Source: a virus (taxonomy: Duplodnaviria; Caudoviricetes). Taken from it: a stretch of DNA of 64,000 bases. Position numbers and translations under genes: made by a program. Below the pieces are notes generated by a model, which made no database searches, had not been told where the DNA came from, and saw only the letters and a list, made by a program, of their open reading frames with translations. Position 1 is the stretch's first letter; the number at the start of each line of letters is the position of its first letter. Of the stretch, positions 1 through 64,000 are shown one piece after another. The stretch spans positions 64,001-128,000 of the IMG/VR virus record IMGVR_UViG_3300033067_002132, one strand, 5' to 3'.

Positions 1-1
1 T

Positions 2-460
2 GAAGATTTTTTTAATACAGCTCTTTTAGTAATTTATAATAATATTGATAAATTTGATCAAACTAAAACTAAAGGAACATTAGAAGGCTTTTTATCTACA
101 AAAATTCGGCAAAAGATTATTGATATTATTAGAACGGAAACTCATACTAGTTCAAAAAAGAAGGAAAAAGAAGTTCATATTTCATTTAGTACGCCCGAAT
201 TAGAAGTTGTAAGTAAAAATTTAAAAGAAGAAGATAGATTAAAAGAAATCGACGACAAAGAAATTATATCTATCGCTTTAAATGAATTAGATGAAAGAGA
301 AAAAGATGTAATTACTAATTTATTTTATAACGATACATTAAGCGTAGAATTAGCTAATAAATATAAAATCTCAGGCTCAATGGTTAGTCTTATTAAAAAT
401 TCTGCGATGAAGAAAATGCGTGATAAATTAGAATATATGAATATTAAATCGGTTGTTTGA
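2..460 (+). CDS. Sigma70-family sigma factor, 5'-truncated (regions 2 and 4)
   Basis: Manual translation of frame 2 (not in ORF track): ...IDKFDQTK...FLSTKIRQKIIDIIR...ALNELDEREKDVITNLFYNDTLSVELANKYKISGSMVSLIKNSAMKKMR. This matches region 2 plus the region 4 HTH pattern. Confidence 0.85.
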   Translation, partial: EDFFNTALLVIYNNIDKFDQTKTKGTLEGFLSTKIRQKIIDIIRTETHTSSKKKEKEVHISFSTPELEVVSKNLKEEDRLKEIDDKEIISIALNELDEREKDVITNLFYNDTLSVELANKYKISGSMVSLIKNSAMKKMRDKLEYMNIKSVV

Positions 461-485
461 CGAAAGGGAAAAGAGATGGCATGAT
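457..485 (+). promoter_or_regulatory. sigma70-type promoter upstream of the ncRNA cluster
   Basis: TTGACG 457-462, 17-bp spacer, CATGAT 480-485. A second promoter, TTGACA 866-871 / TAAGAT 888-893, lies inside the cluster. Confidence 0.6.
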
Positions 486-491
486 TAGAAC

Positions 492-1726
492 GTTGACCGG
501 GAGTAAGACATTAGACGCTAATAACGGCTAATCTCGAAAATGAAACCGGGATTTGACATATTAAGAGTAAATGATGGCGCTATTAAGTCGTCTCTATAGA
601 AAATTTTAGCCAAATCTAGGGGAATTGGATACCTTGTATCCGACCCGCTTTTGAAATACTAGACTTAGACGAAATTGAAAAGCTAAAGACTTTGGGGGTT
701 GGGAGGAACTTAAAACCCCCTGCAATTTTTAAGAGAAAAACATCGGCCGATGGGAGAGTTTAAAAAACCATAACTATCCACGCGAGATAGGGATTAAATA
801 AAAATATTCTAGCCCTGGTCGGGCTTTGATGCGTATTCTCTCCTCTCTTATTACTAAATGCGGATTTGACAAAAGAGAAAAAGGCGGTAAGATGATTTCA
901 TGTTAGTGAGGCATAGCTGACATTCACTTTCAGATTTAATAGATTTCCTAAGTTACCGTAAAAGGAACTAAAAATCTTTTAGGGTTTAGGCTAGAATACC
1001 TAAAATAGCACGTTCTCAATTGCTAATCTGACGAACGACAAATTAAATGATTAGCTAAAGGGCTCTGTATTAAAAATCTAGAAGTGGTGAAAGAGCATTA
1101 AACTTCTATATAATTTGGCCGTGATGATCGTACCAAATTTGATTGTTTTATTAATCATCTTAAAAGAAACCGGAATAGCCATACTAGTTAGGTATTGTTC
1201 CTAACGGATTAGTAGAAATATTAATCAGATTGTTCAAGTCGGTCATATGGGCTAACCCCATAAAATGGAGTTCCCCTTGCGAGGATAGAACTATAGGTTT
1301 CTTTTTATAAATTTTCGGTTATACCATACGAAACTAAGCTGAGTAAACGGTTAAAGATTTGAGGTTTAGCACTGTACAGGATCTCAAAATTCACTGTTGA
1401 AAGTCGAATATAAAACAGATATTCCTTAGCGGGAAAAAGGGTTTTATTGTTTGTTCTATAAATGGGCAGGCTAATATATAGTAACTTAGCCTTAAAATTT
1501 TAGGTAATAAATGTTGCAACGTTTATTTCCTAGTTTGGTGAAAACCAAGCTTACTAAGTAAATATACGTAATAAGGTGGAATAACCATTAATTACTATTT
1601 TCAATTGTGTGTATGCGAGCAAGGTCGCATATTTTACTTAATAATTTGCACTGTGCTAAAGCCTCCCGTCTAATTAACGGTCCTATCAGCCGAGGCAATC
1701 CCGTATGATAGTAGTCGGGCCAAATT
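492..1726 (+). ncRNA. ORF-free cluster of structured non-coding RNA elements
   Basis: 1.2 kb saturated with hairpins. Closing stems at 730/850, 930/1031, 1162/1305, 1555/1640 and 1643/1726; H-type pseudoknot at 1062-1108. Confidence 0.7.
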
Positions 1727-1744
1727 TAACAAAAGAATAATTAT

Positions 1745-1888
1745 ATGAGCGCAAAAGGTGTCCATGATCGTTGTTCAGAATTAAAAGATAATAAAGAAAC
1801 TCGCAATCTTAAAAACACTAAACGATGGCTTAAAAGAATAAAGCATCGAAAAGATCGGCGTGAGAATAAAGTAACAGAAATGGAATAA
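1745..1888 (+). CDS. Small basic hypothetical protein (47 aa)
   Basis: Manual ORF MSAKGVHDRC...KRWLKRIKHRKDRRENKVTEME, abutting the 1893 ORF. Confidence 0.6.
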   Translation: MSAKGVHDRCSELKDNKETRNLKNTKRWLKRIKHRKDRRENKVTEME

Positions 1889-1892
1889 TTAT

Positions 1893-2102
1893 ATGAATGG
1901 CAAACATCTTGGAGAATTATATTTAAAGTTTCATAAAGGTGATAGTCTTACAGACGCCGAATTGAAAGAATATAATAAATTTTGCGACGAAATGGCGAAT
2001 TTTTGTGGTGTTACAGGAAATTCAATGGTTCTGCCTCGATTTGCAATAGATTGGCAGACTACTGAAAACCAAATGTTTCATCGGAAAATTGATAAAGAAT
2101 AA
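1893..2102 (+). CDS. Hypothetical protein
   Basis: ORF track, AT-rich leader. Confidence 0.7.
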   Translation: MNGKHLGELYLKFHKGDSLTDAELKEYNKFCDEMANFCGVTGNSMVLPRFAIDWQTTENQMFHRKIDKE

Positions 2103-2108
2103 TTTTTT

Positions 2109-2242
2109 AAATTGTAGTCAGAGAAATCTGATGGGATAATGCGGAAAAAGATATACTAGTGAGATGTGTATCCTGTTGCCGCTGACCTAATGGGGAAGAA
2201 CCAGGCATCCCGGGAAATTGCTCACCAACAGCCTTACAATTT
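2109..2242 (+). ncRNA. Structured RNA element (multibranch)
   Basis: Closing stem AAATTGTA/TACAATTT; TCAGA-gaaa-TCTGA; GGGAT/ATCCC; GCGG/CCGC; GATATAC/GTGTATC. Confidence 0.6.
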
Positions 2243-2283
2243 ATTATTTGACAACACAGAAAAGAAAGTATATAGTCTTAACC

Positions 2284-2523
2284 ATGACACCAAACGATAT
2301 TCAAGTAGGTAAAATTTACGTTAACTCTATTAAAAACCAAAAATATTTGGGTATTGGTTTACGAAAAATGTGGGAAGGAACCTTTGGTAATAAAGATTCA
2401 AATTTTGAAGAAAAAAGGCTTGTAATTATAGAAGGAAATCCTGAGTATATTGGATTAATTGTTCAATCTCCCGAAAATTGTTCAGAAGAATATTGGGATG
2501 ATTTCCGACTAGATAATAGTTAA
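2284..2523 (+). CDS. Hypothetical protein (leaderless; start corrected from 2218)
   Basis: TTGACA 2248 / TATAGT 2271, ATG 7 nt after the -10 box. Confidence 0.7.
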   Translation: MTPNDIQVGKIYVNSIKNQKYLGIGLRKMWEGTFGNKDSNFEEKRLVIIEGNPEYIGLIVQSPENCSEEYWDDFRLDNS

Positions 2524-2527
2524 TTTT

Positions 2528-2598
2528 AATAGTATATGCGGACAGGCAAATGTGGGATAATTCGCCTAGGCCAATGCGACCGCCCCCACTATACTATT
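2528..2598 (+). ncRNA. Pseudoknotted RNA element
   Basis: AATAGTATA/TATACTATT outer stem, GCGG/CCGC, AGGC/GCCT; loop GTGGG pairs with CCCAC. Confidence 0.55.
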
Positions 2599-2770
2599 TT
2601 ATATAATTGTAAAAGATTTGAGAGTTAGAACGGTCAAAACATGCAAAGAAATCTACATTTCATTTGCAAACAATACCGGCATAGTGTAGAATATGTCTCT
2701 CAGATGGAATAATAGATACGACAGTTATAGTTGAAACATTTTTCTAAATAATTGCCGTTGACTGATTTTC

Positions 2771-2907
2771 GGCTGTATAGTTTAATTAGAGATCTGAATG
2801 GGTAGAAACAACTAAAAAGTACAATTAGGATGACTATCGGTAGGATTTCATAGTAAAACCTTGGAGTAATCCATTACATGCTTGGTCAATACAGGCTACA
2901 GCCACCA
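2771..2907 (+). ncRNA. Enlarged tRNA-like RNA (137 nt) with encoded CCA
   Basis: Acceptor stem GGCTGTA/TACAGCC + A-CCA; T-arm GCTTG-GTCAATA-CAGGC; TAGTTTAA start of D-arm; expanded D-loop and variable region. Confidence 0.7.
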
Positions 2908-2908
2908 A

Positions 2909-3050
2909 TTTCATTCGGGTAAAAGATAGATGCTTCCAATAGAGCAAACCAAAAAATTTGTAGCTATTAGCGTATATGAAGCGAATAAGTAAACCAAAAG
3001 TTGAAATGCGAGTAATTATCGCGTGAAATCCTTAATTTACCCGGATGAAA
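2909..3050 (+). ncRNA. Structured RNA element
   Basis: 15-bp closing stem TTTCATTCGGGTAAA/TTTACCCGGATGAAA with internal hairpins. Confidence 0.6.
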
Positions 3051-3055
3051 ATTTT

Positions 3056-3241
3056 ATGAAAACATTTCTTTTAACTTATACAGAAGACGTTACTCATATC
3101 GGGGATGATAGCGAAAGAACAGAAATCAATACGGATTTCTTGCATACCACAAAAGAGCGGGCTATTATTCTAAGAGACGAAAAACTCGCCAAACCGAATA
3201 TTTATTCTAACGTTAAACTTTACGAACTGACCGAATTATGA
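3056..3241 (+). CDS. Hypothetical protein (start corrected from GTG 3023, which lies inside the RNA element)
   Basis: ORF track, in-frame ATG at 3056. Confidence 0.65.
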   Translation: MKTFLLTYTEDVTHIGDDSERTEINTDFLHTTKERAIILRDEKLAKPNIYSNVKLYELTEL

Positions 3242-3585
3242 AAATTACTGTATCTTACGAAGAAGCGGTGAGGTTAATTTGCGAAAAGATTCCCGGCGCA
3301 ACGGAAGTTGTTATTTCGAGAAAAAAGAAGATTCCTGTATCAGATCTTCCTGTACAATGTAAACAAGCATTAAATGCGATTGCGCAGCATTTTACCGAAG
3401 AACAAGCGACAAGTGGAAAAATTCCTTTTATTAAAAGTATTCGTGAAATTTTTGCTCACCTTGGATTGGCGGATGCTAAATATTTAACTGAAAGGGGCCG
3501 ATCTCTTTTAATTAGAGAATTTTCTAAAGGAAAAATTCCCGTTTTTACTTTTGATCATATTCTTAGTTGGCAAGTTCCACATTGA
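3238..3585 (+). CDS. Ribosomal protein L7/L12 C-terminal-like domain protein
   Basis: GKIPFIKSIREIFAHLGLADAKYLTE resembles the bL12 CTD motif KIxVIKxVRxITGLGLKEAKxLVE. Confidence 0.65.
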   Translation: MKITVSYEEAVRLICEKIPGATEVVISRKKKIPVSDLPVQCKQALNAIAQHFTEEQATSGKIPFIKSIREIFAHLGLADAKYLTERGRSLLIREFSKGKIPVFTFDHILSWQVPH

Positions 3586-3612
3586 CTAATTGGAAATTCA
3601 TTTAAGTAATTT

Positions 3613-4464
3613 ATGAAATTTCAAATAATTAAGCCAGTCGCCCGAGACAGTCAAATTTATAATGCGGCCGATAAGCCTGGAATGGGACGAGGAAAAAAGA
3701 TAATTCCTGGCGGCAGAGTGGTTGTTGACAAAAATATTTGTTTAATCTATAGTGTCATTGGATACGAAGAAAACAATGCTATTTGTCAAAGTTGGGACGC
3801 TTTTGGTACTGTTTATGAAGAAAGAATTCCAAAGGAAAATCTAATTTCTTATTCAAAAAATAAACTATCGCAAAAATCAGAAGAAGAAATGGAAAGAGAT
3901 TTAGAAGAACAACTTCTTTCTGAAACAGGGTGTACGTATTGGTCTAATTAAAAAAAATATGAAAGTTACATTAAATACCCCACCGGCACAAAAAATTGTT
4001 TGTTTAAATGATTTTAAAGATGGAGAAATTGGCGTTATTGATAAATGGATACATCCTCAGTATGAAGGACTTGTCGTTCAACGTTATGATACGGGTTTAG
4101 TTATATTTGGAAAAGAAACTCGCTCATGTTTTCCTTTCATTTATCAAGATAAGAATTTTCACCTTTTAAATGATATTAATAAAGCTGCAATTCGTTTGCT
4201 TAATTCTGGCGAATCGATTACTATTACTCCCGATTAATGATTAAATATCTTTTAATTTTAACTGATGTTGAAGTTAATCAGTATTATTATTCATTTTCTT
4301 CTGATAAGAATAAAGAAGAATTGAATGAAGAACTTATTAATGTATTAAAAAAATCTACACTTATTTATCCGGGAGTTTTTTATAATCATTCTGTACGTCC
4401 AAATTATGGTGAAAAATACGTAATTTTAACATTGGATGAATTCTGGGAAAAACATTTAAATTAA
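3613..4464 (+). other. Three small hypothetical CDSs (3613-3951, 3959-4237, 4237-4464)
   Basis: ORF track, tightly packed on the same strand. Confidence 0.7.
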
Positions 4465-4646
4465 ATATATGTCACTACCATTATGGACACTTCCCAAAGA
4501 AATTCGTAATTCTAAAGAAAAACATCAGCTTGTAATTCGGCTAAAAGATCATGAAGAATCTTTACAACGAGCAAAAAACATTGTAAAGTATCATGAGAAA
4601 AGAATTATTGAATTAAATGCGGAAATTAAAAAATTAGATCTATAAT

Positions 4647-4913
4647 ATGACAAAAGTCAATGTTATTTTATGTAATAAATGCGGCGATAAGATTTATAGT
4701 CGGGCGCGGCATGATTTTCGTTGGTGCTCTTGTAAATCTGTTGCGGTAGATGGGGGATTTGATTATCTTAAAATTTGTGGCGATTTAGAGAATGTTACTA
4801 AACTTACTGTAGAGATTCCCCAAACGAAAAAAGAATTATTTAACGATTGGAATTATAGATTTGATAAATACGGAGTAATTAAAGATATTGACGAAAAAGA
4901 AAATCTGGCGTAG
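4647..4913 (+). CDS. Conserved phage Zn-binding protein
   Basis: CxxCGD-I-S-x3-HDF-x2-CxC-x4-VDGG motif. Confidence 0.7.
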   Translation: MTKVNVILCNKCGDKIYSRARHDFRWCSCKSVAVDGGFDYLKICGDLENVTKLTVEIPQTKKELFNDWNYRFDKYGVIKDIDEKENLA

Positions 4914-4922
4914 GGTAATTTT

Positions 4923-5001
4923 ATTGGAGCCCGCATACGTGGCCCCCGGCGAACATGGGATACCGGGAATTAAAATGCGAAAGTTGTTCGTTGGCTCCAA
5001 T
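4923..5001 (+). ncRNA. Pseudoknotted RNA directly 5' of tRNA-Ile2
   Basis: ATTGGAGCC/GGCTCCAAT, CGCAT/ATGCG, CCCGG/CCGGG; loop CGAACA pairs with TGTTCG. Promoter TTGACG 4888 / TAGGGT 4911 puts +1 near 4923. Confidence 0.7.
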
Positions 5002-5004
5002 TTC

Positions 5005-5081
5005 GGACCTTTAGCTCAATTGGTTAGAGCGAAGCACTCATAATGCTTGGGTTATAGGTTCAAGTCCTATAAGGTCCACCA
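5005..5081 (+). tRNA. trnI: tRNA with CAT anticodon, most likely Ile2 (lysidine type)
   Basis: Perfect cloverleaf, GGACCTT/AAGGTCC acceptor typical of bacterial Ile2, loop CT-CAT-AA, ACCA end. Confidence 0.9.
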
Positions 5082-5100
5082 ATTTCAAAAAAAAATATTT

Positions 5101-6026
5101 ATGACTAATTTAGATATCATTCAAGCTTTTTCGGCGGCGGATATTCTTTGTGCAAACGATGATATGGCGGCACAAATTAATAATCTTTCTATTCAAGAAT
5201 TAAAAGATTTAATTTTGATTTGGAAGGGTAAAAGAGATGATCCTTCTGTTAAATCGATGGTAGAATTATGTCTTGAAGATTATCTTCACGAAAAAGAAAA
5301 GATTTTTCTCGTAGCAAAATTTAAACCTTTTATTTCACAATTTACAAAAGAAGAAAAAGAATTAGTTAAAAAACATATTAGTGGATGGGCTTTTGGTTTC
5401 TTCGGAAAACTACTATAATAAAAAAATATGAAAATGATTATCTCTAAAACCGTGGTCGATGAAATTTGTGCAAGGAAAATGTCAAAACTCGCCGAAGTAA
5501 TGAAAGATGAACTTGAACGAGATATTATTGTAAAATATGAATTTACTTTAGAGGAACAAATTTCGTGTCTTCGGAATTATTTGATGGGATTACTTGGCAG
5601 TATTGTAGATGTTAATAAAGTCGAGTTTATTATTGAAGAAGAAAAAGAACAAACAACGGGACAATATACGGTTATTTATTCTCATGGGGGACTCGTTCTT
5701 AAAAAATATGTTACTTTAGATCCTACAAAAGATCCATTTCCACAAATTTTAAATAATTATCAAATTCATCCTGGAAATATCTGGTTTCTTTTTGAAGGGT
5801 GGGCTAAAGAGGTATAAAAATGAACATTTCATCTAATCTTTTAAGTAATCAAAATTTACATAAGAAAAAACAAGTTGCTATCTATATTTCTGTAGATGAA
5901 GAAGAAGAAGAAGATATTCTTCCGCTTTTAGAAACAATTTGTATAAATACTAAAGTCTTTCATCATCCGATTCAAGGTATTACAATAGCTTCTAAAGGAA
6001 TTGTAGAAATTAAACGAAATTATTAA
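5101..6026 (+). other. Three hypothetical CDSs (5101-5418 with start corrected out of the tRNA, 5428-5817, 5820-6026)
   Basis: ORF track. Confidence 0.7.
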
Positions 6027-6030
6027 GAAA

Positions 6031-6303
6031 ATGAAAATCATCGGTGTCGTTATTAAAGATACTTGGGGAAAGACTTGGAAGCTACCCGCACCAAATCGTC
6101 ATGCCGATTTAATTCAATTAATGGTGAAAACTTATATTTCTACTACAGGCAAAGACGAAACGCCCAAAATACTGTTCCAAGGATTCTATACCGACACCGA
6201 TGAAATTCTTTCGAGAACTGATGCTTATCAATTAGTTAATACAACTGGACAAAAAATTATTAATCGCCCGAGTCAGCAATTATATAGCGAAGATTTGTGG
6301 TAA
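6031..6303 (+). CDS. Conserved phage hypothetical protein
   Basis: RH...QGF...R.DA...LYSEDLW pattern recalled from phage proteins. Confidence 0.65.
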   Translation: MKIIGVVIKDTWGKTWKLPAPNRHADLIQLMVKTYISTTGKDETPKILFQGFYTDTDEILSRTDAYQLVNTTGQKIINRPSQQLYSEDLW

Positions 6304-6312
6304 GTTTTAATA

Positions 6313-6436
6313 GTTAATGTAGAAAATTGGCAAATCAGGGGGTTTGTACCGAAAACAGAAATCACAGGGAAGACCGCCGATTAATGATATAGCTGTTAGA
6401 CATTAATTTATGTAGGTTCGACTCCTACCATTAACT
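6313..6436 (+). ncRNA. Class II (Leu/Ser-like) tRNA scaffold with a 25-nt anticodon loop
   Basis: GTTAATG/CATTAAC acceptor, D-loop TTGGCAAA, long variable stem ATTAATG/CATTAAT, T-arm GTAGG-TTCGACT-CCTAC. Confidence 0.75.
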
Positions 6437-6478
6437 ATTTCTTGACTTATTTTTTTTCACTGTTAGGATTAATCCAAT

Positions 6479-6989
6479 ATGAATCCAACTAGACGAATTA
6501 CAAGACAAGAGGAACGGATAATCGATGGAAAAACCTTTATTTTAACTAAAAATGAGGAAATGAATTATAGTGGAGAATGGGAAGAAAGCGGATTCGATTT
6601 AATTATTGGAGGAAAAATTGTACAAACTTTTATTTGTTATCCATTCGACGAGTGGATTCTTGCCGAATTAAAAAGATATGTTAAGTGAAAAACAAGATTT
6701 TCTACTTTATTGGAAGCGTCGCCGTCGCGAACTATTAAACGCTCTTAATCATTATATTCAAGATAAAGGATTATCTTTTGGTATAATGGCAGGGACTTTA
6801 TTTAAAGACGATAAACATAAAATCGTCGATTTAATAGAAGATAAAACTATCGAATTGTATTTGACATTTCTAAAAAACATTGATAAACGTATTGGTGAAT
6901 TAGGACATCCAACATTAGAACAATCTGAATTTTTTAGAAACTTTAATATCAATTACTATAACTTTTTGAAAAATACTTTTGAATTTTAA
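6479..6989 (+). other. Two hypothetical CDSs (6479-6688, 6678-6989)
   Basis: ORF track; promoter TTGACT 6442 / TAGGAT 6464. Confidence 0.65.
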
Positions 6990-7158
6990 AATTTATGGTT
7001 AAATATTCAATTTACGAAGTCTTTTTTAAAAGAGAAAATTATCGAAATCGCCATTATGTATTAAATCATTTATTTACTAAGAGCGAAATCGAAAATGTAT
7101 TAAAAGAGATTGACAAAAAGGGAAAATTCGAAGATGATCGATATTCAATAACGATTGT

Positions 7159-7371
7159 ATGAGAAAACGAAGACGTAATACTCCAAAAGAAATTGAAAAT
7201 TTGAAGAGGGTTCAAGCTTCAAATCCTGATAAATTAATTTATACTTCTTGGTTGGATCAATCGTATAAAGAGAGATGGTGGGTCTCGCCAGCTAAACAAT
7301 TTGATTTTAGTAAATTCGATACTCTTTTTTACTCTTTAAAACATCCAAAAGCACCCGTAATTAAATTTTAA
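7159..7371 (+). CDS. RxNTxxE/NPNK/LK[RH]P family paralog 1
   Basis: RRNTPKE..NPDKLIY..YKERW..FYSLKHP. Confidence 0.85.
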   Translation: MRKRRRNTPKEIENLKRVQASNPDKLIYTSWLDQSYKERWWVSPAKQFDFSKFDTLFYSLKHPKAPVIKF

Positions 7372-7374
7372 TAT

Positions 7375-8766
7375 ATGAAGGAAAATAATATCTATTTGGT
7401 TTCAGGAAAACGCGCTGATCTAATTCAAGCTATTTCTTTTTGGTTAGGAACCGAAAATAAAACAATACATCCTAATTTAGATTATCTTATTCATGGTAGC
7501 GATTATAATGATCTATATACTCTCGCTATTCTTTATGTAGATGAAACAGGTAAAAAAGAGTCCTTTCTTTCTTTTAATACAGAAGAAGGTATTTATTCTT
7601 TTTTTAGTTCTCATTCGTTATACAACGAATATAAGAGAATTAAATTTGACGGATATATTAATTTTCGTAAGTTTCTCGAAAATAAAATGACACAAAAGTA
7701 TGAAATCGGCGATATATTTTCTTATGGAGAATCGCCCGATAAAAGATATTTTATGCTTTGTACCAATTACGCGGGTCAATTTTTCTTTATTAATTTAAAT
7801 ACTTATACTACTGTCACAGCTTTTGATAATATTGATGATGTTTTTAGAAATACTTTTTACGGTGATCTAGTCTATGTAGGTAAAATTGGTGACTTTTTAA
7901 AGACTTAAATCTAATAAACATATGCTAGCTTTTCCTGGTATGCTAATTCCCGCCGCCGAAAGGGCGAAAATGAAGTGTCCAAAAGACGCTGATAAATTTG
8001 ATAGAAATGAATTTCCTCATTTTTATGTTTTTTGTATGATGCAATTAGGGCGCTCATTAGTTAATAGTTCCTCTCACTGGTCTAACGCCGAAATCATTGC
8101 TAAAATTCCTGACGACAGCATTAAAACCGTTACGCCTGCCGAACTATGCGAAATGGGTTTCGTTTAATTTAAATTAATATATGAAAATTACCGTAAAAGA
8201 AAATAAAGAAGGAAAATCCTCAAAAGTTTTTCCTATTTTGATGGAAAGTACATCAACAAATAATATTTATTTATTCCTTAATCCAAGGGAAGCGATTCCT
8301 TTAGTAATAAAAAATGGTGGTTATGAAATAGGCGAACGTATTGAAGCAGATTTTTATAATGCTCTTAAATGGGTGCGATTTTGCGGCGCAATTACTTTAG
8401 AGAACGACTAATTTTATGAAAAAAGAAGTTATTTTAAATACGGCGCGAAATACAGTAAATATTAATGAAGTTAATACAGATAAATTGTATTTACTTACAG
8501 AACCAAGTGGAAAACCAATTGGTATTTTAACAAGTGCTTCATATGTTTGTGTTTCAGATAAGAAAGATTTAGGTAATTACTTTTTTATATCATTAGACGT
8601 GGGTTTTACGCGAAGAAATGGTTATTATACTCAAGAATATAATGATACTAAACAACTTTCTTTAAAAGAATATTTTACTAAGTTTAATAGTACAACGGGA
8701 AGAAAAATTTATCAATTTGATACGTTTAAGGAAATAGCGGAATATATTGTAAAATATGAAGAATAA
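7375..8766 (+). other. Four hypothetical CDSs (7375-7908, 7922-8167, 8181-8411, 8416-8766)
   Basis: ORF track, packed operon. Confidence 0.7.
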
Positions 8767-8919
8767 TATGAAAAAATTTATATATTGTTATCGCAAAATC
8801 TATGCTCTAGATTATATACAAAAAGAATTAAATACAATGGGTGATGAAGGATGGGAATTAGTAAATGTTATTTATCAAGATTGTTTTTATATTGCCTTTT
8901 TTAAGAAAGAGATTTAATA

Positions 8920-9129
8920 ATGAAACGTCGATTTAATACAAAAGCGGAAATCGCCGCGCTGAAAAGAATTCAGAAATCTAACCCGAATAAAAGAGTTTAT
9001 ATTTCTGCTGTTGCAAATCCATATAAACTTCCTTGGGTTCCTTGGTTTATTAAAGATCTTCAATTAGATAGTTTTAGTGGTTGTTTTTATTCATTAAAAC
9101 GTCCAAAAGCACCTGTCTTGAAATTTTAA
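8920..9129 (+). CDS. Family paralog 2
   Basis: RFNTKAE..NPNKRVY..YKLPW..FYSLKRP. Confidence 0.85.
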   Translation: MKRRFNTKAEIAALKRIQKSNPNKRVYISAVANPYKLPWVPWFIKDLQLDSFSGCFYSLKRPKAPVLKF

Positions 9130-9145
9130 TAAAATTATTCAATTT

Positions 9146-9364
9146 ATGAGGCGAAAAAATACACAAACAGAATACGAAAATTTATTAAATGTTCGCGCCC
9201 GAAATCCTAATAAATTAATCTATTTTAATTGTCCTGATCATAAATATAAAGAAGGTTGGTGCTTTGCAAAAATAGGCGCATTAAGAGATTTTTATATTGA
9301 TATGTTATTTTATACTCTTAAGCGCCCCAATACTAAAATGAAAATGTCAGAATATAAATTATGA
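9146..9364 (+). CDS. Family paralog 3
   Basis: RKNTQTE..NPNKLIY..YKEGW..FYTLKRP. Confidence 0.85.
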   Translation: MRRKNTQTEYENLLNVRARNPNKLIYFNCPDHKYKEGWCFAKIGALRDFYIDMLFYTLKRPNTKMKMSEYKL

Positions 9365-9594
9365 GAAATAATACAATTAAAGAATTAAAAGAATTAGATA
9401 GGGCGCGGCGCGAAACGCCAAACAAACGTGTTTATTTCAATTTAAAATTAAATAGATATTCTGGCGGATGGTGTTCTGATATATTAAAAAATATAGAACT
9501 TCCAAGATTTCGTCTACATCCTGTGCAATTACATAATTTTTACACCTTGAAACGTCCACACGTTAGGGAAATTTCTAAATGCGATAATTGGTAA
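9361..9594 (+). CDS. Family paralog 4
   Basis: RNNTIKE..TPNKRVY..YSGGW..FYTLKRP. Confidence 0.85.
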   Translation: MRNNTIKELKELDRARRETPNKRVYFNLKLNRYSGGWCSDILKNIELPRFRLHPVQLHNFYTLKRPHVREISKCDNW

Positions 9595-9598
9595 TTTT

Positions 9599-9823
9599 AT
9601 GCTAAGAAAAAATACTCCTGAAGAAAAGGTTTTACTAAGAAAGATTTTTAAAGAAAAACCTAATAAATTAGTCTACATTAATTATATCGAAAATTCTTAT
9701 AAATCAGGATGGTATAAGGTGAAAATCGGCGCCCTTAATCATGATGTAATTAATAATATGGAATTATTCTTTACTTTAAAACACCCGAAGGTGAAGAAAA
9801 TTAGACAATATACATTAGAGTAA
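9599..9823 (+). CDS. Family paralog 5
   Basis: RKNTPEE..KPNKLVY..YKSGW..FFTLKHP. Confidence 0.85.
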   Translation: MLRKNTPEEKVLLRKIFKEKPNKLVYINYIENSYKSGWYKVKIGALNHDVINNMELFFTLKHPKVKKIRQYTLE

Positions 9824-9825
9824 TT

Positions 9826-10086
9826 ATGATAAGAAAGAATACACAAGAAGAAATAGAAAATTTAAAAAGAGTTTGGGCGCAAAATCATAAAAAACTCATT
9901 TATATAAATGCTTGTATAAATCCTTATAAATACGGATGGAAAAAATACTATATAGGTGAATTTTCATACAACGAATTAATTACTTTTTTAAATAGCGGCG
10001 ATCTTTTCATTACCTTAAAAAGACCTAATTCAAAAAATATTCGCGACTTGACCTGTACAAAAGAATACGCTATCATTTATAGATAA
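9826..10086 (+). CDS. Family paralog 6
   Basis: RKNTQEE..NHKKLIY..YKYGW..FITLKRP. Confidence 0.85.
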   Translation: MIRKNTQEEIENLKRVWAQNHKKLIYINACINPYKYGWKKYYIGEFSYNELITFLNSGDLFITLKRPNSKNIRDLTCTKEYAIIYR

Positions 10087-10090
10087 TTAT

Positions 10091-10570
10091 ATGACTAAAA
10101 CTATCGTAAACGGACAAATCGTAGAACAGCCCGCGCAATTAAAATCAATTGAATTATTCTACGCTCTTAATCTTTCTGATAATCCCCAAAAAGCTGCTGC
10201 AAGCCCAATTAATACAGAATTTCTTAATCATGCTTTTCATATTTCTTTAGTTCATAATGGTTTGGGCGGACAAAATGATTTAATTAAAGTAATTACTTCT
10301 TCGGGCGCAATTATTTATTATGTTGGACGATGGAATGACGGTTTAGTAAATCAGCCGAAAAAGAAGCCTATTGTTCTTAAATATTTTCTTAATTATGATA
10401 AAATTATAGAAAAAGTAATTACATCTAGACCTAAAGATTTTAATTACGTCGAATTATTAGTTAAAGAGTATCTTCTGGACACTGATCTAATCTATTGTTA
10501 TCTAAATGCAGATAATAAAGGAGATGGAACTCTTTATTTAGGTCAATGGAACGATGGAATCGTGGAATAA
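10091..10570 (+). CDS. Hypothetical protein with an internal duplication
   Basis: Two halves end in YVGRWNDGLV and YLGQWNDGIV. Confidence 0.7.
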   Translation: MTKTIVNGQIVEQPAQLKSIELFYALNLSDNPQKAAASPINTEFLNHAFHISLVHNGLGGQNDLIKVITSSGAIIYYVGRWNDGLVNQPKKKPIVLKYFLNYDKIIEKVITSRPKDFNYVELLVKEYLLDTDLIYCYLNADNKGDGTLYLGQWNDGIVE

Positions 10571-10573
10571 AAT

Positions 10574-10807
10574 ATGATTAGAACCAATACCCCAAAAGAA
10601 ATCGCCGCCATCATTGAGGCGGGGCGCAAAAACCCCAACAAGATTATTTACATAAATGCCTGTGATAATCCCTATAACTCTGGATGGTTCAAACGGAAAG
10701 CAAAAGATTTTCCCGTATTTAATGAATCTCGATTTACAAATTCATTTTGTTATCATACTCTAAAATATCCTAAGATTCTAAAACGCGACAAAATCGATTG
10801 GATTTAA
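10574..10807 (+). CDS. Family paralog 7
   Basis: RTNTPKE..NPNKIIY..YNSGW..YHTLKYP. Confidence 0.85.
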   Translation: MIRTNTPKEIAAIIEAGRKNPNKIIYINACDNPYNSGWFKRKAKDFPVFNESRFTNSFCYHTLKYPKILKRDKIDWI

Positions 10808-10809
10808 TT

Positions 10810-11049
10810 ATGCTAAGATTAAACACAGAACAAGAAATCGAAGAATTAAATAGGACCTTGCGGCGCAATCCGAATAAGTTAGTTTATTATAATGCGCGCA
10901 TGAATCCTTATAATTGCGGTTGGGTAATTGCGAGAATTAAGGATATCCCTGTGAACAGTATCCCTAAACCTAAGAATTATTTTAAAATTGTTTCAGAAAG
11001 AGTCTTTTTTAGTCTAAAAAGACCTAATGCACCTATTAATGATATCTAG
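10810..11049 (+). CDS. Family paralog 8 (start corrected from 10798)
   Basis: RLNTEQE..NPNKLVY..YNCGW..FFSLKRP. Confidence 0.85.
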   Translation: MLRLNTEQEIEELNRTLRRNPNKLVYYNARMNPYNCGWVIARIKDIPVNSIPKPKNYFKIVSERVFFSLKRPNAPINDI

Positions 11050-11632
11050 AATAAAGAAACTAATATCTATTTTAGATAATTTATACTTCGGGCGCAATTC
11101 TAATAAGGAATTATTAGTTAATTCTATAGTAACACCCATTTCTGAAAACTATATTTAATCTTTTTCACACTCTTCTAGTGTGGCAAAAAGAAAAAATAAA
11201 ATAGACATAAAACAAAACAAAGAATTCTTTGTAACCTCTTGTTACTTAAGAATATATAAAAAGATAAAGAAGATAATAGAAGAGAAGAATGACTCTAGGT
11301 ATATAGAGAGAGAAAGAAAAGAATAGATAAAAGGTGATAATAAGCGGGTTTCTAGCACTTATTTAACTAAATAGCTAAAAATCGTCCCATTATTGGGAAA
11401 ATTAACAAAAAAATTGACAAAACCCCAATAAAAGCTATACTTTCACTATATGAATCGAGATTCTACTCCTACAGAGAGTGATTTGGCTGATATAGAAAAC
11501 AAAGAAGTTATTTCTAATGATTTTATTAAACTTACGCCCGAAGCTCTTAAACTTTTGAAAGAAATTTGCCGCGAAGCTAAACAAGATTTTCGCCAAACTA
11601 AAGAATCGCAACTTCCTAATAATCAATAAGTT

Positions 11633-12068
11633 ATGCACCAATTTTTCGGCGGACTATTTATAGGTTTAGTTATAGGAATTAATCTTATTTTTTGTATAAA
11701 TAATACCAACACAAAATTTCAATACAAAGAAGATTACAAGAAAGGTATCGGTCATTACGTTGTCGATCAGGCAACGGGGAAAAGTGAATTTAAATACTTT
11801 TATCAAACGAATTTTTCCGCCGCGAATAAAGAATAATAAACAATAATAAAGAATTATGAAAGATTTAACGGCTTTAGCGTTTTTTATAGGTTTTCTTTTA
11901 GGTCTAGCTTTGATGGGCGGGTTAGCACTTTCGTTCAATTATTCTTATAATAAGAAAGCTCTTGAAGTAGGAGCAGCAGAATACTATCATGCTTCGCCGA
12001 GTTCATCATCTGTAGAATTTCGGTATATCACTAACTATCAGGTACTTAGCGCCCGAACTAATAAGTAA
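11633..12068 (+). other. Two small paralogous membrane-anchored CDSs (11633-11836, 11856-12068)
   Basis: N-terminal hydrophobic helix (FIGxxxG) followed by G..[HE]Y....S.EF[KR]Y. Confidence 0.6.
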
Positions 12069-12523
12069 AAAATGAAAACTTACCGCGCCGCAAATGGGGG
12101 AATTAACGAGTATAAACAAGGAGAAAAGGATGTTACTCTGTGTGGTCTTTTTGACGTTGCTGATCTTCGTTATATTGTGGAAAAACTAGAAAAGAAAGAA
12201 GAAATTGAATTGCCGCGCCCAATTAATCGAGTAGAATTGGCCGAAAAAGGAATTAAAGATGAGTTTATGATGGGCCTATAAACAAAAAAAAATATATAGA
12301 GTACGTAACGATACCCTAAAAATCTTTTTTAAAATGTGTATCAGTAACTTTTCTTTCTTTGTTATTTCTTTGGGACTCAAGATCATTGGATTCACGCTTG
12401 GGGCCGTTTAACACGTAGCTTCGTACCCGGAATCATAATCTGCCGCTGTCAAAACTTCAAATAAATAAAAATAACCGCTGTTAGAAACTATTACAGTTAG
12501 TATAGAAATAAGAGAATAATTAT

Positions 12524-12769
12524 ATGAAAATTATCAATAAGATTAATAATACTCCGAGCTAAATTAAATCGGGAGATATCGTTTCTTGTTCTGGAACTTT
12601 ATATCTTATTTTAAAAATTACAGAGAATAATTATATTTTATATTTTCTTGATCTTAGTAAGAATTTAACGTATGCCGCGTCTGGAACTTTAGAAACATTA
12701 GTTAATCGTAATAATCTTGTTTTTGTTACCGACAATTACGATATTATTCTAAACAATCCGGCGGATTAA
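12524..12769 (+). pseudogene. Small ORF with a premature in-frame TAA
   Basis: MKIINKINNTPS*IKSGDIVSCSGTLYLIL...NNPAD; TAA at 12560-12562, frame stays open to 12769. Confidence 0.6.
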
Positions 12770-12837
12770 TAAAATATTGACTTTGTTTGAATTTGTGATA
12801 ATCTCATTGGTGAAGAAGACCCAATGACAGTCTTTTA

Positions 12838-12913
12838 TTGCTGTAACCCTAATGTCTCGATTGAGAATGCGCCGAATAGATTAGGGCTAGAAAGAAAGTG
12901 GCGAGAACAGCAA
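12838..12913 (+). ncRNA. Pseudoknotted RNA element
   Basis: TTGCTGT/ACAGCAA, CCCTAAT/ATTAGGG, TCTC/GAGA; CGCC pairs with GGCG. Promoter TTGACT 12777. Confidence 0.6.
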
Positions 12914-12922
12914 ATTAATTTT

Positions 12923-13108
12923 ATGGAAACACTACTACTGTTTATCACAATCATTTCTTGCATTTGGATCGCGCTAATGTTTTGTAGTTATATGTTATGG
13001 TTAACTACATACGGATTATCAGAAACTATTGAGAAATGTAGTGGAAATAGGTTTCTGTTATTTCTTGCCGCGATTGTTTGGGTTGCGGTTTACTATTTGA
13101 AGAATTAA
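12923..13108 (+). CDS. Small two-TM membrane protein (start corrected from 12824)
   Basis: METLLLFITIISCIWIAL...FLLFLAAIVWVAVYYL. Confidence 0.65.
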   Translation: METLLLFITIISCIWIALMFCSYMLWLTTYGLSETIEKCSGNRFLLFLAAIVWVAVYYLKN

Positions 13109-13122
13109 TTTTAAATAATTTC

Positions 13123-13216
13123 GGTCCCATAGTTTAATGGTAAAACGCACGGCTTATACCCGTGATAAGCTCTAGATTTGGGCACGTTCTAGGTTCGAAT
13201 CCTAGTGGGACTACCA
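13123..13216 (+). tRNA. trnI: tRNA-Ile(TAT) with a long variable arm (94 nt)
   Basis: GGTCCCA/TGGGACT acceptor, CACGG-CT-TAT-AC-CCGTG, ~24-nt variable region, CTAGG-TTCGAAT-CCTAG, ACCA end. Confidence 0.9.
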
Positions 13217-13230
13217 ATTTTCTAAATAAT

Positions 13231-14326
13231 ATGAATACCATTACCACAAAGGCCAATCCTGTTATTAAAACCCCTAGAATTGGAGATCTTTATTTAGATA
13301 GTAATGAAGAATTATATATTTTAGCTAGAGTAGATCTAAACGTTTATTCCGCGATTTCTTTGAAGGATGGGGAACCTTGGACTTCGGACCCAAGACCAAC
13401 AGTTCAAGAAGCAATTTATGGCTTGATTTTTTGTAAAAGGAACGCTAAGATCACTATTGAATGAACGCCACCGAAGCAAATAAGAATAGAAAGATCGGCG
13501 ATAAAATTACCTTTAATTTGGATCATAGCCCGCATGCAATGGGCGAGGGAATTATCGTAAGATTCGACGATGATTACTGTATCGTAAAAATTACTAAAGA
13601 TTGTCAAGAATATGGTCTAAAATTTGAATGCGGGCGCGATATCGTTGTCTTTTTCGACGAAATAACGAGTAAATAATTATGAAATACATTCTCACCCAAT
13701 TTTTTCCTGAATTATCTTTTATTGGTAATGCGAGGGACGCACAATTAATTTTGAATTCTGAAATTCTTAAATAATGAATAATTTCGACCAACTATTTTTA
13801 TTGTTTTTCATCGTAATGTTTGTCTTGATTATTCTAAAAGTTACTCAGAATTAAATTATGCACGCGCACGATCTAAATAAGCTAATAAATAAGGTAATTG
13901 CCGCGAAAAGTGGGGATTCTATTTATATCGGCGAGTGTATGTCAAGTGAAGAATTGGTGGATTTTTATCTTTATCTTTTGCGGCGCCTAATTTTTCCTGT
14001 TGTTAATTCATATAAAGAGGGCGAAAATCTTTATTATATTTTAACAGTGAAGAAAAAGTAGTGGACTATTGACAAACAGAAAAAGAGATTTAGACTGGAA
14101 AAACATGAAACGCGCATTTATCCATCTACCTAACGGTCAAACGTTTGAACTAAACAGAACGAGTAATGAAGAAATAACAGGCGTTGAAGTTGTCCAATTA
14201 CGAAGCTCTATGAAGGAAGCAGTTTCGTTTAGTTCCGAAGCTTTTACTGGGCCTAATTTCGATAAGAAAGTTATTTTGGTTCTGTGGGGCGAGGTACTCA
14301 AAAATTCTTTTATCACGATCGAGTAG
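13231..14326 (+). other. Hypothetical CDSs (13231-13464, 13461-13676, 13858-14061, 14105-14326)
   Basis: ORF track, with starts moved past the tRNA and promoter. Confidence 0.65.
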
Positions 14327-14397
14327 AAACCTATTGACGAAAAGTAAAAAAGGATTTAGCCTTTTCAAGTCGAACGAAACATTAACTGAAAAATTCA

Positions 14398-14943
14398 ATG
14401 AATACCGATACCATTGCCCCTACGCCGACCGCCGAAATCGTCTCGCCCGAGACTCAGGAAGCCGTTAACGCTCTGCTTGCCAAGGTTGACGCTCCTCCCG
14501 TGCAAGACGCGGTTGAAGTCGCGCCGCCTGTTTCTGAAACGGTTTCCGCGCCCATTGCGGAAATCATCTCTGCCCCCGCCGAATCGGTTTCAGCGGAAGT
14601 TCCCGCTCCCGCGCCGATTGCTGAAACTACCCCCACCCCCGCTCAGGTTGCGGCGACCCCTCCCGCCGCAACCCCTGCCCCTGCCGCCCCTGTGATTGAG
14701 GCACGCAAGGTTTCCGTCGAAATTCTTTTCCCTAACAAGGAAGAGTTTACCAAGCGGGATATTGAAGTAATTAACGAGACGAATTACGTCGGCGCAAGTG
14801 AGCTGATTAATATGCTCGTTAGTACGGGTCAGGTTGAAAAGGTCCGCAAGCAGCCTCAGGCTGGACGTGGCAAGCCCACCGATATTTTCCGGTTGACGCC
14901 CAAGGCGCCGATTGCGAAAAACAAGAAGAATAACAAGAAGTAA
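14398..14943 (+). CDS. Pro/Ala-rich protein with a C-terminal winged-HTH-like domain and basic tail
   Basis: Low-complexity PA/PE N-terminus; ...LVSTGQVEKV..GRGKPTDIFRL; own promoter and terminator. Confidence 0.6.
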   Translation: MNTDTIAPTPTAEIVSPETQEAVNALLAKVDAPPVQDAVEVAPPVSETVSAPIAEIISAPAESVSAEVPAPAPIAETTPTPAQVAATPPAATPAPAAPVIEARKVSVEILFPNKEEFTKRDIEVINETNYVGASELINMLVSTGQVEKVRKQPQAGRGKPTDIFRLTPKAPIAKNKKNNKK

Positions 14944-14960
14944 CTTCGTCGGTCCTTCAC

Positions 14961-14990
14961 AGGGGGAGGGGGTTTTACCCCCTCCCTTTT
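14961..14990 (+). terminator. Rho-independent terminator
   Basis: GGGAGGGGG-ttta-CCCCCTCCC followed by TTTT. Confidence 0.75.
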
Positions 14991-15230
14991 CTTCTCTCTC
15001 TATGAATATAAATAGGGAAATCATACTAGCTTCGCCCATACTCAAAAAGCAATGGGAACAATCGATGCTATCTATGGAAGAATTTATTCTAAGAGCGGTG
15101 GATAATTTTGTGGTAAATTCGAAAGGGGGATCGAATGGTATTTCTTCTAATTTTGGCTCTAACGGTAGTGCTGGGTGTTCGTCTCTAAACTCTTGACATC
15201 GAATTCGGTTTTGAATAATCTATTGCCCGC

Positions 15231-15893
15231 ATGAGAGTTCTATTCACCCGCATTTCATCTAACAAAAAAACGGGTCCTATTCCCGTCTCTCTTACAACCG
15301 CAGACTCATGCCCCGACGTTTGTCCTTTGAAGAAAAAAGGTTGCTATGCATTTTTAGGGTATATAAGAATTCATTGGGATCGTGCCAATAAAACAGGTAT
15401 GAAATGGGGCGAATTTTGCGTAGAAATAGCTTTATTGCCTTCGGGACAATTGTGGCGCCACGATCAGGCGGGAGACCTGCCAGGAAAGAATAACAAAATT
15501 GACGCGCCCAAACTCGCTTTATTGGTTGAGGCTAATCTTGGCAAAAAAGGATTTACTTATACGCATAAGCCTTTAACAAAAGAAAATAGCGCCGCGATTA
15601 AGTATGCGAATTCTAATGGTTTCACGATCAATCTATCGGCCAATAATCTAAGGCACGCAGATGAATTAGCTAAAAAGAACGTTGGACCGGTTGTGACGTT
15701 GCTACCAAAGGATCAAATGAATAATTGCTTGACCCCCGAGGGGCGCAAAGTTATTGTCTGTCCCGCAGTCACGCGAGTAAATACAAATTGCATGACTTGC
15801 AAGCTGTGCGCAAATGCGAAAAGGTCAGTTATCATAGGTTTTCCTGCGCATGGCGTGGCCAAAAACATTGTGGACAAGATCGCGAAAGAATAA
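15231..15893 (+). CDS. Cys-rich conserved phage protein (probably metal-binding)
   Basis: SNKKTGPIPVS..SCPDVCP..GCYA; WRHDQAGDL; CPA..CxxCxLC. Confidence 0.7.
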   Translation: MRVLFTRISSNKKTGPIPVSLTTADSCPDVCPLKKKGCYAFLGYIRIHWDRANKTGMKWGEFCVEIALLPSGQLWRHDQAGDLPGKNNKIDAPKLALLVEANLGKKGFTYTHKPLTKENSAAIKYANSNGFTINLSANNLRHADELAKKNVGPVVTLLPKDQMNNCLTPEGRKVIVCPAVTRVNTNCMTCKLCANAKRSVIIGFPAHGVAKNIVDKIAKE

Positions 15894-15897
15894 GTAT

Positions 15898-16170
15898 ATG
15901 GAAAAGAAATCGACATCCCTAATTTCGCTTCGTTATCGTGGTTTTAAGGTTAAGTATCTATGTCCCGGAAACGTGCGGGGATCGCGAGTTAAGATTATCG
16001 ATTTGCGACATGACGAATCGGTTACGCTTTGTTTAGAGGATGAATATCGGGATTCTAGCGAGCAAGCTTACAACTGGTTAGAAGAACACGGCATTAAGAT
16101 TGTCGCTACTATGCTGGAACGAAATGAGGAAGTTTTCTTGACTGAGGATTTCAAAACCCATATTGTCTAG
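15898..16170 (+). CDS. Hypothetical protein (start corrected)
   Basis: KYLCPGNVRGSRVK motif; ATG at 15898. Confidence 0.65.
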   Translation: MEKKSTSLISLRYRGFKVKYLCPGNVRGSRVKIIDLRHDESVTLCLEDEYRDSSEQAYNWLEEHGIKIVATMLERNEEVFLTEDFKTHIV

Positions 16171-16171
16171 G

Positions 16172-16894
16172 TTAAAGGATTTTTGATCCTTTTTTCATGT
16201 TTTCTTCTTTCCATAAAGGTTGCAAGTTAGTATAATGAAAACATTTATGTAAATTTTCCTCTTTTGTAAGATCAAAAGAAACACAAGGAAGAATATGATC
16301 TATTTCCCATTTTCCATAATTATCCCAAGACATATTTTCTTTAAATTTCATTTCTAGATAAGACTTAAGATAATCAATAGAACAACCAAGATAAGCAATA
16401 GTTCTCTCTCTGTTGCAATTAAAGATATTTCTAATATATTTATTTAATCTGCGGCGTAAATTAGATTTAATTCTATATTGAATATTATTCTTTCTTCTGT
16501 TTCTATACATTTCTCTCACTTTTTCTTTATTTAATAATTTCCATCGTCTTGAAGCTTCCCTTTTTATCTTCATTTTTTCTGGATTAGCATGTCTAATTAT
16601 TTTATTTTTTAGAACTTCGCATTTCTTACAATAAGGACTAAAAATTCCCTTTTTCGATTTATTAAAAAAAGATAAATCAAATAAAGTCCCACAAAATTTA
16701 CAAATTTTTTCTGTTCGTTCTTTTTTCTTTTTAAATCTTTCTCTTTCTATATTATTCCTTCTTAAAATAGAATAAATAGTAGTTTTATTTACATTAAATA
16801 GTTTTTCTAATTCTTTTCCTTTTATATTGCTTATATAAGCTTCTATTATTTGTTTTTCTTTTTCTTCAGAAGTTTTATTATGCGTTTTTCTCAT
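16172..16894 (-). CDS. HNH homing endonuclease with N-terminal HTH and Zn finger
   Basis: NMSWDNYGKWEIDHILP..FDL..CFHYTNLQPLWKEENMKK; CxxC..CxxC; GTGTAA promoter at 16903-16908 fixes the ATG at 16894. Confidence 0.85.
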   Translation of the reverse strand: MRKTHNKTSEEKEKQIIEAYISNIKGKELEKLFNVNKTTIYSILRRNNIERERFKKKKERTEKICKFCGTLFDLSFFNKSKKGIFSPYCKKCEVLKNKIIRHANPEKMKIKREASRRWKLLNKEKVREMYRNRRKNNIQYRIKSNLRRRLNKYIRNIFNCNRERTIAYLGCSIDYLKSYLEMKFKENMSWDNYGKWEIDHILPCVSFDLTKEENLHKCFHYTNLQPLWKEENMKKGSKIL

Positions 16895-16970
16895 ATAAGA
16901 AATTACACAGAAAATTAGGGTTTCCATAATAATAGTTGACACAAATGGTTTTTTGTGAGAAACTCAAAGT

Positions 16971-17390
16971 GTGATTAAACATTTACTTTCTTTTTTATTG
17001 TGTTGTAATGTTTTTGCAGGTCAATATAATGAAAATGAAATAGTAGCAACCGTTTTAATTTTAGAAGCAGGCGGTGAAAAAGACGATAGATGTATGTCCG
17101 CCATTTACGAAGTAATTTGTAATAGGCAAATAAAAAGACATTTATCAAAAATAGAGGTTTGTTTACAAAAATATCAATTTTCTGAATTTAATGATGGAAA
17201 AATCAAAGAAAAAATAGCGAAAGCAAAAAAGCACCCAAAGTACAAGAAAGCCCTAAGTTTAATTAGTATGAAAACTGATTATACTCAGGGCGCGACGCAT
17301 TTCTACTCTACTAATATTGCCAAACCATACTGGGCAAAAAAGATGAAAGAAACGCTTGCTTTAGGAGCGTTTAAGTTCTATAAGGAATAA
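16971..17390 (+). CDS. SleB/CwlJ-like cell wall hydrolase (Hydrolase_2)
   Basis: Signal peptide; EAGGE..A.YEVICNR..VC.Q..QFS..GATHFY..PYWA. Confidence 0.85.
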   Translation: MIKHLLSFLLCCNVFAGQYNENEIVATVLILEAGGEKDDRCMSAIYEVICNRQIKRHLSKIEVCLQKYQFSEFNDGKIKEKIAKAKKHPKYKKALSLISMKTDYTQGATHFYSTNIAKPYWAKKMKETLALGAFKFYKE

Positions 17391-17816
17391 AATTTTATGC
17401 AAAACTTTCTAAATATCGCGAAAATAAATCGTAATAATTTTATTAAACGTTGCAGTAAATGCGACGAGGCAAAACTTGATTTATTCGAATATAAAGATAG
17501 TGTATTCGATGAAAAATTCACGCTAATTTGCTCGTGCTGTCATTACGTAATATTTAATCTCTCTGTTTTGGACTAAGAAAAACAGTTATTGACTTTCAAT
17601 CGGCGATTTAGTATTTTCTAACCATGAAACTTGACCAAGCTCTCGCCTATCTCAAAAGTTCCGGTTTCAAAATCACTCAGAAAGGCACAAAAACTTTTTT
17701 GGTTCAAAAGGGGAATGATCACCCTTGGCAAGCGGGAGAAGAGAAATTAATTAGAGTCGCGGAAAAGTACAAAAACATTCAAGAATAATTGACGCAAAAC
17801 GTTCACGTTTAAGTCT

Positions 17817-18023
17817 ATGCAAATCACCCGCAGATCCCCCCTTACTGGCGAGAAGAATACTCGCGAAATTCCCGTGACTTTTCAAAACATAAAAGAATGG
17901 CAAAATGGTAAGTCAATTCAAGACGCTATGCCAAATCTTTCGGCGGAAGATCGAGAGTTTATTATGACTGGTTATACTCCCGAAGATTGGGCGAAAATGT
18001 TTCCGTCCGAACCTGAGAACTAA
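17817..18023 (+). CDS. Conserved phage hypothetical protein
   Basis: ITRRSPLTG..IQDAMPNLSAEDREFIMTG motif. Confidence 0.75.
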   Translation: MQITRRSPLTGEKNTREIPVTFQNIKEWQNGKSIQDAMPNLSAEDREFIMTGYTPEDWAKMFPSEPEN

Positions 18024-18071
18024 GTAAAAATTCTTATTGACGTTTAGCGCGGAATCGTTAGATTCAAGCCT

Positions 18072-19077
18072 ATGAAATTAACTAAGTACCCTTTCAACGG
18101 AAGATGGCGCGTGGAAATGGTAGGAACGATTGACGAAATCGATTCTTATCTAATTCGCTTATACAATATTGGTGCGACAAATGCGACTTTTGAGCGCGAT
18201 CAATTGGAGACGTTTTTTCATATTGACTTGGAAAAGAAACGGTGGGAAAAGGCTTTGTCCGGCTGGTTGCAAATCCAAAATGCCGAAAACGAAACGCGCA
18301 AATTGTGCCGAATTGCACAGAAACAGCGCCGGGATAAAATTCCCATTTATTCGCAAGTAATGCAACGTTTGGCGCAAGAAGAAATCGCGGCAATTCCTAT
18401 TCCTGAAATCAAATCTGCTGTCCTGTCGCTTAAGAATCACGACTATAAGGGAATCTCTTATATCGTGGGGACCGATCATGAGGCGGAAATGATGAGTAAG
18501 GAAACGGAAATCCCTGCCAAAATTAACGTAAAGAAAATGACGGCGCGAAATTTTTCTTGCAACGCAACGGCAAGCGAGTAAGGATGAAGCCATGAACGGA
18601 CAAGAATTTTCCCAAAAGCAAACGGCAATCTTTAATAAGTATGAAATCACAGATCCGAGAATGGTCTCGATTATTTCATGCCAAGCTTGGGAGGATAATC
18701 ATTCGGACGGTTATGAAGCCGTCCTAGTAAAAACTGAAAAATATTGTCAGTTTACTGAAACGATCTTGAGTGCGTTTTTCGCTAGTATTAAATTGCGCTA
18801 AACAAGAATATAAGCCATGCCTCATTTGCCCATTTCTTTAGCTCTTTTGACAGATTTAGAAAGAGAAGAAAGCATAAGACGGGAAAGAACGGAAAAATAT
18901 ATCTTTGAAATAAAAGAAGCAAAGAAAGAATTCGAAAAAATGAATGAAATACATCACGGTTTTATTGGTTATTGGCCCGAAATGAACGAGCAAAAAAAGG
19001 CCAAACTATCCAGCCCTAAATGGGCCGATTTTCGGAAAAAGGGAAAAATCAAAGGGTGGCAGCGGAATAAACGTTGA
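18072..19077 (+). other. Hypothetical CDSs (18072-18581, 18592-18801, 18817-19077)
   Basis: ORF track; leaderless promoter at 18037. Confidence 0.65.
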
Positions 19078-19140
19078 CGCGGAAATTAATTTAGGATAGG
19101 CTTTCGGTGTTGTGAGATTGGAGAGAGTTGAAACAACAAC

Positions 19141-19284
19141 GGCGGGGTAGTTTAATTGGTAAAATATTTTCCTTTTTTTGGTAGGCAATAGGGATCAATA
19201 TTGCCAATATCCGAAACGAAATCAAGACTGATCCTCTTGAATAAAATAAGGAAAAAGTTGCGGGTTCAAATCCCGCTCTCGTCT
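19141..19284 (+). ncRNA. tRNA scaffold with the anticodon loop replaced by a ~70-nt kissing-loop domain
   Basis: GGCGGGG/TCTCGTC acceptor, D-arm GTTT-AATTGGTA-AAAT, stem TTTTCCTT/AAGGAAAA, T-arm GCGGG-TTCAAAT-CCCGC. Promoter TTGACG 19074 / TAGGCT 19097. Confidence 0.8.
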
Positions 19285-19365
19285 GCTCCAATAATTAGCT
19301 AAAGTTAAATAAAGCTAAAAAAACAGAAAAACGAGGCGTCAAATTATACGCCTACACAACACAAA

Positions 19366-20806
19366 ATGGAATATAAATATCTTCCCCATTACGACGATAA
19401 AACGTCAATAAGATTCGGCGAACTACCTTTGCCAAAGGAGATTTTTGCGCGGCAGGAATTAATGCGCGAAATTGGATTTACTGCGGGCGAGGAAGTTTGG
19501 AAGAAAGGGTATGGATACGTACCCATTTATTATTTCGTTCGCGAATTAACGAAAGACGAGCAAAATCTTTTGTGCCTTTGCCCCTTGACGGATGAGACGG
19601 CCGATGGTAAATTTCGTTCATGACGCCAATTACGCTGACCCCCGAGCAATTGCTTAACCTGCTTAAAGATTGCAAACGCGAAAGCGTTTTGTGCTGTAAT
19701 AGTTCGCTGCCAATTAAGCTTGTTTTGATCACTGAAATGCGTGAGGGACCGACAGGCTATTTGCCGCGCAGTATTTTCGGTGTTTATTACAAAAATCAAG
19801 TCGGGCGATTTTTTAATTCTTTGGAGGAAGCAATTGAATGCTATTGCCGAATTGAGAAAGCGAACGAAAGATTTCCTTGACGCTCAAAGACATTAGTTAA
19901 TACTCTCTCGCATGAACTCCACGATACTCAAAGTCTCTTATACTGGAACGCAGATTATCATCGCGAAAACGCTGGCCGCGATGCGAATTAAGAATCCCGC
20001 GCCGATTAAGTTCTATCCTACCAGAGCGGCGAGAGGAACTCATAACGTTGAGCGTATGTTCACGGTTTACCTTGAAGTTGAGACCACCACGGGGCGAATT
20101 CTGAGCGGCGGCGTGCAAGTTAACTAAATCTTTTATGGTAACAAAAACCTTTGCTTTCCTTCCTCTTAATAACAAGCAAGCAACGCCCGAATTTCGCTCT
20201 TTTATTTTGTCATTTATTGAAGGAATTAGAGTAGCGGAATCGGCACGCGGGCACGTTGTGCGAATTGAACCTACACTAAGCGGGGATTGTTCCGGTTGGT
20301 TGCTTGTATGCGAAGCGGAAATGGGAAAAGTTATTGGACAGTATTTGTCAAATCTCAATATTGAGCTTCGCGAGATTTGAAAACGCCCACTTGACAAAAA
20401 GCAAAGTCTCAGCTAACCTTTAGAAGTCGGTAGGAAAACAACGAAACGAAACAACACTATGAAGAACGAAACCTTTGTGAACAGTCTCTTGAATGCGTCG
20501 GTCCCTACGGGCAAGATCGATTTGGCCGCGGTCCAGGCGGCGATTCAGGAAAAGAACGATGAGAACAACCGCGCCAAGATCGAACGCGCCCGCAATCTTT
20601 TCGAACGGTTGAATGGGGAAGTCACGTCCGCCGTGGAAAGCCTGCGAATCATTCGTCAGCAGGAAAAGGAAGCGAAGCAAACCGTGATTCGGCATGCTGC
20701 CGCTTTCGCCACGTTCAAGGAAACGGGCGATCTCAATAAGGTCGCGGCGATCCTGTACCCCGGCGAGAAGATCGCGCAGGAAAATTTCGTCCGCCGATAT
20801 TCCTGA
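19366..20806 (+). other. Hypothetical CDSs (19366-19623, 19620-19880, 19912-20127, 20135-20380, 20459-20806)
   Basis: ORF track, + strand, several with their own promoters. Confidence 0.65.
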
Positions 20807-21097
20807 TCGCATAACAAACTCGACTAGGCGAGTATAAATAGATAATTAAGCCTAGTGCGTTTGCGGGTAAAACCCCGCAAGGTTTATGATATTAATTATA
20901 TATTATCTCCGAATTGCAAGTGCCTTGCGCCGCGCAATTTATCCCTGAAACAACAGGGGTTAAAAGCTTCAAGCTAAAGGAAAAAAAAGCCTTCGTGCTG
21001 TCGGTGTTTGTTTCCTTCGTTGAGTGGGGCGGGGAGAGAAATCTTCCCGCCTCATTTGTTTATTGACATGCGCGGTGCATTTAGCTAATTTGATCGC

Positions 21098-21607
21098 ATG
21101 CAAGACCTGACCGCTTCTCTCGCCGATAGTCTTTCACGCAAACACTATCGCAAGACGCCTGCCATGTTTTCCGTCATGACTCTGCGCGATAAACTTCCTT
21201 TCGATTCTAAGCCTCTCGCCGATGATCCTAATAAAATTGCCGATTATTGTCGCCAAGCAATTATTGGCAAAAAAGGGTACAATCCCGACGTGGAAAGTTG
21301 TTGGGTTATCGTAATGAATACGCGCCGACGAATTGAAGGGCATTTTCTAGTAGCAACAGGAACTCTCGACACTTTGTTAGTTCATGCTCGCGAAGTGTTT
21401 CGCGGCGCTATTCTTGCCAATGCTGCGGCGATTGTTCTTATGCATAATCACCCAAGCGGCGACCCGACTCCGAGCGAAGCTGATATCCGCGTGACCCGAG
21501 AAATGATTAGAGCGGGCCAACTACTAAAAATCGAAGTATTAGATCACGTAATTTTAGGAGAACCTAAGCATTGCTCGCTTAAGGAATTAGGGTATTTTAC
21601 TTATTAG
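21098..21607 (+). CDS. radC: RadC-like JAB domain protein
   Basis: E..W..NTRRR..GTLD..VHAREVFR.AI..NAAAIVLMHNHPSGDPTPSEAD..LDHVI. Confidence 0.92.
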   Translation: MQDLTASLADSLSRKHYRKTPAMFSVMTLRDKLPFDSKPLADDPNKIADYCRQAIIGKKGYNPDVESCWVIVMNTRRRIEGHFLVATGTLDTLLVHAREVFRGAILANAAAIVLMHNHPSGDPTPSEADIRVTREMIRAGQLLKIEVLDHVILGEPKHCSLKELGYFTY

Positions 21608-21656
21608 GCAAAATTTGCCTATTGACTTTTCATTTTCGTTCTGATAGCTTTAAATT

Positions 21657-22061
21657 ATGCAAATCGACAAGCAACTACTCATCGCCCGCAACACGCTTCT
21701 CAACCTGAACGAAGAGTTGGCTGGATATCGCATTTACTTCATGGGTGATAAATTCCGCGAGGATACCACGGTACAAGTTCATGAAATTCTTTCGCGAATT
21801 CTGATCCTTAAAGACCAAGTGGAAACCGCATTGGAAAGTGTCACAATGCCTTTCAAGGTTCAAGTGGCGGCGGGCGAATTGAATCCTGGCGATAAAGCTT
21901 TTTTGATCGAAACGAATCCCGAAATGGGAATGGAAGAAACCCTCGACTGGACCTGTACATATATCGGCCAAGAAAAGGTTCTTTTCGAATACGTAAAACA
22001 AGGAAAACAAACGAGAACCACAATGCGGAATAAAACTGAGATTGTTTGGAAACTGCGCTAA
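21657..22061 (+). CDS. Hypothetical protein (leaderless)
   Basis: TTGACT 21622 / TAGCTT 21645, ATG 6 nt later. Confidence 0.7.
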   Translation: MQIDKQLLIARNTLLNLNEELAGYRIYFMGDKFREDTTVQVHEILSRILILKDQVETALESVTMPFKVQVAAGELNPGDKAFLIETNPEMGMEETLDWTCTYIGQEKVLFEYVKQGKQTRTTMRNKTEIVWKLR

Positions 22062-22295
22062 ATTAAATTCGATTGAAAAATCCCCGATTCTAGAATTTAT
22101 TGCTAAATAAAAAGCCTACTCAAATTCCCTGGTTCTAGAAAGTCGCGCTAAATAAAAGTACGTAGCGCGGACCCTGGCCGATTGGGCGCATAGCGGGCCG
22201 AACTAGCCGGGGCAATTAGAGTAGAAACCCTTAAGAATTAAAACTATGGTAAAAACCCTTAAGAACAGGCGTTATGGTAAAAACAACTAAGATCA
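22055..22295. repeat. Intergenic imperfect direct repeats (45-bp and 28-bp periods)
   Basis: GCTAAAT at 22057/22102/22147; TTCTAGAA at 22088/22133; AAACCCTTAAGAA at 22225/22253; TATGGTAAAAAC at 22245/22273. Confidence 0.75.
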
Positions 22296-22367
22296 GCACC
22301 TAGAAGAAAAGAGCTAAGGAAAAGAACTATTGCAACGCCAATGGCTTTCTGCCAAGCTTTCGCTCCT

Positions 22368-22916
22368 ATGAATCCTATTGAAACCCTAAAGACATTCGCG
22401 CACAATCCTCCCGGATTTGCCAGTTTTACCTATACGGCAAAAGGTAGCGGGGAAACTGCGCGGCATACCGTCATCCTCGGATTTGACTACAACAAGAGTG
22501 TGGAAAAGAGCCTAACCGATTTGGCGTGCATTAATCGGGCGGATTTCCCCGCAATTTCGGATGAATTGTGGCCCGTTGCCGTTTCGGAAATTCGGGCCAG
22601 TCTCGAAAAGACGCTGGCCGCGCACGTAAGGGGCGAGCAAAACGCGGACTACACAAAAAAGGATCAGTATTTGTCCCTGGGGTTTTCTGGTATGCACGTT
22701 AACCTTAATGACGGAAGCCTACAAGTTTTCGGGCTGGCGCACGCTAAGACTGTCCTGGTGCCCGGCGAATATAAGCCCGTCAAATCCCGTCCCCTCACGC
22801 TGGCCAAGGAAGCCATCCGCAAGACGCTGGCCGTGGGAAAATTCCGCGAGTTTGCCTTTGACTCCGGGACGATACACACTGTCCGCATGAACGGTTCGAC
22901 CCTCGAAATCGAGTAG
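22368..22916 (+). CDS. Hypothetical protein (start corrected)
   Basis: ORF track; promoter TTGCAA 22330 / CAAGCT; GC-rich codons. Confidence 0.7.
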   Translation: MNPIETLKTFAHNPPGFASFTYTAKGSGETARHTVILGFDYNKSVEKSLTDLACINRADFPAISDELWPVAVSEIRASLEKTLAAHVRGEQNADYTKKDQYLSLGFSGMHVNLNDGSLQVFGLAHAKTVLVPGEYKPVKSRPLTLAKEAIRKTLAVGKFREFAFDSGTIHTVRMNGSTLEIE

Positions 22917-23347
22917 GGGGAAAGACTATGCTCTTTCTCCTAATCGTTATCATTATCATCCTTTGTGCCGCTTACCATGAATAGAATAAAAAACGCTATC
23001 CTAATTCTTTTTTGGGTAGGCGTAGGATTCGGCGTTATTTTCGTAGTTTTTACCTTTATTTCGAACCTTTATTCTTCCTAGTTATGAAGCTAACCTTTTG
23101 CCTTGTATGGGGTCGCAATCGCCAGTTTCGCCTAAGCGAGCAAGGCTTAGCTGTGCTGCGCGTCCTTCGTCCCTTTGGCCCCTTGCCGTTCCTGCGGTGG
23201 GATTCCGTTGTGCGATTCGATCCTGGCCTTGCGTTGCTTGCGTTGCTCTTTTCGCTCCTTTTCGCATTTACCTATTGACGGCAAAAACCGTGTCTGATAC
23301 CGTTTCCTTGTCGGTCGCAGAAACAACCAAAACAAATTAGATAGAAC

Positions 23348-24166
23348 ATGAAAGCCAAACTTTACTTGCACGCTGGCGGAGCCCTTACAACGTGGGACGC
23401 GCTTAATGCTCTGCCCACCCCGCCCGCGATTGGCAAACACGTCCCTGTTGGACACGCGGCCTTTTTGGACCGCATCGAAAGACTGTTGCCCGTGGACGGA
23501 TTCAGTGTGATCGAACGCCAGATTGCCGTCGCAAAGGACGGGGCGCGGATGTTTGCGCTCCTTCAACTAGCCCACCCTAGCCTAACGTGTGGCGATGGGT
23601 CAGGGTATATCATGGGTGTGCGAAACTCTCACGACAAGGCGTTTGCCGCTTCTGTTACCGTGGGCCGTTGCCCCTTCGTTTGCGATAATCTCGCGTTTTC
23701 GTCCGGGGCGGATGGTGTTGTCGTTAATCGGCGCCATATTGGGGGCGTGCATCGTGACTTGGGCGGAATGGTTATGGAGTTAATCGCGGGGCTCGCCGAT
23801 CGATTCCGGATTACGGATGCTCGGGACGCTTGTTATCGGGGCGCTACGCTTGACAATCGGGACGCTGATCACTTCGTTTTAGAGTTGTACCGCAACGGGG
23901 CGATTGGTTGGGGCGAAGCACGCCGTGTTCTCGCGGAGTACCACGGGACGGCCGTTAACCCCGACAAGGTTGAATTCCGTCATGCGGAATTCGAACCCCG
24001 GACCGCCTATTCTCTTTTCAACGCTTTTACGCAAGAATTGAAGGGAATTGACGACAAGGGTGTGGCCCACCCTAACGTTTGGGAACTCCCGAAGGCGACC
24101 GCAATCGCGTGCGAAGTGTTCGACCGCCTTTGCACCTTCAACCCCGCCGGGGCGATTGTCGTCTAG
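23348..24166 (+). CDS. DUF932-family protein
   Basis: H.PV.H; GVRNSHDKAF..G..PFVCDNLAF; RRH; TAYSLFNAFT. Confidence 0.8.
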   Translation: MKAKLYLHAGGALTTWDALNALPTPPAIGKHVPVGHAAFLDRIERLLPVDGFSVIERQIAVAKDGARMFALLQLAHPSLTCGDGSGYIMGVRNSHDKAFAASVTVGRCPFVCDNLAFSSGADGVVVNRRHIGGVHRDLGGMVMELIAGLADRFRITDARDACYRGATLDNRDADHFVLELYRNGAIGWGEARRVLAEYHGTAVNPDKVEFRHAEFEPRTAYSLFNAFTQELKGIDDKGVAHPNVWELPKATAIACEVFDRLCTFNPAGAIVV

Positions 24167-24240
24167 TGTGACTCACGGGGAAGGGGGCTTTCCCCCTTCC
24201 CCCCTCTCCTCAATTCCAATCTCTACCAACACTAAAAACC

Positions 24241-24552
24241 ATGAATTCCACCATCGCGAAAAATCTCGAAAACTGGCGTGAGTCCCGCGGGCTTAACATT
24301 CGCCGAAACGAAGTCAACCGAATCCTCGCTCAACGGGTCGCAAACGAAGCGGCAGAGAACGCCCGGCGAGCCGAGGAAGCCTTGCAAGCGGGGCTTGCGT
24401 CAGATCGGATCGAACGTGCCAAACGTATGGGGGCTACCCCGCCCGCTTCTGCTATCGACGTAAAGTTTCGGCGCGGGTCGGATGGAAGGGGCGGGCGTAC
24501 TTTCTGGGAATGGATTTTCCCCAAGCAAATCGAGACTGTCGCGGCCTATTAA
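24241..24552 (+). CDS. Hypothetical protein, last gene of the early region
   Basis: ORF track. Confidence 0.6.
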   Translation: MNSTIAKNLENWRESRGLNIRRNEVNRILAQRVANEAAENARRAEEALQAGLASDRIERAKRMGATPPASAIDVKFRRGSDGRGGRTFWEWIFPKQIETVAAY

Positions 24553-24573
24553 GTAAAAGCGCGTAGGCTATCG

Positions 24574-24603
24574 CCCCCTAGGTCACAAGCCTAGGGGGTT
24601 TTT
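24574..24603 (+). terminator. Rho-independent terminator
   Basis: CCCCCTAGG-tcacaag-CCTAGGGGG-TTTTT. Confidence 0.85.
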
Positions 24604-25271
24604 CTTATACCCCGCCAACGCTCTAGGATCGACGGAGAAGCGTTTTGATTGCGCGACGATACCAACAGAACGCCAACAATTAATGATAACGCCAGACAAA
24701 CCGCTGTAGCTACCCTATAGGCACGGTCGATAGCGCCGAAAGCCAACTAACTGTTAAAGGAAGCTAGGCAAAAAGTGCCGTTTTGAACTAAATGGGCGCG
24801 AATAAGAAAGATCACTAAGAAATTATGCCCCCCAATTTCTTAATTAATTTTAGTAGTGAAATTTCGTAGATGCCCCCGGGGAGGTCGAATTAACTCGCTC
24901 ATTATCATTTAAACCTTTTATTATATATTCTTTCTTTCCCCACATATATATAAATCATTAATAACGTATTATAATTTAATCTTTTATTGTATATATTACT
25001 CTCTATATCTTTATCTATTATTCCTCTTCTAAAAAGAAGTCGAAGTTATAGTTTTTTGTAAAAATGGCGGGGGTCATATTTATTCTATAGCTTTATTATA
25101 GATATAGGGGGGGTATTTCTTATTCTATATAGATTTAAAAATATTAATAAATATTAGTTTTTATAAAAATGGCCCGAAGTATATTTTTTATAGACCTTTG
25201 TTATAGATACTCTTTTTTTATTCTGTGTAATAATGTTTAGATTTCCGCCCGAATATATTTAATATAAAACA

Positions 25272-25893
25272 ATGAATACAGAAGAAAATGATGTTTTATG
25301 GAATCTTGCTAAGGAAAGTTTAGATGTACTTAAAGAACAAGATAAAAATGCGGCGCCATTAATTATAGTTGGATTTAATAATCAAACTACTCAGGTTTAT
25401 TCTTATACTCTTCCTTATCCCGGATTAACTTTATTAGATTATTCATTAATTCTTGGTTCTATTGCTAAGGATCATTTAAATACTTTTAATTATGATTCTA
25501 AAAAATTAGAACAAATAAAATTAGAAATCGCCCAAGGATTTATAGAAGGATTAAATTCAAAAAATGAAACGACTGAAACAAACATTTAAAATAGTTCTAT
25601 TGTTATTAATCACAATGAATCTTGGGGCCGATGATATTAAATTAGCCTGGGATTATAAAAGCAATTTACCTTTTGAGTTTTTTGAAATACAACGAAGAGA
25701 TTTATATTCTAATTCTTTCGAACCGATAGTAAGAACGACAAATACTTTTTATAGAGATACTAATGTTTTCAACCATAATATCTATGTATGGCGCGTTTAT
25801 ACGATATTTAAACAAGGATCTACGAATGTTTATTCAGATTCTTCTAATTATGTTACAAATACCGCGGATAAACATCAATATACCATAGATTAA
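25272..25893 (+). other. Two CDSs: hypothetical (25272-25589) and a secreted Fn3-like protein (25564-25893)
   Basis: Signal peptide followed by IKLAW..FEIQRR..FYRD..YVWRV..SDSSN. Confidence 0.6.
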
Positions 25894-25983
25894 TGTTTTT
25901 ACCTCTTTTTATAGTTGCTTGGATTCTTTTAGGGTTATTTAAAACTCTTTTCTCTAGTGTTTCTTATATTTCTTCTAATAACT

Positions 25984-26388
25984 ATGAATATTTACCCACA
26001 AGAACAAAACAAAAATCGATTAGTAAAAAATCTACCAAAAAAATACGATAAAGGATGGGGTTATGAATTATGGATTCATAATGATAATAATTATTGTGGA
26101 AAAATTCTTCATTTTTATGCGGGCGGACAAGGAAGTTTTCATTATCATATAGATAAAATAGAAACTTGGTATATTTCTTCAGGATCATTTAATGTTTATA
26201 TTATGGATACAGAAACAGCCGATCCATATTTAATACAATTAAAACAAGGAGATACATTGCATATTAATAGGGGTGTTCCACATAAAATTCTTTGTTTTGA
26301 AGAAGGTGATATATTTGAAATATCTACGCAACATTTTGAACACGATTCTTACAGAATTGGAAAGGGAAATTCACAATTAAAAAAATAA
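25984..26388 (+). CDS. Cupin-domain protein
   Basis: KGWGYELWI..YCGKIL..SFHYH..KIETWY..GD..H...H..EIST. Confidence 0.85.
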   Translation: MNIYPQEQNKNRLVKNLPKKYDKGWGYELWIHNDNNYCGKILHFYAGGQGSFHYHIDKIETWYISSGSFNVYIMDTETADPYLIQLKQGDTLHINRGVPHKILCFEEGDIFEISTQHFEHDSYRIGKGNSQLKK

Positions 26389-26428
26389 CTTTTTAGTTAT
26401 AAAATATATAGGAGTGTAAATTAATAAG

Positions 26429-27148
26429 ATGTCAAAAAAAGATCACTCAATTAGGGTTCCTCAACGAGATAAAATTAAAAATAATTTAAATATCAAGGAG
26501 AGAAACGATTTAACTGATAATCAAAAAAAATTTTTAGAAATTGCTCAATCTAATGAATGTAAAATGATGTTCGTTTCGGGTCCTGCGGGTGTGGCTAAAA
26601 CGTATTTGGCTGTTTTAGTAGCTTTAAGACTATTAAATGCGAAAAAAGTAAGTGATATTTTATATATTCGTAGCGCGGTAGAAAGTTCTGATCATAAATT
26701 AGGATATTTACCCGGCGAATCTGAAGATAAAATGTTACCATATATTCAACCTTTAATAGATAAATTAGATGAATTATTATCTAAGATAGAAACTGATGGA
26801 TTAGTTAAAGAACAGCGCGTAAAGGGTCAACCAGTAGGGTTTATGCGCGGATTAAACTGGAATGCTAAAGCTATTATAGCAGACGAAATGCAAAACTGTT
26901 CTTATAAAGAACTAGTTACATTAATGACAAGAGCAGGAGAATTTTCTAAAGTCTTTATATTAGGAGATCCTATGCAAAGTGATATTAATGGTAAAAGTGG
27001 ATTTAATCAAATGTATAATTTATTTAATACAGAAGAAGATAAGAAAAATGGAGTTTTCTGTTTTAAATTTACTAAAGATGATGTTGTTCGTAGTGGATTA
27101 GTTAAATATATATTGGAAAAACTAGAGTCTGTTACTGTTACAAAATAA
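26429..27148 (+). CDS. phoH: PhoH-family ATPase
   Basis: GPAGVAKTY, LGYLPG, FMRG, ADEMQN, LMTR.GE, GDPMQSD, DVVRSGLV. Confidence 0.93.
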   Translation: MSKKDHSIRVPQRDKIKNNLNIKERNDLTDNQKKFLEIAQSNECKMMFVSGPAGVAKTYLAVLVALRLLNAKKVSDILYIRSAVESSDHKLGYLPGESEDKMLPYIQPLIDKLDELLSKIETDGLVKEQRVKGQPVGFMRGLNWNAKAIIADEMQNCSYKELVTLMTRAGEFSKVFILGDPMQSDINGKSGFNQMYNLFNTEEDKKNGVFCFKFTKDDVVRSGLVKYILEKLESVTVTK

Positions 27149-27206
27149 ATAAAAGATTAGATAATTACGATTACTCATATATAATAAGTGTAACAACTTA
27201 TTGTTT

Positions 27207-27617
27207 ATGAGTAATTTTTCTTATTATTGTATGGAATGTGGTTCTCCTACCACAGAATTTAAACCAAAATTTTGTCCGTCTTGTGGAAAACCCTTTTTCC
27301 AAAGTAGTAATTCTTCTTCTAAACCAATAGTTCCTTCTACTATTAAACCTTCTAAAAAAGAAGAACCTCCTGATATTCTTGATGAAGACGATGACGATGA
27401 TTTTATAGAGGATAATAATAATCCTACGATTATAGAAAATGCTTCAGATTCTTTTGATTTACAAGATCTTGAAAGAAAAAGAGTAACATTAAAAGATTTA
27501 GAACATCAAGAAAAAATCGGATCTGTTAGAGATCCTATTAAAAAAGTATCTAAAAAACAAGCATTGGAGGAATTTAAAAAAGAAGCTAGTGCATCTTCTA
27601 GAGTAAATAAACGTTAA
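27207..27617 (+). CDS. Zinc-ribbon protein
   Basis: YCMECG..KPKFCPSCG. Confidence 0.75.
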   Translation: MSNFSYYCMECGSPTTEFKPKFCPSCGKPFFQSSNSSSKPIVPSTIKPSKKEEPPDILDEDDDDDFIEDNNNPTIIENASDSFDLQDLERKRVTLKDLEHQEKIGSVRDPIKKVSKKQALEEFKKEASASSRVNKR

Positions 27618-27619
27618 TT

Positions 27620-28309
27620 ATGGAAAAAAATTCATCTTTTGAGGAAAATATTTATTTAATTGATAAAGAAATACGTAAAAGAAAAGGAGAATGGACTTTA
27701 ACAGCGTTATCTTGGATGGATTTTGACGATATTTCTCAAATATTACGTATTCATATATACAAAAAATGGTTCTTATATGATCAAAAAAAACCATTAGGAC
27801 CTTGGATTAATACTATAATTACTAATCAAATTAAAAATTTAATTAGAAATAATTATGGTAATTATTCTAGACCTTGTTTAAAATGTGCTGCTTCTGAAGG
27901 AGACGATTTATGTAGTATTTATACAAAACAATGTAATGCTTGTCCTTTATATGCACATTGGGAAAAAAATAAAAAACAAGCTTATGATATAAAATTACCT
28001 GTTACAATAGAAAATCATACTAATGAAATTAGTGAAATGCCGAGCGAATCAATAGATATTGATTTAAATGCTAATAATATTCATGAATATATGATGAAAA
28101 ATTTAAAACCTTTAGAATTAAAAATATATAATTATTTGTATATAGAGCATAAAACAGAATTAGAGGTTGCTAAATTAATGGGTTATAAAACTAATGAAAA
28201 AGGAAGAAGTCCTGGATATAAACAAATTAAAAACATTAAAAAGAATATTATTATTAAAGTTAAAAAGGCTTTAGTCGATGGAGAAATAGAAATTATAAAA
28301 TATGGATAA
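27620..28309 (+). CDS. Phage sigma factor (candidate late sigma) with a Cys-rich insert
   Basis: Region-2-like DFDDISQ..YDQKKPLGPW..IITNQIKNLIR; CxxC..C..CxxC; HTH EVAKLMGY. Confidence 0.7.
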   Translation: MEKNSSFEENIYLIDKEIRKRKGEWTLTALSWMDFDDISQILRIHIYKKWFLYDQKKPLGPWINTIITNQIKNLIRNNYGNYSRPCLKCAASEGDDLCSIYTKQCNACPLYAHWEKNKKQAYDIKLPVTIENHTNEISEMPSESIDIDLNANNIHEYMMKNLKPLELKIYNYLYIEHKTELEVAKLMGYKTNEKGRSPGYKQIKNIKKNIIIKVKKALVDGEIEIIKYG

Positions 28310-29444
28310 TATTAAACAATTAAATAATTTATTAGATCAATCTCCTGAAGAAAGAACAGTTGAATTATCAGATAAACAGAAAAAAGATGTTTTAGAATTT
28401 TGGGAGAAAAATAAAAATCCTGAATGTGCTCCGGATTTAAAATCTCTTGTTGCAGTAGCTTGGGGCGATAAAGAAGATACAAGAAGTTGGAAAGGGCGTT
28501 TAGTAAGAGAATATTTAGTATCTAAACAAATAAAACCACGATTAACTCAAGAATACGTACCTAAAAAGAAAGAAGAATTAAAACCCGAAGAAAAAGAATT
28601 CGTTGCGAATAATTATCATCGTATGGGCGCATTAGAATTAGCGCGTACATTATTTAATAATGAGACATTATCTCCTTTACATAAAGAAACAAAATTAGTA
28701 ATCGATTATTTAAGCGAATTAAATCCAAAGGTTGGAGAACAAATAGAAGAAGATACAGGATTAGCTAGAGATAATTATAATCCGCCAAAATCATTACCCC
28801 AAGTATTAGGACGAGTAAATAAAAATGTTTATAATGGAATTGATGAAAAGAAAATTACCATTAAACAAAAAAAGCAATTATGGACGCTTGTTGGTTATTT
28901 ACATACGATGAGATTTAATTCTCAAATTAATACCTTTAAAAAAATAGAAGAACGTTTATTATTTGAATCGGAATTTATACGTTGTACTTATGATAAAGAT
29001 GATTTAAGTGAAGAAGAAGTAGATCAATATATTGTATATGCTACAGAGGTTTTAATTTCTCAATCTATTTTGAATCGAATAGAAACTCTTGAAATTAATC
29101 AAGATGAACAAATGGAAGAAAGAAGAGGACAAATTAATATTGGTCTTGTAGATGCCGTTAAATCGTTAAGAGATGAATATAATAAATGTATTAAACGCCA
29201 AAATGATTTATTAGAAGATCTAAAAGGTAAAAGAAAAGAACGAATTAATACTAAATTAAAAGAAACCGCGAGCGTATTAAATCTTGTTCAATTATGGAAA
29301 GAAGAAGAAACAAGAAAACAACTTATTGATCTTGCTAATAAAGAACAAGCTGATTTAAAAGAAGAAATAGAAAGATTATCTTCGTTAGACGAAGTAAAAG
29401 CAAGAATTATGGGTATTACAGAAGACGAAATTTTATTTGGTTAA
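28302..29444 (+). CDS. Hypothetical protein, candidate terminase small subunit
   Basis: Directly upstream of and overlapping terL; coiled-coil C-terminus. Confidence 0.45.
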   Translation: MDNIKQLNNLLDQSPEERTVELSDKQKKDVLEFWEKNKNPECAPDLKSLVAVAWGDKEDTRSWKGRLVREYLVSKQIKPRLTQEYVPKKKEELKPEEKEFVANNYHRMGALELARTLFNNETLSPLHKETKLVIDYLSELNPKVGEQIEEDTGLARDNYNPPKSLPQVLGRVNKNVYNGIDEKKITIKQKKQLWTLVGYLHTMRFNSQINTFKKIEERLLFESEFIRCTYDKDDLSEEEVDQYIVYATEVLISQSILNRIETLEINQDEQMEERRGQINIGLVDAVKSLRDEYNKCIKRQNDLLEDLKGKRKERINTKLKETASVLNLVQLWKEEETRKQLIDLANKEQADLKEEIERLSSLDEVKARIMGITEDEILFG

Positions 29445-31329
29445 TAAGTATATGTTTTACGCACCCGATAAATATAAAAAAGAATGTGTTAATTTAAATG
29501 ATATTTATTATCAACTTCAGGGAACTTTAGAAGATAAAGAAGCAAAAATTACTTTAGCTAGATTTCTAAGACAAAATCTTGGATTAACAACATATTTACT
29601 TACAGGAATTCAGTTAGCACCTTATCAAGAACTAACATTAAAAGGATTTTTTAATCGTAATTTTTCAATGTGTGTTTGGGGTCGTGGTTGCGCGAAAAGT
29701 TTTATATCTTCTGTTTATTGTATTTTACAATGTTTATTTGAACCAAATACTAATATTTTAATTGCGGGTCCTACATTTAGAACCTCTCGTTTCATTTTTG
29801 AAAAAATAGAACAGATAGCTTCTTCTCCTAACGCGCAATTATTAGCCCAATGTTTTACTCAAAAAAGTATTCGTCGAAATGATTTATTTGAATGGAAAAT
29901 TAATGGCGGATCTATTAAAGCTATTCCATTAAATGGTGAAAAAATTCGTGGTTTTCGTGCTAATATATTAATTCTTGACGAGTTTTTATTACTTCCTGAA
30001 GAAATAGTTAAAACCGTATTAATGCCTTTCTTAGTAGCCCCTCAAAATATTAGTGAACGTATTAAAATACGTAAATTAGAAGATGCCTTAATTAAAAAGG
30101 GTAAAATGAAAGAATCAGAGCGTCGTAAATTTACATCTAATGTAAAAATGATCGCTCTTTCATCCGCGAGTTTTACCTTTGAAAATCTTTATAAAGTTTA
30201 TAGTGATTGGGTACATAAAATATATAAAGATCCTAAAGATACTTCTAAAGAAGAAGAGGAAGAAAACGAATTAATTAAAAATTCTACTTATTTCGTTTCT
30301 CAATTAAGTTATAAAGCTATTCCTGAAGAATTAATAGATAAAACTATTATCGATGAAGCAAAATCGGGCGGATCTGATGCTATTTTTCAACGAGAATACG
30401 AAGCTCAATTTACTGATGGAAGTGAAAGTTATTTTAGCTTTAAAAAAATGATAGAATGTACTTTTAAATTAGGCGAATCTCCACACGCTAAATTAATAGG
30501 AGATAGCGATAAAAAATATATTCTTTCTATTGATCCTAGTTTTAGTAATAGCCCAACTTCTGATTTTTTTGCTATGTCTGTTTTTGAATTAAATGAAGAA
30601 AATAAGACAGGGACACTTGTACATTCTTATGCTAAAGCAGGAACAGATTTAAAATTCCATATTGAATATTTTTATTATTTAATTAAAAGTTTTAATATTG
30701 TAATGATTTTATCTGATAATGCAGATGGAAATTTTATACAAAGTGCCAATGAATCTAAAACATTTAAAGATAATCATATAAAATATGAGTTCGTAGAATT
30801 TGAAAGTGAATTAGAAGGACAAGAATACGAAAGAGAATTACAAAAAGCAAAGAAAGATTATAATTTAGAAGGTCGTAAAATTTGTTTTAAACAAGTTTTT
30901 ACTCAAAACTTTATTCGCCGATCCAATGAATTATTACAAACGAATATAGATAGAAAAAGAATCTTTTTCGCGTCTAATATTAATGGTAATGAAGTGGCTT
31001 TTGAAAAAGAAACACAAGCAGATATTAATTTAACCACAATAGGAGAAGAATTTTTAAGTGAAATTATAGATAATGTTGATTCTAACATTTATGGTACAAA
31101 AAAAGAATGTTCTTTAATTGAAGTTAAAACAAATCCACAAGGAAATCAAACTTTTGATTTACCTTTAAATTTGAAAAAGAATAAATCACCCAATAGAGCG
31201 AGAAAAGATAGATATACTGCATTATTATTAGGAAATTGGGCTATTAAATGTTATTATGAAATAATGGGCTTTCAAGCTCAAAAACAAGTTTTTGATTTTG
31301 AACCTTTTATGATAGATCAAGCTAAATGA
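29437..31329 (+). CDS. terL: Terminase large subunit
   Basis: Walker A GRGCAKS, IRGFRANILILDE, FQREYEAQF, nuclease motifs SIDPS and KDRYTA. Confidence 0.9.
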   Translation: MVNKYMFYAPDKYKKECVNLNDIYYQLQGTLEDKEAKITLARFLRQNLGLTTYLLTGIQLAPYQELTLKGFFNRNFSMCVWGRGCAKSFISSVYCILQCLFEPNTNILIAGPTFRTSRFIFEKIEQIASSPNAQLLAQCFTQKSIRRNDLFEWKINGGSIKAIPLNGEKIRGFRANILILDEFLLLPEEIVKTVLMPFLVAPQNISERIKIRKLEDALIKKGKMKESERRKFTSNVKMIALSSASFTFENLYKVYSDWVHKIYKDPKDTSKEEEEENELIKNSTYFVSQLSYKAIPEELIDKTIIDEAKSGGSDAIFQREYEAQFTDGSESYFSFKKMIECTFKLGESPHAKLIGDSDKKYILSIDPSFSNSPTSDFFAMSVFELNEENKTGTLVHSYAKAGTDLKFHIEYFYYLIKSFNIVMILSDNADGNFIQSANESKTFKDNHIKYEFVEFESELEGQEYERELQKAKKDYNLEGRKICFKQVFTQNFIRRSNELLQTNIDRKRIFFASNINGNEVAFEKETQADINLTTIGEEFLSEIIDNVDSNIYGTKKECSLIEVKTNPQGNQTFDLPLNLKKNKSPNRARKDRYTALLLGNWAIKCYYEIMGFQAQKQVFDFEPFMIDQAK

Positions 31330-32270
31330 ACGAAAAATGTTTAATTTGTTATAAAGATATTAATAATGATGGCCATTTTTGGAAAGAACATCGTATTAAG
31401 ATAGAGAATTATTATTATCAATATATTCCTAATAAAGATTTATATACAAAAGAACAAATACCATTTAAATCAAGAGAACAATATTTATTAAATAATTTTA
31501 TAAATAGAAGTAATCTTTCTAAGTATTTAAATGAATTATCAGAAAATGATGCGAAAAAATTCTGTTTAGATCTTTTAATTAAAAGAAAAGAAATCAAAAA
31601 TTTAATTTGGACTCCTACTCAAACCGAACTTAAAAGTCTTATTTTTCCTACTATATTAACATATAATAGATTATTTAAAGAAGGATATTATCAATTATGT
31701 GCTGATAATAATTTTACTAATAAATTCGAAAATCCTAATTTTAAACATCTCGTTAGTAATCCAGAATATAATGATAGGGCGCATCATATTATTATTGATA
31801 GTAGAGAACAAACACCATTAAGATTTAAAGATTTTCCTATTCAAGTAAGCAAACTAGAATATGGGGATTATGGGTTTTCTAATAGTAAATGCTCTTTATA
31901 TACGTATGTAGAAAGAAAAAATGTCGTTGATTTTATTTCTACATTGTCTTCGGGATATGAAAGATTTATTAAAGAAATTGAAAGAGCTTATAATGATGGG
32001 GCTCACTTAATAATTTTAATAGAATCTAAATTAAGTTATGTTCTTAATTTTAATTATTCTAAATGGTTAAATAAATTTGTAAGAGCAAATCCTGATTTTA
32101 TTTTTCACAGAGTAAGAGAATTATGTCAAAATTACCCTAATATTCAATTCGTTTTTGTTGATGGAGTAGATGAAGCATCTAAATTAACTAAATTAATATT
32201 AACGAGTGATGGTCTTTGTAGAAAAATAGACGTGCAATACGCTATAGACGCAGGATTAATAAATTTTTAA
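31326..32270 (+). CDS. ERCC4-domain nuclease with an N-terminal Zn finger
   Basis: IIDSREQ..GDY..VERK..DF..ERF..EIERA. Confidence 0.85.
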   Translation: MNEKCLICYKDINNDGHFWKEHRIKIENYYYQYIPNKDLYTKEQIPFKSREQYLLNNFINRSNLSKYLNELSENDAKKFCLDLLIKRKEIKNLIWTPTQTELKSLIFPTILTYNRLFKEGYYQLCADNNFTNKFENPNFKHLVSNPEYNDRAHHIIIDSREQTPLRFKDFPIQVSKLEYGDYGFSNSKCSLYTYVERKNVVDFISTLSSGYERFIKEIERAYNDGAHLIILIESKLSYVLNFNYSKWLNKFVRANPDFIFHRVRELCQNYPNIQFVFVDGVDEASKLTKLILTSDGLCRKIDVQYAIDAGLINF

Positions 32271-32310
32271 TATTTTTAATACTTTTAATAAAATTTGTGT
32301 AATATATTTT

Positions 32311-34353
32311 ATGAAAAAGTTTAGTTCTTGGGCAAAAGAAAATAATGTAAATTATCATACAGCCTATTATTGGTACAAAAATAATAAGCTTCCTGAGAAC
32401 GTTATTGTTAAATCTAATCCAGGAGGATCTTTATATGTTTTAGATGCTACCACAAAAACAGAGGAAACAAAAGAATCTTTTTTAACAAAAGCATTAGAAG
32501 AACCAGGTTTTATAGAACCAAAAATGACTGCTTTTGCTAGTGAAGACGGAAGTAGAAGAAATAGAGCGGCTACGATTATTAAAACCGATCAATACGCCAA
32601 TATTGATAAAGGTATTTTACCATTTAATAGTAGAGGTAACTATAATAATCAAAATAATATTAATATAAATGATATTATTATATTATGTCAAAAAGCATAT
32701 TATAATTTTGCAATTTTTCGAAATGTAATTGATTTAATGACAGAATTTACTGTTAGCGATTTATATTTCAAGGGTGGAAATGAGAAAGCAAGGGCATTTT
32801 TTAAATCTTTATTTAGTAAAATCGATATGTTTGATTTACAAGATCGATTTTTTAGAGAATATTATAGATCAGGAAATGTTTTTGTTCATAGATTAGATTC
32901 TTTATTACAGCCCTCCGATGTTAGGCAGATTACTACGATTTATGGAGCGGAAGCTTTAAAAGAAGAGGGTATAAGATTACCGGCAAATTATATTATTTTA
33001 AATCCTGCCGATATTCAATCTTTTGGAAGTGTCTCTTATATTAATAGTCAATATGTAAAAATATTGAATCCTTATGAAATAGAAAAATTAAAAAATCCCA
33101 AAACACAAGAAGAAATAGATTTTTTTAATGCTTTACCCACAGACGTACAATCTAAAATTAAAACATCTAGTTCTTTAGAAATAGCAATACCATTAGATAA
33201 AGAAAAAATTTCTGCTATTTTTTACAAAAAACAAGATTATGAACCTATGGCTGTTCCATTAGGTTATCCTGTATTAAGAGATATTAATTGGAAAGAAGAA
33301 TTAAAAAATATAGATTCGGCTATCTCTAGAACAATACAACAAGTAGTTTTATTAATTACTGTAGGACAAGAATTAAAAGATGGAACTGTTCATATTAATC
33401 AAAAACAAATAAATACAATTAATGAAATGTTCCAAAATGAATCTGTAGGAAGAGTTTTCGTTTCTGATTTTACTACAAAGGCTCAATTCGTAATTCCTCA
33501 AATTGGAGATATTTTAGATCCAAAAAAATATGAAGTAGTTAATGAAGATATTAGATTAGGATTAAATAATATTTTAGTTGGTGATGCTAAATTTGCGAAT
33601 CAACAAGTTGCTACAAAAGTTTTTATAGAAAGATTAAAACACGCCAGAAAAGCTTTTAAAAGTCAATTTTTATTACCTGAAATTAAAAGAATTTCTAAAT
33701 TATTAGGATTTAAAAATTTTCCTACTCCTTATTTTACTGGTTTCTCATTAGACGATAAAGTTGAATGGGCGCGTATTTATAATCGATTAGCAGAAGTAGG
33801 TATTTTAACCGCAGAAGAAACGGTTCGTGCAATAGAAGATGGACGTTTACCTAGTCCAGAAGAATCTGTTACCTCTCAAGAAGAATATAAAAAATATCGA
33901 GATAAAGAGCTTTATACTCCTCTTATTGGTGGTGGAAATAAAGATCAACAATCTATCGCAGGAAGACCTGCCGGTACAAAAAAACCAATTAAAAATAAAA
34001 AGGTAGGACCTGTAGGTGCTTCTGAAAAAGAAGAACAACAAACATATAGTGTTTCTAAACTTAAAGATTTAGTTATTCAAACTGCTAATCTAAATAATAA
34101 AATTATAGAAGAAGTAAAATCAAAATATAAATTAGAAAAATTAAATGATAAACAAATACAAATTTGTGAAGATATTACTAATGTAATTATTGCTAATGAA
34201 AAACCTTTAGATTGGTTTACAAAAACAAATTTATATATTGAAAATCCAGTTGATCATAATCCCGATCAAGTTATAGAAATTAATTCTTTAATGCAAGATC
34301 ATGGTCTTAATCAATATATGGCAACATTAATGTATCATAGTAAAAAGGACTAA
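32311..34353 (+). CDS. Portal protein with an N-terminal IS607-like HTH
   Basis: Downstream of terL; AIFRNVIDLM, REYYRSGNVF, ILNP; C-terminal GRPAG motif. Confidence 0.8.
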   Translation: MKKFSSWAKENNVNYHTAYYWYKNNKLPENVIVKSNPGGSLYVLDATTKTEETKESFLTKALEEPGFIEPKMTAFASEDGSRRNRAATIIKTDQYANIDKGILPFNSRGNYNNQNNININDIIILCQKAYYNFAIFRNVIDLMTEFTVSDLYFKGGNEKARAFFKSLFSKIDMFDLQDRFFREYYRSGNVFVHRLDSLLQPSDVRQITTIYGAEALKEEGIRLPANYIILNPADIQSFGSVSYINSQYVKILNPYEIEKLKNPKTQEEIDFFNALPTDVQSKIKTSSSLEIAIPLDKEKISAIFYKKQDYEPMAVPLGYPVLRDINWKEELKNIDSAISRTIQQVVLLITVGQELKDGTVHINQKQINTINEMFQNESVGRVFVSDFTTKAQFVIPQIGDILDPKKYEVVNEDIRLGLNNILVGDAKFANQQVATKVFIERLKHARKAFKSQFLLPEIKRISKLLGFKNFPTPYFTGFSLDDKVEWARIYNRLAEVGILTAEETVRAIEDGRLPSPEESVTSQEEYKKYRDKELYTPLIGGGNKDQQSIAGRPAGTKKPIKNKKVGPVGASEKEEQQTYSVSKLKDLVIQTANLNNKIIEEVKSKYKLEKLNDKQIQICEDITNVIIANEKPLDWFTKTNLYIENPVDHNPDQVIEINSLMQDHGLNQYMATLMYHSKKD

Positions 34354-35783
34354 TGTCAAGAAATAGGACAATTTATAATGTGGAGGCTTTGTATGTAGGT
34401 CCCGCGCCTGATACTGGATATCATTTTATTGATTATAGTGGATTTTTTAATAATGAATGTACTTTAAACAGTTATAGTGTTAATTTAATTAAACATTTAC
34501 CAAGAGTACAAAATGTTTCTTACAATATAGAAGCAGGAAGAGTAAACATATTAGAATTAGGAAAAAGATCGACAATTAAAAGACAAATTTTTGATCCTCC
34601 TGATATTAAATTAAATTTTGAATATATCCAAGTAGGAGTATTAAATGAATTAAGATTAGGATTTTATTGTAATTATCCAAGAAATTATTCTCCATATTTT
34701 GGTATTCCTTATTATGAAGATACATATAATGTTTGTTCTATAAATGGTTTTATTATTAGAACCGATGAAAAAGAACAAAATGAAATTCGTTGGCCATATT
34801 TATATAGAGATAAAAGAAATCTTTTTGTAGCGGTAAATCAAAATCAACTAGATTTAAAAACAGGAAATACTTATTATGAAATCGATTCGAACGCGAAAAA
34901 TTGGGGTGTTTATGCGTTTGGTGGATGTTATATTACTAATTATTCTACTTCGGCTTCTGTTGGAGATTTTCCTAGAGTTAATGTTTCATATACTGCGGAT
35001 AATTTAAAATTTTATTCTAGTGGAAGTGGCGTAGATATTCCCGCTGTTAATACAAAAACATATAGTGGAATATCTGGTGTAAAATTTGCATTGCCTAGTC
35101 CTGTAGATGGTACTTTATTACCATCATGTTTATTACCAGGAGATATTACTTTAGATATTTATTCTAAATCACAAAGAACAGGTATTCCTGCTTTACAAGG
35201 AGGATTATATTTAGACATAGAACCTAGTCAAGATTCTTTTATTAGTAATTTTGGATCAGATTTTTCTGATTTAAAAATTCAATCTTATACAATAGATTTA
35301 TCATTAGAAAGAAGATCGTTAAAATCTTTTGGATATAAATTATCTACTGATAAAATTATTACCTTTCCTTTATTTATTAATACTTCTTTTACTGCTTTAG
35401 TAGGAGATATAGGTACGGGATCAATTGAAAATTTAATTAAACAAGATAAAGATTATTTTATATCTATTAATTTAAAAAATCCATTAAATAAAGGAGAAGT
35501 TTCTAAAGGAATTGCGGTTAAATATGATTTTAAAAAATCAAAATTTGTTTCTATTAATTATGATGCAGGAATAGGTAGAAATAAATCTGTAACTTTTAAT
35601 TATGTTACTGAAATCGATCCTGATGATTTAAGTAAAGGATTTTTTATTAGTGGTCTTTTAAATACAGATATTACAGGAATTTCACAATTACCATATGATG
35701 AATGGGTTACAGAATTAGGAGAAAATGTTGTAACAGAAACTAGTGAAAATATAGTAGTTGGATCATATGTTGTATTTTATTAA
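34353..35783 (+). CDS. Tail-tube-like protein (paralog of 51915-53072)
   Basis: MSRNRTIYNVEALYVGPAP vs MPRNRTIYQCESVYAGPSP; shared PGDITL, FSD[LI]KIQSY, IGxNKSVT. Confidence 0.8.
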   Translation: MSRNRTIYNVEALYVGPAPDTGYHFIDYSGFFNNECTLNSYSVNLIKHLPRVQNVSYNIEAGRVNILELGKRSTIKRQIFDPPDIKLNFEYIQVGVLNELRLGFYCNYPRNYSPYFGIPYYEDTYNVCSINGFIIRTDEKEQNEIRWPYLYRDKRNLFVAVNQNQLDLKTGNTYYEIDSNAKNWGVYAFGGCYITNYSTSASVGDFPRVNVSYTADNLKFYSSGSGVDIPAVNTKTYSGISGVKFALPSPVDGTLLPSCLLPGDITLDIYSKSQRTGIPALQGGLYLDIEPSQDSFISNFGSDFSDLKIQSYTIDLSLERRSLKSFGYKLSTDKIITFPLFINTSFTALVGDIGTGSIENLIKQDKDYFISINLKNPLNKGEVSKGIAVKYDFKKSKFVSINYDAGIGRNKSVTFNYVTEIDPDDLSKGFFISGLLNTDITGISQLPYDEWVTELGENVVTETSENIVVGSYVVFY

Positions 35784-35810
35784 AGAAATGTGTAATTATA
35801 TATAAGGTAT

Positions 35811-38525
35811 ATGGCAAAAAACATTAGTCAATTTATAACATGCTCTCTTTTAGCTACAGGAGATTTTTTAGCTTCATGGGTAAGCGGTCAAACTTGTAAA
35901 CCAACAACAGATGTTTTAGCTAAATGTTTAGATTTAAATTATTTTCGTACAGAAACTAATCCAGTTAGTTATTCAGGTGAATTAAATCTTCCATTTAGAA
36001 TGTTTAGAATATTTTTAGGAAATACTCTTATTTCGGGTGGAAATTTAGTTGTTAATTCAAATACTGGTTTATTTGTTAAACTTTTAGGTGGATATCAAGC
36101 AGGAAATCAAGCGTCAGGTTTATATTCTTCTGTTTTAGCAGGTACAGGAAACCAAGCGAATACTCCTAATTGTGTTATTGTCGGTGGATCTAATAATTTA
36201 ACAAGAGCTACAGGAAATTTTATAGGAAACGGATTCAGTAATAGTGCTTCTGGAATGTATTCTTCCGTATTAAATGGAGAAGGTAATATTGTAGAAGGAA
36301 GATCAGCAAGCGTTTTAGGTGGAAATTCTAATACCGTATATGCTAATTATACAGTTATTGGAGGGGGTAATAGTAATACAATCGGTTTAAATTCACAAAA
36401 ATCTGCTATTTTAGGAGGTTCTTTTAATACAGTCGCGGCTAGTTCTACTGATTCATGTATTGTCGGTGGTGATCAAAATAGAGTTTTTGGAACGGCATCT
36501 ATTATAATAGGTGGAGAATCTCATATTTTAAGTGGACAATTTAATATGATTGGTGCTGGACTTGATAATGAAATAGGTTGTAGTGGAAACGTTAATTATT
36601 CTTTTATTGGAGCGGGAAGTAGAAATACTATTAAATCAGGAAATCATAGTGTTATTTGTGGTGGATTTAGTAATAGTATTTTAAATCATTATGGTTTTAT
36701 AGGTGGAGGAACAGGAAATTTAATAGGAAAATTAAATGATCCAACTGGTGGATATTTTTCTGCTATTATTGCAGGATCTAATAATACTATTACTGGATTA
36801 AATTCTACTATTGCGGGTGGAAGTGGTAATTCTATTGGTAATTATAATTCTTTTATTGGTGGGGGTGTTAATAATATTATTACTAATAATGGAAATATTT
36901 TTAGTTTAACATCTTGTTTTATTGGTGGTGGTGATTATAATACGATAAATACGGATCAGTCCGCCTTTATTGGAATAGGAACATTACATGTTATTAGTGG
37001 TGGATATTCGGCAATTGTTTGTGGAGATCAAAATAAAATATATAGTTTTGCATCTTTTATTGGAGGTGGACAGGCGAATAAAATTTCTGGAGATTATGCT
37101 TCAATAGTAGGAGGTAGTAATAATAGAATAGCAACAGGAACAACGGTTAGTAATTCATTTATCGGTGGTGGAGAAGATAATTTAATTTTAGGTTTTGATT
37201 CAGCTATTGTTTGTGGTTCATCAAATTATGCAACAGGAAATTTTTCATTTATAGGTGGCGGACAAGGAAATTCCGTAGGATTAAATTCTTCTGTTATGGG
37301 CGGAACTTTAAATAATGCTCAGGGAGATTCAAATTTTATAGGTGGTGGATATAGTAATATTAGTAATGGAAGTTATGCTATTATTTTAGGTGGATATTTA
37401 AATACTTGTGTTGGATATACTAGTCTTATTGTTGGTGGGGAATCTAATAAAGTTTTAAATAATTATAGTATTATTAATGGAGGATCTTCTAATTTAATTA
37501 CAGGAACATTTTCGAATATTTTAGGCGGACAAAGTAATACAATTTTAAGTAGGTATAGTTTAATAGGTGGTGGTTATTCAAATAAAATAGGATTAGATAA
37601 TTCTTGTATTCTTGGAGGAGATACAAATTATATTACAGGAAAGTTTAATTCTACAGGAAAATATTCTTTTATTGGTGGTGGAAGTAATAATAGAATATAT
37701 GAAACAGAATCAGTTATTTTAGGAGGAAATAGTAATACTATTTTAACCGGACAATCTACTATATTAGGTGGATATAATAATACTTTATTTTCTAGATACG
37801 GGTTTATTGGAGGAGGATATAATAATGTTGTTAGTGGAAGAACAACTCTTTCTGAAGGAATGACAATTGTAGGTGGAAATGGAAATTCTATTACAGGTAT
37901 TAGTTATTATTCATTTATTGGGAATGGATTTAATAATAAAATATCTTCAAGTTCTCAGTCTTTTATAGGTTGTGGTTTTAATAATTTAATTACAGGTGGT
38001 ACATATAATTTAATTGTAGGTGGATATTTAAATAATATAAATTCAGGGCAAAATAGTCTTATTGTTGGTGGATCTCAAAATATTATTAGTAAATCAAATT
38101 ATAGTTCCGTTTTAGGTGGTAATAATAATAGTATTTATCAAGGATCTAATTTTTCTTTTATTTTAGGAGGTCAAGATTGTTCTATTTATTCCGGAAATTA
38201 TTCTATAGCAGGAGGACAAAATGCAACAGTTTCAGGAGATAATACTATAGCATTAGGTAGAAGTACAAATATTATACATGAAGGTGCTGTTATTATTGCA
38301 GATGGAACGCCTCTTGTCAAAACTAGCGTAAGAACGAATTCAATGTTATTATATTTTGCGGGTGGAGTTTTTATCACAGGGGGTCATTTATTTGTAGATT
38401 CTGGTGCGGCCCCCGCTACCACAGGTGCCGCAGGAAAAGTTGGAGAAATCGCCTTTGATGGTAATTATATGTACTATTGTGTTTCAGGAAATTCTTGGAA
38501 AAGAACTACTTTATCTACTTGGTAA
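35811..38525 (+). CDS. Gly-repeat beta-solenoid fibre/spike protein
   Basis: Many ~15-aa SxIxGGxxN repeats; C-terminal GEIAFDGNYMYYC..WKRTTLSTW. Confidence 0.8.
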   Translation: MAKNISQFITCSLLATGDFLASWVSGQTCKPTTDVLAKCLDLNYFRTETNPVSYSGELNLPFRMFRIFLGNTLISGGNLVVNSNTGLFVKLLGGYQAGNQASGLYSSVLAGTGNQANTPNCVIVGGSNNLTRATGNFIGNGFSNSASGMYSSVLNGEGNIVEGRSASVLGGNSNTVYANYTVIGGGNSNTIGLNSQKSAILGGSFNTVAASSTDSCIVGGDQNRVFGTASIIIGGESHILSGQFNMIGAGLDNEIGCSGNVNYSFIGAGSRNTIKSGNHSVICGGFSNSILNHYGFIGGGTGNLIGKLNDPTGGYFSAIIAGSNNTITGLNSTIAGGSGNSIGNYNSFIGGGVNNIITNNGNIFSLTSCFIGGGDYNTINTDQSAFIGIGTLHVISGGYSAIVCGDQNKIYSFASFIGGGQANKISGDYASIVGGSNNRIATGTTVSNSFIGGGEDNLILGFDSAIVCGSSNYATGNFSFIGGGQGNSVGLNSSVMGGTLNNAQGDSNFIGGGYSNISNGSYAIILGGYLNTCVGYTSLIVGGESNKVLNNYSIINGGSSNLITGTFSNILGGQSNTILSRYSLIGGGYSNKIGLDNSCILGGDTNYITGKFNSTGKYSFIGGGSNNRIYETESVILGGNSNTILTGQSTILGGYNNTLFSRYGFIGGGYNNVVSGRTTLSEGMTIVGGNGNSITGISYYSFIGNGFNNKISSSSQSFIGCGFNNLITGGTYNLIVGGYLNNINSGQNSLIVGGSQNIISKSNYSSVLGGNNNSIYQGSNFSFILGGQDCSIYSGNYSIAGGQNATVSGDNTIALGRSTNIIHEGAVIIADGTPLVKTSVRTNSMLLYFAGGVFITGGHLFVDSGAAPATTGAAGKVGEIAFDGNYMYYCVSGNSWKRTTLSTW

Positions 38526-38531
38526 TATATT

Positions 38532-39431
38532 ATGTCTAAAATTATTAGTTACAAATGTTCTATATTAAAAGGAACAAAAAGAATTATTAGTGCCTCACAT
38601 GTAGATTGGTCTAAAATAAGACCAGCGAGTTATTTAAAAATAAAAGGAAATCCAATTACTTTTGATATTCAAAAAATTAGAGAAAATATTTTTCTTTTTG
38701 ATTTTGAAGTAATTCATCCTAAAAAAATACAATTAAAATCACCATTTGGAGAATATTTTATTAATGATGATTTATTAGAAATCTATTTTATTCAATATGA
38801 ATTAGCTGGATTAATTTCTATAATAGATGGAGGAAGTCATTATAAAGAAAATGATATTGTATATGTAGAAGGAGGAAGCGTATCAATAGATAAGAATTTA
38901 AATAAAGAGAATTATACTTCTTTTAGAGTTTTATCTGTAGATGAAAATGGAAAAATTTTAATGTTAGGATTAGAATCTAAAGGATTATATAATATTCCAC
39001 CATCTCAAACATCTAATTTAATTCAGGGAAATGGTAAAAATGCCGTTATATCTTTAAGATATATAGAAAAAGAAAATAAATCTTTTCTTGAGCAAAATAT
39101 TAAAATAGTAGAAAGAGTTAAATTAGAAAATAAATATAATGTTTATTTACATTTAGAATATCCTCTTCCATCTGGTTTAAAAACAGGAAGTATTTCTACA
39201 AGAAAATGGGAAATTTTATTATCTCAAGAATATACTGAAGAAGATTTATTTAATGTTGATTGTGAAATTATAAATGATTTTACCCCAAATTTTAGATTAC
39301 CTATTTTATTACAAAATAGTTTATCTAAAGAAACAGTAGTAAATAAAAGTTTTACTATTATTGATTACGAATTGGCGCTCCTTAAAGATAGAATACAAAA
39401 ATTAGAAGAAAAATTATCTAGCATTAGCTAA
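38532..39431 (+). CDS. Hypothetical, probably virion-associated
   Basis: ORF track; IIDGGSHY..GLY..G.G beta motif. Confidence 0.55.
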   Translation: MSKIISYKCSILKGTKRIISASHVDWSKIRPASYLKIKGNPITFDIQKIRENIFLFDFEVIHPKKIQLKSPFGEYFINDDLLEIYFIQYELAGLISIIDGGSHYKENDIVYVEGGSVSIDKNLNKENYTSFRVLSVDENGKILMLGLESKGLYNIPPSQTSNLIQGNGKNAVISLRYIEKENKSFLEQNIKIVERVKLENKYNVYLHLEYPLPSGLKTGSISTRKWEILLSQEYTEEDLFNVDCEIINDFTPNFRLPILLQNSLSKETVVNKSFTIIDYELALLKDRIQKLEEKLSSIS

Positions 39432-42400
39432 TAATCCACCATCTTTCTTTTGTGTATTAATTACTTTTAGAACTTCTATTTGTATTAATTCTGCAATACG
39501 TTTATTTTCTTCTACTTTTTTATTTCTATTTTCCTTGCTATTATCTTGTGAATCGGTATTAGATGAAACATTAGTATTAGATGATACATTTTTTCCTTCA
39601 TCAATATTTATTTCAATATTAATATAATTATTTGTACCACCTGTCGATGTACCATCTAATTTTACTTGATTATTCGTTTGTAATGATTGTAAAGTTGTGT
39701 TAATTGAATTAGCCGCTTCTACCATTTTATTTAATGAATCAGAAAAAGAGTCCGATCCACTAGATATTCCAAAATTAGGTACGTTAGATACAGGACCACC
39801 TTCCGCATATCTATTTAATGCGCCTACATTTAATTTTTGAAAGAAATTTGCGCCATATTTTCTTACAGCAGGAGCATTAATTACATATTCTCCACCCATT
39901 AACATAGCCGGAACAGTATCTCTATGATATCCTCCATTTGCATAATGCATAGGTTTTACATAAGTTCCTTTACTTGCATATAAAGCTTTAGGATTAGGAT
40001 TATCTAAAGAAGGAACTTTATTTGGAACGCTTCCATCTATTCCTTTTATACCTTTACTAGATTGATATTGCGAATATGCTCCACCAGCAGTATTAACAGC
40101 GGCACTTATAAAAGCACCTATCATTACTTGTTCTTTTCCTCTTTTATATAATTTAAAAGCTTCGGTTTTTTGTTTTTCGTAATCTTTTTTTCCTTTAATA
40201 TAATTAAGAATATCTTGTTCTTTTTGAAAACGTCTTTGTACTGCGGGACTATCTTCATCTGTTAAAGCAAAATTTGATAAATCAGGATCAAATACGATTT
40301 TTAAACCATCTGGAGAATTAGCATTTTTTCCTTCCGCGAAAACATCATTTAATAATCTAATGTTCGCGCCATTTTGTAATTGTTTTACGCTCGTAGAAGG
40401 AATTTCTTGTTGATTAAATTTTCTTAATAAATCTGGTCCTATTGCTTGTGTTGCTTCTTTATTAATAACCACTTCACCAGGAGATAATAATGTAGCGACA
40501 TCATCTTTTACTCCTGTTCCACCAACTACAGGTCCACCAGTAGAAAAACGTTGAATTCCTGAACTTGTTACTTTTCCACCTGACGCACCTTTAGAAATAC
40601 TTCCTATTGATGATGATTTACTAAATACACCACCTAAAGCACTTTTTCCAACATCTCCGATTGCACTAAAAATATAATTAACACCAATATCTGTAGCCAT
40701 ATCTAAAGCTTTATTTGCTACATTTAAAGCAAAATCTTTTAAAGCTTCATCGGCACTTTTTGTTCCATGAATAAATTCTTTAAAGGCATCTTTAAAAGAA
40801 TCTTTCATACCCTGACCGATTTCATAAACCATATCATTCGTATCTTTTTGAAAAGATGCGAGATTATATCTCCAAGTATCAAAGAATTGCGTGCTTAAAT
40901 CTTGAGGAGTTAATTTACCTAATCTTGCTGCTAAAGTATTAGCTTCTTTAGTTGCTTGAGCAATTTCATCACCAAAAGCTGTCGTTGATTTACGTAAAGC
41001 ATCTGCTTGAACTTTTGCTTCTCTAAACGATTGTTCAATATTTTCTTTACTAATTTTATTTAAAGCGTCTAATGCTTCTTCATATTCTTTATTTAATAAT
41101 CTATTACTTTTAATTTGATCTACTAAATTAACAGCAATAATAGTTTGTATCGCCGCTTGTTTTTCTGCAACTTCCTTTCGTTTTGTTTCTAATTCTAATA
41201 GATTTTTTTGAACATTTATAGCTTCTTGAGCTTTTTGTTCAATAATTTTTGTTCTTTGAGTTTTAGGTTCGGCTTCTGCGGCTTTTTGTAATTCTTGAAC
41301 AGGACTTAATTTGTTATTTTTATTTGTTCTTTGTGTTATTTGATTTTTTTCTTTTTCTATATCAGTAGTAAATTTTAATAAATCACCAAAACCAGTAAGT
41401 TCTTCTGAACCCTTTTTAATTTCTTCATTTAATGCTTCTATTTGTTTTTTAAGAGTAGCTATTTCTGTTTGTCCTTGTGTTATACCATCTAAATTAATTA
41501 CAGTAGTATCTATTATTGATGCAGGGTCTTTTTTGTCTAAATTTGCATCAGAAGAAAAACCACCCAATAAATAATCAGTAATTGATTTATCTCCCTCTTT
41601 ATTTGTCTTTTTAAATTTATCTAATAATCCTTGTGTATTTTTTATATCTTGTTCAGTTACAGAAGATTTTCCACTTTCTATTTCTGTAGATCTATCTAAA
41701 AGATTGTTTAATGTTTTATAATCTTCAGGAAATTTTTGATTAAATGGGGTATATTTTTTATTTTGTTTTTTACCTTCTATATCACTTTCTCCGATTGATA
41801 TTAAAATTTTATCAATAACAGATTTAAAATCTTCATTAAGAGTATTTTGTCTTAAATTAATTTGTTTTCCTGTTGTATCTCTGGTTACGGTTTTAGTAGC
41901 AACATCTTTAGCAATAGCTACTTTTTCTGAATCTATTTGTGCGGATAATATCTGCGCACTTATTTCTTTAATTGTTTGTAAATTTCCCGCAACTCCTGTT
42001 TGTTCTAATGCGCTTTTATAAGCATTTTCGTTTTCATTTAAATAAGTATTAGTAAAATCAAAAATTTGTGAATTTAAAATAGCTATTAAACTATTAATAC
42101 TTGCGACATTTTCAGGAACTCTATCAAATTGAGCTAAAGATTTAACTTGAATATCGGCAATATCAGGAGCAAGAGTTTTTAATTGATCTAATGCATCTAA
42201 CTGATCTTGTGAAAACGAACCAGATAATTTAGCGGCAATTTTAGTAAAATCAATATCTTGATTTATAGAAGCAACTCTTCCTGCGGTTGCTTTTTTAAAT
42301 AAATCTTTAGGAATGTTTTCACCACGAACACCTATGAAATCTGTTAATGTTTGAATTAATTTACCAGAAAAAATTCCTGTATCTTTTGTATTTCCACCAA

Positions 42401-45400
42401 ATTTTAATCCCGCTCCTTCTGTTATTAAAGATCTAAATTGATCTAAAGAAGATCTATCTAAAAATGCTTTAATTCCACCAAATTTAGATAATTTTTCTTG
42501 TTGATCTAAAAGTTGTTTTTCATAATCATTAGAAATTTTTTGTAATTCTAATGTTTGTGATTGTAATTGTTGTACTGCTCTAATTTCATTTGCAAAATCT
42601 TGAAAATTATTTAATAATTCAATATTCGTTTTTTGTGCTTGAATTGGACTTAATCCAAAAGATGTTAATTGTTGGGCACTAATATTTGGTACAGTTTCAG
42701 GATTATTTAAAATTTGACTAATTACATCATTTAATGAATTAGTAAATGTTTTTAAATCAATCTGTGCTAACGTCGCTTTTAATTTTTCAGAAGCATCAAC
42801 AGCAGAACGTTCACCTTTAATAGATGTTTCTTGTACTCTTGCACCGGCATCTGAAAGTTCTTTTGCAAAAATAGCACCGGCTCTTTCTTGTGCTTTTGCT
42901 ACTATTTCTTGTACTGATTTTAATCCTTCAAATTTAGTTTGTAATTCTTCTGTTGCTTTTGATAATCCTAATTGTGCTTTATTAGATAAAAATGGTTCGG
43001 TTAATTTTGTTTCACCTTGTAATTTAGTTAAATTTTTAGAAACACTAAAATTCTTTTGATCTGTTTCTAATTTATTATTTACTAAAGTATTTTTTAAAGA
43101 TTGTTCTGCTAATCCAGAAAGAGAAACGGTTAATGCATTAAGATTTCTTTGAATAGTATCTGATAATATTTGGAAATTTGAATTAACTCTAACCATCGAT
43201 TTTTGAGTTTCTTCAGCAATTTTTACATATTGAGATGTTAAAGAAAGATTTTTAATAGTTTTTTCTATAATTTGAGCAAAAGCTGCCGTATCTCCAACCG
43301 CTTGATTTCCTGCTATTGATCTAAATTGATCGGTGATTTCTTTAGGAACATTTAAATAATTTTCTAAAGCAGTAATTAATGCTTCTGCTCCTGATTTTGA
43401 TCCTACCTCTAATTGTTTTGCTAAATTAACAATGATATCAGTAACATTATTTTTACCAATTTTATCTTCTAGTTTTTTAGGATCAATAGATGTAGAAAGT
43501 ATGTTTTCTATATTTTTACTATTTTTCTTAAAAGATTTATCTTTAGGATCAAAAACCTGCTTATCTAAGAATGAAGTAGCGTTTTCGAATAATTGTCTTA
43601 AACTTAATGCAGCTTTACTTATTTTTTCTTCTTTTCCTAATGCTTCCCCAATTTCCGTCATTACGATTCCTAGTTCTTTTAAACTTCCACTAGCGGCAAT
43701 AATTTGACCACGAAATTCAGGCGGAACCTCTAATAATTTAGTTATAGTATCTTTTCGAAATCTTTCTATATCTCTACTAGAAACTGAACCAGATACATCT
43801 GTTAATGCCGTTTGATATTTTTCTATTGATTGAGCGTATTGACTAATACTACTATTAAATTTATCTAATTTTTCTGAGGCATCGTTAAATGTTTTTTCTA
43901 AATCAGGTAATTGTGTAGTAAATTCTTTATATGCTTGAGAACCACCAATACCTAAACCGAATAATCCTCCCACAGCAATACCTGGAAGCCCGAATGGCGC
44001 ACCAAAAGCTGCTGTAGAACCTACCGTTCCCGCTAAGTTAGATACGGCACTTACTTTTCTTCCTGTAGATGTCTCTGTTCCCACCGCTTCACTAATTGCA
44101 CTAGTAATTACAGGAATAGCAAAACTAGCTATAGTTCCCGCACCGACTAATTTACTAAATCTTTGATTTCTAGCTTGTTCTAATTGAGCATTTAAATTAG
44201 GATCTTCATTAGCTAATGCTTGTGCTTGTTTAGAAGCTAAACTTTTTGGTCGTCCAGAAACAATACCGGAACTTTTCTTAATAATATCAGATGTTTGTTG
44301 ATTATATTGAGCTAAATTTTGTTGATAGTTATTTACATCTTTTACAGCTTTATTTAATGTAGAATCTACTGATTTCCAAACTTTTTGACTTTGAGTAATA
44401 CCCTGTACTGTTTTCTTTAATTCTGTTCTCATTTGTTGAAAAACCGGACTTTGTTTCCAATTTTCACCAAATTTTTCTACATTTAAAATTACTTCTGTAA
44501 TTGCATGATTTATTTGTTCTATTTGTTCAGGTTTAATTCCGCCGCCTTGCCCTAATTGACCAAGATTATTTTGAAAAATAGGCGCGGGATTTGTTGTATC
44601 ATATAAAGATGTTTTAGGAAAACTAGGAGGAGTAGGAATTTGAATCGTTTCCCCATTTGATAATTTTACTGATTTTGTGGCGAAATTAGGAATAAAACCA
44701 TCGGATAATTTAGTTTTTCCACCCGCATATTTTTGAGGATTAAAACCTTGGTTTTTAACCCTATTTAATCCTTGATTTAATCCTAGAGGTTCATCAAAAG
44801 AATTATAAACACCTAAACCTGTTTTATTTTGAGGACTTACTAATTTAGGACTTTTGCCTACTTTAATTCTATTTTTAGGAATTCCCGCACTTGATTCTCT
44901 TTGTATCGCGGCATTTAATGCGCCTAATGGCGGATTAATATAAGCAAAATTAGGAATAAAACCTTCACTAAAAAAAGGATTTGTTAAGTCAGAATCTTCT
45001 ATTTTTTTTCGTTTTATTTTATTAATTCTATCTAATAAATCTCCTTTTATATTAATTCTTGTTAAAAATGGCGAACCATAATCAGCAAATTTATAATCAC
45101 CGCCAGTAAAATTAATATCTCTTAAATCTTTTACTTTATCTTTTTCTATAACTGTAGGACTTCCTGTTAAAAAGGCGGGACCTAAATCTAAACCATGTCC
45201 TATTGTTTTTTTAGGAAGAATACCATTTTCTTCATCTACAGGATTATATCTTTGTGTTTTACCAAATTTTAATAAGATTTTTTTGGTGATATTTTCTAAT
45301 TTTTTAGGAATCGGTTCATCAAAAGTTGCTTCTTCTCCATCAATTATAGAATTATCAAAATTAAAAGCGTCTTGAACAGAGTAACCTTTTTTTCTTTGTG

Positions 45401-48400
45401 CTAATTTAAAACGACCAATCAGATTTCCTAAAGGACTATCTAATGGCGCACTTATAATACTATTTCCAAATTTAGATTTTCTATTTTTTTCCTTTAAATT
45501 TGCTTCTAATGTAGAATTATATCCGAGAGTAGAATGGGGAGTTGTTATATTATTAATAAATTCTTCCGCAGTATTATTAATAGTTTTTACTCCGCCGATG
45601 CCAGAAAAATAACGCGCCGCCCCTAAAAATTTTTCTCCATTTGGATCTTTTTGTATATATTTTTTATATAGTCCAACAGTGCCCGCGCCTAAAGTACCCG
45701 CAATTCTTGTAGGTAATTTTTTTAGAGTATCTTTTGGAGTCTTAAATAAATCTTTAATACCAAATGGATTTGGGCGGAATTGATTATATCCTAAAGTATA
45801 TCTATTTCCAGGAGTAACGAAATTCGGCACAAAACCTTTATTAAAAAGTGTTGTAAAATCTATACCTTCATTAAATTTAGAATCTTGTAATCTTTTTAAT
45901 ATTAATGGAGCTTTTTTATCTAAATCTTCATTAAAAGATTTTCCACCTTCTAATTCTACAGAAGGAAAAGAACTCTCCATACCAAAAGAAACTTTACTTT
46001 TTGAACCGAATTTACCACGACTTAATTGAGGAAACTTTGCTTTTAATATATCGGTAGGATGATCAGATTTTGGTTTATTAAATTGATTTAATAAAAATCC
46101 TTTAACTCCTTTATAATTTCTATTTTTTAAATCTTCTATTAATTCTTTATAAACAATAGAAGACATTCCTTTTCCTTTAAATTTTTCTTTAACGAATATG
46201 TCATCTAAAGTAGGAATTTCTTTACCTAAATCTCCAACTGTCGCCCCACCTATATCATTTTTAAAATATAACGCTTTAAAACTATCTATTCCTGAAATAG
46301 TAGATTGGCCAAAATTAGGAATAAATCCATCTGAGTTTATATTAGCGACAGTTTGTTTCGCCGCTTTAAATAATCTATTACTTAATTTTCCGATTGTACG
46401 AACTTTACGTGGGAATAATTCATTTGGTTGACGTTCAAATCCTTTTACTCCTGAATTTGTTAAAACCTCTCCTAATGCTTTTTTATCATTTAATGTAGAT
46501 TGATTAAATTCTGCTAAAATTTCTTCTAAATAATCTCCTTTTTTATAATTAGATGCAAAAAGATTTTTATATTTTGGACTATTTAATATAGTTCTTTTAG
46601 AAAGATCCATTAATTTTTTAGGACCTTTAAAAATTTCATTAGATTTATTTTCTAATAAAGATGATAAATTTTGTCCGTTTGAATCTTTAGATAAATTAAT
46701 TGCTCTATGAGAACTTTCATGTGCTAATACTTGCGCCATAGTATTAGTATCTAAATCTTTTTGAATTTCTATTGTATTATTATTATTATAAACTCCCGAA
46801 ACAGGATATTTATATCGATATTTTTTTGAAATATTATCCGTTAAACTAAAATCTTTATTTTTAATTCCTTTTAATGCTTTTCGATAACCTGAAAGAATAT
46901 TAATAGGAAGAAAATTTGGAACGAAACCGTCGTTAATATAATTATTCGATTCTAATTTTTTATCTATTTTTTTATTTATTTCTGTAGTTATAGGTGATTT
47001 TTTAGATGCTTTTACTTTTCCTGCAAACGTAATCGGTTCGGTGATTTTACTTATTCCATATCTAACTAAACTAGATATTGGAGAATTAGAATAATTTATA
47101 TATTTGTCTTTTTCTTCTATTTTAGTAAAAGCATTAATAAAAGCTTCTAATCTATTTTTAATAGGAGTTCCTTTTGCTTCTTTAAAATTTGATTTACCCT
47201 GTTTAAATGCTTCTTTTAATTTGGGTAATAAATCTTTCTTTTCTTGATCATGTAAATTAAGATCAAAAATATCACGATATTTAATATCTCTAACTGGTAA
47301 ACCTTGGTCTCGTGGAGATAAATCTAATTCTGCATTATATCCCGCCATAATATTATGATTAGCAGGATTTATTAATAATTTATTTTTATTTTTATCTAAT
47401 ACAGAAGAATTAGTATTAAAATTAGATAATTTATTATTGATAGTATATGGAATATTTCTATATGATTCCGTTCCTTTTCTAAAAGCATAAATGTTTTTTC
47501 TAGCAATATTAGGAATTCCTTTTCCTTGTTGATAAATATATTTACTTGGATCTATTCTTTGTTCTAATCCAAACATTTTTCTAAAAGCAAAATCTCTTAT
47601 TGTATGTGTTTCTTTATCAATAGGGTCTTTAATTAATTTACTTATATATGGTGTAGGTGTATCTTTTACTATTGCTTTATAATAATCTTTAAATTTTAGT
47701 CCTTTTAATTCTTTTAATTTATCTGTAAAATTATAGGAATATGGAGTTACTAAATTAGTCATAGCGCGACCTACTAATTTACTTAATCCAGGAACTAAAG
47801 CAAAATTAGGAACATGACCGTCATAATCTAAATCTTTTTTACCAGGAATAAAGCCTTGATTAAAATTAGAAATATTATTATTAGTAATATTTTTACAATA
47901 AGGATCAAAACCTAATTTTTGTTTAAATTCTTTTTGATAATTTTTACCTGCTTTACTATTTTGTGGCGGAATAATAGCCGGTTGTTCCATTCCAGGAAAT
48001 TTTTTAACTTTTTCCGCGCTATTGTAAATTACATTACCAACTTTCGGTAATGACATTTGTTTTATAGATCCGGGTGTATATCCACCCGCGTAAGCACCTA
48101 TTTTTTCTATTTTACTATTATCAGAAAAATTAGGTATAAATCCTTGCGATTTAGTTTTTTTATTTAAAACAGAAAAATCTTGATTTCCAATAGGAATATT
48201 AGAAAATTGATATCCACTTGTTCTTAATGTCGTTGCTATTTTATTAATTAATCCTAATCTATTTTGTTCAAGAGCATTTGCTTCACGTAATTTATTAATT
48301 ACAATATCTTCTGCGCTAGCAATAGTTAACGTTCCATTTCTAATTCTATCTAAAGTACCTGTTTGTTGAGATAATATTTGATTAACTCTTAATGCTAATT

Positions 48401-49787
48401 CTCCTTGTAAATTTAATTCTTTACTTGCTTGAAAAATTTTAACAATAGATTTAGCGGCAAATTCTCCTAATCTTCCTAATAATTTACCAATTAAGACAGT
48501 ACCAACGAATAAACCAGGACCAGTTAAAAACTGTCCTAAACCTTGCATAAATACTTTACCGAAACTAAAACCACTATCTTGCGCTTGATCTTCATTAATA
48601 ATTTCTATACCACTATTAAAATTTTCAAGAACATTTTTTAAATTAGGGCTAATCGCTAAATTACCAAATTTAGATCCAAATTTAGCCAAATTATTTCCCG
48701 TTTGATTTAATAAAGAACTAAGAGTTTTATTTAGTGCAGCCACACGTATTTCTGCTTCGTTTGTAGAGTCTGCTGCGGTTTTTGTTGCTAAAGAAGTTAA
48801 ATTATATTGTTTACTTAAATCAGCTAATGCCGCCGAAACAATGTTAATTTGAAATACGCCACCAGCTAATTCTTTAATTGTACTTGCCGTTCCTCTATCT
48901 ACATTTTGTATAGCATCTGAAAGTGATTGTAGCTTTTGAATACCTGTCTGGCTGGCGTCTATTTGAACTCCAAGAGCTTTTAATTGTTCAATAGAGTCAG
49001 GACGGCTTAAACGAGTAAAGATGCTCTTAAAGGCGTTACCGATGACAGCGCCACCACGAGCCGTTGTTTGTTGTACAGCGGTTACTAAACCAATTAATTG
49101 ATCTATACTAACACCCGCATCTTCAGACGTACTACCTACGCGACTAATAGCTTCCGCTAAATCAGATGCGGAAACAGCGAATTTTGAATCGACATTAGCT
49201 AATTTACTAACTAATGTTAAATCATCTAAAGAAGCTTTATTAAATGAATTAATAGCAGCGGTAATAGTATCTACGCTTTTTGCTGCATCTAATCCTGAAA
49301 TTCTTGTTAATGTTAATGCGGCTTCTGTTCTTTTTAATGTAGCTTCTAAAGTTAAACCTTGACGAGCTAATTCAAGAGCAGCGGTTGCGGTTGTATCAAA
49401 ACTTTGACCTGTTTTATTTGCTACTTCAAATAATGAACCAGCAAATTTATTAAAATCTTTTTCACTCGCATTTAAAATAACGCGAATATCTGTTAATTTC
49501 TTTTCTACTTCAATAGTAGTAGAAACTAATTCACTAAAAGCTTTTTGAATACCATAAACTAATCCGGCAGAAGCACCGAAAGCAATAACACGAGCATTAG
49601 AAGCGGCTAATGATTTATCAAAATCACTAACATTTGCACTTAATTTACCAAGAGGTTGACTAAACGAGTTAGTTCGAATTCTTAAATCAATTGGTGTATT
49701 AGCAATTCTTTGCAATTTTCCTAGAGCCTTTTCCGCGGGCGTGGTAATTGCATTTACATCTACATATACTCTACCTATACTTGGCAT
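39414..49787 (-). CDS. Tape measure protein (3457 aa) carrying cargo cassettes
   Basis: TP901-like core (ALELARQG, DLAEAISRVG, TARGGAVIGNAFKSIFTRL); C-terminal AxGG and DxVxxxLxxGE motifs; downstream of chaperones. Confidence 0.9.
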   Translation of the reverse strand: MPSIGRVYVDVNAITTPAEKALGKLQRIANTPIDLRIRTNSFSQPLGKLSANVSDFDKSLAASNARVIAFGASAGLVYGIQKAFSELVSTTIEVEKKLTDIRVILNASEKDFNKFAGSLFEVANKTGQSFDTTATAALELARQGLTLEATLKRTEAALTLTRISGLDAAKSVDTITAAINSFNKASLDDLTLVSKLANVDSKFAVSASDLAEAISRVGSTSEDAGVSIDQLIGLVTAVQQTTARGGAVIGNAFKSIFTRLSRPDSIEQLKALGVQIDASQTGIQKLQSLSDAIQNVDRGTASTIKELAGGVFQINIVSAALADLSKQYNLTSLATKTAADSTNEAEIRVAALNKTLSSLLNQTGNNLAKFGSKFGNLAISPNLKNVLENFNSGIEIINEDQAQDSGFSFGKVFMQGLGQFLTGPGLFVGTVLIGKLLGRLGEFAAKSIVKIFQASKELNLQGELALRVNQILSQQTGTLDRIRNGTLTIASAEDIVINKLREANALEQNRLGLINKIATTLRTSGYQFSNIPIGNQDFSVLNKKTKSQGFIPNFSDNSKIEKIGAYAGGYTPGSIKQMSLPKVGNVIYNSAEKVKKFPGMEQPAIIPPQNSKAGKNYQKEFKQKLGFDPYCKNITNNNISNFNQGFIPGKKDLDYDGHVPNFALVPGLSKLVGRAMTNLVTPYSYNFTDKLKELKGLKFKDYYKAIVKDTPTPYISKLIKDPIDKETHTIRDFAFRKMFGLEQRIDPSKYIYQQGKGIPNIARKNIYAFRKGTESYRNIPYTINNKLSNFNTNSSVLDKNKNKLLINPANHNIMAGYNAELDLSPRDQGLPVRDIKYRDIFDLNLHDQEKKDLLPKLKEAFKQGKSNFKEAKGTPIKNRLEAFINAFTKIEEKDKYINYSNSPISSLVRYGISKITEPITFAGKVKASKKSPITTEINKKIDKKLESNNYINDGFVPNFLPINILSGYRKALKGIKNKDFSLTDNISKKYRYKYPVSGVYNNNNTIEIQKDLDTNTMAQVLAHESSHRAINLSKDSNGQNLSSLLENKSNEIFKGPKKLMDLSKRTILNSPKYKNLFASNYKKGDYLEEILAEFNQSTLNDKKALGEVLTNSGVKGFERQPNELFPRKVRTIGKLSNRLFKAAKQTVANINSDGFIPNFGQSTISGIDSFKALYFKNDIGGATVGDLGKEIPTLDDIFVKEKFKGKGMSSIVYKELIEDLKNRNYKGVKGFLLNQFNKPKSDHPTDILKAKFPQLSRGKFGSKSKVSFGMESSFPSVELEGGKSFNEDLDKKAPLILKRLQDSKFNEGIDFTTLFNKGFVPNFVTPGNRYTLGYNQFRPNPFGIKDLFKTPKDTLKKLPTRIAGTLGAGTVGLYKKYIQKDPNGEKFLGAARYFSGIGGVKTINNTAEEFINNITTPHSTLGYNSTLEANLKEKNRKSKFGNSIISAPLDSPLGNLIGRFKLAQRKKGYSVQDAFNFDNSIIDGEEATFDEPIPKKLENITKKILLKFGKTQRYNPVDEENGILPKKTIGHGLDLGPAFLTGSPTVIEKDKVKDLRDINFTGGDYKFADYGSPFLTRINIKGDLLDRINKIKRKKIEDSDLTNPFFSEGFIPNFAYINPPLGALNAAIQRESSAGIPKNRIKVGKSPKLVSPQNKTGLGVYNSFDEPLGLNQGLNRVKNQGFNPQKYAGGKTKLSDGFIPNFATKSVKLSNGETIQIPTPPSFPKTSLYDTTNPAPIFQNNLGQLGQGGGIKPEQIEQINHAITEVILNVEKFGENWKQSPVFQQMRTELKKTVQGITQSQKVWKSVDSTLNKAVKDVNNYQQNLAQYNQQTSDIIKKSSGIVSGRPKSLASKQAQALANEDPNLNAQLEQARNQRFSKLVGAGTIASFAIPVITSAISEAVGTETSTGRKVSAVSNLAGTVGSTAAFGAPFGLPGIAVGGLFGLGIGGSQAYKEFTTQLPDLEKTFNDASEKLDKFNSSISQYAQSIEKYQTALTDVSGSVSSRDIERFRKDTITKLLEVPPEFRGQIIAASGSLKELGIVMTEIGEALGKEEKISKAALSLRQLFENATSFLDKQVFDPKDKSFKKNSKNIENILSTSIDPKKLEDKIGKNNVTDIIVNLAKQLEVGSKSGAEALITALENYLNVPKEITDQFRSIAGNQAVGDTAAFAQIIEKTIKNLSLTSQYVKIAEETQKSMVRVNSNFQILSDTIQRNLNALTVSLSGLAEQSLKNTLVNNKLETDQKNFSVSKNLTKLQGETKLTEPFLSNKAQLGLSKATEELQTKFEGLKSVQEIVAKAQERAGAIFAKELSDAGARVQETSIKGERSAVDASEKLKATLAQIDLKTFTNSLNDVISQILNNPETVPNISAQQLTSFGLSPIQAQKTNIELLNNFQDFANEIRAVQQLQSQTLELQKISNDYEKQLLDQQEKLSKFGGIKAFLDRSSLDQFRSLITEGAGLKFGGNTKDTGIFSGKLIQTLTDFIGVRGENIPKDLFKKATAGRVASINQDIDFTKIAAKLSGSFSQDQLDALDQLKTLAPDIADIQVKSLAQFDRVPENVASINSLIAILNSQIFDFTNTYLNENENAYKSALEQTGVAGNLQTIKEISAQILSAQIDSEKVAIAKDVATKTVTRDTTGKQINLRQNTLNEDFKSVIDKILISIGESDIEGKKQNKKYTPFNQKFPEDYKTLNNLLDRSTEIESGKSSVTEQDIKNTQGLLDKFKKTNKEGDKSITDYLLGGFSSDANLDKKDPASIIDTTVINLDGITQGQTEIATLKKQIEALNEEIKKGSEELTGFGDLLKFTTDIEKEKNQITQRTNKNNKLSPVQELQKAAEAEPKTQRTKIIEQKAQEAINVQKNLLELETKRKEVAEKQAAIQTIIAVNLVDQIKSNRLLNKEYEEALDALNKISKENIEQSFREAKVQADALRKSTTAFGDEIAQATKEANTLAARLGKLTPQDLSTQFFDTWRYNLASFQKDTNDMVYEIGQGMKDSFKDAFKEFIHGTKSADEALKDFALNVANKALDMATDIGVNYIFSAIGDVGKSALGGVFSKSSSIGSISKGASGGKVTSSGIQRFSTGGPVVGGTGVKDDVATLLSPGEVVINKEATQAIGPDLLRKFNQQEIPSTSVKQLQNGANIRLLNDVFAEGKNANSPDGLKIVFDPDLSNFALTDEDSPAVQRRFQKEQDILNYIKGKKDYEKQKTEAFKLYKRGKEQVMIGAFISAAVNTAGGAYSQYQSSKGIKGIDGSVPNKVPSLDNPNPKALYASKGTYVKPMHYANGGYHRDTVPAMLMGGEYVINAPAVRKYGANFFQKLNVGALNRYAEGGPVSNVPNFGISSGSDSFSDSLNKMVEAANSINTTLQSLQTNNQVKLDGTSTGGTNNYINIEINIDEGKNVSSNTNVSSNTDSQDNSKENRNKKVEENKRIAELIQIEVLKVINTQKKDGGLLANAR

Positions 49788-49817
49788 AAACTTAAACCTT
49801 ATTAATAATTACACAAA

Positions 49818-50828
49818 TTAAGCACCTTGGAGTCTAATCATATCATCTATACTTAAACTTCCGCCTTTTTTCTGAGCTTCTTTTATAATATTATTAGATA
49901 AATTAGCACCCGAACTATCCATACCCATAGCTTTTAGATCTTCTTTGGTTGCCCCCACCAAAGAAGACGCCACAAAATCTTTATCTTTTTTATTAGTTTT
50001 AGATAATAAATCTTCTGCTTGTTGACTTGAATCATACCATTCTAATAGTTTTTCAGGATCTTGCATTAAATCATCTGGTACTTTATTTTTCGAATTAATT
50101 AAAATATTCTTAAAAGTTTTAGCATATTCAAAAACCTGTGTTTGATAAAAAGTGAGATGAATTACCGCTTTTCCATAAAAAGTATATGGATTATCATCTG
50201 CTATTATAAAAAGATTCATATACGCGGGCGAGAGAGCAACACATTTTAAATTTTTAACAGAAAAATTTTCTATATATTTTTCATGCTCATTATATAATTT
50301 ATTTAATTGTTCGTCTTCTAATTCATCGTATTCTTCTTCATTATATAAAGAATTTATTAAATTAATATCTTTATATAACATATGTTTCATATAATGTTCA
50401 TTTATTTTTTTATTAGCATATGTTTCAGCGGTTAAACCGATTAAATCTGTTTTTTTACTATTTAAAATTTCGACATCATTAGTAACATCTTTAATTTGTT
50501 TATCTATAATATCTTTTTCTCTTTTTTTAAATATTTTTGAACGAGTAGTTTTTAATCTTATTAATAAATCGTTTGATTCGGATAATTTTTTTTCTTCATC
50601 TTTTGTCCATTGATTATTTTCTATTAAAAGTTTTTCTTTTGTTTCTTTGTTAGGTAATCCTTTACTAATAGCTTTTTCTAAATTTAATGTATATATTTCA
50701 TCTATAAAAGCCGAATCAAAAGGTCCAAAATGTTTGAAATATAAAATGCCAAAATCAGAAGACACAATTTTAGTGTATCCTCTGATTATATCAGCAAACA
50801 AATTTTTAATTTTTGAATTAGTCGTCAA
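49818..50828 (-). CDS. Tail assembly chaperone-like protein
   Basis: Position directly before the TMP. Confidence 0.55.
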   Translation of the reverse strand: MTTNSKIKNLFADIIRGYTKIVSSDFGILYFKHFGPFDSAFIDEIYTLNLEKAISKGLPNKETKEKLLIENNQWTKDEEKKLSESNDLLIRLKTTRSKIFKKREKDIIDKQIKDVTNDVEILNSKKTDLIGLTAETYANKKINEHYMKHMLYKDINLINSLYNEEEYDELEDEQLNKLYNEHEKYIENFSVKNLKCVALSPAYMNLFIIADDNPYTFYGKAVIHLTFYQTQVFEYAKTFKNILINSKNKVPDDLMQDPEKLLEWYDSSQQAEDLLSKTNKKDKDFVASSLVGATKEDLKAMGMDSSGANLSNNIIKEAQKKGGSLSIDDMIRLQGA

Positions 50829-51558
50829 GATCGTTAGAAATGTTATCTATATTTTTAAAATCTTCTTCTGTAACAGCACGTCCCGTATACCAAAAACTAA
50901 CTAAAAAGAATAATTTTTTAATAACTAATTTAGTAAAATTATCATCAGATTCATCTAATTCATCATATTTTTTAATTTTATCTTCAAATGTTCCTTCACC
51001 AAAAAATAGAGATTCACTATTATCTGGATTAATTTTATATGAAAGATTTAATATATACCAAAGAATAGTTTTATTTCTTGCTATATTTTCGGCGGTTTGA
51101 CTAAATAAAGATTCTTGTTGTAATTCAAATTTTTGTAATTCATTTCTTATATCACCTAATTCATTTAAAATTGCGATTGCGCGTTCTTCTTGTTCTTTAT
51201 TTCTTTCTTTTTGCGCAAGTAATTGAAATTCTATTTGTAATTTATTAGAATCTTGTCTAAACTTTTCTAATTTTTCTTTTTCAGGTTTGCTTAAAATGCC
51301 CCCGTCATCAAGAAATCTTTTATATAATTGAGAAGATGTTAATAATCCTGCTTTAATACCATTCGCTACATTAACTGCGTGAAATAATTCCGCGTCATCT
51401 ATTAATGATCTATTTGGTTTTCTAATAAAAAAAGAAACAGGAACTTGAATTGTCGTCGGTTTTTCTATTTTAACCGTTTCGCCTTTTTCATTTTTTGATT
51501 CTTCTATTTCTATTTTTGTTTCTTCTTTATTAACACTAAATTGATATATTTTTTTCAT
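50818..51558 (-). CDS. Tail assembly chaperone-like protein (start corrected)
   Basis: Between tail tube and TMP; acidic and helical. Confidence 0.55.
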   Translation of the reverse strand: MKKIYQFSVNKEETKIEIEESKNEKGETVKIEKPTTIQVPVSFFIRKPNRSLIDDAELFHAVNVANGIKAGLLTSSQLYKRFLDDGGILSKPEKEKLEKFRQDSNKLQIEFQLLAQKERNKEQEERAIAILNELGDIRNELQKFELQQESLFSQTAENIARNKTILWYILNLSYKINPDNSESLFFGEGTFEDKIKKYDELDESDDNFTKLVIKKLFFLVSFWYTGRAVTEEDFKNIDNISNDLDD

Positions 51559-51565
51559 TTTATTC

Positions 51566-51805
51566 TTAATCCTTTTTATTATCAATTAATTTGATAAAAT
51601 TATCTAAAGTTTCTTCTAATTCTCTAATAGAATCATTTCCATTATCTAAGATTCTTTTTCTAATTATTTGATAATCTAAATCATTAATTTGACCTTTAAT
51701 TTTTAAATCTTCCGCAGAAGATAAAAAATTTTTATATAAATTTGTGATAGATCGACGAAATTGAAACTTTAAAAGTTCCATTAAAGATGCGTTATTAATC
51801 TCCAT
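51566..51805 (-). CDS. Small hypothetical protein
   Basis: ORF track; GTGTAA promoter at 51835. Confidence 0.7.
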   Translation of the reverse strand: MEINNASLMELLKFQFRRSITNLYKNFLSSAEDLKIKGQINDLDYQIIRKRILDNGNDSIRELEETLDNFIKLIDNKKD

Positions 51806-51860
51806 GCCAGGAATTTCCTTTTACCTATTAGTCATTACACCAAAAATCTATATAGAGAAT

Positions 51861-51887
51861 AAAAAACCCGTCTATAAAGACGGGTTT
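51861..51887 (-). terminator. Terminator after the major tail gene
   Basis: AAACCCGTCT/AGACGGGTTT hairpin plus U-run on the - strand. Confidence 0.8.
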
Positions 51888-51914
51888 CGTATTGTTCTTT
51901 TTTATTAGGGGATA

Positions 51915-53072
51915 TTAATAAGCAATACCTGACATGAATAAACCTTGTCCAGTCGCTTGAGGTCCACCTAATTGTGTAGAGAATTGAAGAGTAACGCTCT
52001 TATTAGGTCCAATAGAAGAACTATTTTCCATAGAATCTAATTTAGCATTTCTTAATTGATAGTAAGCAGCTACAGTAGATGATCCGGGTTTAGTAATACT
52101 AATAGAAGGACTATAATTTGTAGTAGCATCATTATTAATAACATCTACTAAGTTACCTGAAGCAAGATCTCCTACGTCAGCAGTAACAGAAAGACTTACT
52201 GTAACAGGAAAACTAATTTCGCGAGAAAAGGCGTATTTAGAACCTAATTTTTGTAATGGCTCACGAGAAAGATCAAAGCTTAATGAATAACTTTGGATCT
52301 TAATATCAGAGAATTTAGGACCAAGACCTTCTGTTCCAAGTGTTAATGTAATATCGCCAGGGCGTAATGCACTAATAGAATAATCTGTAGTATTAATTGT
52401 AGAATTATCATGATTAGTACGTCCAGTAGGTAAACTATATAACCATCCGGTTAAAGCAGTTCCATCTGTAGGATTAACAGCAGGAACGGTTTGACCCGAT
52501 GCTGTAATATCAACTTTCATGTTTAATGCTTCAACATTAACGGTCGCAGTAGGAAAGTTTCCAACAGATCCTTCTGTAGTATAAGAACTAATAAATCCGT
52601 TTCCAATTCCGAAAACAGCTACACTTCCGGGAACAGGCCAAATATTGTATCCAGCCGCATCATTACCTTCAGGTACAGTTAAAATAAAATAATTACGTTC
52701 ATCGTTTGTTTTATTTAAAATACCAGAAATAGCAGAAATTAATCCACCCGCACCACTACTAATAGTAAATCCTAGAATTTTTTCATTAGTCATACCTTGT
52801 AAAATATAACTAAAATCCAAAGAAACCGTAGGTTGTTCTAGAATAATACGATCAATCGCCGCTAATTGATTGAATTGGTTAAGATCGGTACGACTAATAT
52901 TATAACTATAATTAGCACTTTGTACACGTAATAATTCTTTTACTAAATTTGTTCCTGTTATTTGATTAGGTCCACCATATAAACCCGTAAGAGTATCAAA
53001 ATGTTTTCCGGTAGCGGGTGATGGTCCGGCATAAACTGATTCGCATTGGTAAATTGTACGATTTCTTGGCAT
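51915..53072 (-). CDS. Major tail tube protein
   Basis: Beta-rich; RVQSANYSY..QPTVSLDFSY; synteny; followed by a terminator. Confidence 0.8.
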   Translation of the reverse strand: MPRNRTIYQCESVYAGPSPATGKHFDTLTGLYGGPNQITGTNLVKELLRVQSANYSYNISRTDLNQFNQLAAIDRIILEQPTVSLDFSYILQGMTNEKILGFTISSGAGGLISAISGILNKTNDERNYFILTVPEGNDAAGYNIWPVPGSVAVFGIGNGFISSYTTEGSVGNFPTATVNVEALNMKVDITASGQTVPAVNPTDGTALTGWLYSLPTGRTNHDNSTINTTDYSISALRPGDITLTLGTEGLGPKFSDIKIQSYSLSFDLSREPLQKLGSKYAFSREISFPVTVSLSVTADVGDLASGNLVDVINNDATTNYSPSISITKPGSSTVAAYYQLRNAKLDSMENSSSIGPNKSVTLQFSTQLGGPQATGQGLFMSGIAY

Positions 53073-53137
53073 ATATATCCTTTATTTCTAAATCTAATAA
53101 TAATTACATTATACTAAGACTAAAGAGAATAAAAATA

Positions 53138-53995
53138 TTATAATCTAGGATATCTGTATGTCTCTATTTCTAAATCAATAATTGACCAATAAATTTGTGG
53201 ATTAATTCTACGAATATCTACATAACTTTGATTATATTTACTAATATAAACTTCTTTAATAAAAGCTGTATTACCATTTAAAATAATTGGCGCAACTAAA
53301 TCATTATAATTAAATGATCCAGTTCTTAAATCTCCAAAAATATTAAAAGGCATATTATTTTCATTTAAAAGAGGAATTAATCTATTATTTTGGTCTTTAA
53401 TTATAGAATTTATAGCATCTAAAGAATATTGACTATCTGTTAAGGTTAATATACGTATTGTAGAATGAGTTATATCCATACCGCCAAAAGAAAGTGGTTC
53501 ATTAAATCCCCCGTTACTTTTAATAAATAAAACGGGATAATTAGAAGTGCTTACATTTAATCCTGTAGCCTCTAATGTTGTTTTTGGTCTTAATGAATAT
53601 GCTGTTTCTAATAGAATTACTTCTTCTGGATCACTAGTTAATTTTAAATTAGCAAATTTTACCCCAAAATATCCTGTAATTATAGCGTTCGAAATTCCTG
53701 TTGTATATACTCTTCCATGATTATAATCTATTTGATATAATCCATTTTGTCCAGTTTGACTAAAATTACCATTAATATATACGCCACCAGGAATATTAAC
53801 GCCTGAAATAGAAGAATCGGCTATTAATTGACCAAATGGAGACGCATAACAATTAGTATTTGCAAAAGGACTAGAAATTTTGTAAAAATTAACGGCTACA
53901 TTATTAAAAGCTTCTCCTTTTGATAGAATAGTATGATCAAGCCATAATAACGTACTTGACATTAGAATATTTTCATGTTGTACTTTTGGGATCAT
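53138..53995 (-). CDS. Putative tail terminator
   Basis: Synteny before the tail tube; YPVLFI motif. Confidence 0.55.
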   Translation of the reverse strand: MIPKVQHENILMSSTLLWLDHTILSKGEAFNNVAVNFYKISSPFANTNCYASPFGQLIADSSISGVNIPGGVYINGNFSQTGQNGLYQIDYNHGRVYTTGISNAIITGYFGVKFANLKLTSDPEEVILLETAYSLRPKTTLEATGLNVSTSNYPVLFIKSNGGFNEPLSFGGMDITHSTIRILTLTDSQYSLDAINSIIKDQNNRLIPLLNENNMPFNIFGDLRTGSFNYNDLVAPIILNGNTAFIKEVYISKYNQSYVDIRRINPQIYWSIIDLEIETYRYPRL

Positions 53996-53996
53996 A

Positions 53997-54602
53997 TTAT
54001 ATACCGATCACTTTTTTATTAAAATTCTGTATAATAGGTGTTAAATATAAAGCTCTATTTAAAGATTTATTAACTTTATTTTTAATTTGTAAACCGTGTC
54101 CTGATCTACTCTCATCTGTTTCTTTAAATAGATAATGTGAAATACCAGAAATAGATTTTTCTATTCTAATTGCCCAACTTCCATTAGACCAAGATGGCAT
54201 AGGCGTTATTCTTTCTATTTCTTTTAAAGACGGTAATAATGTTTTAAATTCGTATCTAATTTTTAATTTTCCTGCATATTTAGCTTTTTGAATATAAATT
54301 ATAGTTGTTTCTTCTAATAAATCTCTAATAGGATCAGTAGGATCTAAACCCGCTTCAAAACCTATAAAACTAAATAAATTTCCATTTCCTTCTATTATTC
54401 CAGATGTATTTTGAGCATCTGGACCATTATCTATTTCTATTGTTATAGGATGATTTTCGAATTCTTGAATCATTTCCTCTTTTATAATTTTAAATTTATC
54501 GGCGACCAAATTATATGCATGTAAACTAATATCTTTATCTTCGCGAATAAATTGATTAATTTGATCACGAAACAAAGAAACATTTATATATCCTCTAGCC
54601 AT
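53997..54602 (-). CDS. Putative neck/tail-completion protein
   Basis: Synteny; HPITIEI..GNLFSFIGF. Confidence 0.5.
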   Translation of the reverse strand: MARGYINVSLFRDQINQFIREDKDISLHAYNLVADKFKIIKEEMIQEFENHPITIEIDNGPDAQNTSGIIEGNGNLFSFIGFEAGLDPTDPIRDLLEETTIIYIQKAKYAGKLKIRYEFKTLLPSLKEIERITPMPSWSNGSWAIRIEKSISGISHYLFKETDESRSGHGLQIKNKVNKSLNRALYLTPIIQNFNKKVIGI

Positions 54603-55046
54603 TTAATTTGTTGCCTCTAGATGATAAATATAAAAAATTAATCCTAAGTAATTTTGTGGATATTTTTCATTAGAAAAATTAAAACTCATTCCATCTATTA
54701 CTACTCTTTCATTTGGTCCATTTTCTATAAAATTTTTTGCATCTTCTCTTACTTTAACTCTTGCTTTTCCTTGTCCAATTAATGTGACTTTTGCTTCATC
54801 TAAAAAAATAATTGGTTGATCATTTTTTATCATTCTTATTGCAGGATATATTCCTGAATTAATAGTATATGTAATATTTGGATATTGAGCGGAATCACCA
54901 TAACCTACTAAATTTGACTCATTTGGTGTAATAGGATCTATCTGAGGTTTTTTAAAAATAATAATATCTCTAGAGAATGTATCAAAATGATCATTTAAAG
55001 CGCCAGTTAAATATAATTTTGCATCGGAATCAATTAAATTAGCCAT
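54603..55046 (-). CDS. Putative head-closure protein (start corrected)
   Basis: Synteny; HFDTFSRDI. Confidence 0.5.
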   Translation of the reverse strand: MANLIDSDAKLYLTGALNDHFDTFSRDIIIFKKPQIDPITPNESNLVGYGDSAQYPNITYTINSGIYPAIRMIKNDQPIIFLDEAKVTLIGQGKARVKVREDAKNFIENGPNERVVIDGMSFNFSNEKYPQNYLGLIFYIYHLEATN

Positions 55047-55527
55047 AATAATTTCTTCCATTATTTGTAGAAGATATAAATAATGTTTGTTCTTCGGTAT
55101 CATCTCCTACAGTTTGTTTAGGAATAATATTTCCTGGACTCTTATATGCATTAATTAATGTTTTTAAATCTAATGCTCTTTGTTTTTTTAATTGAATAAA
55201 TGTTTGCGCCGCTTGATTATTACTTATTTTTCTTACAGTAGCACCATCGGAAGTTACTTCTACAATTGCATCAAAAGCACCCGCTCCATAATTTTTCTTA
55301 ATTATAAATTCGTAATAAAAAACTTCATATAATAATTTATATATTGATTTTTCTTTTTCTCCTAATTCGGGAGATATTTCATAATTTATAATTTCATAAT
55401 CTAAACCCAATAAAGTATTAATATCTCCAATATGTTCTCTTAGCCAAAAACCTATACTTCCACGAGAAATAGAGTCAGGAGACCCTAAATCTCGATGAAT
55501 TTCTTCGGCTATTTCTATAATTTTCAT
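55039..55527 (-). CDS. Putative head-tail adaptor
   Basis: Synteny and size. Confidence 0.5.
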   Translation of the reverse strand: MKIIEIAEEIHRDLGSPDSISRGSIGFWLREHIGDINTLLGLDYEIINYEISPELGEKEKSIYKLLYEVFYYEFIIKKNYGAGAFDAIVEVTSDGATVRKISNNQAAQTFIQLKKQRALDLKTLINAYKSPGNIIPKQTVGDDTEEQTLFISSTNNGRNYYG

Positions 55528-55549
55528 TATAGATAATTACACTAGAGGA

Positions 55550-55897
55550 TTATCTTCCTTCAGACAATATCTTTAATATTTTTTCGTTAGGAAGTTTACT
55601 ATCTTTTACTTTAGGAATAGATGGTTTAGTAAACTGTGCTAAATGTTTACGAAAACGATTTAAAAGAATATTTTCTAATCTTTCTCTATTATCTATAGGC
55701 ATAATACCTAATTCACTTGCGTGAGATTGTAAATCCGTTTTATTAAATGCTTTTAATGTTTTAAAATAATCATTTTCATTAGAAGTTTCATATACTCCAT
55801 TACCCCTATCTCCCCAAATTTGATCTAATGTTGTTGGTTCAAAAGTTTCTTCTTGTCTTCCATTCACCTGTTTTAATTTTTTAATTTTTTTTGCCAT
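55550..55897 (-). CDS. Hypothetical protein (start corrected)
   Basis: GTGTAA at 55919-55924 places the start at ATG 55897. Confidence 0.65.
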   Translation of the reverse strand: MAKKIKKLKQVNGRQEETFEPTTLDQIWGDRGNGVYETSNENDYFKTLKAFNKTDLQSHASELGIMPIDNRERLENILLNRFRKHLAQFTKPSIPKVKDSKLPNEKILKILSEGR

Positions 55898-55948
55898 ATA
55901 CCTTTTCTCCAAAGGTTGTTACACGTATATGACATAGATAGAGAATAA

Positions 55949-56275
55949 TTAATCGGGTAAATCTTCTATAATTTCAAACGTAATATATGAATCATTTGGT
56001 ACACTTAATTGTTTCCCATCAGAAAAAGTAATTCTCCATTCACCCCAATAAACACCGGCACTAGAAACGTCTCCGCTTGTCCAAGGATATTGAACTATTC
56101 CACTTGTCGCGCTTACAATAGTTCCAGTTCGTAAATTAACCGCACCTGTAGGTTTATATTTATAAACGAATTCTACTTCTGCTCCAGATAAATCAATCGG
56201 ACCATTACTATCTTCTAATTCGCATTGTAAAATAGGAAGCCTATTGGTTTTTTTAATAAAAAATTCTGCGCTCAT
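55949..56275 (-). CDS. BppU N-terminal-like Ig domain protein
   Basis: P.L...L.D.NGPIDLSGA.V.F...GIVQYPW..GD...G.Y.GEW.ITF.DG...VP. Confidence 0.75.
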   Translation of the reverse strand: MSAEFFIKKTNRLPILQCELEDSNGPIDLSGAEVEFVYKYKPTGAVNLRTGTIVSATSGIVQYPWTSGDVSSAGVYWGEWRITFSDGKQLSVPNDSYITFEIIEDLPD

Positions 56276-56281
56276 TATATA

Positions 56282-57724
56282 TCAAATTACACTGGTTTTT
56301 ATTAATTTTATTTTTACTTTTGTAATATTAGGAAGAATAGTAGTATTATAATTTTTCTTAAATTTAATAATAATAGGATTAATAATCTCATTTTGAGTAA
56401 AAATATATGCTTTTCCAAAAATATATTTATTAGTAGAATTATAAATATTAGATTTTCCTTCTATTGTATAAAAAGAAGATTTTACTATAAAACTCTTACC
56501 TAAAAGAAGATTATTATTAGTAATTTGTATTCTAGAAATCGCGTTTTGATTATAATTATTTTGTATTTGTAATCGAGATCTTCCTAAAATAATCTGATTA
56601 TTAGTATTTAATGCGGAAATTTGTGCTTTTCCTAATTGTATATTATTATTTAATTGTTGTATTCTAGATTTTCCTGAAATTAAAATATCAATATTTGCAC
56701 CGATTTTTGCTAAACCAGAAATAGTATTAGATATAACAGTATTAATTCTAGATTTACCTAAAATAATATTATTATTAATTATCTGGATTCTAGATTTTCC
56801 TAATTGATTATTTATATTAGAAATTTGAATTCTACTAATAGATAATTGTAAATTACTTGATATTTTTTGGATTCTAGAAAGACCTATAATAATTCTTGAT
56901 ACGTAATTTTTAATATTAGAAACACCGATTTGTATATTAATTTTAAAATTACCTACGAGAGCACGTCCTGTTTGGATTTGATTTATACTATTTTTTAAAT
57001 TAGATTTAGCTAATTGTATATTAGTATTACGAATTTGTATTCTACTTAATCCTAAACTTATGTTAGAATTTATTTTTTGGACTCTTGAAAGACCTAAAAT
57101 AATATTACTATTTATTTTTTGAATTCTACTTTTTCCTAATTGATTATTAGATAATATATTTTGTATTCTTAATTTACCTAATTGTATATTAGAAGAAATT
57201 ATTTGTAATCTAGATTTGCCTAAAATAACATTAGAAGAAACTGTTTGAAGTCGTGATTTTCCTAAAATAATATTAGAAGAAAAAGATTGGATTCTAGATT
57301 TTCCTATTTGAATATTTGAAGAAATAACCTGTATTCTTGATTTTCCTAATTGAATTATATTACTAATAATTTTAATTCTACTTAATCCAGATTGAATATT
57401 AGAATTAATTTTTTGGATACGACTTAATCCAGAAATATTATTACTAGAATTTATTTGTATTCTAGATTTACCTAAAATTATATTATTTATAACTATCTGG
57501 ATTCTAGATTTTCCCGATTGTAAATAATTAGAAGTATTTTGTATTCTTGCTTTCGCATTTTGTAAAGAAGAAGAAATAATTTGAATTCTAGATAATCCTA
57601 TCTGAATTTTATTATTAATTGTACTAACGTTAATGTTAGATTTTCCTGTTTGTATTTGTGAAACAACAGAATTAGCCGATGGAAGTTCCATTTCGGCCCA
57701 AGAAATATTAACATTAATTGCCAT
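56282..57724 (-). CDS. 14-aa tandem repeat fibre protein
   Basis: More than 25 copies of xLG[KL]SRIQxxxxNI. Confidence 0.8.
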   Translation of the reverse strand: MAINVNISWAEMELPSANSVVSQIQTGKSNINVSTINNKIQIGLSRIQIISSSLQNAKARIQNTSNYLQSGKSRIQIVINNIILGKSRIQINSSNNISGLSRIQKINSNIQSGLSRIKIISNIIQLGKSRIQVISSNIQIGKSRIQSFSSNIILGKSRLQTVSSNVILGKSRLQIISSNIQLGKLRIQNILSNNQLGKSRIQKINSNIILGLSRVQKINSNISLGLSRIQIRNTNIQLAKSNLKNSINQIQTGRALVGNFKINIQIGVSNIKNYVSRIIIGLSRIQKISSNLQLSISRIQISNINNQLGKSRIQIINNNIILGKSRINTVISNTISGLAKIGANIDILISGKSRIQQLNNNIQLGKAQISALNTNNQIILGRSRLQIQNNYNQNAISRIQITNNNLLLGKSFIVKSSFYTIEGKSNIYNSTNKYIFGKAYIFTQNEIINPIIIKFKKNYNTTILPNITKVKIKLIKTSVI

Positions 57725-57769
57725 AGTATTGAATTACTTTATAAAATAGTATTGTATTACTATTATTTA

Positions 57770-60430
57770 TTACACTCTATTTGCAATAAATTTTAATCTT
57801 AAATCAGTATAATCAGTAATCGTTGCTGCTTGTCCAGTTGTTAATATAAAAGATCCAATAGACCAAGAAGTATCTATTCCATTATGAATATTACTTGCTA
57901 TTAGTCCAGTTCCTTGATATAAACTAACAGTTAAATCTACTGTTTCAGGTACATTTGATTTTTGATATCTATATCTTATTTTATGATTATCATAAGATTG
58001 AGGATGTCCAGTAGGGGTTAATTTTATTTCACAAGTATCACTAGAAGGATTATCACTAGAATTAATATATGTAGAATCATCTGGAGAAATTTCATTTATT
58101 TTACTATATAAAGGAGAAATTCCCCATAATCCGGTAGAAATATCAGAATATGGACGAAGAACTACGTTTTGTATATTTAATTTTCCACTTATCGTTGTAA
58201 CAACTACGCTATTATATGATGCGCTATACATACCCGCCGCATCTGATGTAGAGGTTCTAGAAAATAATTCTATATCTACAGGTAATAATTGTTTTTTAAT
58301 AATATTTATAGCGGGCGAATCAGAATTTAATTTATAATTTCCTGTTCCTGATTGCATAATTTGACCAACCATTGAACCATCATCATAAAATTTAAAATAT
58401 CCTGTATCTGCTACATTTGTATTCATGATACTATGTAATCCAGGAAATATTAATGGAAAATTAGTTGCCGATCCTACACCTGAAATTTCTGCAAAAATAT
58501 TTCCTTCCCATCCAACACCGTGCATACATGTCCAATTTCCTGTTCTATTTCCATTCGCAGTTCCAAAAGTATCTGTTTTAATATTTAAATTAGAAAATAG
58601 ATTATTTTTTACTGATATATGATCTTTATAAACAGGTAATGTTCCCTGATCATTATAAAACATATTATTTTTACCTAGAAAATTATTATTCCAAAGTAAA
58701 GCATTATATGCTCTACCTGAATCTGATGCACTAGAAAAAATAGAAAGTGCTGTTAAATTACTAGGATTTATATTTTCATATAAATTAGAAATAATAGCCA
58801 TTCCTGAAATACCTGTTGTTAAATTATTAGCATTATATGTACTTACAAAATCCCAAGTATTACTATTTGATAAACTAGATCTATAATGTTTATTAAAAGC
58901 AAAAATCGGTATTACAGAAAATGGCGCGGTTTGTCCTGCTATATTATTTGTAATAGTAGTTCCTGTATAATAAATAGTATTTCCTATAAAATTATAAACA
59001 TAAATAATGCCACTTAAATCATTAATAATATTATTTCTAACAATTAAAGGAGAAGTAGCATTTACAGAAAAAGATCTAATTCCTTGTCTTAATAATCCTA
59101 TATTATTATTAGTTAAAAAAAGATTAGTTGTTCCACCTATAGTAGAAGTTCCTGTAACATAAAAATAACAATTATTAAACCATAAAGCGGTAATATTACT
59201 AAACCAAATATTAACCGATCCAACAGAACCACTAATAGAAACATCTTCTATTTTAATCCTATCAGTAATATCATTATTACCAGCACTATTAGTTATTCTT
59301 ACTGTATTTTTATTTTCTCCAGAAAAGGGTTTAATAGTAATATATGTATTAGGTGTTGTACCATATGTAGATGAAGCACCTACAAAGGAATGATCTCCAC
59401 TTTTTAAGTAAATTATTCCTGCACCCACATCGCCTCTAGCTCTATTCGTATTATTATAATTGAATATTGCTCTTGCGCCGGAACATATCGTTAAATATGC
59501 TCTTGGTGGATTTAATGGATTAAAACCTGTAATATCTATTGCTTGTCCTGTAACAAATCCATTAGTAGGATCTACAATTGCTATTGTTGTACCATAAGTT
59601 CCACTAAAATCATTAACATATATAATTGTACTAGGTACTGCATGAGGATAGGGTGTTCCTATGTTTTTTGAAGTATCTATAATAGAAGTTAAATCTCCAA
59701 CCCAAGGATAAGCTACAAAATTTCCACTAATTATAGATCCTTGTACTAAATTACCACTAGCTGTAAAAGTATGAATATACTCGGGAATTGTCGTATAAAA
59801 ATCTATATTATCTGTAGTTAATTGTGTTTGAATTCCAGATAAATAATTTCCACTCGTATCGTTTACAGTAAATTTTACTGCTTTTACTGGTCTTCCTGAT
59901 TCACCAAAATGTTGATAAGCTAAACAACGAATTTTAAATGTATTTCCTGTAATTAATTCATATCCTGGCCAACTCCAATTTGCTATAACAGATGGATATT
60001 GAAGAATAGAATTATTCGTAACAGAAATTCCTGTAATTTGATTGTTAGGAGTCGAAGAATAAGTATATAGACCACCTGAAATATCTGCTTTTATATTTAT
60101 ATCTTTTTGATAAATATAATCACTTAAAGATAAAGTACAATAAACATTAATACCCGAAATAAATTCTTGTTTTAAATTATTATTTGGATAAGGTTGTCTT
60201 ACACCTGTTGTTCCATAAACATATCTTGTTACTTGTATAGGATTCGTATTATCATCAAAACCAGAAGAAGTAATCGTGAATTTTAATTTAGGTAAAGCGG
60301 TTCCTGTTATACTATTATTAGATCCAAAACCCATTGCATAAGATCCGCCAGAAGCAAGGCCAGAAATTCCGATAGTTGTTGTCCATCCAGACCCATCTAT
60401 ACTAACGCTTAATATATCTCCTATTGCCAT
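57770..60430 (-). CDS. Large virion surface protein (beta-helix plus C-terminal beta-sandwich)
   Basis: IYLKSGDH, NN ladders, YKLNSDSPAI; late promoter. Confidence 0.65.
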   Translation of the reverse strand: MAIGDILSVSIDGSGWTTTIGISGLASGGSYAMGFGSNNSITGTALPKLKFTITSSGFDDNTNPIQVTRYVYGTTGVRQPYPNNNLKQEFISGINVYCTLSLSDYIYQKDINIKADISGGLYTYSSTPNNQITGISVTNNSILQYPSVIANWSWPGYELITGNTFKIRCLAYQHFGESGRPVKAVKFTVNDTSGNYLSGIQTQLTTDNIDFYTTIPEYIHTFTASGNLVQGSIISGNFVAYPWVGDLTSIIDTSKNIGTPYPHAVPSTIIYVNDFSGTYGTTIAIVDPTNGFVTGQAIDITGFNPLNPPRAYLTICSGARAIFNYNNTNRARGDVGAGIIYLKSGDHSFVGASSTYGTTPNTYITIKPFSGENKNTVRITNSAGNNDITDRIKIEDVSISGSVGSVNIWFSNITALWFNNCYFYVTGTSTIGGTTNLFLTNNNIGLLRQGIRSFSVNATSPLIVRNNIINDLSGIIYVYNFIGNTIYYTGTTITNNIAGQTAPFSVIPIFAFNKHYRSSLSNSNTWDFVSTYNANNLTTGISGMAIISNLYENINPSNLTALSIFSSASDSGRAYNALLWNNNFLGKNNMFYNDQGTLPVYKDHISVKNNLFSNLNIKTDTFGTANGNRTGNWTCMHGVGWEGNIFAEISGVGSATNFPLIFPGLHSIMNTNVADTGYFKFYDDGSMVGQIMQSGTGNYKLNSDSPAINIIKKQLLPVDIELFSRTSTSDAAGMYSASYNSVVVTTISGKLNIQNVVLRPYSDISTGLWGISPLYSKINEISPDDSTYINSSDNPSSDTCEIKLTPTGHPQSYDNHKIRYRYQKSNVPETVDLTVSLYQGTGLIASNIHNGIDTSWSIGSFILTTGQAATITDYTDLRLKFIANRV

Positions 60431-60444
60431 TTTATTAGATTACA

Positions 60445-61429
60445 CTAGGTATAAATTTCTATAGTTTTTTTAATATTATTTCCGAAAGAATCATTTGCTT
60501 GCCATCCCAAAATATAACAAACAATTCTTTCGTTTGTAACTTTACCTGTTTCTGTAGTAATAGTATAATTCACTAATAATTCTTTACGTCGAAAATATAT
60601 TAATCGAAAATTAGAAAGATTTTTATTTTCTTGTGGAAGTATAATTTTATTAGAATTATTAATTTCTATTTCTCCATTAGATAAAGAAACAGAATAAATT
60701 TCTTGCGGATTAAGTATATTTTTAAGTTCGAATCTAATTAATTTTTCATGATCTATATCAAAAAAAGCAGATCTTTTATCTGGTTCTATTTTTGATTTAT
60801 CATCTAATGGTTGAATAAAAGTTGTACCGTCATTATAATAAGCGGTAAACAAATATTTTAATAGATTCATATATCTATTATACTATTAAAATTTAATTTA
60901 TAAATTAATTTTCTTCGTATCTTAAAGTTAATCCTACTGTAGCAGTATCACCCGCGGAAGCAGCAATTGTAGTAATTAATTGTGTTGCAAGATAACAACT
61001 AAAAGCAGGGTTAGAAGTAGTAGAAGCGGATTTTCCTGCGGCTTCCGGACCAGTAGCGCCAAAAGTTACAGCTAATCCTGTACTAATATCACCTGTGGGC
61101 GTAAAATCAATCCATGTGCCACTTGCAAGAATACTAGGTGTTGAATAAAAGGTTCCTGTATATGTTCTTAATGTTAATCCTGCGCCTAACGTACCAGAAG
61201 TATGTTGCCATAATCCATTAGTGATTTGATTATAAGTACCACTAAAGACACCAAATTGAAATTTATGAAAAGATGCATTTCCTGCACTCACAGGAACAGA
61301 TGAATATGCAGTTGTTGAATCATCTATATTTTTCCAATTACATTCAGAACGGCTAGGTGTACGTGTTGTACCTTTTGGTGGTGAACCGGCTGCGGTTCCG
61401 TTGTCTTCGCCGAAATAAAATATTGACAT
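60445..61429 (-). other. Two CDSs: 60445-60870 (RLIYFRR..YILGWQ) and 60905-61429 (probable virion protein)
   Basis: ORF track. Confidence 0.65.
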
Positions 61430-61432
61430 AAT

Positions 61433-62203
61433 TTAATTTTTCTCCTTAATTCTATTTAAAATTTTTTCTTTAAAAGTATCATTATTTACTTCTGTTTCTG
61501 TTACTCTTAATAAATTTATTCCGATAGCTTTTAAATATGCAGATTTAGATTTATCTCTTTTAATAGATTTTTCTAAACTATGCCAGTAATCGCCATCTAC
61601 TTCTATTATTAAATTACACATCGGTATATAAAAATCGAATAACATTCTACCTGATACTAAATATTGTTGTATAAATTCTATATTTTGTTCTTTTAAAAAA
61701 TTCGCTGTTTTAATTTCAATTTTAGTAGGTTTAAATAATCCTTGATTTATTCTAGATTTAATACTTGCTTGTCGTAATTTTTCTCTTTTTTCTTCTGTAA
61801 AATTTGATTTAGAGTTTATAGACATTTTTTCTTTTGTTTCTTTAGAATGTGGTTTATTTTTATGCCAATTATTTCCATAAAAATGTTGTTTTTTATCTTC
61901 AGAAAGAATCCAGGTTTTACCCAAACAAGGATGTTTATTATTTTTCATATAATTTAATAATATCAACCTTGATTTTTCTATTTCTTCTGGAGTTCTTATT
62001 CTTTTTTTAGCAGAAATACTAGATTTAATTTTAGTTTCTTTAGATCTAATAAATTTACCTCTTCCCTTTTTTAATTTTAAATGTTTTACTCTTGATTGAA
62101 TACAAGATAAACCTTTATTTATTAATTTTTCTTCTATAATTTGTTTTACCGTTTTATTTTGATAATTTTCTATTAATATTAAATCTTCTTGTTCGGTCCA
62201 CAT
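61433..62203 (-). CDS. Homing-type endonuclease: NUMOD3 repeats plus DUF559/Vsr-like nuclease
   Basis: HSKETKEKMS; PTKIE..DFYIP..IIEVDGDYWH..RD..K...LLRV. Confidence 0.85.
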   Translation of the reverse strand: MWTEQEDLILIENYQNKTVKQIIEEKLINKGLSCIQSRVKHLKLKKGRGKFIRSKETKIKSSISAKKRIRTPEEIEKSRLILLNYMKNNKHPCLGKTWILSEDKKQHFYGNNWHKNKPHSKETKEKMSINSKSNFTEEKREKLRQASIKSRINQGLFKPTKIEIKTANFLKEQNIEFIQQYLVSGRMLFDFYIPMCNLIIEVDGDYWHSLEKSIKRDKSKSAYLKAIGINLLRVTETEVNNDTFKEKILNRIKEKN

Positions 62204-62242
62204 AATAAACCTTTTCCTTAAGATAACGTTTTTTTTTATTCT

Positions 62243-62268
62243 AAAAAAGGCACTATTTCTAGTGCCTT
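62243..62268 (-). terminator. Terminator after the major capsid gene
   Basis: AAGGCACTA/TAGTGCCTT hairpin plus U-run. Confidence 0.8.
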
Positions 62269-62290
62269 CTTTATATTATTTAAATTAAGA

Positions 62291-63379
62291 TTAAACCTTA
62301 ATTCCAACAAGTACGCGACTATCAACACAAGCTCTACCTTCTTCAAGGAATCCCCAGTATCCAGCTTTGTCTTGACGTGCTACATATTGATCATCAACTT
62401 GTGCGGAGAACGTTCCACCGCTATCAGATTGACGAGCAACAGGGCGAATTAAACCTTCACGGCTTAAATCAATACCTACGATAAGTTCGTCAGCGGCAGG
62501 ATCAAAAGATAATGAAGTAAATGTATCGAAAAGAATATTATATTTAGCATTTACACCTAATTCTAATAATTCAGTAATACCTACTCCATAAATTTCTTGT
62601 AATCCAGCACCACGATAAATTTCTTCACGAACATTATCAGGTAATGCGATAGATGTTGCGCCAGAAGATGCTACCGCACCAGAACGAGTATTTACTGGTT
62701 GATAAGCAAATCCGCGAATTTGTTCTTTCATTTCGGGTGAAAGGAAAAGATCGGTTACACCTTTTGAATCAAAACCATTAGGAGTACCCTTATCCCATGC
62801 AGTATTAATTCTTCGTGCGCGTGTTAATAATTTATTTAAATCGTTAACTTGGAAAATATCAGAAGCGGTTGCATCAATAACATGACCTAAACCGTTTGTA
62901 CTTGCTTCAGCAAGAGCTTTTAATGCAACGGCCCAAGCATTACGTTCTTGTTTTACAAGAACTTCTTGAGACATTTTTTCAAGAGCTTTAGCCATAACAT
63001 CTAAGTTTGCTTTACGTGCATATTTTTTATAGAATGCTACAGAAGAATCCAAACGATAAGTATGGAATTTCATTTCAGCAGAACCTTCTACAACGCTTGT
63101 AGGTAATCCACCTGCTACTGTTTGATACCATACTTGAACGTAATTAACGTCTTCGTTGTACCAAAGTTCAATAGGGAAAGAAGGACTATCGTCTTCGTTA
63201 TAAGGAAGATCTCGATAAATTAATGAAGCGGTTCCTGCTTTAGAAAGAATTTTTTCTACAACAATATTAATTATCGCAGCAAACGCTTCTTGAGCTTCAC
63301 GGGCAACCGTTAGATTTTTAGAACCCATTTTTTGAATAAGTTCTCTATTTTGTGGTGTGTCTTTAAGTCTTAGTTTCAT
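62291..63379 (-). CDS. Major capsid protein (HK97-like)
   Basis: 362 aa; LFLSPE, ELIVGID, C-terminal GxxGxxEEGRxxxDxR; followed by a terminator. Confidence 0.8.
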   Translation of the reverse strand: MKLRLKDTPQNRELIQKMGSKNLTVAREAQEAFAAIINIVVEKILSKAGTASLIYRDLPYNEDDSPSFPIELWYNEDVNYVQVWYQTVAGGLPTSVVEGSAEMKFHTYRLDSSVAFYKKYARKANLDVMAKALEKMSQEVLVKQERNAWAVALKALAEASTNGLGHVIDATASDIFQVNDLNKLLTRARRINTAWDKGTPNGFDSKGVTDLFLSPEMKEQIRGFAYQPVNTRSGAVASSGATSIALPDNVREEIYRGAGLQEIYGVGITELLELGVNAKYNILFDTFTSLSFDPAADELIVGIDLSREGLIRPVARQSDSGGTFSAQVDDQYVARQDKAGYWGFLEEGRACVDSRVLVGIKV

Positions 63380-63413
63380 ATATTTAAATTCCTTTATTTT
63401 TTAAATCACGGGA

Positions 63414-63941
63414 TTATAGGTCTAATTTAACTAAAACGAATCCTCTTGAATCTTTAGGTCCAAGAGCGGTTCCTACTAAATGCGATGCCGCGCCCGTGGT
63501 TGAAAGTGCTCCAGCGGTCCATGTATACAAAGGAGAATTCACTACAACGTTACCTTGAATTCCGCTATATAATACTAATCCGCGTTTTAAAATTGGGACA
63601 GCTTGACCACTAATTACCGCGCCAATAGCCGATGCTTTTGATGGGTTAAATTTAAGTGGTAATCCGTTTTCGTCCGTTTCTCTTACATCTTGTAAAAGTA
63701 AACCTAATGCTGCATCTCCTGAATCACAAGCAGTTACGAAAGAAGGAACCCCGAATCTTTCATTTACTGTATTAGGGTAAGACGCACCGACTGATCCCAT
63801 GAATCTAATTTCTCCTTCGGTTGTCCAACCCACTCCTACTTTAACAAAAGTACCTTTGTTAACTGGAAGTGTGCCGGAATAACCGAACAGATTAATAACA
63901 TCATGTTCACTGTAATCTCTAAATGGTTTTAATGTTGGCAT
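63414..63941 (-). CDS. Capsid decoration/cement protein
   Basis: Directly upstream of the MCP; ALGLLL..V..GQAVPIL..G..VG..LG..VLVKL. Confidence 0.65.
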   Translation of the reverse strand: MPTLKPFRDYSEHDVINLFGYSGTLPVNKGTFVKVGVGWTTEGEIRFMGSVGASYPNTVNERFGVPSFVTACDSGDAALGLLLQDVRETDENGLPLKFNPSKASAIGAVISGQAVPILKRGLVLYSGIQGNVVVNSPLYTWTAGALSTTGAASHLVGTALGPKDSRGFVLVKLDL

Positions 63942-64000
63942 ATTTTTCTCCTTATATAAATCTTCTTATTATTTGTTATCTCCGAATTCTAATATTATTC

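Follow-up and report, generated by a model that had tools for sequence, protein, structure and literature searches.

Class II tRNAs (bacterial and phage tRNA-Leu, tRNA-Ser, and tRNA-Tyr) combine a 7-bp acceptor stem, a 5-bp T stem with the T loop GGUUCGANUCC, and a GG in the D loop with a single base separating the D region from the stem that follows it and a long extra arm ahead of the T arm; the discriminator base is A73 in Leu and Tyr, and G73 in Ser. In the tRNA-like domain of tmRNA and in the YrlA Y RNA module, the acceptor/T-arm stack and the elbow are kept without the D stem, and a long helix takes the place of the anticodon arm. Short "enigmatic" introns have been described in tRNA genes of Lak megaphages; these inserts, conserved across genomes, interrupt tRNAs classified by tRNAscan-SE under eukaryote settings (Devoto et al. 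2019, PMC6784885).

The element analyzed here, 6313-6436, lies on the plus strand of a 64,000-nt window (the whole stretch of DNA that was analyzed, bases 64001-128000 of a 193,745-bp IMG/VR phage record; the genome has 29% G+C). It is intergenic, folds into four helices, matches the tRNA model, and has neither an encoded CCA nor a 7-nt anticodon loop. All the class II features listed above, apart from the discriminator base, are found in it; unlike class II tRNAs, it has a loop of 16-25 nt instead of 7, a stem of 7-8 layers with a G.G mismatch at the anticodon position, a two-pair D stem, a 14-nt extra-arm loop, a paired U at the discriminator position, and no CCA, which is encoded in the real tRNAs of the phage. 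With the tRNA-like modules of tmRNA and YrlA it shares the retained stack and elbow, the lost D stem, and the replaced anticodon arm; however, it lacks G3.U70, CCA, and the tag ORF of tmRNA, and, unlike YrlA, it is not circularly permuted, has no Rfam Y RNA match, and comes from a phage in which no TROVE protein was found. Like the inserts of the Lak tRNA genes (PMC6784885), that of the 6313 element is short, is not of group I, lies at the anticodon loop, and has no mechanism of removal that is known, while the degenerate D stem, the lack of CCA, the extended terminal helix, and the absence of relatives set it apart from them. The 6313 element is a real, odd, orphan variant among the atypical or insert-bearing tRNA-like genes of phages, a kind already known. 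That it is a genuine RNA gene (with its extension, 6309-6439), derived from a tRNA and no longer decoding, is the reading we prefer, at roughly even chances.

Fold of the element and its match to the tRNA model

The Rfam tRNA model (RF00005) scores 6313-6436 at 29.4 bits, a margin of 0.4 bits over the gathering score of 29; the E-value is 0.048 for the window searched against all 4227 families, and approximately 1e-5, by division, for the tRNA family alone. The gathering score is reached, but with the anticodon arm replaced by an insertion: the alignment places the acceptor, the D region, and the T arm, with a perfect alignment of the T loop and the acceptor, and skips 17 anticodon-arm positions, with a 70-nt insertion instead. 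All elbow nucleotides are present (U8, A14, G18, G19, the T-loop UUCGA(CU), and G53-C61). ARAGORN with default settings does not call the element; at a lowered threshold it yields a tRNA-Asn with a 49-nt "intron", an unconvincing reading in which the stems are unpaired.

Both the minimum free energy structure and the partition function give four helices, namely, the acceptor, the stem at the anticodon position, the extra arm, and the T arm. Ensemble probability reaches 0.72 or more for 32 of the 34 modelled pairs, the exceptions being two D-stem pairs at 0.03; the fold z-score is only -1.22, which is not significant. The 5' strand of the terminal helix (6309-6319, plus strand) consists of AAUA (6309-6312) and the acceptor strand GUUAAUG (6313-6319), and pairs with the 3' strand CAUUAAC plus UAUU (6429-6439), after which the next bases are UCUUGA, with no discriminator-CCA. 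Pair probabilities are 0.93-0.99 for the acceptor helix 6313-6319/6429-6435 and 0.72-0.99 for the 4-bp extension 6309-6312/6436-6439. The D region (6320-6337), as placed by the Rfam alignment with non-standard pairs marked, contains U8 and A9, the remains of a D stem, and a D loop in which G18 and G19 are at 6329-6330; only G6322-C6336 and A6323-U6335 can pair (probability 0.03), followed by two A.A mismatches.

The arm at the anticodon position (6338-6378, from the minimum free energy structure and the ensemble) cannot be aligned to the tRNA model. Its stem, 6338-6345/6371-6378, has seven pairs around a G.G mismatch (probability 0.92-0.97) and closes an enlarged, A-rich loop, 6346-6370, which carries CCGAAAAC. 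The 25-nt loop described here in an earlier note is confirmed, and it may be shortened to 16 nt by two C-G pairs of 6349/6350 with 6368/6367 (probability 0.92). The extra, variable-position arm (6379-6408) is formed by AUUAAUG/CAUUAAU, 6380-6386/6401-6407, with an additional G6379.U6408 and a 14-nt loop (probability approximately 0.8), and is followed by the T arm GUAGG-UUCGACU-CCUAC (6412-6428), with a canonical T loop, maximal Rfam posterior probability, and pair probability approximately 0.9. With the acceptor, the T arm, the elbow nucleotides, and an extra arm of 7-8 bp all found, the description of the element as a tRNA scaffold with a long variable arm holds as well.

The extra-arm stem AUUAAUG/CAUUAAU is a near repeat of the acceptor stem GUUAAUG/CAUUAAC, and TTAATG/CATTAA occurs four times in the 124 nt against 0.24 expected. 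Alternative pairing among these repeated strands was considered and has ensemble probability 0.00. A candidate loop-loop pairing of AACAG (6354-6358) with CUGUU (6393-6397) is not significant (p approximately 0.12).

Decoding capacity and the insert in the anticodon loop

The element probably does not act as an ordinary decoding tRNA, since it has no 7-nt anticodon loop, a two-pair D stem, an 11-bp terminal helix, and no CCA. Where a decoding tRNA has a 7-nt loop with U33 and a purine at position 37 on a 5-bp stem, the element has a 16-25 nt loop on a seven-pair stem with a G.G mismatch; its D stem can form two pairs, not the 3-4 of a decoding tRNA. The four additional terminal pairs leave the position-73 base, a U, paired with A6312, and thus there is no free discriminator. 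As a class II tRNA it has the long arm of 7-8 bp, but with a 14-nt loop and U at position 73. CCA directly follows 22 of the 27 Rfam tRNA hits in the phage, usually as CCAATTT, while the five hits lacking it are the 6313 element (followed by ATTTCT), the RNA at 19141 considered below, and three other atypical elements; the Pfam six-frame search of the phage found no gene for a CCA-adding enzyme.

Two examples of CCA-encoding tRNA genes are found at 5005-5081 and 13123-13216 of the window, the CCA usually being followed by ATTT. A CCA-ending tRNA-like element is also seen at 2771-2907; Rfam does not report it at the gathering threshold, and the motif discussed below is absent from it. Long, class II-like extra arms occur in tRNA-Gln(UUG), tRNA-Asn(GUU), and two tRNA-Ile(UAU) genes (G000:C1:3050-3140, 10954-11047, and 17155-17247, and 13123-13216 of the window); in both tRNA-Ile(UAU) genes the extra-arm loop is UAGAUUU, containing GAU.

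The insert in the loop has 18-24 nt, and no group I intron was found in it, only the tRNA family of Rfam being matched up to E = 10; in both the 6313 and 19141 RNAs no Rfam ribozyme family was matched either. Inspection of the fold reveals no bulge-helix-bulge, the candidate splice sites lying inside a continuous helix with a single-base bulge, and none of the paired 3-nt bulges 4 bp apart that mark archaeal and eukaryal introns. No tmRNA was called by ARAGORN in the window, and the 3:70 pair of the element is U-A, with no CCA; Y RNA families are absent from the window at the Rfam gathering threshold, and the six-frame search of the phage gave no match to the TROVE/Ro60 domain (PF05731).

These results bear on the possibility that the element is a decoding tRNA with an insert of 18-24 nt beside the anticodon, removed by host enzymes or by unknown enzymes of the phage. 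The insert does lie exactly at the anticodon loop, and, in the canonical register (A26 = 6337), removal of 6349-6372 yields UU-UGU-AA, the loop of the phage tRNA-Thr(UGU); since a 24-nt deletion at 37/38 restores a canonical loop, such a tRNA is conceivable. One register over, the spliced loop would be UU-GUA-AG (Tyr); with several registers and splice points available, some acceptable loop is unsurprising. U73 agrees with the other Thr tRNAs of the phage, and its Gln, Asn, and Ile tRNAs also bear long extra arms; on the other hand, the degenerate D stem, the G.G mismatch in the would-be anticodon stem, the discriminator buried in an 11-bp helix, and the lack of the CCA found on every canonical tRNA of the phage argue against charging and decoding. 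Canonical, CCA-bearing tRNA-Thr(UGU) and tRNA-Tyr(GUA) are already supplied by the phage, so neither "spliced" identity is needed.

Precedent for such inserts comes from the Lak megaphage genes (PMC6784885). The 19141 RNA is read by ARAGORN as tRNA-Lys(UUU) with a 70-nt intron, its homologue reads CUU in one register, also Lys, and a canonical tRNA-Lys(UUU) is absent from the phage. As to removal, the insert is far below group I intron size (about 200 nt or more) with no ribozyme family match, and genes for RtcB, Rnl1-, and Rnl2-type ligases were not found in the phage (for Rnl1, the control was matched in no genome). An insert-bearing decoding tRNA is unlikely in our assessment.

Gene setting, homologue searches, and the preferred reading

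The large terminase of the phage has hundreds of relatives, at no more than 63% identity, and since several of these are named by Tara Oceans sources, the phage is of marine type; a search for close relatives of the phage found none. The 27 Rfam tRNA hits are spread unevenly over the genome, the majority being clustered at 3-25 kb, with five at 62-83 kb. The genome is tightly packed, and the element occupies 131 nt of a 175-nt intergenic gap; no ORF of at least 50 aa overlaps it. It begins 6 nt past the stop codon of the ORF 6031-6303, directly upstream, which belongs to the Pfam family T4_Y16D (PF26092). Most of the T4_Y16D relatives that were looked up adjoin frd/td in T4-like contigs, unlike the context of this ORF. 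The downstream ORF, 6479-6688, has no relatives among 5.8 billion proteins, and therefore the region evolves fast.

A consensus scan predicts a promoter-like site, TTGACT-16-TAGGAT with a TG extension, at 6442-6469 on the plus strand, just 3' of the element and ahead of the ORF at 6479; its 9/12 matches are not above the shuffle expectation. The same scan predicts no such site over approximately 700 nt upstream. The predicted site suggests that the 6313 RNA may end a transcription unit. This arrangement, together with the start 6 nt past a stop codon, would also fit a role in cis at the 3' end of the operon that precedes it ("tRNA punctuation"), where cutting by RNase P or RNase Z would define the mRNA 3' end or make it stable, with the released RNA having no role; the L255 copy of the sister RNA (see below) likewise overlaps the ORF upstream at its stop codon. 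We regard this explanation as very unlikely: a plain tRNA or a hairpin would suffice for it, leaving the two elaborate long arms unexplained, and a terminal helix of 11 bp is generally a poor RNase P substrate.

No homologue of the element was found in cultured phages, near or distant, nor in the flanks of 80 relatives of the terminase (TerL) and of 30 relatives of its 380-aa neighbour. Its exact T-arm/acceptor pattern is absent from IMG/VR, and its loop pattern from the JGI metagenomes; the Rfam tRNA search of the whole records of 22 relatives gave no insert-bearing tRNA hits. A single-sequence model of the element (R2) run against the phage's own genome and the records of 37 relatives returned only noise (at most 15.5 bits). 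None of the loci of T4_Y16D homologues, whether in T4-like contigs by frd/td or beside unannotated ORFs in the short contig L263, holds the 6313 RNA. The element thus appears, from these searches, to be a single-copy orphan.

An orphan in a fast-evolving region, next to an ORF with no relatives, might be a functionless tRNA pseudogene in decay, once a class II-like gene, which has acquired insertions in the anticodon loop and from which the CCA and the D stem have disappeared. The degenerate D stem, the absent CCA, the marginal Rfam score, and the non-significant z-score are in line with such decay. Yet decay should strike all stems, and here the acceptor (7/7 pairs, extended to 11), the T stem (5/5), the extra arm (7/7), and the seven pairs at the anticodon position are intact; moreover, 131 non-coding nucleotides have been kept in a compact phage genome. 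A pseudogene is rather unlikely in our assessment.

The preferred reading is that of a non-decoding RNA on a tRNA scaffold. The element would retain the parts of the L-shape and those recognized by tRNA-processing enzymes, that is, the acceptor/T-arm stack and the elbow between the D-loop GG and the T loop, and would have lost all that decoding and charging require. The anticodon arm would have been turned into a long irregular rod with an A-rich loop of 16-25 nt, with a second long arm at the variable position. The RNA may be transcribed together with the upstream genes and cut out or kept stable via its tRNA shape, and it might act through its two long arms, either by giving proteins a scaffold to bind or by decoying a host enzyme directed at tRNAs. 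Counting against this reading are the lack of a homologue and of covariation for the element, the z-score of -1.22, the 0.4-bit Rfam margin, and the ARAGORN miss.

The sister RNA at 19141, the motif in both RNAs, and their meaning

The sister RNA, 19141-19284 on the plus strand, has a well-formed tRNA body (47.2 bits with the Rfam tRNA model), in which a three-way junction takes the place of the anticodon loop; it consists of helices P1 (19167-19174/19248-19255), P2 (19176-19181/19211-19216), and P3 (19222-19227/19235-19240), with a lineage-specific hairpin at 19184-19190/19199-19205. ARAGORN reads it as tRNA-Lys(UUU) with a 70-nt intron. The ORF just downstream has a relative with 75% identity on L255, a Logan contig of 1167 nt (source run SRR24111745), and the gap upstream of that relative contains a homologue of the RNA, L255:381-509, to which the Rfam tRNA model, under permissive filters, gives 40.7 bits and which is the sole homologue found. 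In L255 the RNA and the ORF upstream of it overlap at the stop codon of the latter, hence the two are probably co-transcribed.

All 36 pairs are standard in both RNAs; six of them differ at both positions (four among the six of hairpin P3, one in P1, and one in the T stem), and six more at one position only, while sliding the pairing partners lowers pairing to 51-66%. The elbow pair 19:56, as read from the alignment, covaries from G-C in 19141 to A-U in L255, which has one acceptor pair more; the 3' trailer UGCUCYAAUAAU is conserved. With all 36 pairs kept, six of them by compensatory double changes, the 19141-type RNA is a conserved structure under selection, including the non-tRNA domain formed by the P1-P2-P3 junction. 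Comparison of the two sequences thus indicates that, close to this phage lineage, selection maintains a tRNA body with a structured replacement of the anticodon loop. L255 has neither the long first hairpin nor the kissing loops of 19141, and therefore these are not core features; the 6-bp kissing loops were set aside although p is approximately 0.007.

Pattern searches of IMG/VR gave no further members of the family, and the RNA is absent at more distant homologues of the downstream ORF. The candidate L247:11545-11707 was rejected (19.8 bits, many broken pairs).

In one register 19141 and L255 read Lys anticodons (UUU and CUU). The phage has no canonical tRNA-Lys(UUU), although AAA makes up 74 per 1000 codons, and 19141 is its only UUU-like gene; a canonical tRNA-Lys(CUU) is present at G000:C1:23066-23142. 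Since both homologues read NUU (Lys) and a canonical tRNA-Lys(UUU) is missing, the intron reading is stronger for 19141 than for 6313, and it does not carry over to the latter.

The 6313 and 19141 RNAs come from the same phage and strand; both are intergenic, have a tRNA body with no encoded CCA and U or C at the discriminator position, and carry an A-rich CCGAAA string in the domain at the anticodon position. From this string, CCGAAA(A)C(A)GAAATCA, at the anticodon position of both RNAs the earlier note had inferred a shared function or a mobile mini-insert. Both copies are exactly where it had placed them: CCGAAAACAGAAATCA at 6349-6364 (plus strand, exact pattern match), in the enlarged loop, and CCGAAACGAAATCA at 19211-19224. 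The expectation of 0.01 matches given by the pattern tool is unusable, the pattern being designed from both copies and hence post hoc. Instead, the best local alignment of the 25-nt loop of 6313 with the 79-nt insert of 19141 was compared with those of shuffled or random sequences, and was equalled by 23/5000 mononucleotide shuffles, 29/4995 random 79-mers of the genome, and 19/4000 dinucleotide shuffles. Whichever null is used, p is approximately 0.005 for a single comparison, which is suggestive if the comparison was the only one planned, and weak if many RNA candidates were compared.

Further similarity is seen in the L255 homologue, where the core of the motif, CCGAGACGAAAATA, keeps 11 of 14 positions (CCGARACGAAA), and the heptamer of 6313 recurs a second time, independently, as the P3 hairpin loop, CCGAAAA; CCGAAA itself is scarce, with 49 occurrences on the plus strand of the 194-kb genome. 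The structural contexts, however, differ. In the 19141 family, P2 has CCGARA as its 3' strand, which pairs with UUUYGG beside the U run at the anticodon position; CGAAA of the motif forms the junction, and the final UCA, the start of the covarying P3 stem, is not conserved, being AUA in L255. The 6313 element has no UUUYGG partner: there the motif is unpaired in a terminal loop, apart from its CC pairing with GG 6367-6368, and one long arm plus an extra arm takes the place of P1-P2-P3. The inserts are 24 and 70 nt long, with no common ends.

Model searches agree with the structural comparison. With R1, a covariance model built on the 19141 family, 6313 reaches 11.1 bits (filters off), against 150 and 170 bits for the true members, and R2 scores 19141 at 10.8 bits (E-values from R1 and R2, both built here, are rough). 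Only the acceptor and the T arm are used in these cross-alignments, and the other RNA's helix at the anticodon position is put on the wrong arm; the R1 alignment of 6313 places P1 on the extra arm. A third near-copy of the motif, GCGAAAGAACAGAAATCA at 3111-3128, lies within a coding frame, therefore A-rich strings like the motif arise by chance in this genome. The motif pattern has at least 115 matches in IMG/VR, and among the matches listed none has a credible tRNA context, ARAGORN at a very low threshold giving only poor cloverleaves; the search for the pattern in tRNA-like loci, proposed in the earlier note, thus brought no further copies among these matches.

A common functional module or mobile mini-insert is accordingly not established, and we give it only a small chance. 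That the motif occurs in both RNAs is probably due to chance, or at most reflects a loose convergence, and neither structure nor searches with the models built here support the proposed link between 6313 and 19141. Broader still, and quite improbable, would be an undescribed class of phage RNAs uniting 6313 and the 19141 family, in which a tRNA body would serve as a scaffold for processing and stability, and a CCGAAA-type structured domain replacing the anticodon loop would be read by one common partner, e.g., a tRNA-directed host defence nuclease that the RNA titrates.

Other structured RNAs are encoded in the same genome. Four of them (G000:C1:4190-4320, 4500-4650, 6825-6905, and 12430-12515) have a closing helix AGAUCCGU/ACGGAUCU, or variants of it, followed by ACAGCAA; the inner cargo differs in each, one being a CCA-less tRNA-like body. 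A Pistol ribozyme at 20818-20887 of the window (Rfam, 68.6 bits; gathering 34.5) lies 1.5 kb downstream of 19141. Both 19141 and the ribozyme fall within 14000-24000 of the window, where most 2-kb windows have 41-51% G+C (31% at 16-18 kb) against 29% in the genome, and where DUF7227, RadC-like, DUF932, and cell-wall hydrolase genes are found.

Generally, phage tRNA genes act as both weapons and targets in the conflict between phage and host, in which anticodon nucleases and other tRNA-cleaving defences take part. Several RNAs of this phage have retained the shape of a tRNA but appear unable to decode. At present, 6313 adds one more well-defined candidate RNA, linked to 19141 by a weak motif. 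If it is another working member of this set, tRNA scaffolds would be a general route by which phages obtain stable small RNAs with new functions.

Follow-up and report, generated by a model that had tools for sequence, protein, structure and literature searches.

A lineage-restricted family of small basic proteins encoded by an array of diverged paralogs in an uncultured phage

The internal proteins IPI-III of phage T4 are small basic proteins encoded at polymorphic loci. They are packaged in the virion, and what they have in common is mainly a short N-terminal peptide for capsid targeting; one of them, IPI*, blocks a restriction enzyme. T4 TifA is 85 aa long, has a cluster of positive charges at its centre and inhibits the defence toxin ToxN; the copy number of its gene (tifA, gene 61.4) shifts by recombination at microhomologies of 6-10 bp (Srikant, Guegler and Laub 2022, PMC9391042). 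In poxviruses, the K3L gene accordion (Elde et al. 2012, as described in PMC9391042) provides an adaptive route in which a small host-interaction gene expands and contracts in tandem.

We describe here an array of eight genes for small basic proteins found in a 64,000-nt stretch (the window) of the 193,745-bp (~194 kb) genome of an uncultured phage. The array resembles tifA in encoding small, positively charged phage proteins from an accessory region and in the length of the microhomology at which copy number changes, 10 bp here. It would resemble the K3L accordion if its products do interact with the host. No homology to TifA was found, as an exhaustive HMMER search of 1.84 billion representative proteins returned only members of the family itself and tblastn against 50,697 phage records gave no match in cultured phages (best E-value 0.7).

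Definition and distribution of the family

The first-pass annotation of the window had reported eight ORFs of 69-86 aa sharing a scaffold, five of them in direct tandem. All eight proved homologous (Table 1). The profile of the eight matched exactly eight places in the whole genome, each with an E-value of 1e-30 to 1e-32, and a broader 25-sequence profile added no further copy, so that the matches lie far beyond chance. No other paralog family of the genome is as large, the runner-up having 3 members, and this is the phage's only expanded multigene family. The tandem of five spans 8920..10086, its successive copies being separated by 16, -4, 4 and 2 nt, and is followed by an acidic ORF and then by two further copies in tandem. 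The closest paralog of the solitary 7159 copy is the 8920 copy (51% aa identity), the 3' ends of the two being 85% identical over 48 nt. The 10810 copy is taken to start at its ATG, while the mechanical ORF call starts at TTG 10798.

Table 1. Members of the family in the window, the ORF that interrupts the array and the genes that mark the locus
Feature	Position	Strand	Length (aa)	pI	Remark
T4_Y16D-like small gene	6031..6303	+			Upstream marker of the syntenic locus in three phages
Family member	7159..7371	+	70	10.2	Solitary, 1.5 kb upstream of the array
Family member	8920..9129	+	69	10.5	First of five direct-tandem copies
Family member	9146..9364	+	72	9.7	
Family member	9361..9594	+	77	10.2	Start overlaps preceding stop (ATGA)
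Family member	9599..9823	+	74	9.9	Copy modelled with the 25-sequence alignment
Family member	9826..10086	+	86	9.5	Longest C-terminal tail; last of five tandem copies
Unrelated acidic ORF	10091..10570	+	159		Interrupts the array; no family match
Family member	10574..10807	+	77	9.8	Positional orthologue L003:281-517, 46% aa identity
Family member	10810..11049	+	79	10.0	Positional orthologue L003:555-773, 46% aa identity
RadC-like gene	21098..21607	+			Downstream marker of the syntenic locus

The array sits in the phage's accessory region of small + strand genes. A scan for promoters and terminators gave counts that were not above those of shuffles. The larger ORFs in or beside the arrays (7375 and 10091 in the window, 6567 in the related phage L004) had no homology to one another, and there is therefore no conserved partner gene. 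In the ORF that interrupts the array in the window, a WNDG motif is repeated internally.

Twelve columns are invariant in the alignment of the eight copies (M1, R5, N7, T8, E11, K25, Y28, Y36, W40, L60, K61 and P63, numbered on the 7159 copy), and the motif that had been read from the sequence agrees with them. Exact NPNK is present in five of the eight copies, a G before the W in six and LK.P in all. Across 23 members, N5, Y26, W38 and P63 are invariant and R3, T6, E9 and K61 nearly so, and the conserved basic positions are R3, K23, K61 and R/H62. The hypervariable segment that had been noticed after the W is real: 20-31 residues separate the invariant W from K.P in these 23 members, with column entropies >3 bits and with indels, and the 10810 copy has the longest segment (31 residues). 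The members have a pI of 9.5-10.5, compared with mostly 5-9 in the neighbouring small ORFs. Conservation among the copies is at the amino-acid level. The eight ORFs are real, expressed-type protein genes of one lineage-restricted family, since their frames are all intact despite saturated synonymous sites (dS >1), their conservation is at the protein level and their AlphaFold models are confident.

The first reading had recognised no known domain, and our searches agree with it. Pfam, PHROGs and NCBIfam gave nothing below an E-value of 0.04 and PADLOC gave no match for 25 members, so that known defence and anti-defence families are without a match in PADLOC, Pfam and PHROGs. AlphaFold produced a model with a pLDDT of 88.4 from 8 sequences and of 92.4 (pTM 0.79) from 25. 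The latter, for the 9599 copy, has helices at residues 7-19 and 48-52 and strands at 24-29, 38-42, 56-59 and 68-70. Foldseek found no match at E <0.3 in PDB and BFVD, leaving this confident model without a convincing structural relative there. With VIA-align against 48,161 chains and a re-look, the top hit was a sub-domain of ATP-grasp enzymes (TTLL6) at Z 4.4, which is below the usual background, and therefore no fold was assigned. The ESM Atlas gave no usable match by features, and its structure matches were ignored because the Atlas models this protein poorly (pLDDT 0.46). The 69-86 aa members lack conserved Cys/His residues and any conserved set of acidic catalytic residues, and the proteins are predicted to form a compact, non-enzymatic alpha+beta module.

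Word-index protein searches were insensitive for this family, and the exhaustive HMMER search was used instead. It recovered 19 proteins, all of 69-86 aa and none fused to another domain. Eight were the window's own, and the 11 further members, all of 69-83 aa, came from around five related uncultured phages. Pattern scans of IMG/VR and JGI metagenomes with single-protein and 4-sequence queries found nothing, no member was present in 81 IMG/VR RadC loci (1.2 Mb in total), and the phage terminase likewise had no close relative in IMG/VR. As far as these databases reach, the family appears to be confined to a handful of related phages. In three of them the locus is bounded by the same T4_Y16D-like and RadC-like genes (L001:8265-8528 and L004:5073-5618 for the former, L001:18758-19276 and L004:13255-13785 for the latter).

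Copy-number turnover, age and selection

In this phage and its relatives, the arrays at the syntenic locus number 8, 12 and 3 copies, and at least 2 in each of two others, the first three numbers belonging to the phages in which both bounding genes are present. A more direct view of this variation comes from L089, a relative of L001 at 80-90% DNA identity, in which several copies are missing. L089 retains a truncated chimeric remnant of 35 codons that is joined exactly at AACGCCCGCA, a 10-bp microhomology between two paralogs which occurs in L001 only at 10082 and 11160, both within family genes. Copy number thus changes between these close relatives via a short homology, as in a gene accordion, and this supports the view that copies are lost or gained through recombination between paralogs. 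The first-pass annotation had proposed a gene-accordion expansion that should show as copy-number variation among relatives; such variation is present, because the arrays differ in size and L089 has deleted copies.

The remainder of that proposal, recent amplification under diversifying selection, fared less well. Pairwise identities among the window copies are 28-51% at the amino-acid level and 46-59% at the nucleotide level, and dS is >1 or not computable for nearly all pairs of paralogs; the copies are ancient. This is not the pattern of a recent, near-identical amplification. The family tree is mostly unresolved, with the pair 7159 and 8920, two L001-specific clades and a few cross-phage pairs. 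The dN/dS values of the window paralogs, and those against the L003 positional orthologues, were not used as synonymous sites are saturated. Two orthologue pairs were usable and gave an omega of 0.18 and 0.26, although the test has low power because there are only two pairs, with dS of 0.6-1.0. After the W, omega was 0.10-0.19 (0.19 for E_835 versus A_9765 and 0.10 for E_1194 versus A_11457), compared with 0.32-0.34 in the N-terminal part of the same two pairs. In these two pairs the orthologues are under purifying selection, variable segment included, and each copy seems to be kept for its own sequence since omega is low overall and lower after the W. Turnover is therefore supported. A recent accordion is not, because the copies are old, and neither is ongoing diversifying selection, because their orthologues are constrained.

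These results also set the locus apart from the systems introduced above. The amplified copies of T4 tifA are unstable and identical to one another and emerged under laboratory conditions, whereas the copies described here are ancient and each is maintained by purifying selection. TifA has a known target in ToxN, while partners for this family are only proposed below. Similarly, the K3L accordion consists of transient near-identical copies, whereas the paralogs of this array are old and diverged and form a standing set.

Candidate roles of the family

The narrow distribution, the differing array sizes, the deletion in L089 and the rank of the family as the largest in its genome give it an accessory, fast-turnover character. 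We tentatively favour, at somewhat short of an even chance, a reading in which the members are accessory proteins that interact with the host, together forming a toolkit of small binders that serves host takeover or counter-defence; T4 TifA offers a precedent. The scaffold, with its N-capped helix, its LK.P turn and a small sheet organised about the invariant Tyr and Trp, carries the paralog-specific segment of 20-31 residues plus a variable tail and would display the variable segment for binding, so that every copy would have its own partner in the infected cell. Three parts of this proposal are inferred: a binding role for the proteins, specificity set by the variable segment, and host or defence components as partners. 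Three observations argue against it. No known anti-defence or defence family in PADLOC, Pfam or PHROGs matches the proteins. The purifying selection on orthologues, seen in two pairs at dS 0.6-1.0, is unlike the signature of an ongoing arms race, and the high pI together with the conserved basic positions fits nucleic-acid binding at least equally well.

The main rival is indeed that the proteins bind nucleic acids, either as RNA chaperones or regulators or as DNA-coating proteins, with a conserved basic face that binds and a variable segment that tunes the target, which could be the phage's many structured RNAs. The charge of the proteins relative to adjacent small ORFs and the conservation of R3, K23, K61 and R/H62 are consistent with such a role, and the window does contain tRNAs, tRNA-like RNAs and a Pistol ribozyme. 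The first-pass annotation had suggested a partnership with ncRNAs nearby, but no tRNA or Rfam RNA lies within ~10 kb of the arrays of the related phages. Like Hfq/Sm proteins, the members are basic, of ~70 aa, and are predicted to place an N-terminal helix before a small antiparallel sheet, and Hfq/Sm structures recur among the weak fold matches (Z 2.2-2.8, rmsd ~3 A over 46-51 residues, or 2.5-3.6 A over 44-51 residues when all such matches are taken). However, a Z <3 is background, the best unrelated match being at 4.4, and the model has four predicted strands where Sm proteins have five. Pfam detected no Sm1/Sm2 motifs in the family, and domain and PDB-sequence searches detected no known RNA- or DNA-binding domain. 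On balance we consider nucleic-acid binding rather unlikely.

A packaged protein that is injected with the DNA, as are the T4 internal proteins, would combine a conserved part for packaging with a variable part as effector. The family is, like IPI, IPII and IPIII, small, basic, multi-copy and strongly variable from one related phage to another. Its homology spans the whole protein, however, and not just an N-terminal targeting peptide, no protease-site pattern is evident and nothing indicates packaging or cleavage. The array also has tRNAs and small accessory genes as its neighbours, at a distance of 16 kb upstream from the terminase and structural block, and we regard this role as very unlikely.

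A last candidate was a truncated SH2-like module akin to the second SH2 domain of eukaryotic Spt6, whose ligand would be a (phospho)peptide, such as one on host RNA polymerase. The top PDB sequence matches of the family profile are five yeast Spt6 tandem-SH2 entries (E ~0.03, 17 bits), although the five belong to a single protein family and were picked post hoc. The alignment pairs T6, the NPNK loop, Y26, N32 and G-W38, so that the likeness to the C-terminal SH2 of Spt6 (PDB 3psj, 3psk, 2l3t) is local, covering helix A and strands B-C with exact NPNK, Y and GW. An hhalign comparison with a yeast Spt6 alignment gave a probability of 49% (P 1.7e-4) over 36 columns, but these scores are inflated because both sequences are Asn/Lys-rich. 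Pfam SH2_2 (PF14633) finds nothing in the genome at E-values up to 10, hmmscan of the members at E-values up to 1 gave no SH2 match, neither Foldseek nor VIA-align listed an SH2 structure, and the model has no C-terminal helix that could be the second SH2 helix. With PF14633 negative, no fold match and the second helix missing from the model, the Spt6 lead is most improbable.

A more specific version of the binder toolkit, conceivable but doubtful, is that an undescribed small fold serves as a diversifiable binder scaffold. The phage would maintain a standing library of 3-12 paralogs, each with a conserved specificity loop. Microhomology recombination at GC-rich islands within the genes would reshuffle this library, which would neutralise changing host defences or takeover targets.

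The protein family is new and well defined. Few orphan small genes of large phages offer comparable internal evidence, which here comprises a confident fold prediction without structural match, 8-12 old and intact paralogs and a recombination event caught changing copy number. If the members are RNA binders, they become candidates for the protein partners of the phage's unusual structured RNAs. If they do bind host or defence components, the family would represent a natural scaffold-plus-variable-loop system and a new source of counter-defence or takeover proteins.

Identification and predicted fold of the family

The eight ORFs 7159, 8920, 9146, 9361, 9599, 9826, 10574 and 10810 (named by start) are intact and can be aligned end to end, with 12 invariant columns (M, R, N-T, E, K, Y, Y, W, L-K and P). 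A profile built from the eight sequences matched exactly eight places in the whole genome, with E values of 1e-30 to 1e-32 each, confirming the first-pass annotation that they form one homologous family. No extra copies were found with a broader profile in the 193,745-bp genome (rated complete by CheckV in its IMG/VR virus record), and an all-against-all comparison of 331 ORFs identified this family as the largest paralogous set, the runner-up having three members. As also proposed, five copies lie in direct tandem, running head-to-tail from 8920 to 10086 with spacing of -4 to 16 nt. They are followed by an unrelated ORF and then two further copies, and the 7159 copy sits 1.5 kb upstream of the array. 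The family proteins have a pI of 9.5-10.5, compared with 5-9 for most small ORFs nearby.

The product of the unrelated ORF matched no Pfam or PHROG family and is unrelated to the larger ORFs interrupting the arrays of L001 and L004, contigs of related uncultured phages (Table). It carries a G-R/Q-W-N-D-G-L/I-V motif twice, once around residue 80 and once at the C-terminus.

Nineteen proteins were recovered at E below 1e-3 when 1.84 billion representative proteins were searched with HMMER, eight of them the window's own; all were 69-86 aa long and none was fused to another domain. The remaining proteins were placed on L001, on L004-L006 and on L003, L007 and L089 (Table). The family was not found in cultured phages, in 81 IMG/VR loci carrying the RadC gene that neighbours the copies (1.2 Mb) or in pattern scans of IMG/VR and JGI metagenomes. 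Pfam, PHROGs, NCBIfam and PADLOC returned nothing for it, in line with the initial failure to recognise a known domain. This family of small basic proteins is new and narrow in distribution.

Family members and features of the array region (window coordinates unless a contig is named)
Feature	Position	Family copies	Description
Window phage		8	
L001	9498-12076 (ten contiguous); near 8026 and 4861 (divergent)	12	ENA phage contig, 171.7-kb
L004-L006		3 (L004)	JGI and Logan contigs of one second phage
L003, L007, L089		at least 2 each (L003, L007)	three short Logan contigs
Array-splitting ORF	10091-10570		159 aa, acidic, internal repeat
3' ends of 7159 and 8920 copies	7326-7373; 9084-9131		85% identical over 48 nt
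phrog_28963 match	7922-8167		81-aa ORF, E 3.5e-24, unknown function
Sigma-70-like site	11414-11441		TTGACA, 16 nt, TATACT; 11/12 matches
HTH_28-type paralogs (minus strand)	window 16172-16927; genome 40878-41510; genome 51381-52028		three members
HTH_28-type homologue	L001:4129-4833 (-)		~1 kb from IS605 OrfB/TnpB-like gene, L001:1878-3011
Short DNA match	1448-1486; L001:1638-1679		83% identical

Among 23 members drawn from six phages, no variation is seen at N5, Y26, W38 and P63 (numbering of the 9599 copy), and R3, T6, E9 and K61 are almost invariant. The segment running from the W to the K.P motif (K61-P63) is 20-31 residues long; it contains indels, its column entropies are the highest, and a tail of 7-19 residues follows the P. 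AlphaFold2 gave confident models from 8 sequences (pLDDT 88.4) and from 25 (pLDDT 92.4, pTM 0.79). The predicted secondary structure has one helix at 7-19 whose N-cap is the N-T..E motif, a second, short one at 48-52 that falls in the variable stretch, and strands at 24-29, 38-42, 56-59 and 68-70. Foldseek against PDB and BFVD gave no match at E below 0.3. In VIA-align against 48,161 chains, the top Z was 4.4, to a sub-domain of ATP-grasp enzymes, and Hfq/Sm rows were numerous at Z 2.2-2.8; since these values fall under the tool's stated background, no fold was assigned. The predicted fold is confident and has no match in the structure searches.

Copy turnover and maintenance of the paralogs

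T4_Y16D-like and RadC-like genes bracket the copies in the window, L001 and L004. The family tree is poorly resolved; its L001-specific clades and the window 7159+8920 pair indicate some duplication within lineages. The 3' ends of that pair are far more similar than the remainder of the genes, pointing to later duplication, or to gene conversion, of their C-terminal part.

L089 is one short metagenomic contig that shares 80-90% DNA identity with L001, and it carries in order orthologues of L001:8756-9013 and of the L001 9765 copy, a 35-codon ORF and an orthologue of the 11457 copy. The first 31 codons of the short ORF match the L001 10001 copy, and the breakpoint lies exactly at AACGCCCGCA. 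Within the 20-kb locus of L001 this word has just two sites: one at 10082, falling on codons N-A-R of the 10001 copy, and one at 11160, on codons K-R-P-H close to the end of the 10943 copy. The differing reading frames at the two sites account for the early stop, and a junction at a word common to two paralogs indicates that, compared with an L001-like arrangement, L089 has lost several copies through recombination at a 10-bp microhomology. A mis-join is unlikely, as assembly k-mers are much longer than this word, although the event is seen on one short contig. Copy number at the locus changes by recombination between copies.

In the window, GCGC density is 6.5 per kb inside family genes, compared with 1.9 per kb across the 8 kb around them. 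The GC-rich 12-mer TTGCGGCGCAAT or its variant TTCGGGCGCAAT occurs at 8381, 10300, 10858 and 11087, within or beside family genes in this 28% GC region. These words may be recombination or regulatory sites; short GC-rich words enriched in family genes would favour events such as that in L089.

Synonymous sites are saturated in comparisons of the window paralogs with one another and with L003, the nearest relative, whose positional orthologues are only 46% identical to the window copies. Values of dN/dS (omega) could therefore be derived only from two L089/L001 orthologue pairs. These gave omega values of 0.26 (dS 1.02) and 0.18 (dS 0.61), with 0.19 and 0.10 after the W versus 0.34 and 0.32 before it; an unrelated neighbouring gene gave 0.27. 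Each copy, including the part first described as hypervariable, is thus conserved once established, which does not support the diversifying selection originally proposed. Variation resides between paralogs, not within orthologues, and the paralogs are old and individually maintained. The proposed gene accordion holds for copy turnover, seen in the differing copy counts and the L089 deletion, but not for recent amplification, given the saturated synonymous sites.

Genome setting

The window covers bases 64,001-128,000 of the viral record, and GC content is about 28%. Small ORFs are packed on the + strand from 5,000 to 13,000, with tRNAs among them, and terminase and structural genes start ~16 kb downstream of the array region. 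Each family ATG is preceded by A/T-only bases, and all lack a Shine-Dalgarno motif (window 8880-11050); hosts like Bacteroidota typically show this absence, which may be a clue to the host. The phrog_28963 ORF is the sole neighbour with a strong family match, and is therefore commoner among phages than the array. The last family gene is followed by ~400 nt with weak ORFs only and then by the region's best sigma-70-like site, where a new transcription unit probably begins. The HTH_28-type proteins may constitute a family of regulators or of mobile-element proteins. The short DNA match to L001 connects an ORF-free gap of the 172-kb phage with the large RNA candidate region of the window, which is likewise devoid of ORFs, and at least one non-coding element may be common to both.

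Possible functions of the copies

Our tentative proposal is that the copies are a set of small binders serving host takeover or counter-defence; the segment specific to each paralog would decide which partner is bound. It draws on the accessory location, lineage restriction, gene turnover and absence of catalytic residues, and on a precedent, T4 TifA (gp61.4), which inhibits a defence toxin. Like the family, TifA is small and positively charged, and its copy number shifts at microhomologies (PMC9391042). Nucleic-acid binding, the main rival, is compatible with the binder proposal; we consider it rather unlikely. The basic charge and the RNA-rich neighbourhood in the window phage speak for it, and it is weakened by the arrays of relatives, near which tRNA or Rfam RNAs were not found, and by a Sm-like resemblance that is insignificant. 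Packaged internal proteins are a minor alternative. An SH2-like module is very improbable: yeast Spt6 tandem-SH2 entries rank first among PDB sequences (E 0.03), with the NPNK loop exact and T, Y, N and GW positions shared, but hhalign gave a probability of 49%, the Pfam SH2_2 profile found nothing in the genome, no fold search returned an SH2 structure, and the AlphaFold2 model lacks the second SH2 helix. The array represents a solid new orphan protein family, for which we tentatively favour a function as small binders.

Follow-up and report, generated by a model that had tools for sequence, protein, structure and literature searches.

A conserved tRNA-like phage RNA with a three-way junction in place of the anticodon loop

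In a phage genome of 193,745 bp and 29.4% GC (IMG/VR), we identified a conserved, structured RNA in which a tRNA body carries a three-way junction with an invariant core in place of the anticodon loop. The RNA is encoded on the + strand at positions 19141-19284 of the window, i.e., the 64,000-nt stretch of the phage record analyzed here, and positions given below are those of the window unless marked as genome or locus positions. Whether this sequence is a tRNA-derived structured non-coding RNA and not a decoding tRNA is, in our judgment, evenly balanced; we nevertheless favor this explanation over each alternative because both the tRNA body and the insert covary, the junction is invariant, no CCA is encoded, and removal of the insert would give an apparently non-canonical product. 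The RNA is a fresh variation on two partly known themes, i.e., phage-encoded tRNA-like stable RNAs and the short, unexplained inserts in phage tRNAs. An earlier note on this DNA had described a kissing-loop domain and had listed a natural tRNA scaffold displaying an aptamer or ribozyme domain among its readings; the scaffold survives the analyses described here and is now somewhat favored, but the kissing-loop domain is not the conserved part.

Fold of the tRNA-like RNA

Searched against the Rfam tRNA model (RF00005), 19141-19284 (+) gave a score of 47.2 bits (gathering score 29; E 5.7e-7). The acceptor, D, and T arms aligned in full, in agreement with the earlier description of these three arms as intact, and approximately 75 nt in the anticodon loop remained unaligned. 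Based on this alignment, the acceptor 5' strand GGCGGGG (19141..19147) pairs with 19277-19283, where the 3' strand UCUCGUC together with the discriminator U spans 19277..19284. Three of the acceptor pairs are G-U pairs. The discriminator is followed by GCTCC, confirming the earlier observation that there is no immediate CCA. The D arm (GUUU/AAUUGGUA/AAAU; 19150..19165) contains A14, G18, G19, and A21, and the T arm, as aligned to the Rfam tRNA model, is GCGGG-UUCAAAU-CCCGC (19260..19276). The conserved nucleotides U8, A14, G18, A21, U54, U55, and A58 as well as the elbow pair 19:56 are all present in the tRNA body.

The anticodon arm departs from this pattern. Instead of a 5-bp anticodon stem with a 7-nt loop showing an anticodon, we found an 8-bp stem, TTTTCCTT/AAGGAAAA (19167-74/19248-55), which encloses 73 nt (19175-19247), as the earlier note had estimated. 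The 5' strand of this lengthened stem, which we refer to as P1 (UUUUCCUU; 19167..19174), holds would-be nucleotides 32 and 33, and its 3' strand (19248..19255) holds would-be nucleotides 37 and 38. The enclosed sequence had been described as two hairpins, and both of these, GGCAATA-GGGATCAA-TATTGCC (19184-19205) and TCAAGA-CTGATCC-TCTTGA (19222-19240), are recovered with predicted pair probabilities of at least 0.86. What had been overlooked is a third helix of 6 bp, UUUUGG (19176-81)/CCGAAA (19211-16). This helix sits at the base of the first hairpin and makes the insert a three-way junction formed by P1, P2, and P3.

Going round the junction, the connecting strands are 1, 5, and 7 nt long. 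The first, J12 (19175..19175), is a single unpaired U (C in relatives) at the would-be wobble position 34. P2 (19176..19216) consists of the outer helix UUUUGG/CCGAAA, an internal loop UA/AAUAU, and the inner hairpin GGCAAUA-GGGAUCAA-UAUUGCC; it is followed by J23, the junction strand CGAAA (19217..19221), by P3, a 6-bp hairpin UCAAGA/UCUUGA with the 7-nt loop CUGAUCC (19222..19240), and by J31, the junction strand AUAAAAU (19241..19247). Pairing in P1 and P2 takes up the would-be anticodon bases 33 and 35-37, and, therefore, no anticodon loop is on display. A fold constrained to the cloverleaf lies only 1.5 kcal/mol above the free minimum.

Conservation in a related lineage

Using protein searches with three neighboring ORFs together with one exhaustive HMMER search, we found one related lineage, which is represented by two short Logan contigs, L023 and L026 (1.2-1.7 kb). 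The proteins encoded beside the RNA in this lineage are 75% and 63% identical to those in the window, and both contigs contain a tRNA-like gene at the same position and in the same gene order (40.7 bits with the Rfam tRNA model). The insert in L023/L026 is shorter (~51 nt), yet it folds into the same three-way junction. The covariation statistics rest on three sequences, which amount to two independent lineages, and the counts are small.

For these three sequences, RNAalifold recovered, unguided, the cloverleaf together with P1, P2, and P3. The consensus comprises 37 pairs, of which 6 have changes on both sides and none is broken. When only the junction domain was considered, all cells were paired, compared to 39-65% when the partners were slid by 1-3 columns. 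This domain contains five doubly changed pairs (four in P3 and one in P1), and none of 500 shuffles reached these counts. The helices of the insert thus covary in relatives, which is the check that the earlier note had proposed for the insert.

In P3, four of the six pairs are changed on both sides in L023/L026 (AUAAAG/CUUUAU), and the lengths of stem and loop are unchanged; in P1, the U-A at pair 7 of the window is replaced by C-G in the relatives. The outer helix of P2 is kept with two one-sided changes. The inner 7-bp hairpin of P2 is confined to this phage, and the relatives have, instead of the long inner part, a 7-bp hairpin with the loop CCUAGGAA. The tRNA body shows a similar pattern: one T-stem pair is changed on both sides (C-G to U-A in the relatives), the tertiary elbow pair 19:56 covaries from G19-C56 to A19-U56 in L023/L026, and the one-sided changes in the acceptor stem, which is 8 bp in the relatives, preserve pairing. 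In the junction strands CGAAA and AUAAAAU, 12 of 12 positions are identical in all three sequences. The hairpin loops differ at approximately half of their positions, and the 5' flank is unalignable. Altogether, the comparison of the two lineages supports that the RNA structure is under selection. Downstream of the RNA, the alignment with the relatives identifies a conserved 3' trailer, GCUCCAAUAAU(U) (19285..19296), which is near-identical for ~12 nt before the sequences diverge, while the 5' leader is not conserved. This trailer is possibly a 3' processing context.

The feature highlighted in the earlier note was the complementarity between the two hairpin loops of the insert. In this phage, these loops do contain six contiguous Watson-Crick complementary bases (GGATCA/TGATCC), and a 6-base match would arise by chance with a probability of 0.001-0.002 in random loops of equal size and of 0.007 in shuffled versions of the actual loops. 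In L023/L026, the two loops (CCUAGGAA and CCGAAAA) match each other over 2 bases at best. Because the complementarity is lost in the relative, the kissing loop is either lineage-specific or accidental; judged by this comparison, it is not the conserved feature, and it is the junction strands that are invariant instead. If the loops do pair, then pairing between two molecules would be more plausible than pairing within one because P2 in the window is approximately twice as long as P3, so that intramolecular pairing would need a sharp fold-back. A palindrome of 6 nt, CCUAGG, in the P2 loop of the relative could likewise mediate intermolecular pairing, although it was noticed after the fact and carries little statistical weight.

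Exact and degenerate pattern scans of the IMG/VR collection, the JGI metagenomes, and the GTDB genomes, together with protein-based searches of IMG/VR, found no further members, and the few pattern matches obtained were coding or unstructured chance matches. Similarly, a covariance model of the junction domain (R1) identified no paralogue in the whole phage genome or in any of the loci, and a regular expression for the junction strands matched, with a hairpin between the strands, only the RNA described here in the genome. A 22.5-bit R1 match in L013/L017 was rejected, as it has no tRNA context. Because neither the scans of the collections nor the R1 model found others, the family is known from this phage and one relative only.

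Genomic setting and transcription

The large terminase of the phage has a weak likeness to its counterparts in SPbeta-like Bacillus phages, with 32% identity across half of the protein. The tRNA arrays of the phage are located at genome 3-25 kb, and the tRNA-like RNA sits outside them, in an island (17000-25000) that has 35-55% GC compared to the genome average of 29% and ends abruptly near 25000. Around the RNA, this island contains small ORFs of no assigned function as well as genes for a RadC-like JAB protein (21098-21607) and a DUF932 protein (23348-24166). RadC and DUF932 genes are frequent companions of early anti-defence genes. The structural look-alikes of the protein encoded by the downstream 85-aa ORF are weak (TM ≤0.58), and we did not count them as evidence. 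An ORF antisense to the RNA (19091-19291) was judged to be spurious.

The same region contains a pistol ribozyme at 20818-20887 (+), which was detected as a full-length Rfam match (68.6 bits; gathering score 34.5) and lies 1.5 kb downstream of the tRNA-like RNA, flanked by a 115-aa ORF and the RadC-like gene. Separately, we noted that the 1516-aa protein P0005 has 19 repeated stretches resembling residues 84-126 of the protein encoded by the 169-aa ORF at 18072-18581. The early region (genome 1-64 kb) encodes NADAR, NAPRTase, PRPP-synthetase-like, HD_4, and radical SAM proteins, two YopX proteins, and HNH and LAGLIDADG endonucleases.

The earlier note had assigned the RNA a sigma70 promoter of its own, and this assignment did not stand: the candidate, TTGACG-17-TAGGCT, matches 3 of 6 positions in the -10 hexamer, and the promoter scan does not report it. 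In the relatives, the 5' end of the RNA falls on the stop codon that terminates the upstream ORF, and a conserved promoter is, therefore, lacking. With a poorly matching promoter candidate and an RNA starting on the upstream stop codon, co-transcription with the neighboring genes followed by processing is more likely.

Among the 30 tRNA-model hits of the genome, 25 have a CCA directly after the discriminator; the CCA is absent in the RNA described here and in its relatives. The five CCA-less hits include a second insert-bearing tRNA-like RNA at 6313-6436 (+; 29.4 bits), which has good acceptor and T arms and in which two large hairpins replace the anticodon arm and the variable region. It has a CCGAAA..GAAAUCA-like string in common with the RNA at 19141-19284, but the resemblance is probably due to chance because the R1 junction model does not match it. 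Other tRNAs of this phage are also unusual. Variable arms of ~20 nt occur in tRNAs assigned to Ile(UAU), Gln(UUG), and Asn(GUU), which is unusual for these identities; tRNAs with long variable arms map to 13123-13216 (+) and to genome 3050-3140, 10954-11047, and 17155-17247. Many of the array tRNAs (genome 3-25 kb; L028 and L029) have non-canonical T loops, e.g., GCGCAAU and GUGCAAG compared to UUCRANY, unlike the RNA at 19141-19284, which keeps the canonical GG/UUC elbow. Finally, the tRNA set seems rich in C34 anticodons (CUU, CUG, CGU, CCU, and CAA), although the phage strongly prefers A-ending codons.

Explanations for the RNA and known systems

In the explanation that we favor, the RNA would descend from a tRNA-Lys-like gene, of which the L-shaped body (acceptor, D, and T arms and elbow) would have been kept by selection, while the 7-nt anticodon loop would have been swapped for the three-way junction, with P1 of 8 bp, P2 of variable length, and P3 of 6 bp with a 7-nt loop. 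We suggest that the RNA is co-transcribed with the surrounding small early genes and released by host RNase P and RNase Z, which would read the acceptor/T-arm and the elbow. As the gene has no encoded CCA, the host CCA-adding enzyme may extend the RNA. The tRNA body would then confer processing and stability, and the ~145-nt product would stay unspliced. Its working part would be the invariant junction (one pyrimidine, CGAAA, and AUAAAAU), held by the freely covarying helices, and this junction would most likely be a putative protein docking site. In this phage, the 6-bp loop-loop pairing may in addition join molecules.

The alternative that survives best is an intron-containing tRNA-Lys, which the earlier note had also listed; it is less favored than the scaffold, but we regard it as a serious possibility. 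Here, the insert of 70 nt (~51 nt in the relative) between nucleotides 36 and 37 would be cut out, and host or phage enzymes would ligate the exons; the conserved three-way junction would set both splice sites side by side, and the spliced product would decode AAA, or AAG in the relative. In favor of this possibility, ARAGORN, which misses the gene in standard mode, in intron mode reports a well-formed tRNA-Lys(UUU) whose 70-nt intron immediately follows the anticodon. In this register, the window has the loop UUUUU/AA and the relative the loop CUCUU/AG, i.e., Lys(UUU) and Lys(CUU), both with U33 and A37. Thus, lysine-identity bases are retained between the lineages, and the wobble base is changed by a transition. 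Moreover, the tRNA body is intact with a covarying elbow, both putative splice sites are located at most 2 nt from the junction, and a conserved junction would also be expected of a splicing signal. Lysine is mostly encoded by AAA (75 per 1000 codons compared to 8 for AAG), and the phage genome contains no other tRNA-Lys(UUU), even at relaxed thresholds. However, tRNA-Glu(UUC) is also absent from the phage despite 54 GAA per 1000 codons, and the missing U34 tRNA, therefore, carries little weight. Likewise, conservation of bases 33 and 35-37 is expected in any case because they are placed in helices P1 and P2.

The predicted product argues against splicing. U33 and A37 are obtained for both lineages in a single register, in which the tRNA without the insert would have either an anticodon stem of 6 bp or one additional base following position 26, i.e., two bases between the D and anticodon stems. 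In addition, positions 32 and 38 form a Watson-Crick pair, which covaries from U-A to C-G in the relative. Decoding tRNAs avoid a Watson-Crick pair at 32-38, whereas the continuous helix P1 requires one. The lack of an encoded CCA, which contrasts with 25 of the 30 tRNA-model hits, the 8-bp acceptor stem of the relative, and the location of the RNA in the GC-rich island far from the tRNA arrays also speak against a decoding tRNA, as does the fact that ARAGORN calls an intron in no other gene of this genome. No intron-less allele was found: both lineages carry the insert, and pattern scans with the tRNA body found no other copy.

The known routes for intron removal do not fit the insert either. 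Searches of the phage genome with the Pfam families RtcB, RNA_ligase, RNA_lig_T4_1, and tRNA_int_endo (PF01974) gave no match, and the predicted structure is without 3-nt bulges 4 bp apart, i.e., it has no bulge-helix-bulge motif. Group I introns of bacterial and phage tRNAs interrupt the same position in the anticodon loop. They are, however, at least ~200 nt long and have a terminal G, while the insert is 70 nt, ends in U, and has no Rfam group I match at E values up to 10, in agreement with the earlier conclusion that it is too short for a group I intron. Two further routes were considered and set aside. For excision of the insert by RNase P and RNase Z, there is no acceptor-like helix from the insert's own ends and no CCA, and a mobile insert at the DNA level is unlikely, as there are no terminal inverted repeats and no target duplication. 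To our knowledge, excision of a tRNA intron and ligation of the exons by a route of the kind considered here is not known in bacteria. It is less likely than not, though a serious possibility, that the insert represents a new kind of intron, i.e., a three-way junction of 50-70 nt with an invariant junction uniting the splice sites and re-joining of the exons without group I or bulge-helix-bulge machinery.

A published precedent for short inserts in phage tRNAs does exist. The tRNAs of Lak megaphages carry 'enigmatic' short introns, which are reported to be present or absent among close relatives and one of which is itself tRNA-shaped (Devoto et al. 2019, PMC6784885). As in the Lak tRNAs, the insert described here is located in the anticodon loop, is far below group I size, and would be removed by no known mechanism; finding it takes a tRNA search that allows for introns. 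Unlike the Lak inserts, it folds into a three-way junction with an invariant core, occurs in both of the lineages compared, and, if taken out, would leave an anticodon arm that appears non-canonical.

The RNA also has likenesses to stable RNAs outside the decoding tRNAs. Phage T4 encodes two stable RNAs, species 1 and 2 (rnaC and rnaD), which measure 119-139 nt and have paired ends as well as a tRNA-like T arm. However, T4 rnaC has no Rfam tRNA match (the best is tRNA-Sec with 17.5 bits; E 0.7) and sits inside the tRNA array, while the RNA described here forms a full cloverleaf (47.2 bits), has its extra module exactly in the anticodon loop, and lies outside the arrays. YrlA, a Y RNA bound by Ro60/Rsr, likewise joins a tRNA mimic to a second structured module. 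The topology of YrlA is the opposite, with the ends at the anticodon side, and the Rfam models for Y RNA and YrlA gave no match in 19100-19330 at E values up to 10. No match to the Ro60 domain (Pfam TROVE) was found in the phage genome, which does encode a protein with DUF7788 (E 2e-51) and DUF2828 domains at L028:162-1262 (+), i.e., genome 162-1262; this protein might conceivably be a distant Ro60-type partner. The pRNA of phi29 contains a three-way junction and two complementary hairpin loops that pair between molecules. The RNA at 19141-19284 resembles it in these two features and differs from it in having a tRNA body, no Rfam pRNA match, and a loop complementarity that is lost in the relative; it lies 10 kb from the packaging genes and has no other link to them. 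More generally, searches of 19100-19330 at E values up to 10 gave no match to Rfam families other than tRNA. As for purine-riboswitch-type aptamers, there was no Rfam match, and the loop-loop pairing is not conserved, dropping from 6 to 2 bases in the relatives.

The earlier note had also raised the possibility of a decoy, i.e., a tRNA-Lys look-alike without a cleavable loop that would compete for a tRNA-Lys anticodon nuclease such as PrrC, RloC, or PARIS AriB. The apparent derivation from a Lys-type tRNA and the location in an island with RadC and DUF932 genes would fit such a role, but with bases 33 and 35-37 paired in P1 and P2, the known recognition surface is not displayed, and the neighboring ORFs show no link to an anticodon-nuclease system. 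We find no support for a decoy and consider it improbable.

A small self-cleaving or self-excising ribozyme, with the invariant junction as the catalytic core of an undescribed class, appears more improbable still. Small ribozymes typically show invariant junction strands between helices that covary, and such ribozymes are known to cluster, with the pistol ribozyme lying 1.5 kb downstream. Nevertheless, the hammerhead, twister, twister-sister, pistol, hatchet, hairpin, and HDV-like ribozymes had no Rfam match in 19100-19330 at E values up to 10, while the same search tool does detect the pistol ribozyme at 20818-20887. Moreover, the junction strands of 1, 5, and 7 nt differ from those of 1, 7, and 4 nt in the hammerhead ribozyme, CUGAUGA is absent from the junction, and a single cleavage site could not remove the insert.

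Lastly, a decaying tRNA pseudogene with a meaningless insertion would account for the absence of CCA, the location outside the tRNA arrays, and the three G-U acceptor pairs, but six doubly compensated helix pairs and the change at 19:56, with no pair broken while the neighboring proteins are only 63-75% identical, together with the invariant junction strands, make this the least credible explanation and leave it close to refuted.

The two readings that remain have different implications. In engineered tRNA scaffolds, a lengthened anticodon stem carries a foreign structured RNA, and the tRNA body provides processing and stability. If the RNA described here is unspliced, then it would be the natural counterpart of this laboratory design, in which the tRNA body would support processing and stability and present the junction module, and the partner of this module would be new early-infection biology. 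If the RNA is spliced, then it would be a structurally distinct and experimentally tractable addition to the unexplained short introns of phage tRNAs, and mutation of its compact conserved element could lead to the machinery. With an RNA of ~145 nt, simple RNA experiments would suffice under either reading.

Follow-up and report, generated by a model that had tools for sequence, protein, structure and literature searches.

The tape measure protein (TMP) of an uncultivated tailed phage carries, between its N-terminal core and its helical rod, a serial array of modules with the short peptide G[FH][IV]PNF at every junction. These modules, or cassettes, are independent units bordered by the motif, which have been gained, lost, replaced and passed horizontally among TMPs of divergent backbone. 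The array lies in a stretch of 64,000 nucleotides (the window) belonging to a 193,745-bp (193.7-kb) phage contig. Our preferred reading, held at slightly below even probability, is that it would form a swappable cargo rack within the TMP, the motif being a processing signal at which the polyprotein is cut into its modules.

The source is a ~194-kb phage, and the 39414-49787 ORF encodes its tape measure protein (Table 1). The TP901-like core of the preliminary description is borne out by PF10145 (PhageMin_Tail), which scores 80.9 bits against a cut-off of 33.2, and by matches to 12 PHROG tape-measure families. The conserved N-terminal block extends to ~aa 540, and the first motif has a median position of aa 539 in 120 relatives. 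Beyond aa 1800 the protein is rich in helix formers, as judged from residue composition only, and phrog_37649 matches at aa 2940-3126; the translation of the rod shows Gly-rich hydrophobic segments at ~aa 1925-1995 and, in its C-terminal part, the [FY]-x-x-GG motifs that characterise TMPs. Tail gene order around the TMP is the same in the window and in a related locus, L081. The ORFs neighbouring the TMP gave no family match; two of them are, by their position, candidate tail assembly chaperones G/GT and candidate TMP partners.

Table 1. Features of the tape measure locus in window coordinates
Feature	Residues (aa)	Position (nt)	Strand	Basis
Tape measure protein ORF (P0001)	3457 in all	39414..49787	-	Translation; PF10145; 12 PHROG TMP families
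TP901-type TMP core, PF10145 PhageMin_Tail	123-303	48879..49421	-	Pfam match, E=1.5e-22
Junction motif 1, GFIPNF, core-c1 border	549	48126..48143	-	Regular-expression scan
Bracket domain c1	555-656	47820..48125	-	Segmentation at motifs, clustering
Half motif GFIPG, first half of split junction	645	47841..47855	-	Scan, homology comparison
Junction motif 2, GHVPNF	657	47802..47819	-	Regular-expression scan
Cassette c12	663-953	46929..47801	-	Segmentation, homology comparison
Junction motif 3, GFVPNF	954	46911..46928	-	Regular-expression scan
Cassette c9, candidate gluzincin	960-1153	46329..46910	-	Alignment
Junction motif 4, GFIPNF	1154	46311..46328	-	Regular-expression scan
Cassette c13, candidate GNAT	1160-1317	45837..46310	-	Alignment, sub-threshold PF00583
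Junction motif 5, GFVPNF	1318	45819..45836	-	Regular-expression scan
Cassette c8	1324-1608	44964..45818	-	Segmentation, homology comparison
Junction motif 6, GFIPNF	1609	44946..44963	-	Regular-expression scan
Bracket domain c0	1615-1696	44700..44945	-	Segmentation at motifs, clustering
Junction motif 7, GFIPNF, c0-rod border	1697	44682..44699	-	Regular-expression scan
Post-array TMP, helix-rich rod		39414..44681	-	Translation, composition shift, phrog_37649 match
Two overlapping ORFs between putative tube gene and TMP	255, then frame open 336	49818..51585	-	Position

A regular-expression scan of the ORF recovered seven copies of the motif against a chance expectation of 0.0002 from the protein's own composition. 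All seven, together with the half motif GFIPG, lie where they had been placed in the preliminary description, and the module sizes, 108 (96+12), 297, 200, 164, 291 and 88 aa, agree with what is stated there. The half motif is the part of a split junction that remains where cassette c12 entered; in the window c1 ends in GFIP-(12 aa)-GHVPNF. Across 695 unique contexts the information is limited to positions -3 to +6, giving a consensus of ~10 residues, [AK]-[SA]-x-G-[FLYH]-[IV]-P-N-[FY]-[AS]. The Asn is present in 96% of these contexts and the flanking positions -3, -2 and +6 are also conserved in highly diverged proteins, while the 100% values for Gly and Pro follow from the search pattern. Searches found neither a publication of this motif nor a cultured phage which carries it.

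The array region is matched by 458 long TMPs. Its plan recurs in 346 IMG/VR contigs; in the 80 of these that were fetched the first motif again falls at ~aa 540. The plan consists of the core (~540 aa), c1, 1 to ~19 variable modules, c0 and the helical, membrane-active rod, with a motif at every junction. Modules were defined by segmenting 121 TMPs, containing 544 motif copies, at the motifs and then clustering the segments. The order c1, X, c0 was found in 92 of the 121, expanded forms reach 20 modules, and the motif spacing is irregular (65-600 aa). The window array comprises c1, the four variable cassettes c12, c9, c13 and c8, and c0. Relatives differ in the number and identity of their cassettes but keep the motif and the two small modules at the ends of the array, so the test set by the preliminary description came out positive.

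Its proposal that the motif delimits discrete, swappable modules is upheld by the positions of the homology breakpoints, which fall on motifs. The window protein (P0001) and its relative P0002 share the blocks 1-648, 953-1159 and 1316-3457, the motifs being at 645/657, 954, 1154 and 1318. P0002 and P0003 are 82-85% identical, with one cassette replaced and homology restarting exactly at the motif (1269/1527). Cassette c16 of P0009 is 84% identical to that of P0088 or P0032, against 52-56% for the cores and 31-33% for the rods; its borders are at motifs and its neighbours differ.

The two bracket domains, c1 and c0, were found solely in TMPs and are more conserved than the cassettes. Best conserved of all array parts is c1, which is 52-68% identical to its counterparts in 48 relatives and has 25 columns without variation. 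By profile comparison (hhalign, 90% probability), c0 is a distant paralogue of c1. In AlphaFold2 (AF2) models a homologous c1 is predicted as a helix, four strands and a helix (pLDDT 63-72), and the window c0 as a folded domain (pLDDT 71-82 over aa ~1620-1680) with its flanking motifs in coil. In the model of a basal array, all four motifs lie in coil of pLDDT<50 between folded blocks, and no motif packs onto a domain in the monomer models. The models thus place the motif in flexible linkers separating the domains. Where they are confident, the predicted edges of domains fall on motifs, as had been proposed. Furthermore, the Pfam domains recognised in relatives each fall within one cassette: SNase at 116-210 in 86-276, GNAT at 933-964 in 872-1023 and PGDYG at 1604-1704 in 1523-1709.

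The motif is under selection as a peptide and acts like a peptide signal. Its codons vary synonymously among copies, even inside one gene, which together with the near-invariant residues amounts to purifying selection on the peptide. As DNA, the junctions share only the coding core of ~18 nt, a repeat of 70-83% identity. On both counts, the synonymous codons and the lack of any repeat longer than these ~18 coding bases, a recombination signal acting at the DNA level, one form of an option in the preliminary description, is disfavoured. A related alternative is that the motif has no function as a peptide and is the in-frame footprint of the microhomology-mediated recombination that built the array. 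The same ~18-nt coding repeat does flank every cassette, in the manner of a duplicated target, and the split junction between c1 and c12 resembles an imprecise join; the conservation of residues over 695 contexts despite synonymous codons nevertheless largely refutes this account, which we regard as very improbable. The motif is also confined to the TMP. A six-frame search of the whole genome found no further copy outside the array, and in 80 related loci (1.44 Mb) 335 copies lie within TMP ORFs and 0 outside. The lack of further copies in the genome rules out an intragenomic reservoir of cassettes.

When 1.84 billion proteins were searched exhaustively, the four window cassettes had only 19 relatives among them. 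Cassette c12 is missing from the closest relatives, P0002-4, and has homologues in the TMPs P0008 and P0127-P0131; counterparts of its first ~125 aa are present in small proteins without the motif as well. It gave no lead in Pfam or Atlas searches. Cassette c8 is common to P0002-6, P0015, P0123 and P0126, and AF2 gave no confident fold for it. For these two of the four window cassettes, and for the basal cassette of relatives, searches recognised no fold or function.

The remaining two cassettes, c9 and c13, are those in which enzyme motifs had been noted. In c9 the sequence HESSH and a downstream YLEE are invariant in three homologues (H64, E65, H68, E129/E130), which supplies an HExxH and a downstream third ligand as expected of a zincin; no peptidase family or fold was matched significantly. 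Peptidase_M78 is matched below threshold (E=0.19), DUF6782 reaches E=0.029 in one homologue, and a c9 profile searched against PDB sequences matched no peptidase. In P0004, c9 lacks the part bearing HExxH, although this protein is elsewhere 98% and 85% identical to P0002 in two aligned blocks; c9, the sole peptidase candidate among the cassettes, therefore cannot be the general processing enzyme. In c13, G46 and G48 are invariant in five sequences and are followed by a conserved amphipathic stretch, a GxG-plus-helix arrangement which resembles, at the level of the motif, GNAT motif A (Q/R-x-x-G-x-G/A and a helix). The match to GNAT PF00583 is below the gathering score (E=0.021; 15.5 bits against a cut-off of 20.7) and is confined to the window copy among five homologues. 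A c13 profile had no match among PDB sequences, the best GNAT having an E-value of 2.8. The enzyme motifs are thus conserved, but with sub-threshold family matches and empty PDB-sequence searches c9 and c13 are no more than candidate zincin and GNAT enzymes. No polyvalent-protein family reaches threshold in the window TMP, where only the sub-threshold M78-like zincin and GNAT were seen.

Among relatives, P0008 has ART-PolyVal (PF18760), L036 an SNase that exceeds the Pfam cut-off and L017 a borderline GNAT. No effector family is matched by the near-universal basal cassette, c2/c4/c18. Rather than cytoplasmic effectors, the cassettes may be envelope-acting or structural modules, involved in wall or membrane penetration or in contacts with receptor or periplasm, with the motif merely separating them. 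The restriction of c1 and c0 to TMPs and the failure of most cassettes to match an effector family would suit such modules, and TMPs with embedded wall-degrading domains offer a precedent, established for mycobacteriophage TM4 and T5 pb2. We consider it unlikely, since none of the arrays scanned matched a lysozyme, transglycosylase or peptidoglycan peptidase family and the annotatable cassettes (nuclease, acetyltransferase-like, ADP-ribosyltransferase) have intracellular substrates.

On the preferred reading, the modules would be effectors delivered at injection. TMPs are known to exit the tail before the DNA does. From this biology the array would be a cargo rack, through which enzymes or binding modules reach the envelope or cytoplasm of the host earlier than any phage gene is expressed. 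The motif would mark where the polyprotein is cut; the near-invariant P-N|F might undergo Asn-dependent self-cleavage, or a protease, dedicated or of the host, might act there. If new cassettes function only when joined at the motif, this would explain the motif-exact borders of the recombinants seen. Processing of TMPs is known in other phages. Polyvalent proteins have been proposed to be cut into units (PMC5512222). That the motif is a cleavage site is, on these analogies, the function towards which we lean, although it is less likely than not. Against cleavage, the motif is also present at the core-c1 and c0-rod borders, where cuts would separate the core from the ruler. Moreover, basal arrays (c1, c2/c4, c0) contain no recognisable peptidase or protease family, and c9 lacks its HExxH part in P0004.

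An alternative of only slightly lower probability is that the motif stays uncut, as a structural joint or docking peptide whose hydrophobic GFIPNF binds a common partner and orders the array during tail assembly and ejection. This partner could be a tail assembly chaperone, the tube lumen, the other two TMP chains or the bracket domains. A sharply bounded, linker-borne motif looks like a peptide ligand, and its exclusive occurrence in TMPs would be expected with a partner inside the tail; occurrence at the core-c1 and c0-rod borders, where there is no cargo to release, the greater conservation of c1 and c0 and the lack of a recognisable protease in basal forms would also fit. Docking sits less well with AF2 monomers, in which the motifs are low-confidence coil unpacked on domains, or with a spacing of 65-600 aa, which suits no periodic tail component.

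TMPs are mainly regarded as rulers and channel formers. The present family suggests a large, environmentally widespread and wholly uncultivated group of phages in which the TMP is an expandable carrier, with a capacity of up to ~19 exchangeable modules punctuated by a single conserved peptide. If the modules of the putative cargo rack are delivered and released, they would represent a new means of bringing in first-strike proteins directed at the host or its defences, a rich source of novel effector domains and a natural plug-in site for engineering protein-delivering phages. Storage of >1000 non-helical residues per chain in the tail poses a physical puzzle: we estimate the tail lumen at ~4 nm, and three copies of folded 30-kDa modules would be hard to fit.

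Parallels can be drawn with several known systems. The MARTX toxins of Vibrio and relatives display a mosaic effector array, varied by recombination, on one carrier and cleaved in its linkers after delivery; they are secreted bacterial toxins with an in-built cysteine protease domain which cleaves after Leu. The present carrier belongs instead to a phage tail, cleavage is putative and basal arrays have no protease family. It is attractive, if improbable, to consider GF(I/V)PNF a self-contained Asn-dependent cleavage module and the TMP a programmable multi-effector delivery polyprotein, the phage counterpart of MARTX, in which any domain placed between motifs would be loaded, ejected before the DNA and released, and whose cassettes are traded horizontally. 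In CdiA (VENN) and Rhs proteins (PxxxxDPxGL) a short conserved peptide stands where the constant carrier gives way to swappable cargo; recombination breakpoints fall on it, as does autoproteolysis in Rhs. These polymorphic toxins have one C-terminal cassette and genomic orphans, whereas here cassettes are serial and internal and the genome has no orphans.

Polyvalent proteins, which are encoded by phages and conjugative elements, are giant, multi-domain and believed to accompany the DNA on entry; they bear nucleases, ARTs, GNATs and zincin (MPTase) domains (PMC5512222). The multi-domain, giant form is common to both, as is ART-PolyVal through P0008; Iyer et al. 2017 (PMC5512222) never mention tape measure proteins and describe no conserved junction motif. 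Sle1, from actinobacterial contractile injection systems, pairs a TMP-like scaffold with an exchangeable domain in a tail-like particle; it has a single C-terminal functional domain in a contractile system, and the abstract describes no repeated junction motif (PMC13277306).

TP901-family TMPs with enzyme motifs share the PF10145 core, what appears to be the gene position and the idea of an extra activity carried into the host. They include mycobacteriophage proteins with peptidoglycan-hydrolase motifs and T5 pb2 with its C-terminal peptidase, and hold one or few wall-degrading motifs. The TMPs described here, in which no wall hydrolase was detected, differ in having 3 to 20 modules arrayed in one constant place, two dedicated small bracket domains, one junction peptide and horizontal exchange at the level of the cassette.

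Between its core and its helical rod, the tape measure protein (TMP) of the window carries an array of modules punctuated by a short peptide, the junction motif. A pattern scan located seven copies of G[FH][IV]PNF and one GFIPG at exactly the positions first proposed for them (see the table), whilst the chance expectation of such hexapeptides from the composition of this protein is 0.0002. Residues 549-1702 are richer in G, P, N, Y and F than the rod downstream. At the junction between the bracket domain c1 and the first cassette, c12, the motif is split (GFIP, 12 residues, GHVPNF), where relatives have a single GFIPNF. A six-frame translation of the whole genome yielded no copy outside the TMP frame, and in 1.44 Mb of related loci 335 copies fall within TMP frames and none outside. 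Across 695 unique 30-residue contexts the information content is limited to positions -3 to +6, [AK][SA]xG[FLYH][IV]PN[FY][AS], and is near zero beyond, the core positions being partly fixed by the search pattern and the flanking positions free of it. Synonymous codons differ among the seven copies of the window gene, and the DNA repeat at the junctions consists of the coding core of about 18 nt alone, with 70-83% identity. The junction motif is a peptide-level signal, located in linkers and exclusive to TMPs. Its strings found no match in the tape measure papers searched, the one match being an unrelated human-serum proteomics paper. A lone VPNF near the C-terminus of the window TMP looks like a junction motif fused to the [FY]-A-x-G-G motif that TMPs usually have at this end; as a family feature it was rejected, since the window TMP alone has it among 121 relatives.

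Coordinates of features in the window and in the modelled basal array
Feature	Nucleotides (strand)	Residues	Remark
TMP gene	39414-49787 (-)	1-3457	
PF10145 match		123-303	TP901-type TMP core
Junction motif	48126-48143 (-)	549	
GFIPG		645	
Junction motif	47802-47819 (-)	657	
Junction motif	46911-46928 (-)	954	
Junction motif	46311-46328 (-)	1154	
Junction motif	45819-45836 (-)	1318	
Junction motif	44946-44963 (-)	1609	
Junction motif	44682-44699 (-)	1697	
c1	47820-48125 (-)		bracket domain
Lone VPNF	39777-39788 (-)	3334-3337	context R-Y-A-E-G-G-P-V-S-N-V-P-N-F
Chaperone-position ORF pair	49818-51585 (-)		directly upstream of TMP
Pistol ribozyme	20818-20887 (+)		RF02679, full length
tRNA match	19141-19284 (+)		144 nt
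tRNA match	6313-6436 (+)		124 nt
tRNA match	13123-13216 (+)		94 nt
tRNA-Met	5005-5081		ARAGORN
Basal-array model, c1		33-99	folded block (AlphaFold2)
Basal-array model, cassette		114-382	folded block (AlphaFold2)
Basal-array model, c0		403-464	folded block (AlphaFold2)

Searches with residues 540-1760 retrieved 458 long TMPs, of which 121 were analysed by splitting the proteins at the motifs, here G[FLHY][IV]PN[FY] (544 copies), and clustering the segments by BLASTP. Several MAFFT alignments of the array were set aside, as MAFFT misplaced cassettes owing to the repeated motif and to partial rows. The frame is fixed: a core of about 540 residues (median position of the first motif 539 in 120 proteins), c1 of about 85, variable cassettes, the second bracket c0 of about 75, and then the rod. 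In 92 proteins there is a single cassette of about 240-320 residues, of type c2, c4 or c18, which are distantly related (hhalign 83-97%). The window TMP has four cassettes (c12, c9, c13 and c8), the arrays of three relatives (P0009, P0032, P0088) each comprise 10-11 modules, and that of P0047 comprises 20. In IMG/VR a locus search with a single sequence gave no match, whereas an alignment query found 346 further contigs, which brings the family to about 800 members; in 80 of these that were fetched, the first motif lies at about residue 540, spacings are mostly near 82, 270 and 73 residues, and expanded arrays reach 11 motifs. Both sets bear out the expectation that cassette number and identity vary whilst the motifs, c1 and c0 stay fixed. 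A weak paralogy links the two brackets (hhalign 90%, 43 columns). No stretch of the TMP family is better conserved than c1, in which 25 columns are invariant among 49 sequences (Y-N-S-A-E and Q-P-A-I-M-P-P belong to them) and which is essentially confined to TMPs.

Comparison of related proteins places the boundaries of exchange at the motifs. With P0002, its closest relative (core 59% identical), the window TMP aligns in blocks 1-648, 953-1159 and 1316-3457, the edges of which coincide with the motifs at 645/657, 954, 1154 and 1318; c12 has thus been inserted, and c13 stands in the place of two c7 cassettes. Between P0002 and P0003, which are 82-85% identical, a 222-residue cassette is swapped for an unrelated one of 479 residues, and homology restarts exactly at the motif that follows. 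Cassette c16 of P0009 is 84% identical to that of P0088 or P0032, far above their cores (52-56%) and rods (31-33%), and this block is bounded by motifs on both sides with different neighbours in each protein: a single cassette has been transferred horizontally. The architecture and the exchange at motifs are shown, and that part of the preliminary description which saw swappable, motif-bounded cassettes is supported. Two apparent cases of genes split at a motif were rejected. The last residues of P0138 are GFVPNF, but this end is an assembly artefact, as the contig is covered only 0.41x and broken up into tiny ORFs; in P0122 the break lies inside a cassette and is frameshift-like.

The contents of the cassettes are less readily named. 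Enzyme motifs had been proposed in two of them, and these are indeed conserved, although the family matches are not secure: c9 has an invariant HExxH and downstream EE with weak peptidase matches only, whilst c13 has a GNAT motif-A-like GxG and helix, conserved in five homologues, with a Pfam score under the cut-off (E=0.021) and no acetyltransferase found by profile searches. P0004 (locus L083) is 98% identical to P0002 (L081) up to residue 681, yet lacks P0002 residues 682-805 and with them the HExxH part of the zincin-like cassette c9, in an otherwise near-identical protein; that phage can therefore do without the candidate peptidase or is losing it. For c8, c12 and the basal cassette neither family nor Atlas nor fold searches gave a match, nothing above 0.81 in an ESM Atlas feature search with c8 and c12, and a common core of these two cassettes of about 290 residues was rejected (hhalign probability 1.2%). 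An exhaustive HMMER search of the four window cassettes against 1.84 billion representatives returned 19 proteins only, mostly TMPs. Relatives offer better-defined cargo, namely a staphylococcal-nuclease domain that passes the Pfam cut-off, a GNAT of borderline score, a PGDYG domain and, in P0008, ART-PolyVal. The near-universal basal cassette c2/c4 (about 270 residues; for example L001:1557-3149) has an invariant G..FE and a conserved FD...E...ADAK, residues reminiscent of the PD-(D/E)xK nuclease signature, for which sequence and fold searches gave no confirming match.

Predicted structures agree in where they place the motif. In an AlphaFold2 model of the basal array (45-sequence alignment, mean pLDDT 62), all four motifs lie in coil (pLDDT<50) between folded blocks. 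In window residues 1300-1740, c0 is confidently predicted (pLDDT 71-82) with its flanking motifs in coil, and c8 is below 50 with no predicted fold. The Pfam domains of relatives, ART-PolyVal of P0008 set aside, each lie within one cassette. Searches of the basal c1, c2 and c0 model against Foldseek PDB, VIA-align wide, BFVD and ESM Atlas returned generic helix matches only. A model of c1 with c0, in which the brackets might clasp and the array be looped out, scored 0.01 and speaks neither for nor against that idea.

The window belongs to one 193,745-bp contig of about 28% G+C, which makes its source a large phage genome rather than a bacterial chromosome. The TMP core is supported by its Pfam match (E=1.5e-22) and the protein by matches to 12 PHROG tape-measure families. 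A putative tube ORF of 385 residues and an overlapping pair of ORFs, placed where chaperone genes would lie, precede the TMP gene and convergent genes follow, an order shared by L081; none of ten neighbouring genes had a PHROG match. In the overlapping pair a 255-residue ORF ends 11 nt inside a 336-residue open frame, whose L081 counterpart is called at only 169 residues with about 520 nt uncalled, and about 35 nt before the stop there is a T-TTT-AAA-AAT run; a tail assembly chaperone of the frameshifted G/GT type would have such a layout. The Pistol ribozyme (68.6 bits, gathering score 34.5) sits in a G+C-rich island at 14-24 kb (0.41-0.51, against about 0.28 elsewhere). Three tRNA matches far exceed normal tRNA size, suggesting intron-bearing or interrupted genes; ARAGORN calls only tRNA-Met and tRNA-Ile(tat). 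The lineage is known from metagenomes only; its contigs, from aquatic samples, reach about 205-222 kb, and Logan and ENA assemblies are the source of the closest relatives (P0002-4). Searches of 50,697 GenBank phages by tblastn with the array, basal array and c1 found no match in cultured phages, and genomes of 185,579 species gave seven matching contigs only, binned into MAGs, three of them Flavobacteriales.

In other siphophages the TMP is ejected before the DNA, and the array may for this reason be cargo delivered at infection. A motif required at every junction would most simply be a processing site. Asn-mediated self-cleavage occurs in some capsid and secretion-system proteins, and the near-invariant Asn after Pro (96%) suggests, by analogy, a similar reaction here. 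Cleavage is nevertheless only a tentative reading: no protease was recognised in basal forms, c9 is dispensable, and the motif is present also between core and c1 and between c0 and rod. A docking or joint peptide that is not cleaved is nearly as probable. By estimate, about 1150 non-helical residues in each of three copies would take up some 40-80 nm of a lumen 4 nm wide, and this only with domains stacked in series or stored unfolded, a difficulty for storing the array in the tail.

A number of parallels can be drawn with known systems. TMPs with embedded hydrolase motifs are close in concept, and there the carrier family and the embedding of cargo were already known. Polyvalent proteins are likewise close, processing between their units having been proposed in a paper that makes no mention of tape measures (PMC5512222). 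The effector mosaics of MARTX toxins resemble the window array, and the demarcating motifs of polymorphic toxins resemble the junction motif. What is new here is an array that is punctuated by a motif, bracketed by fixed domains and horizontally shuffled.
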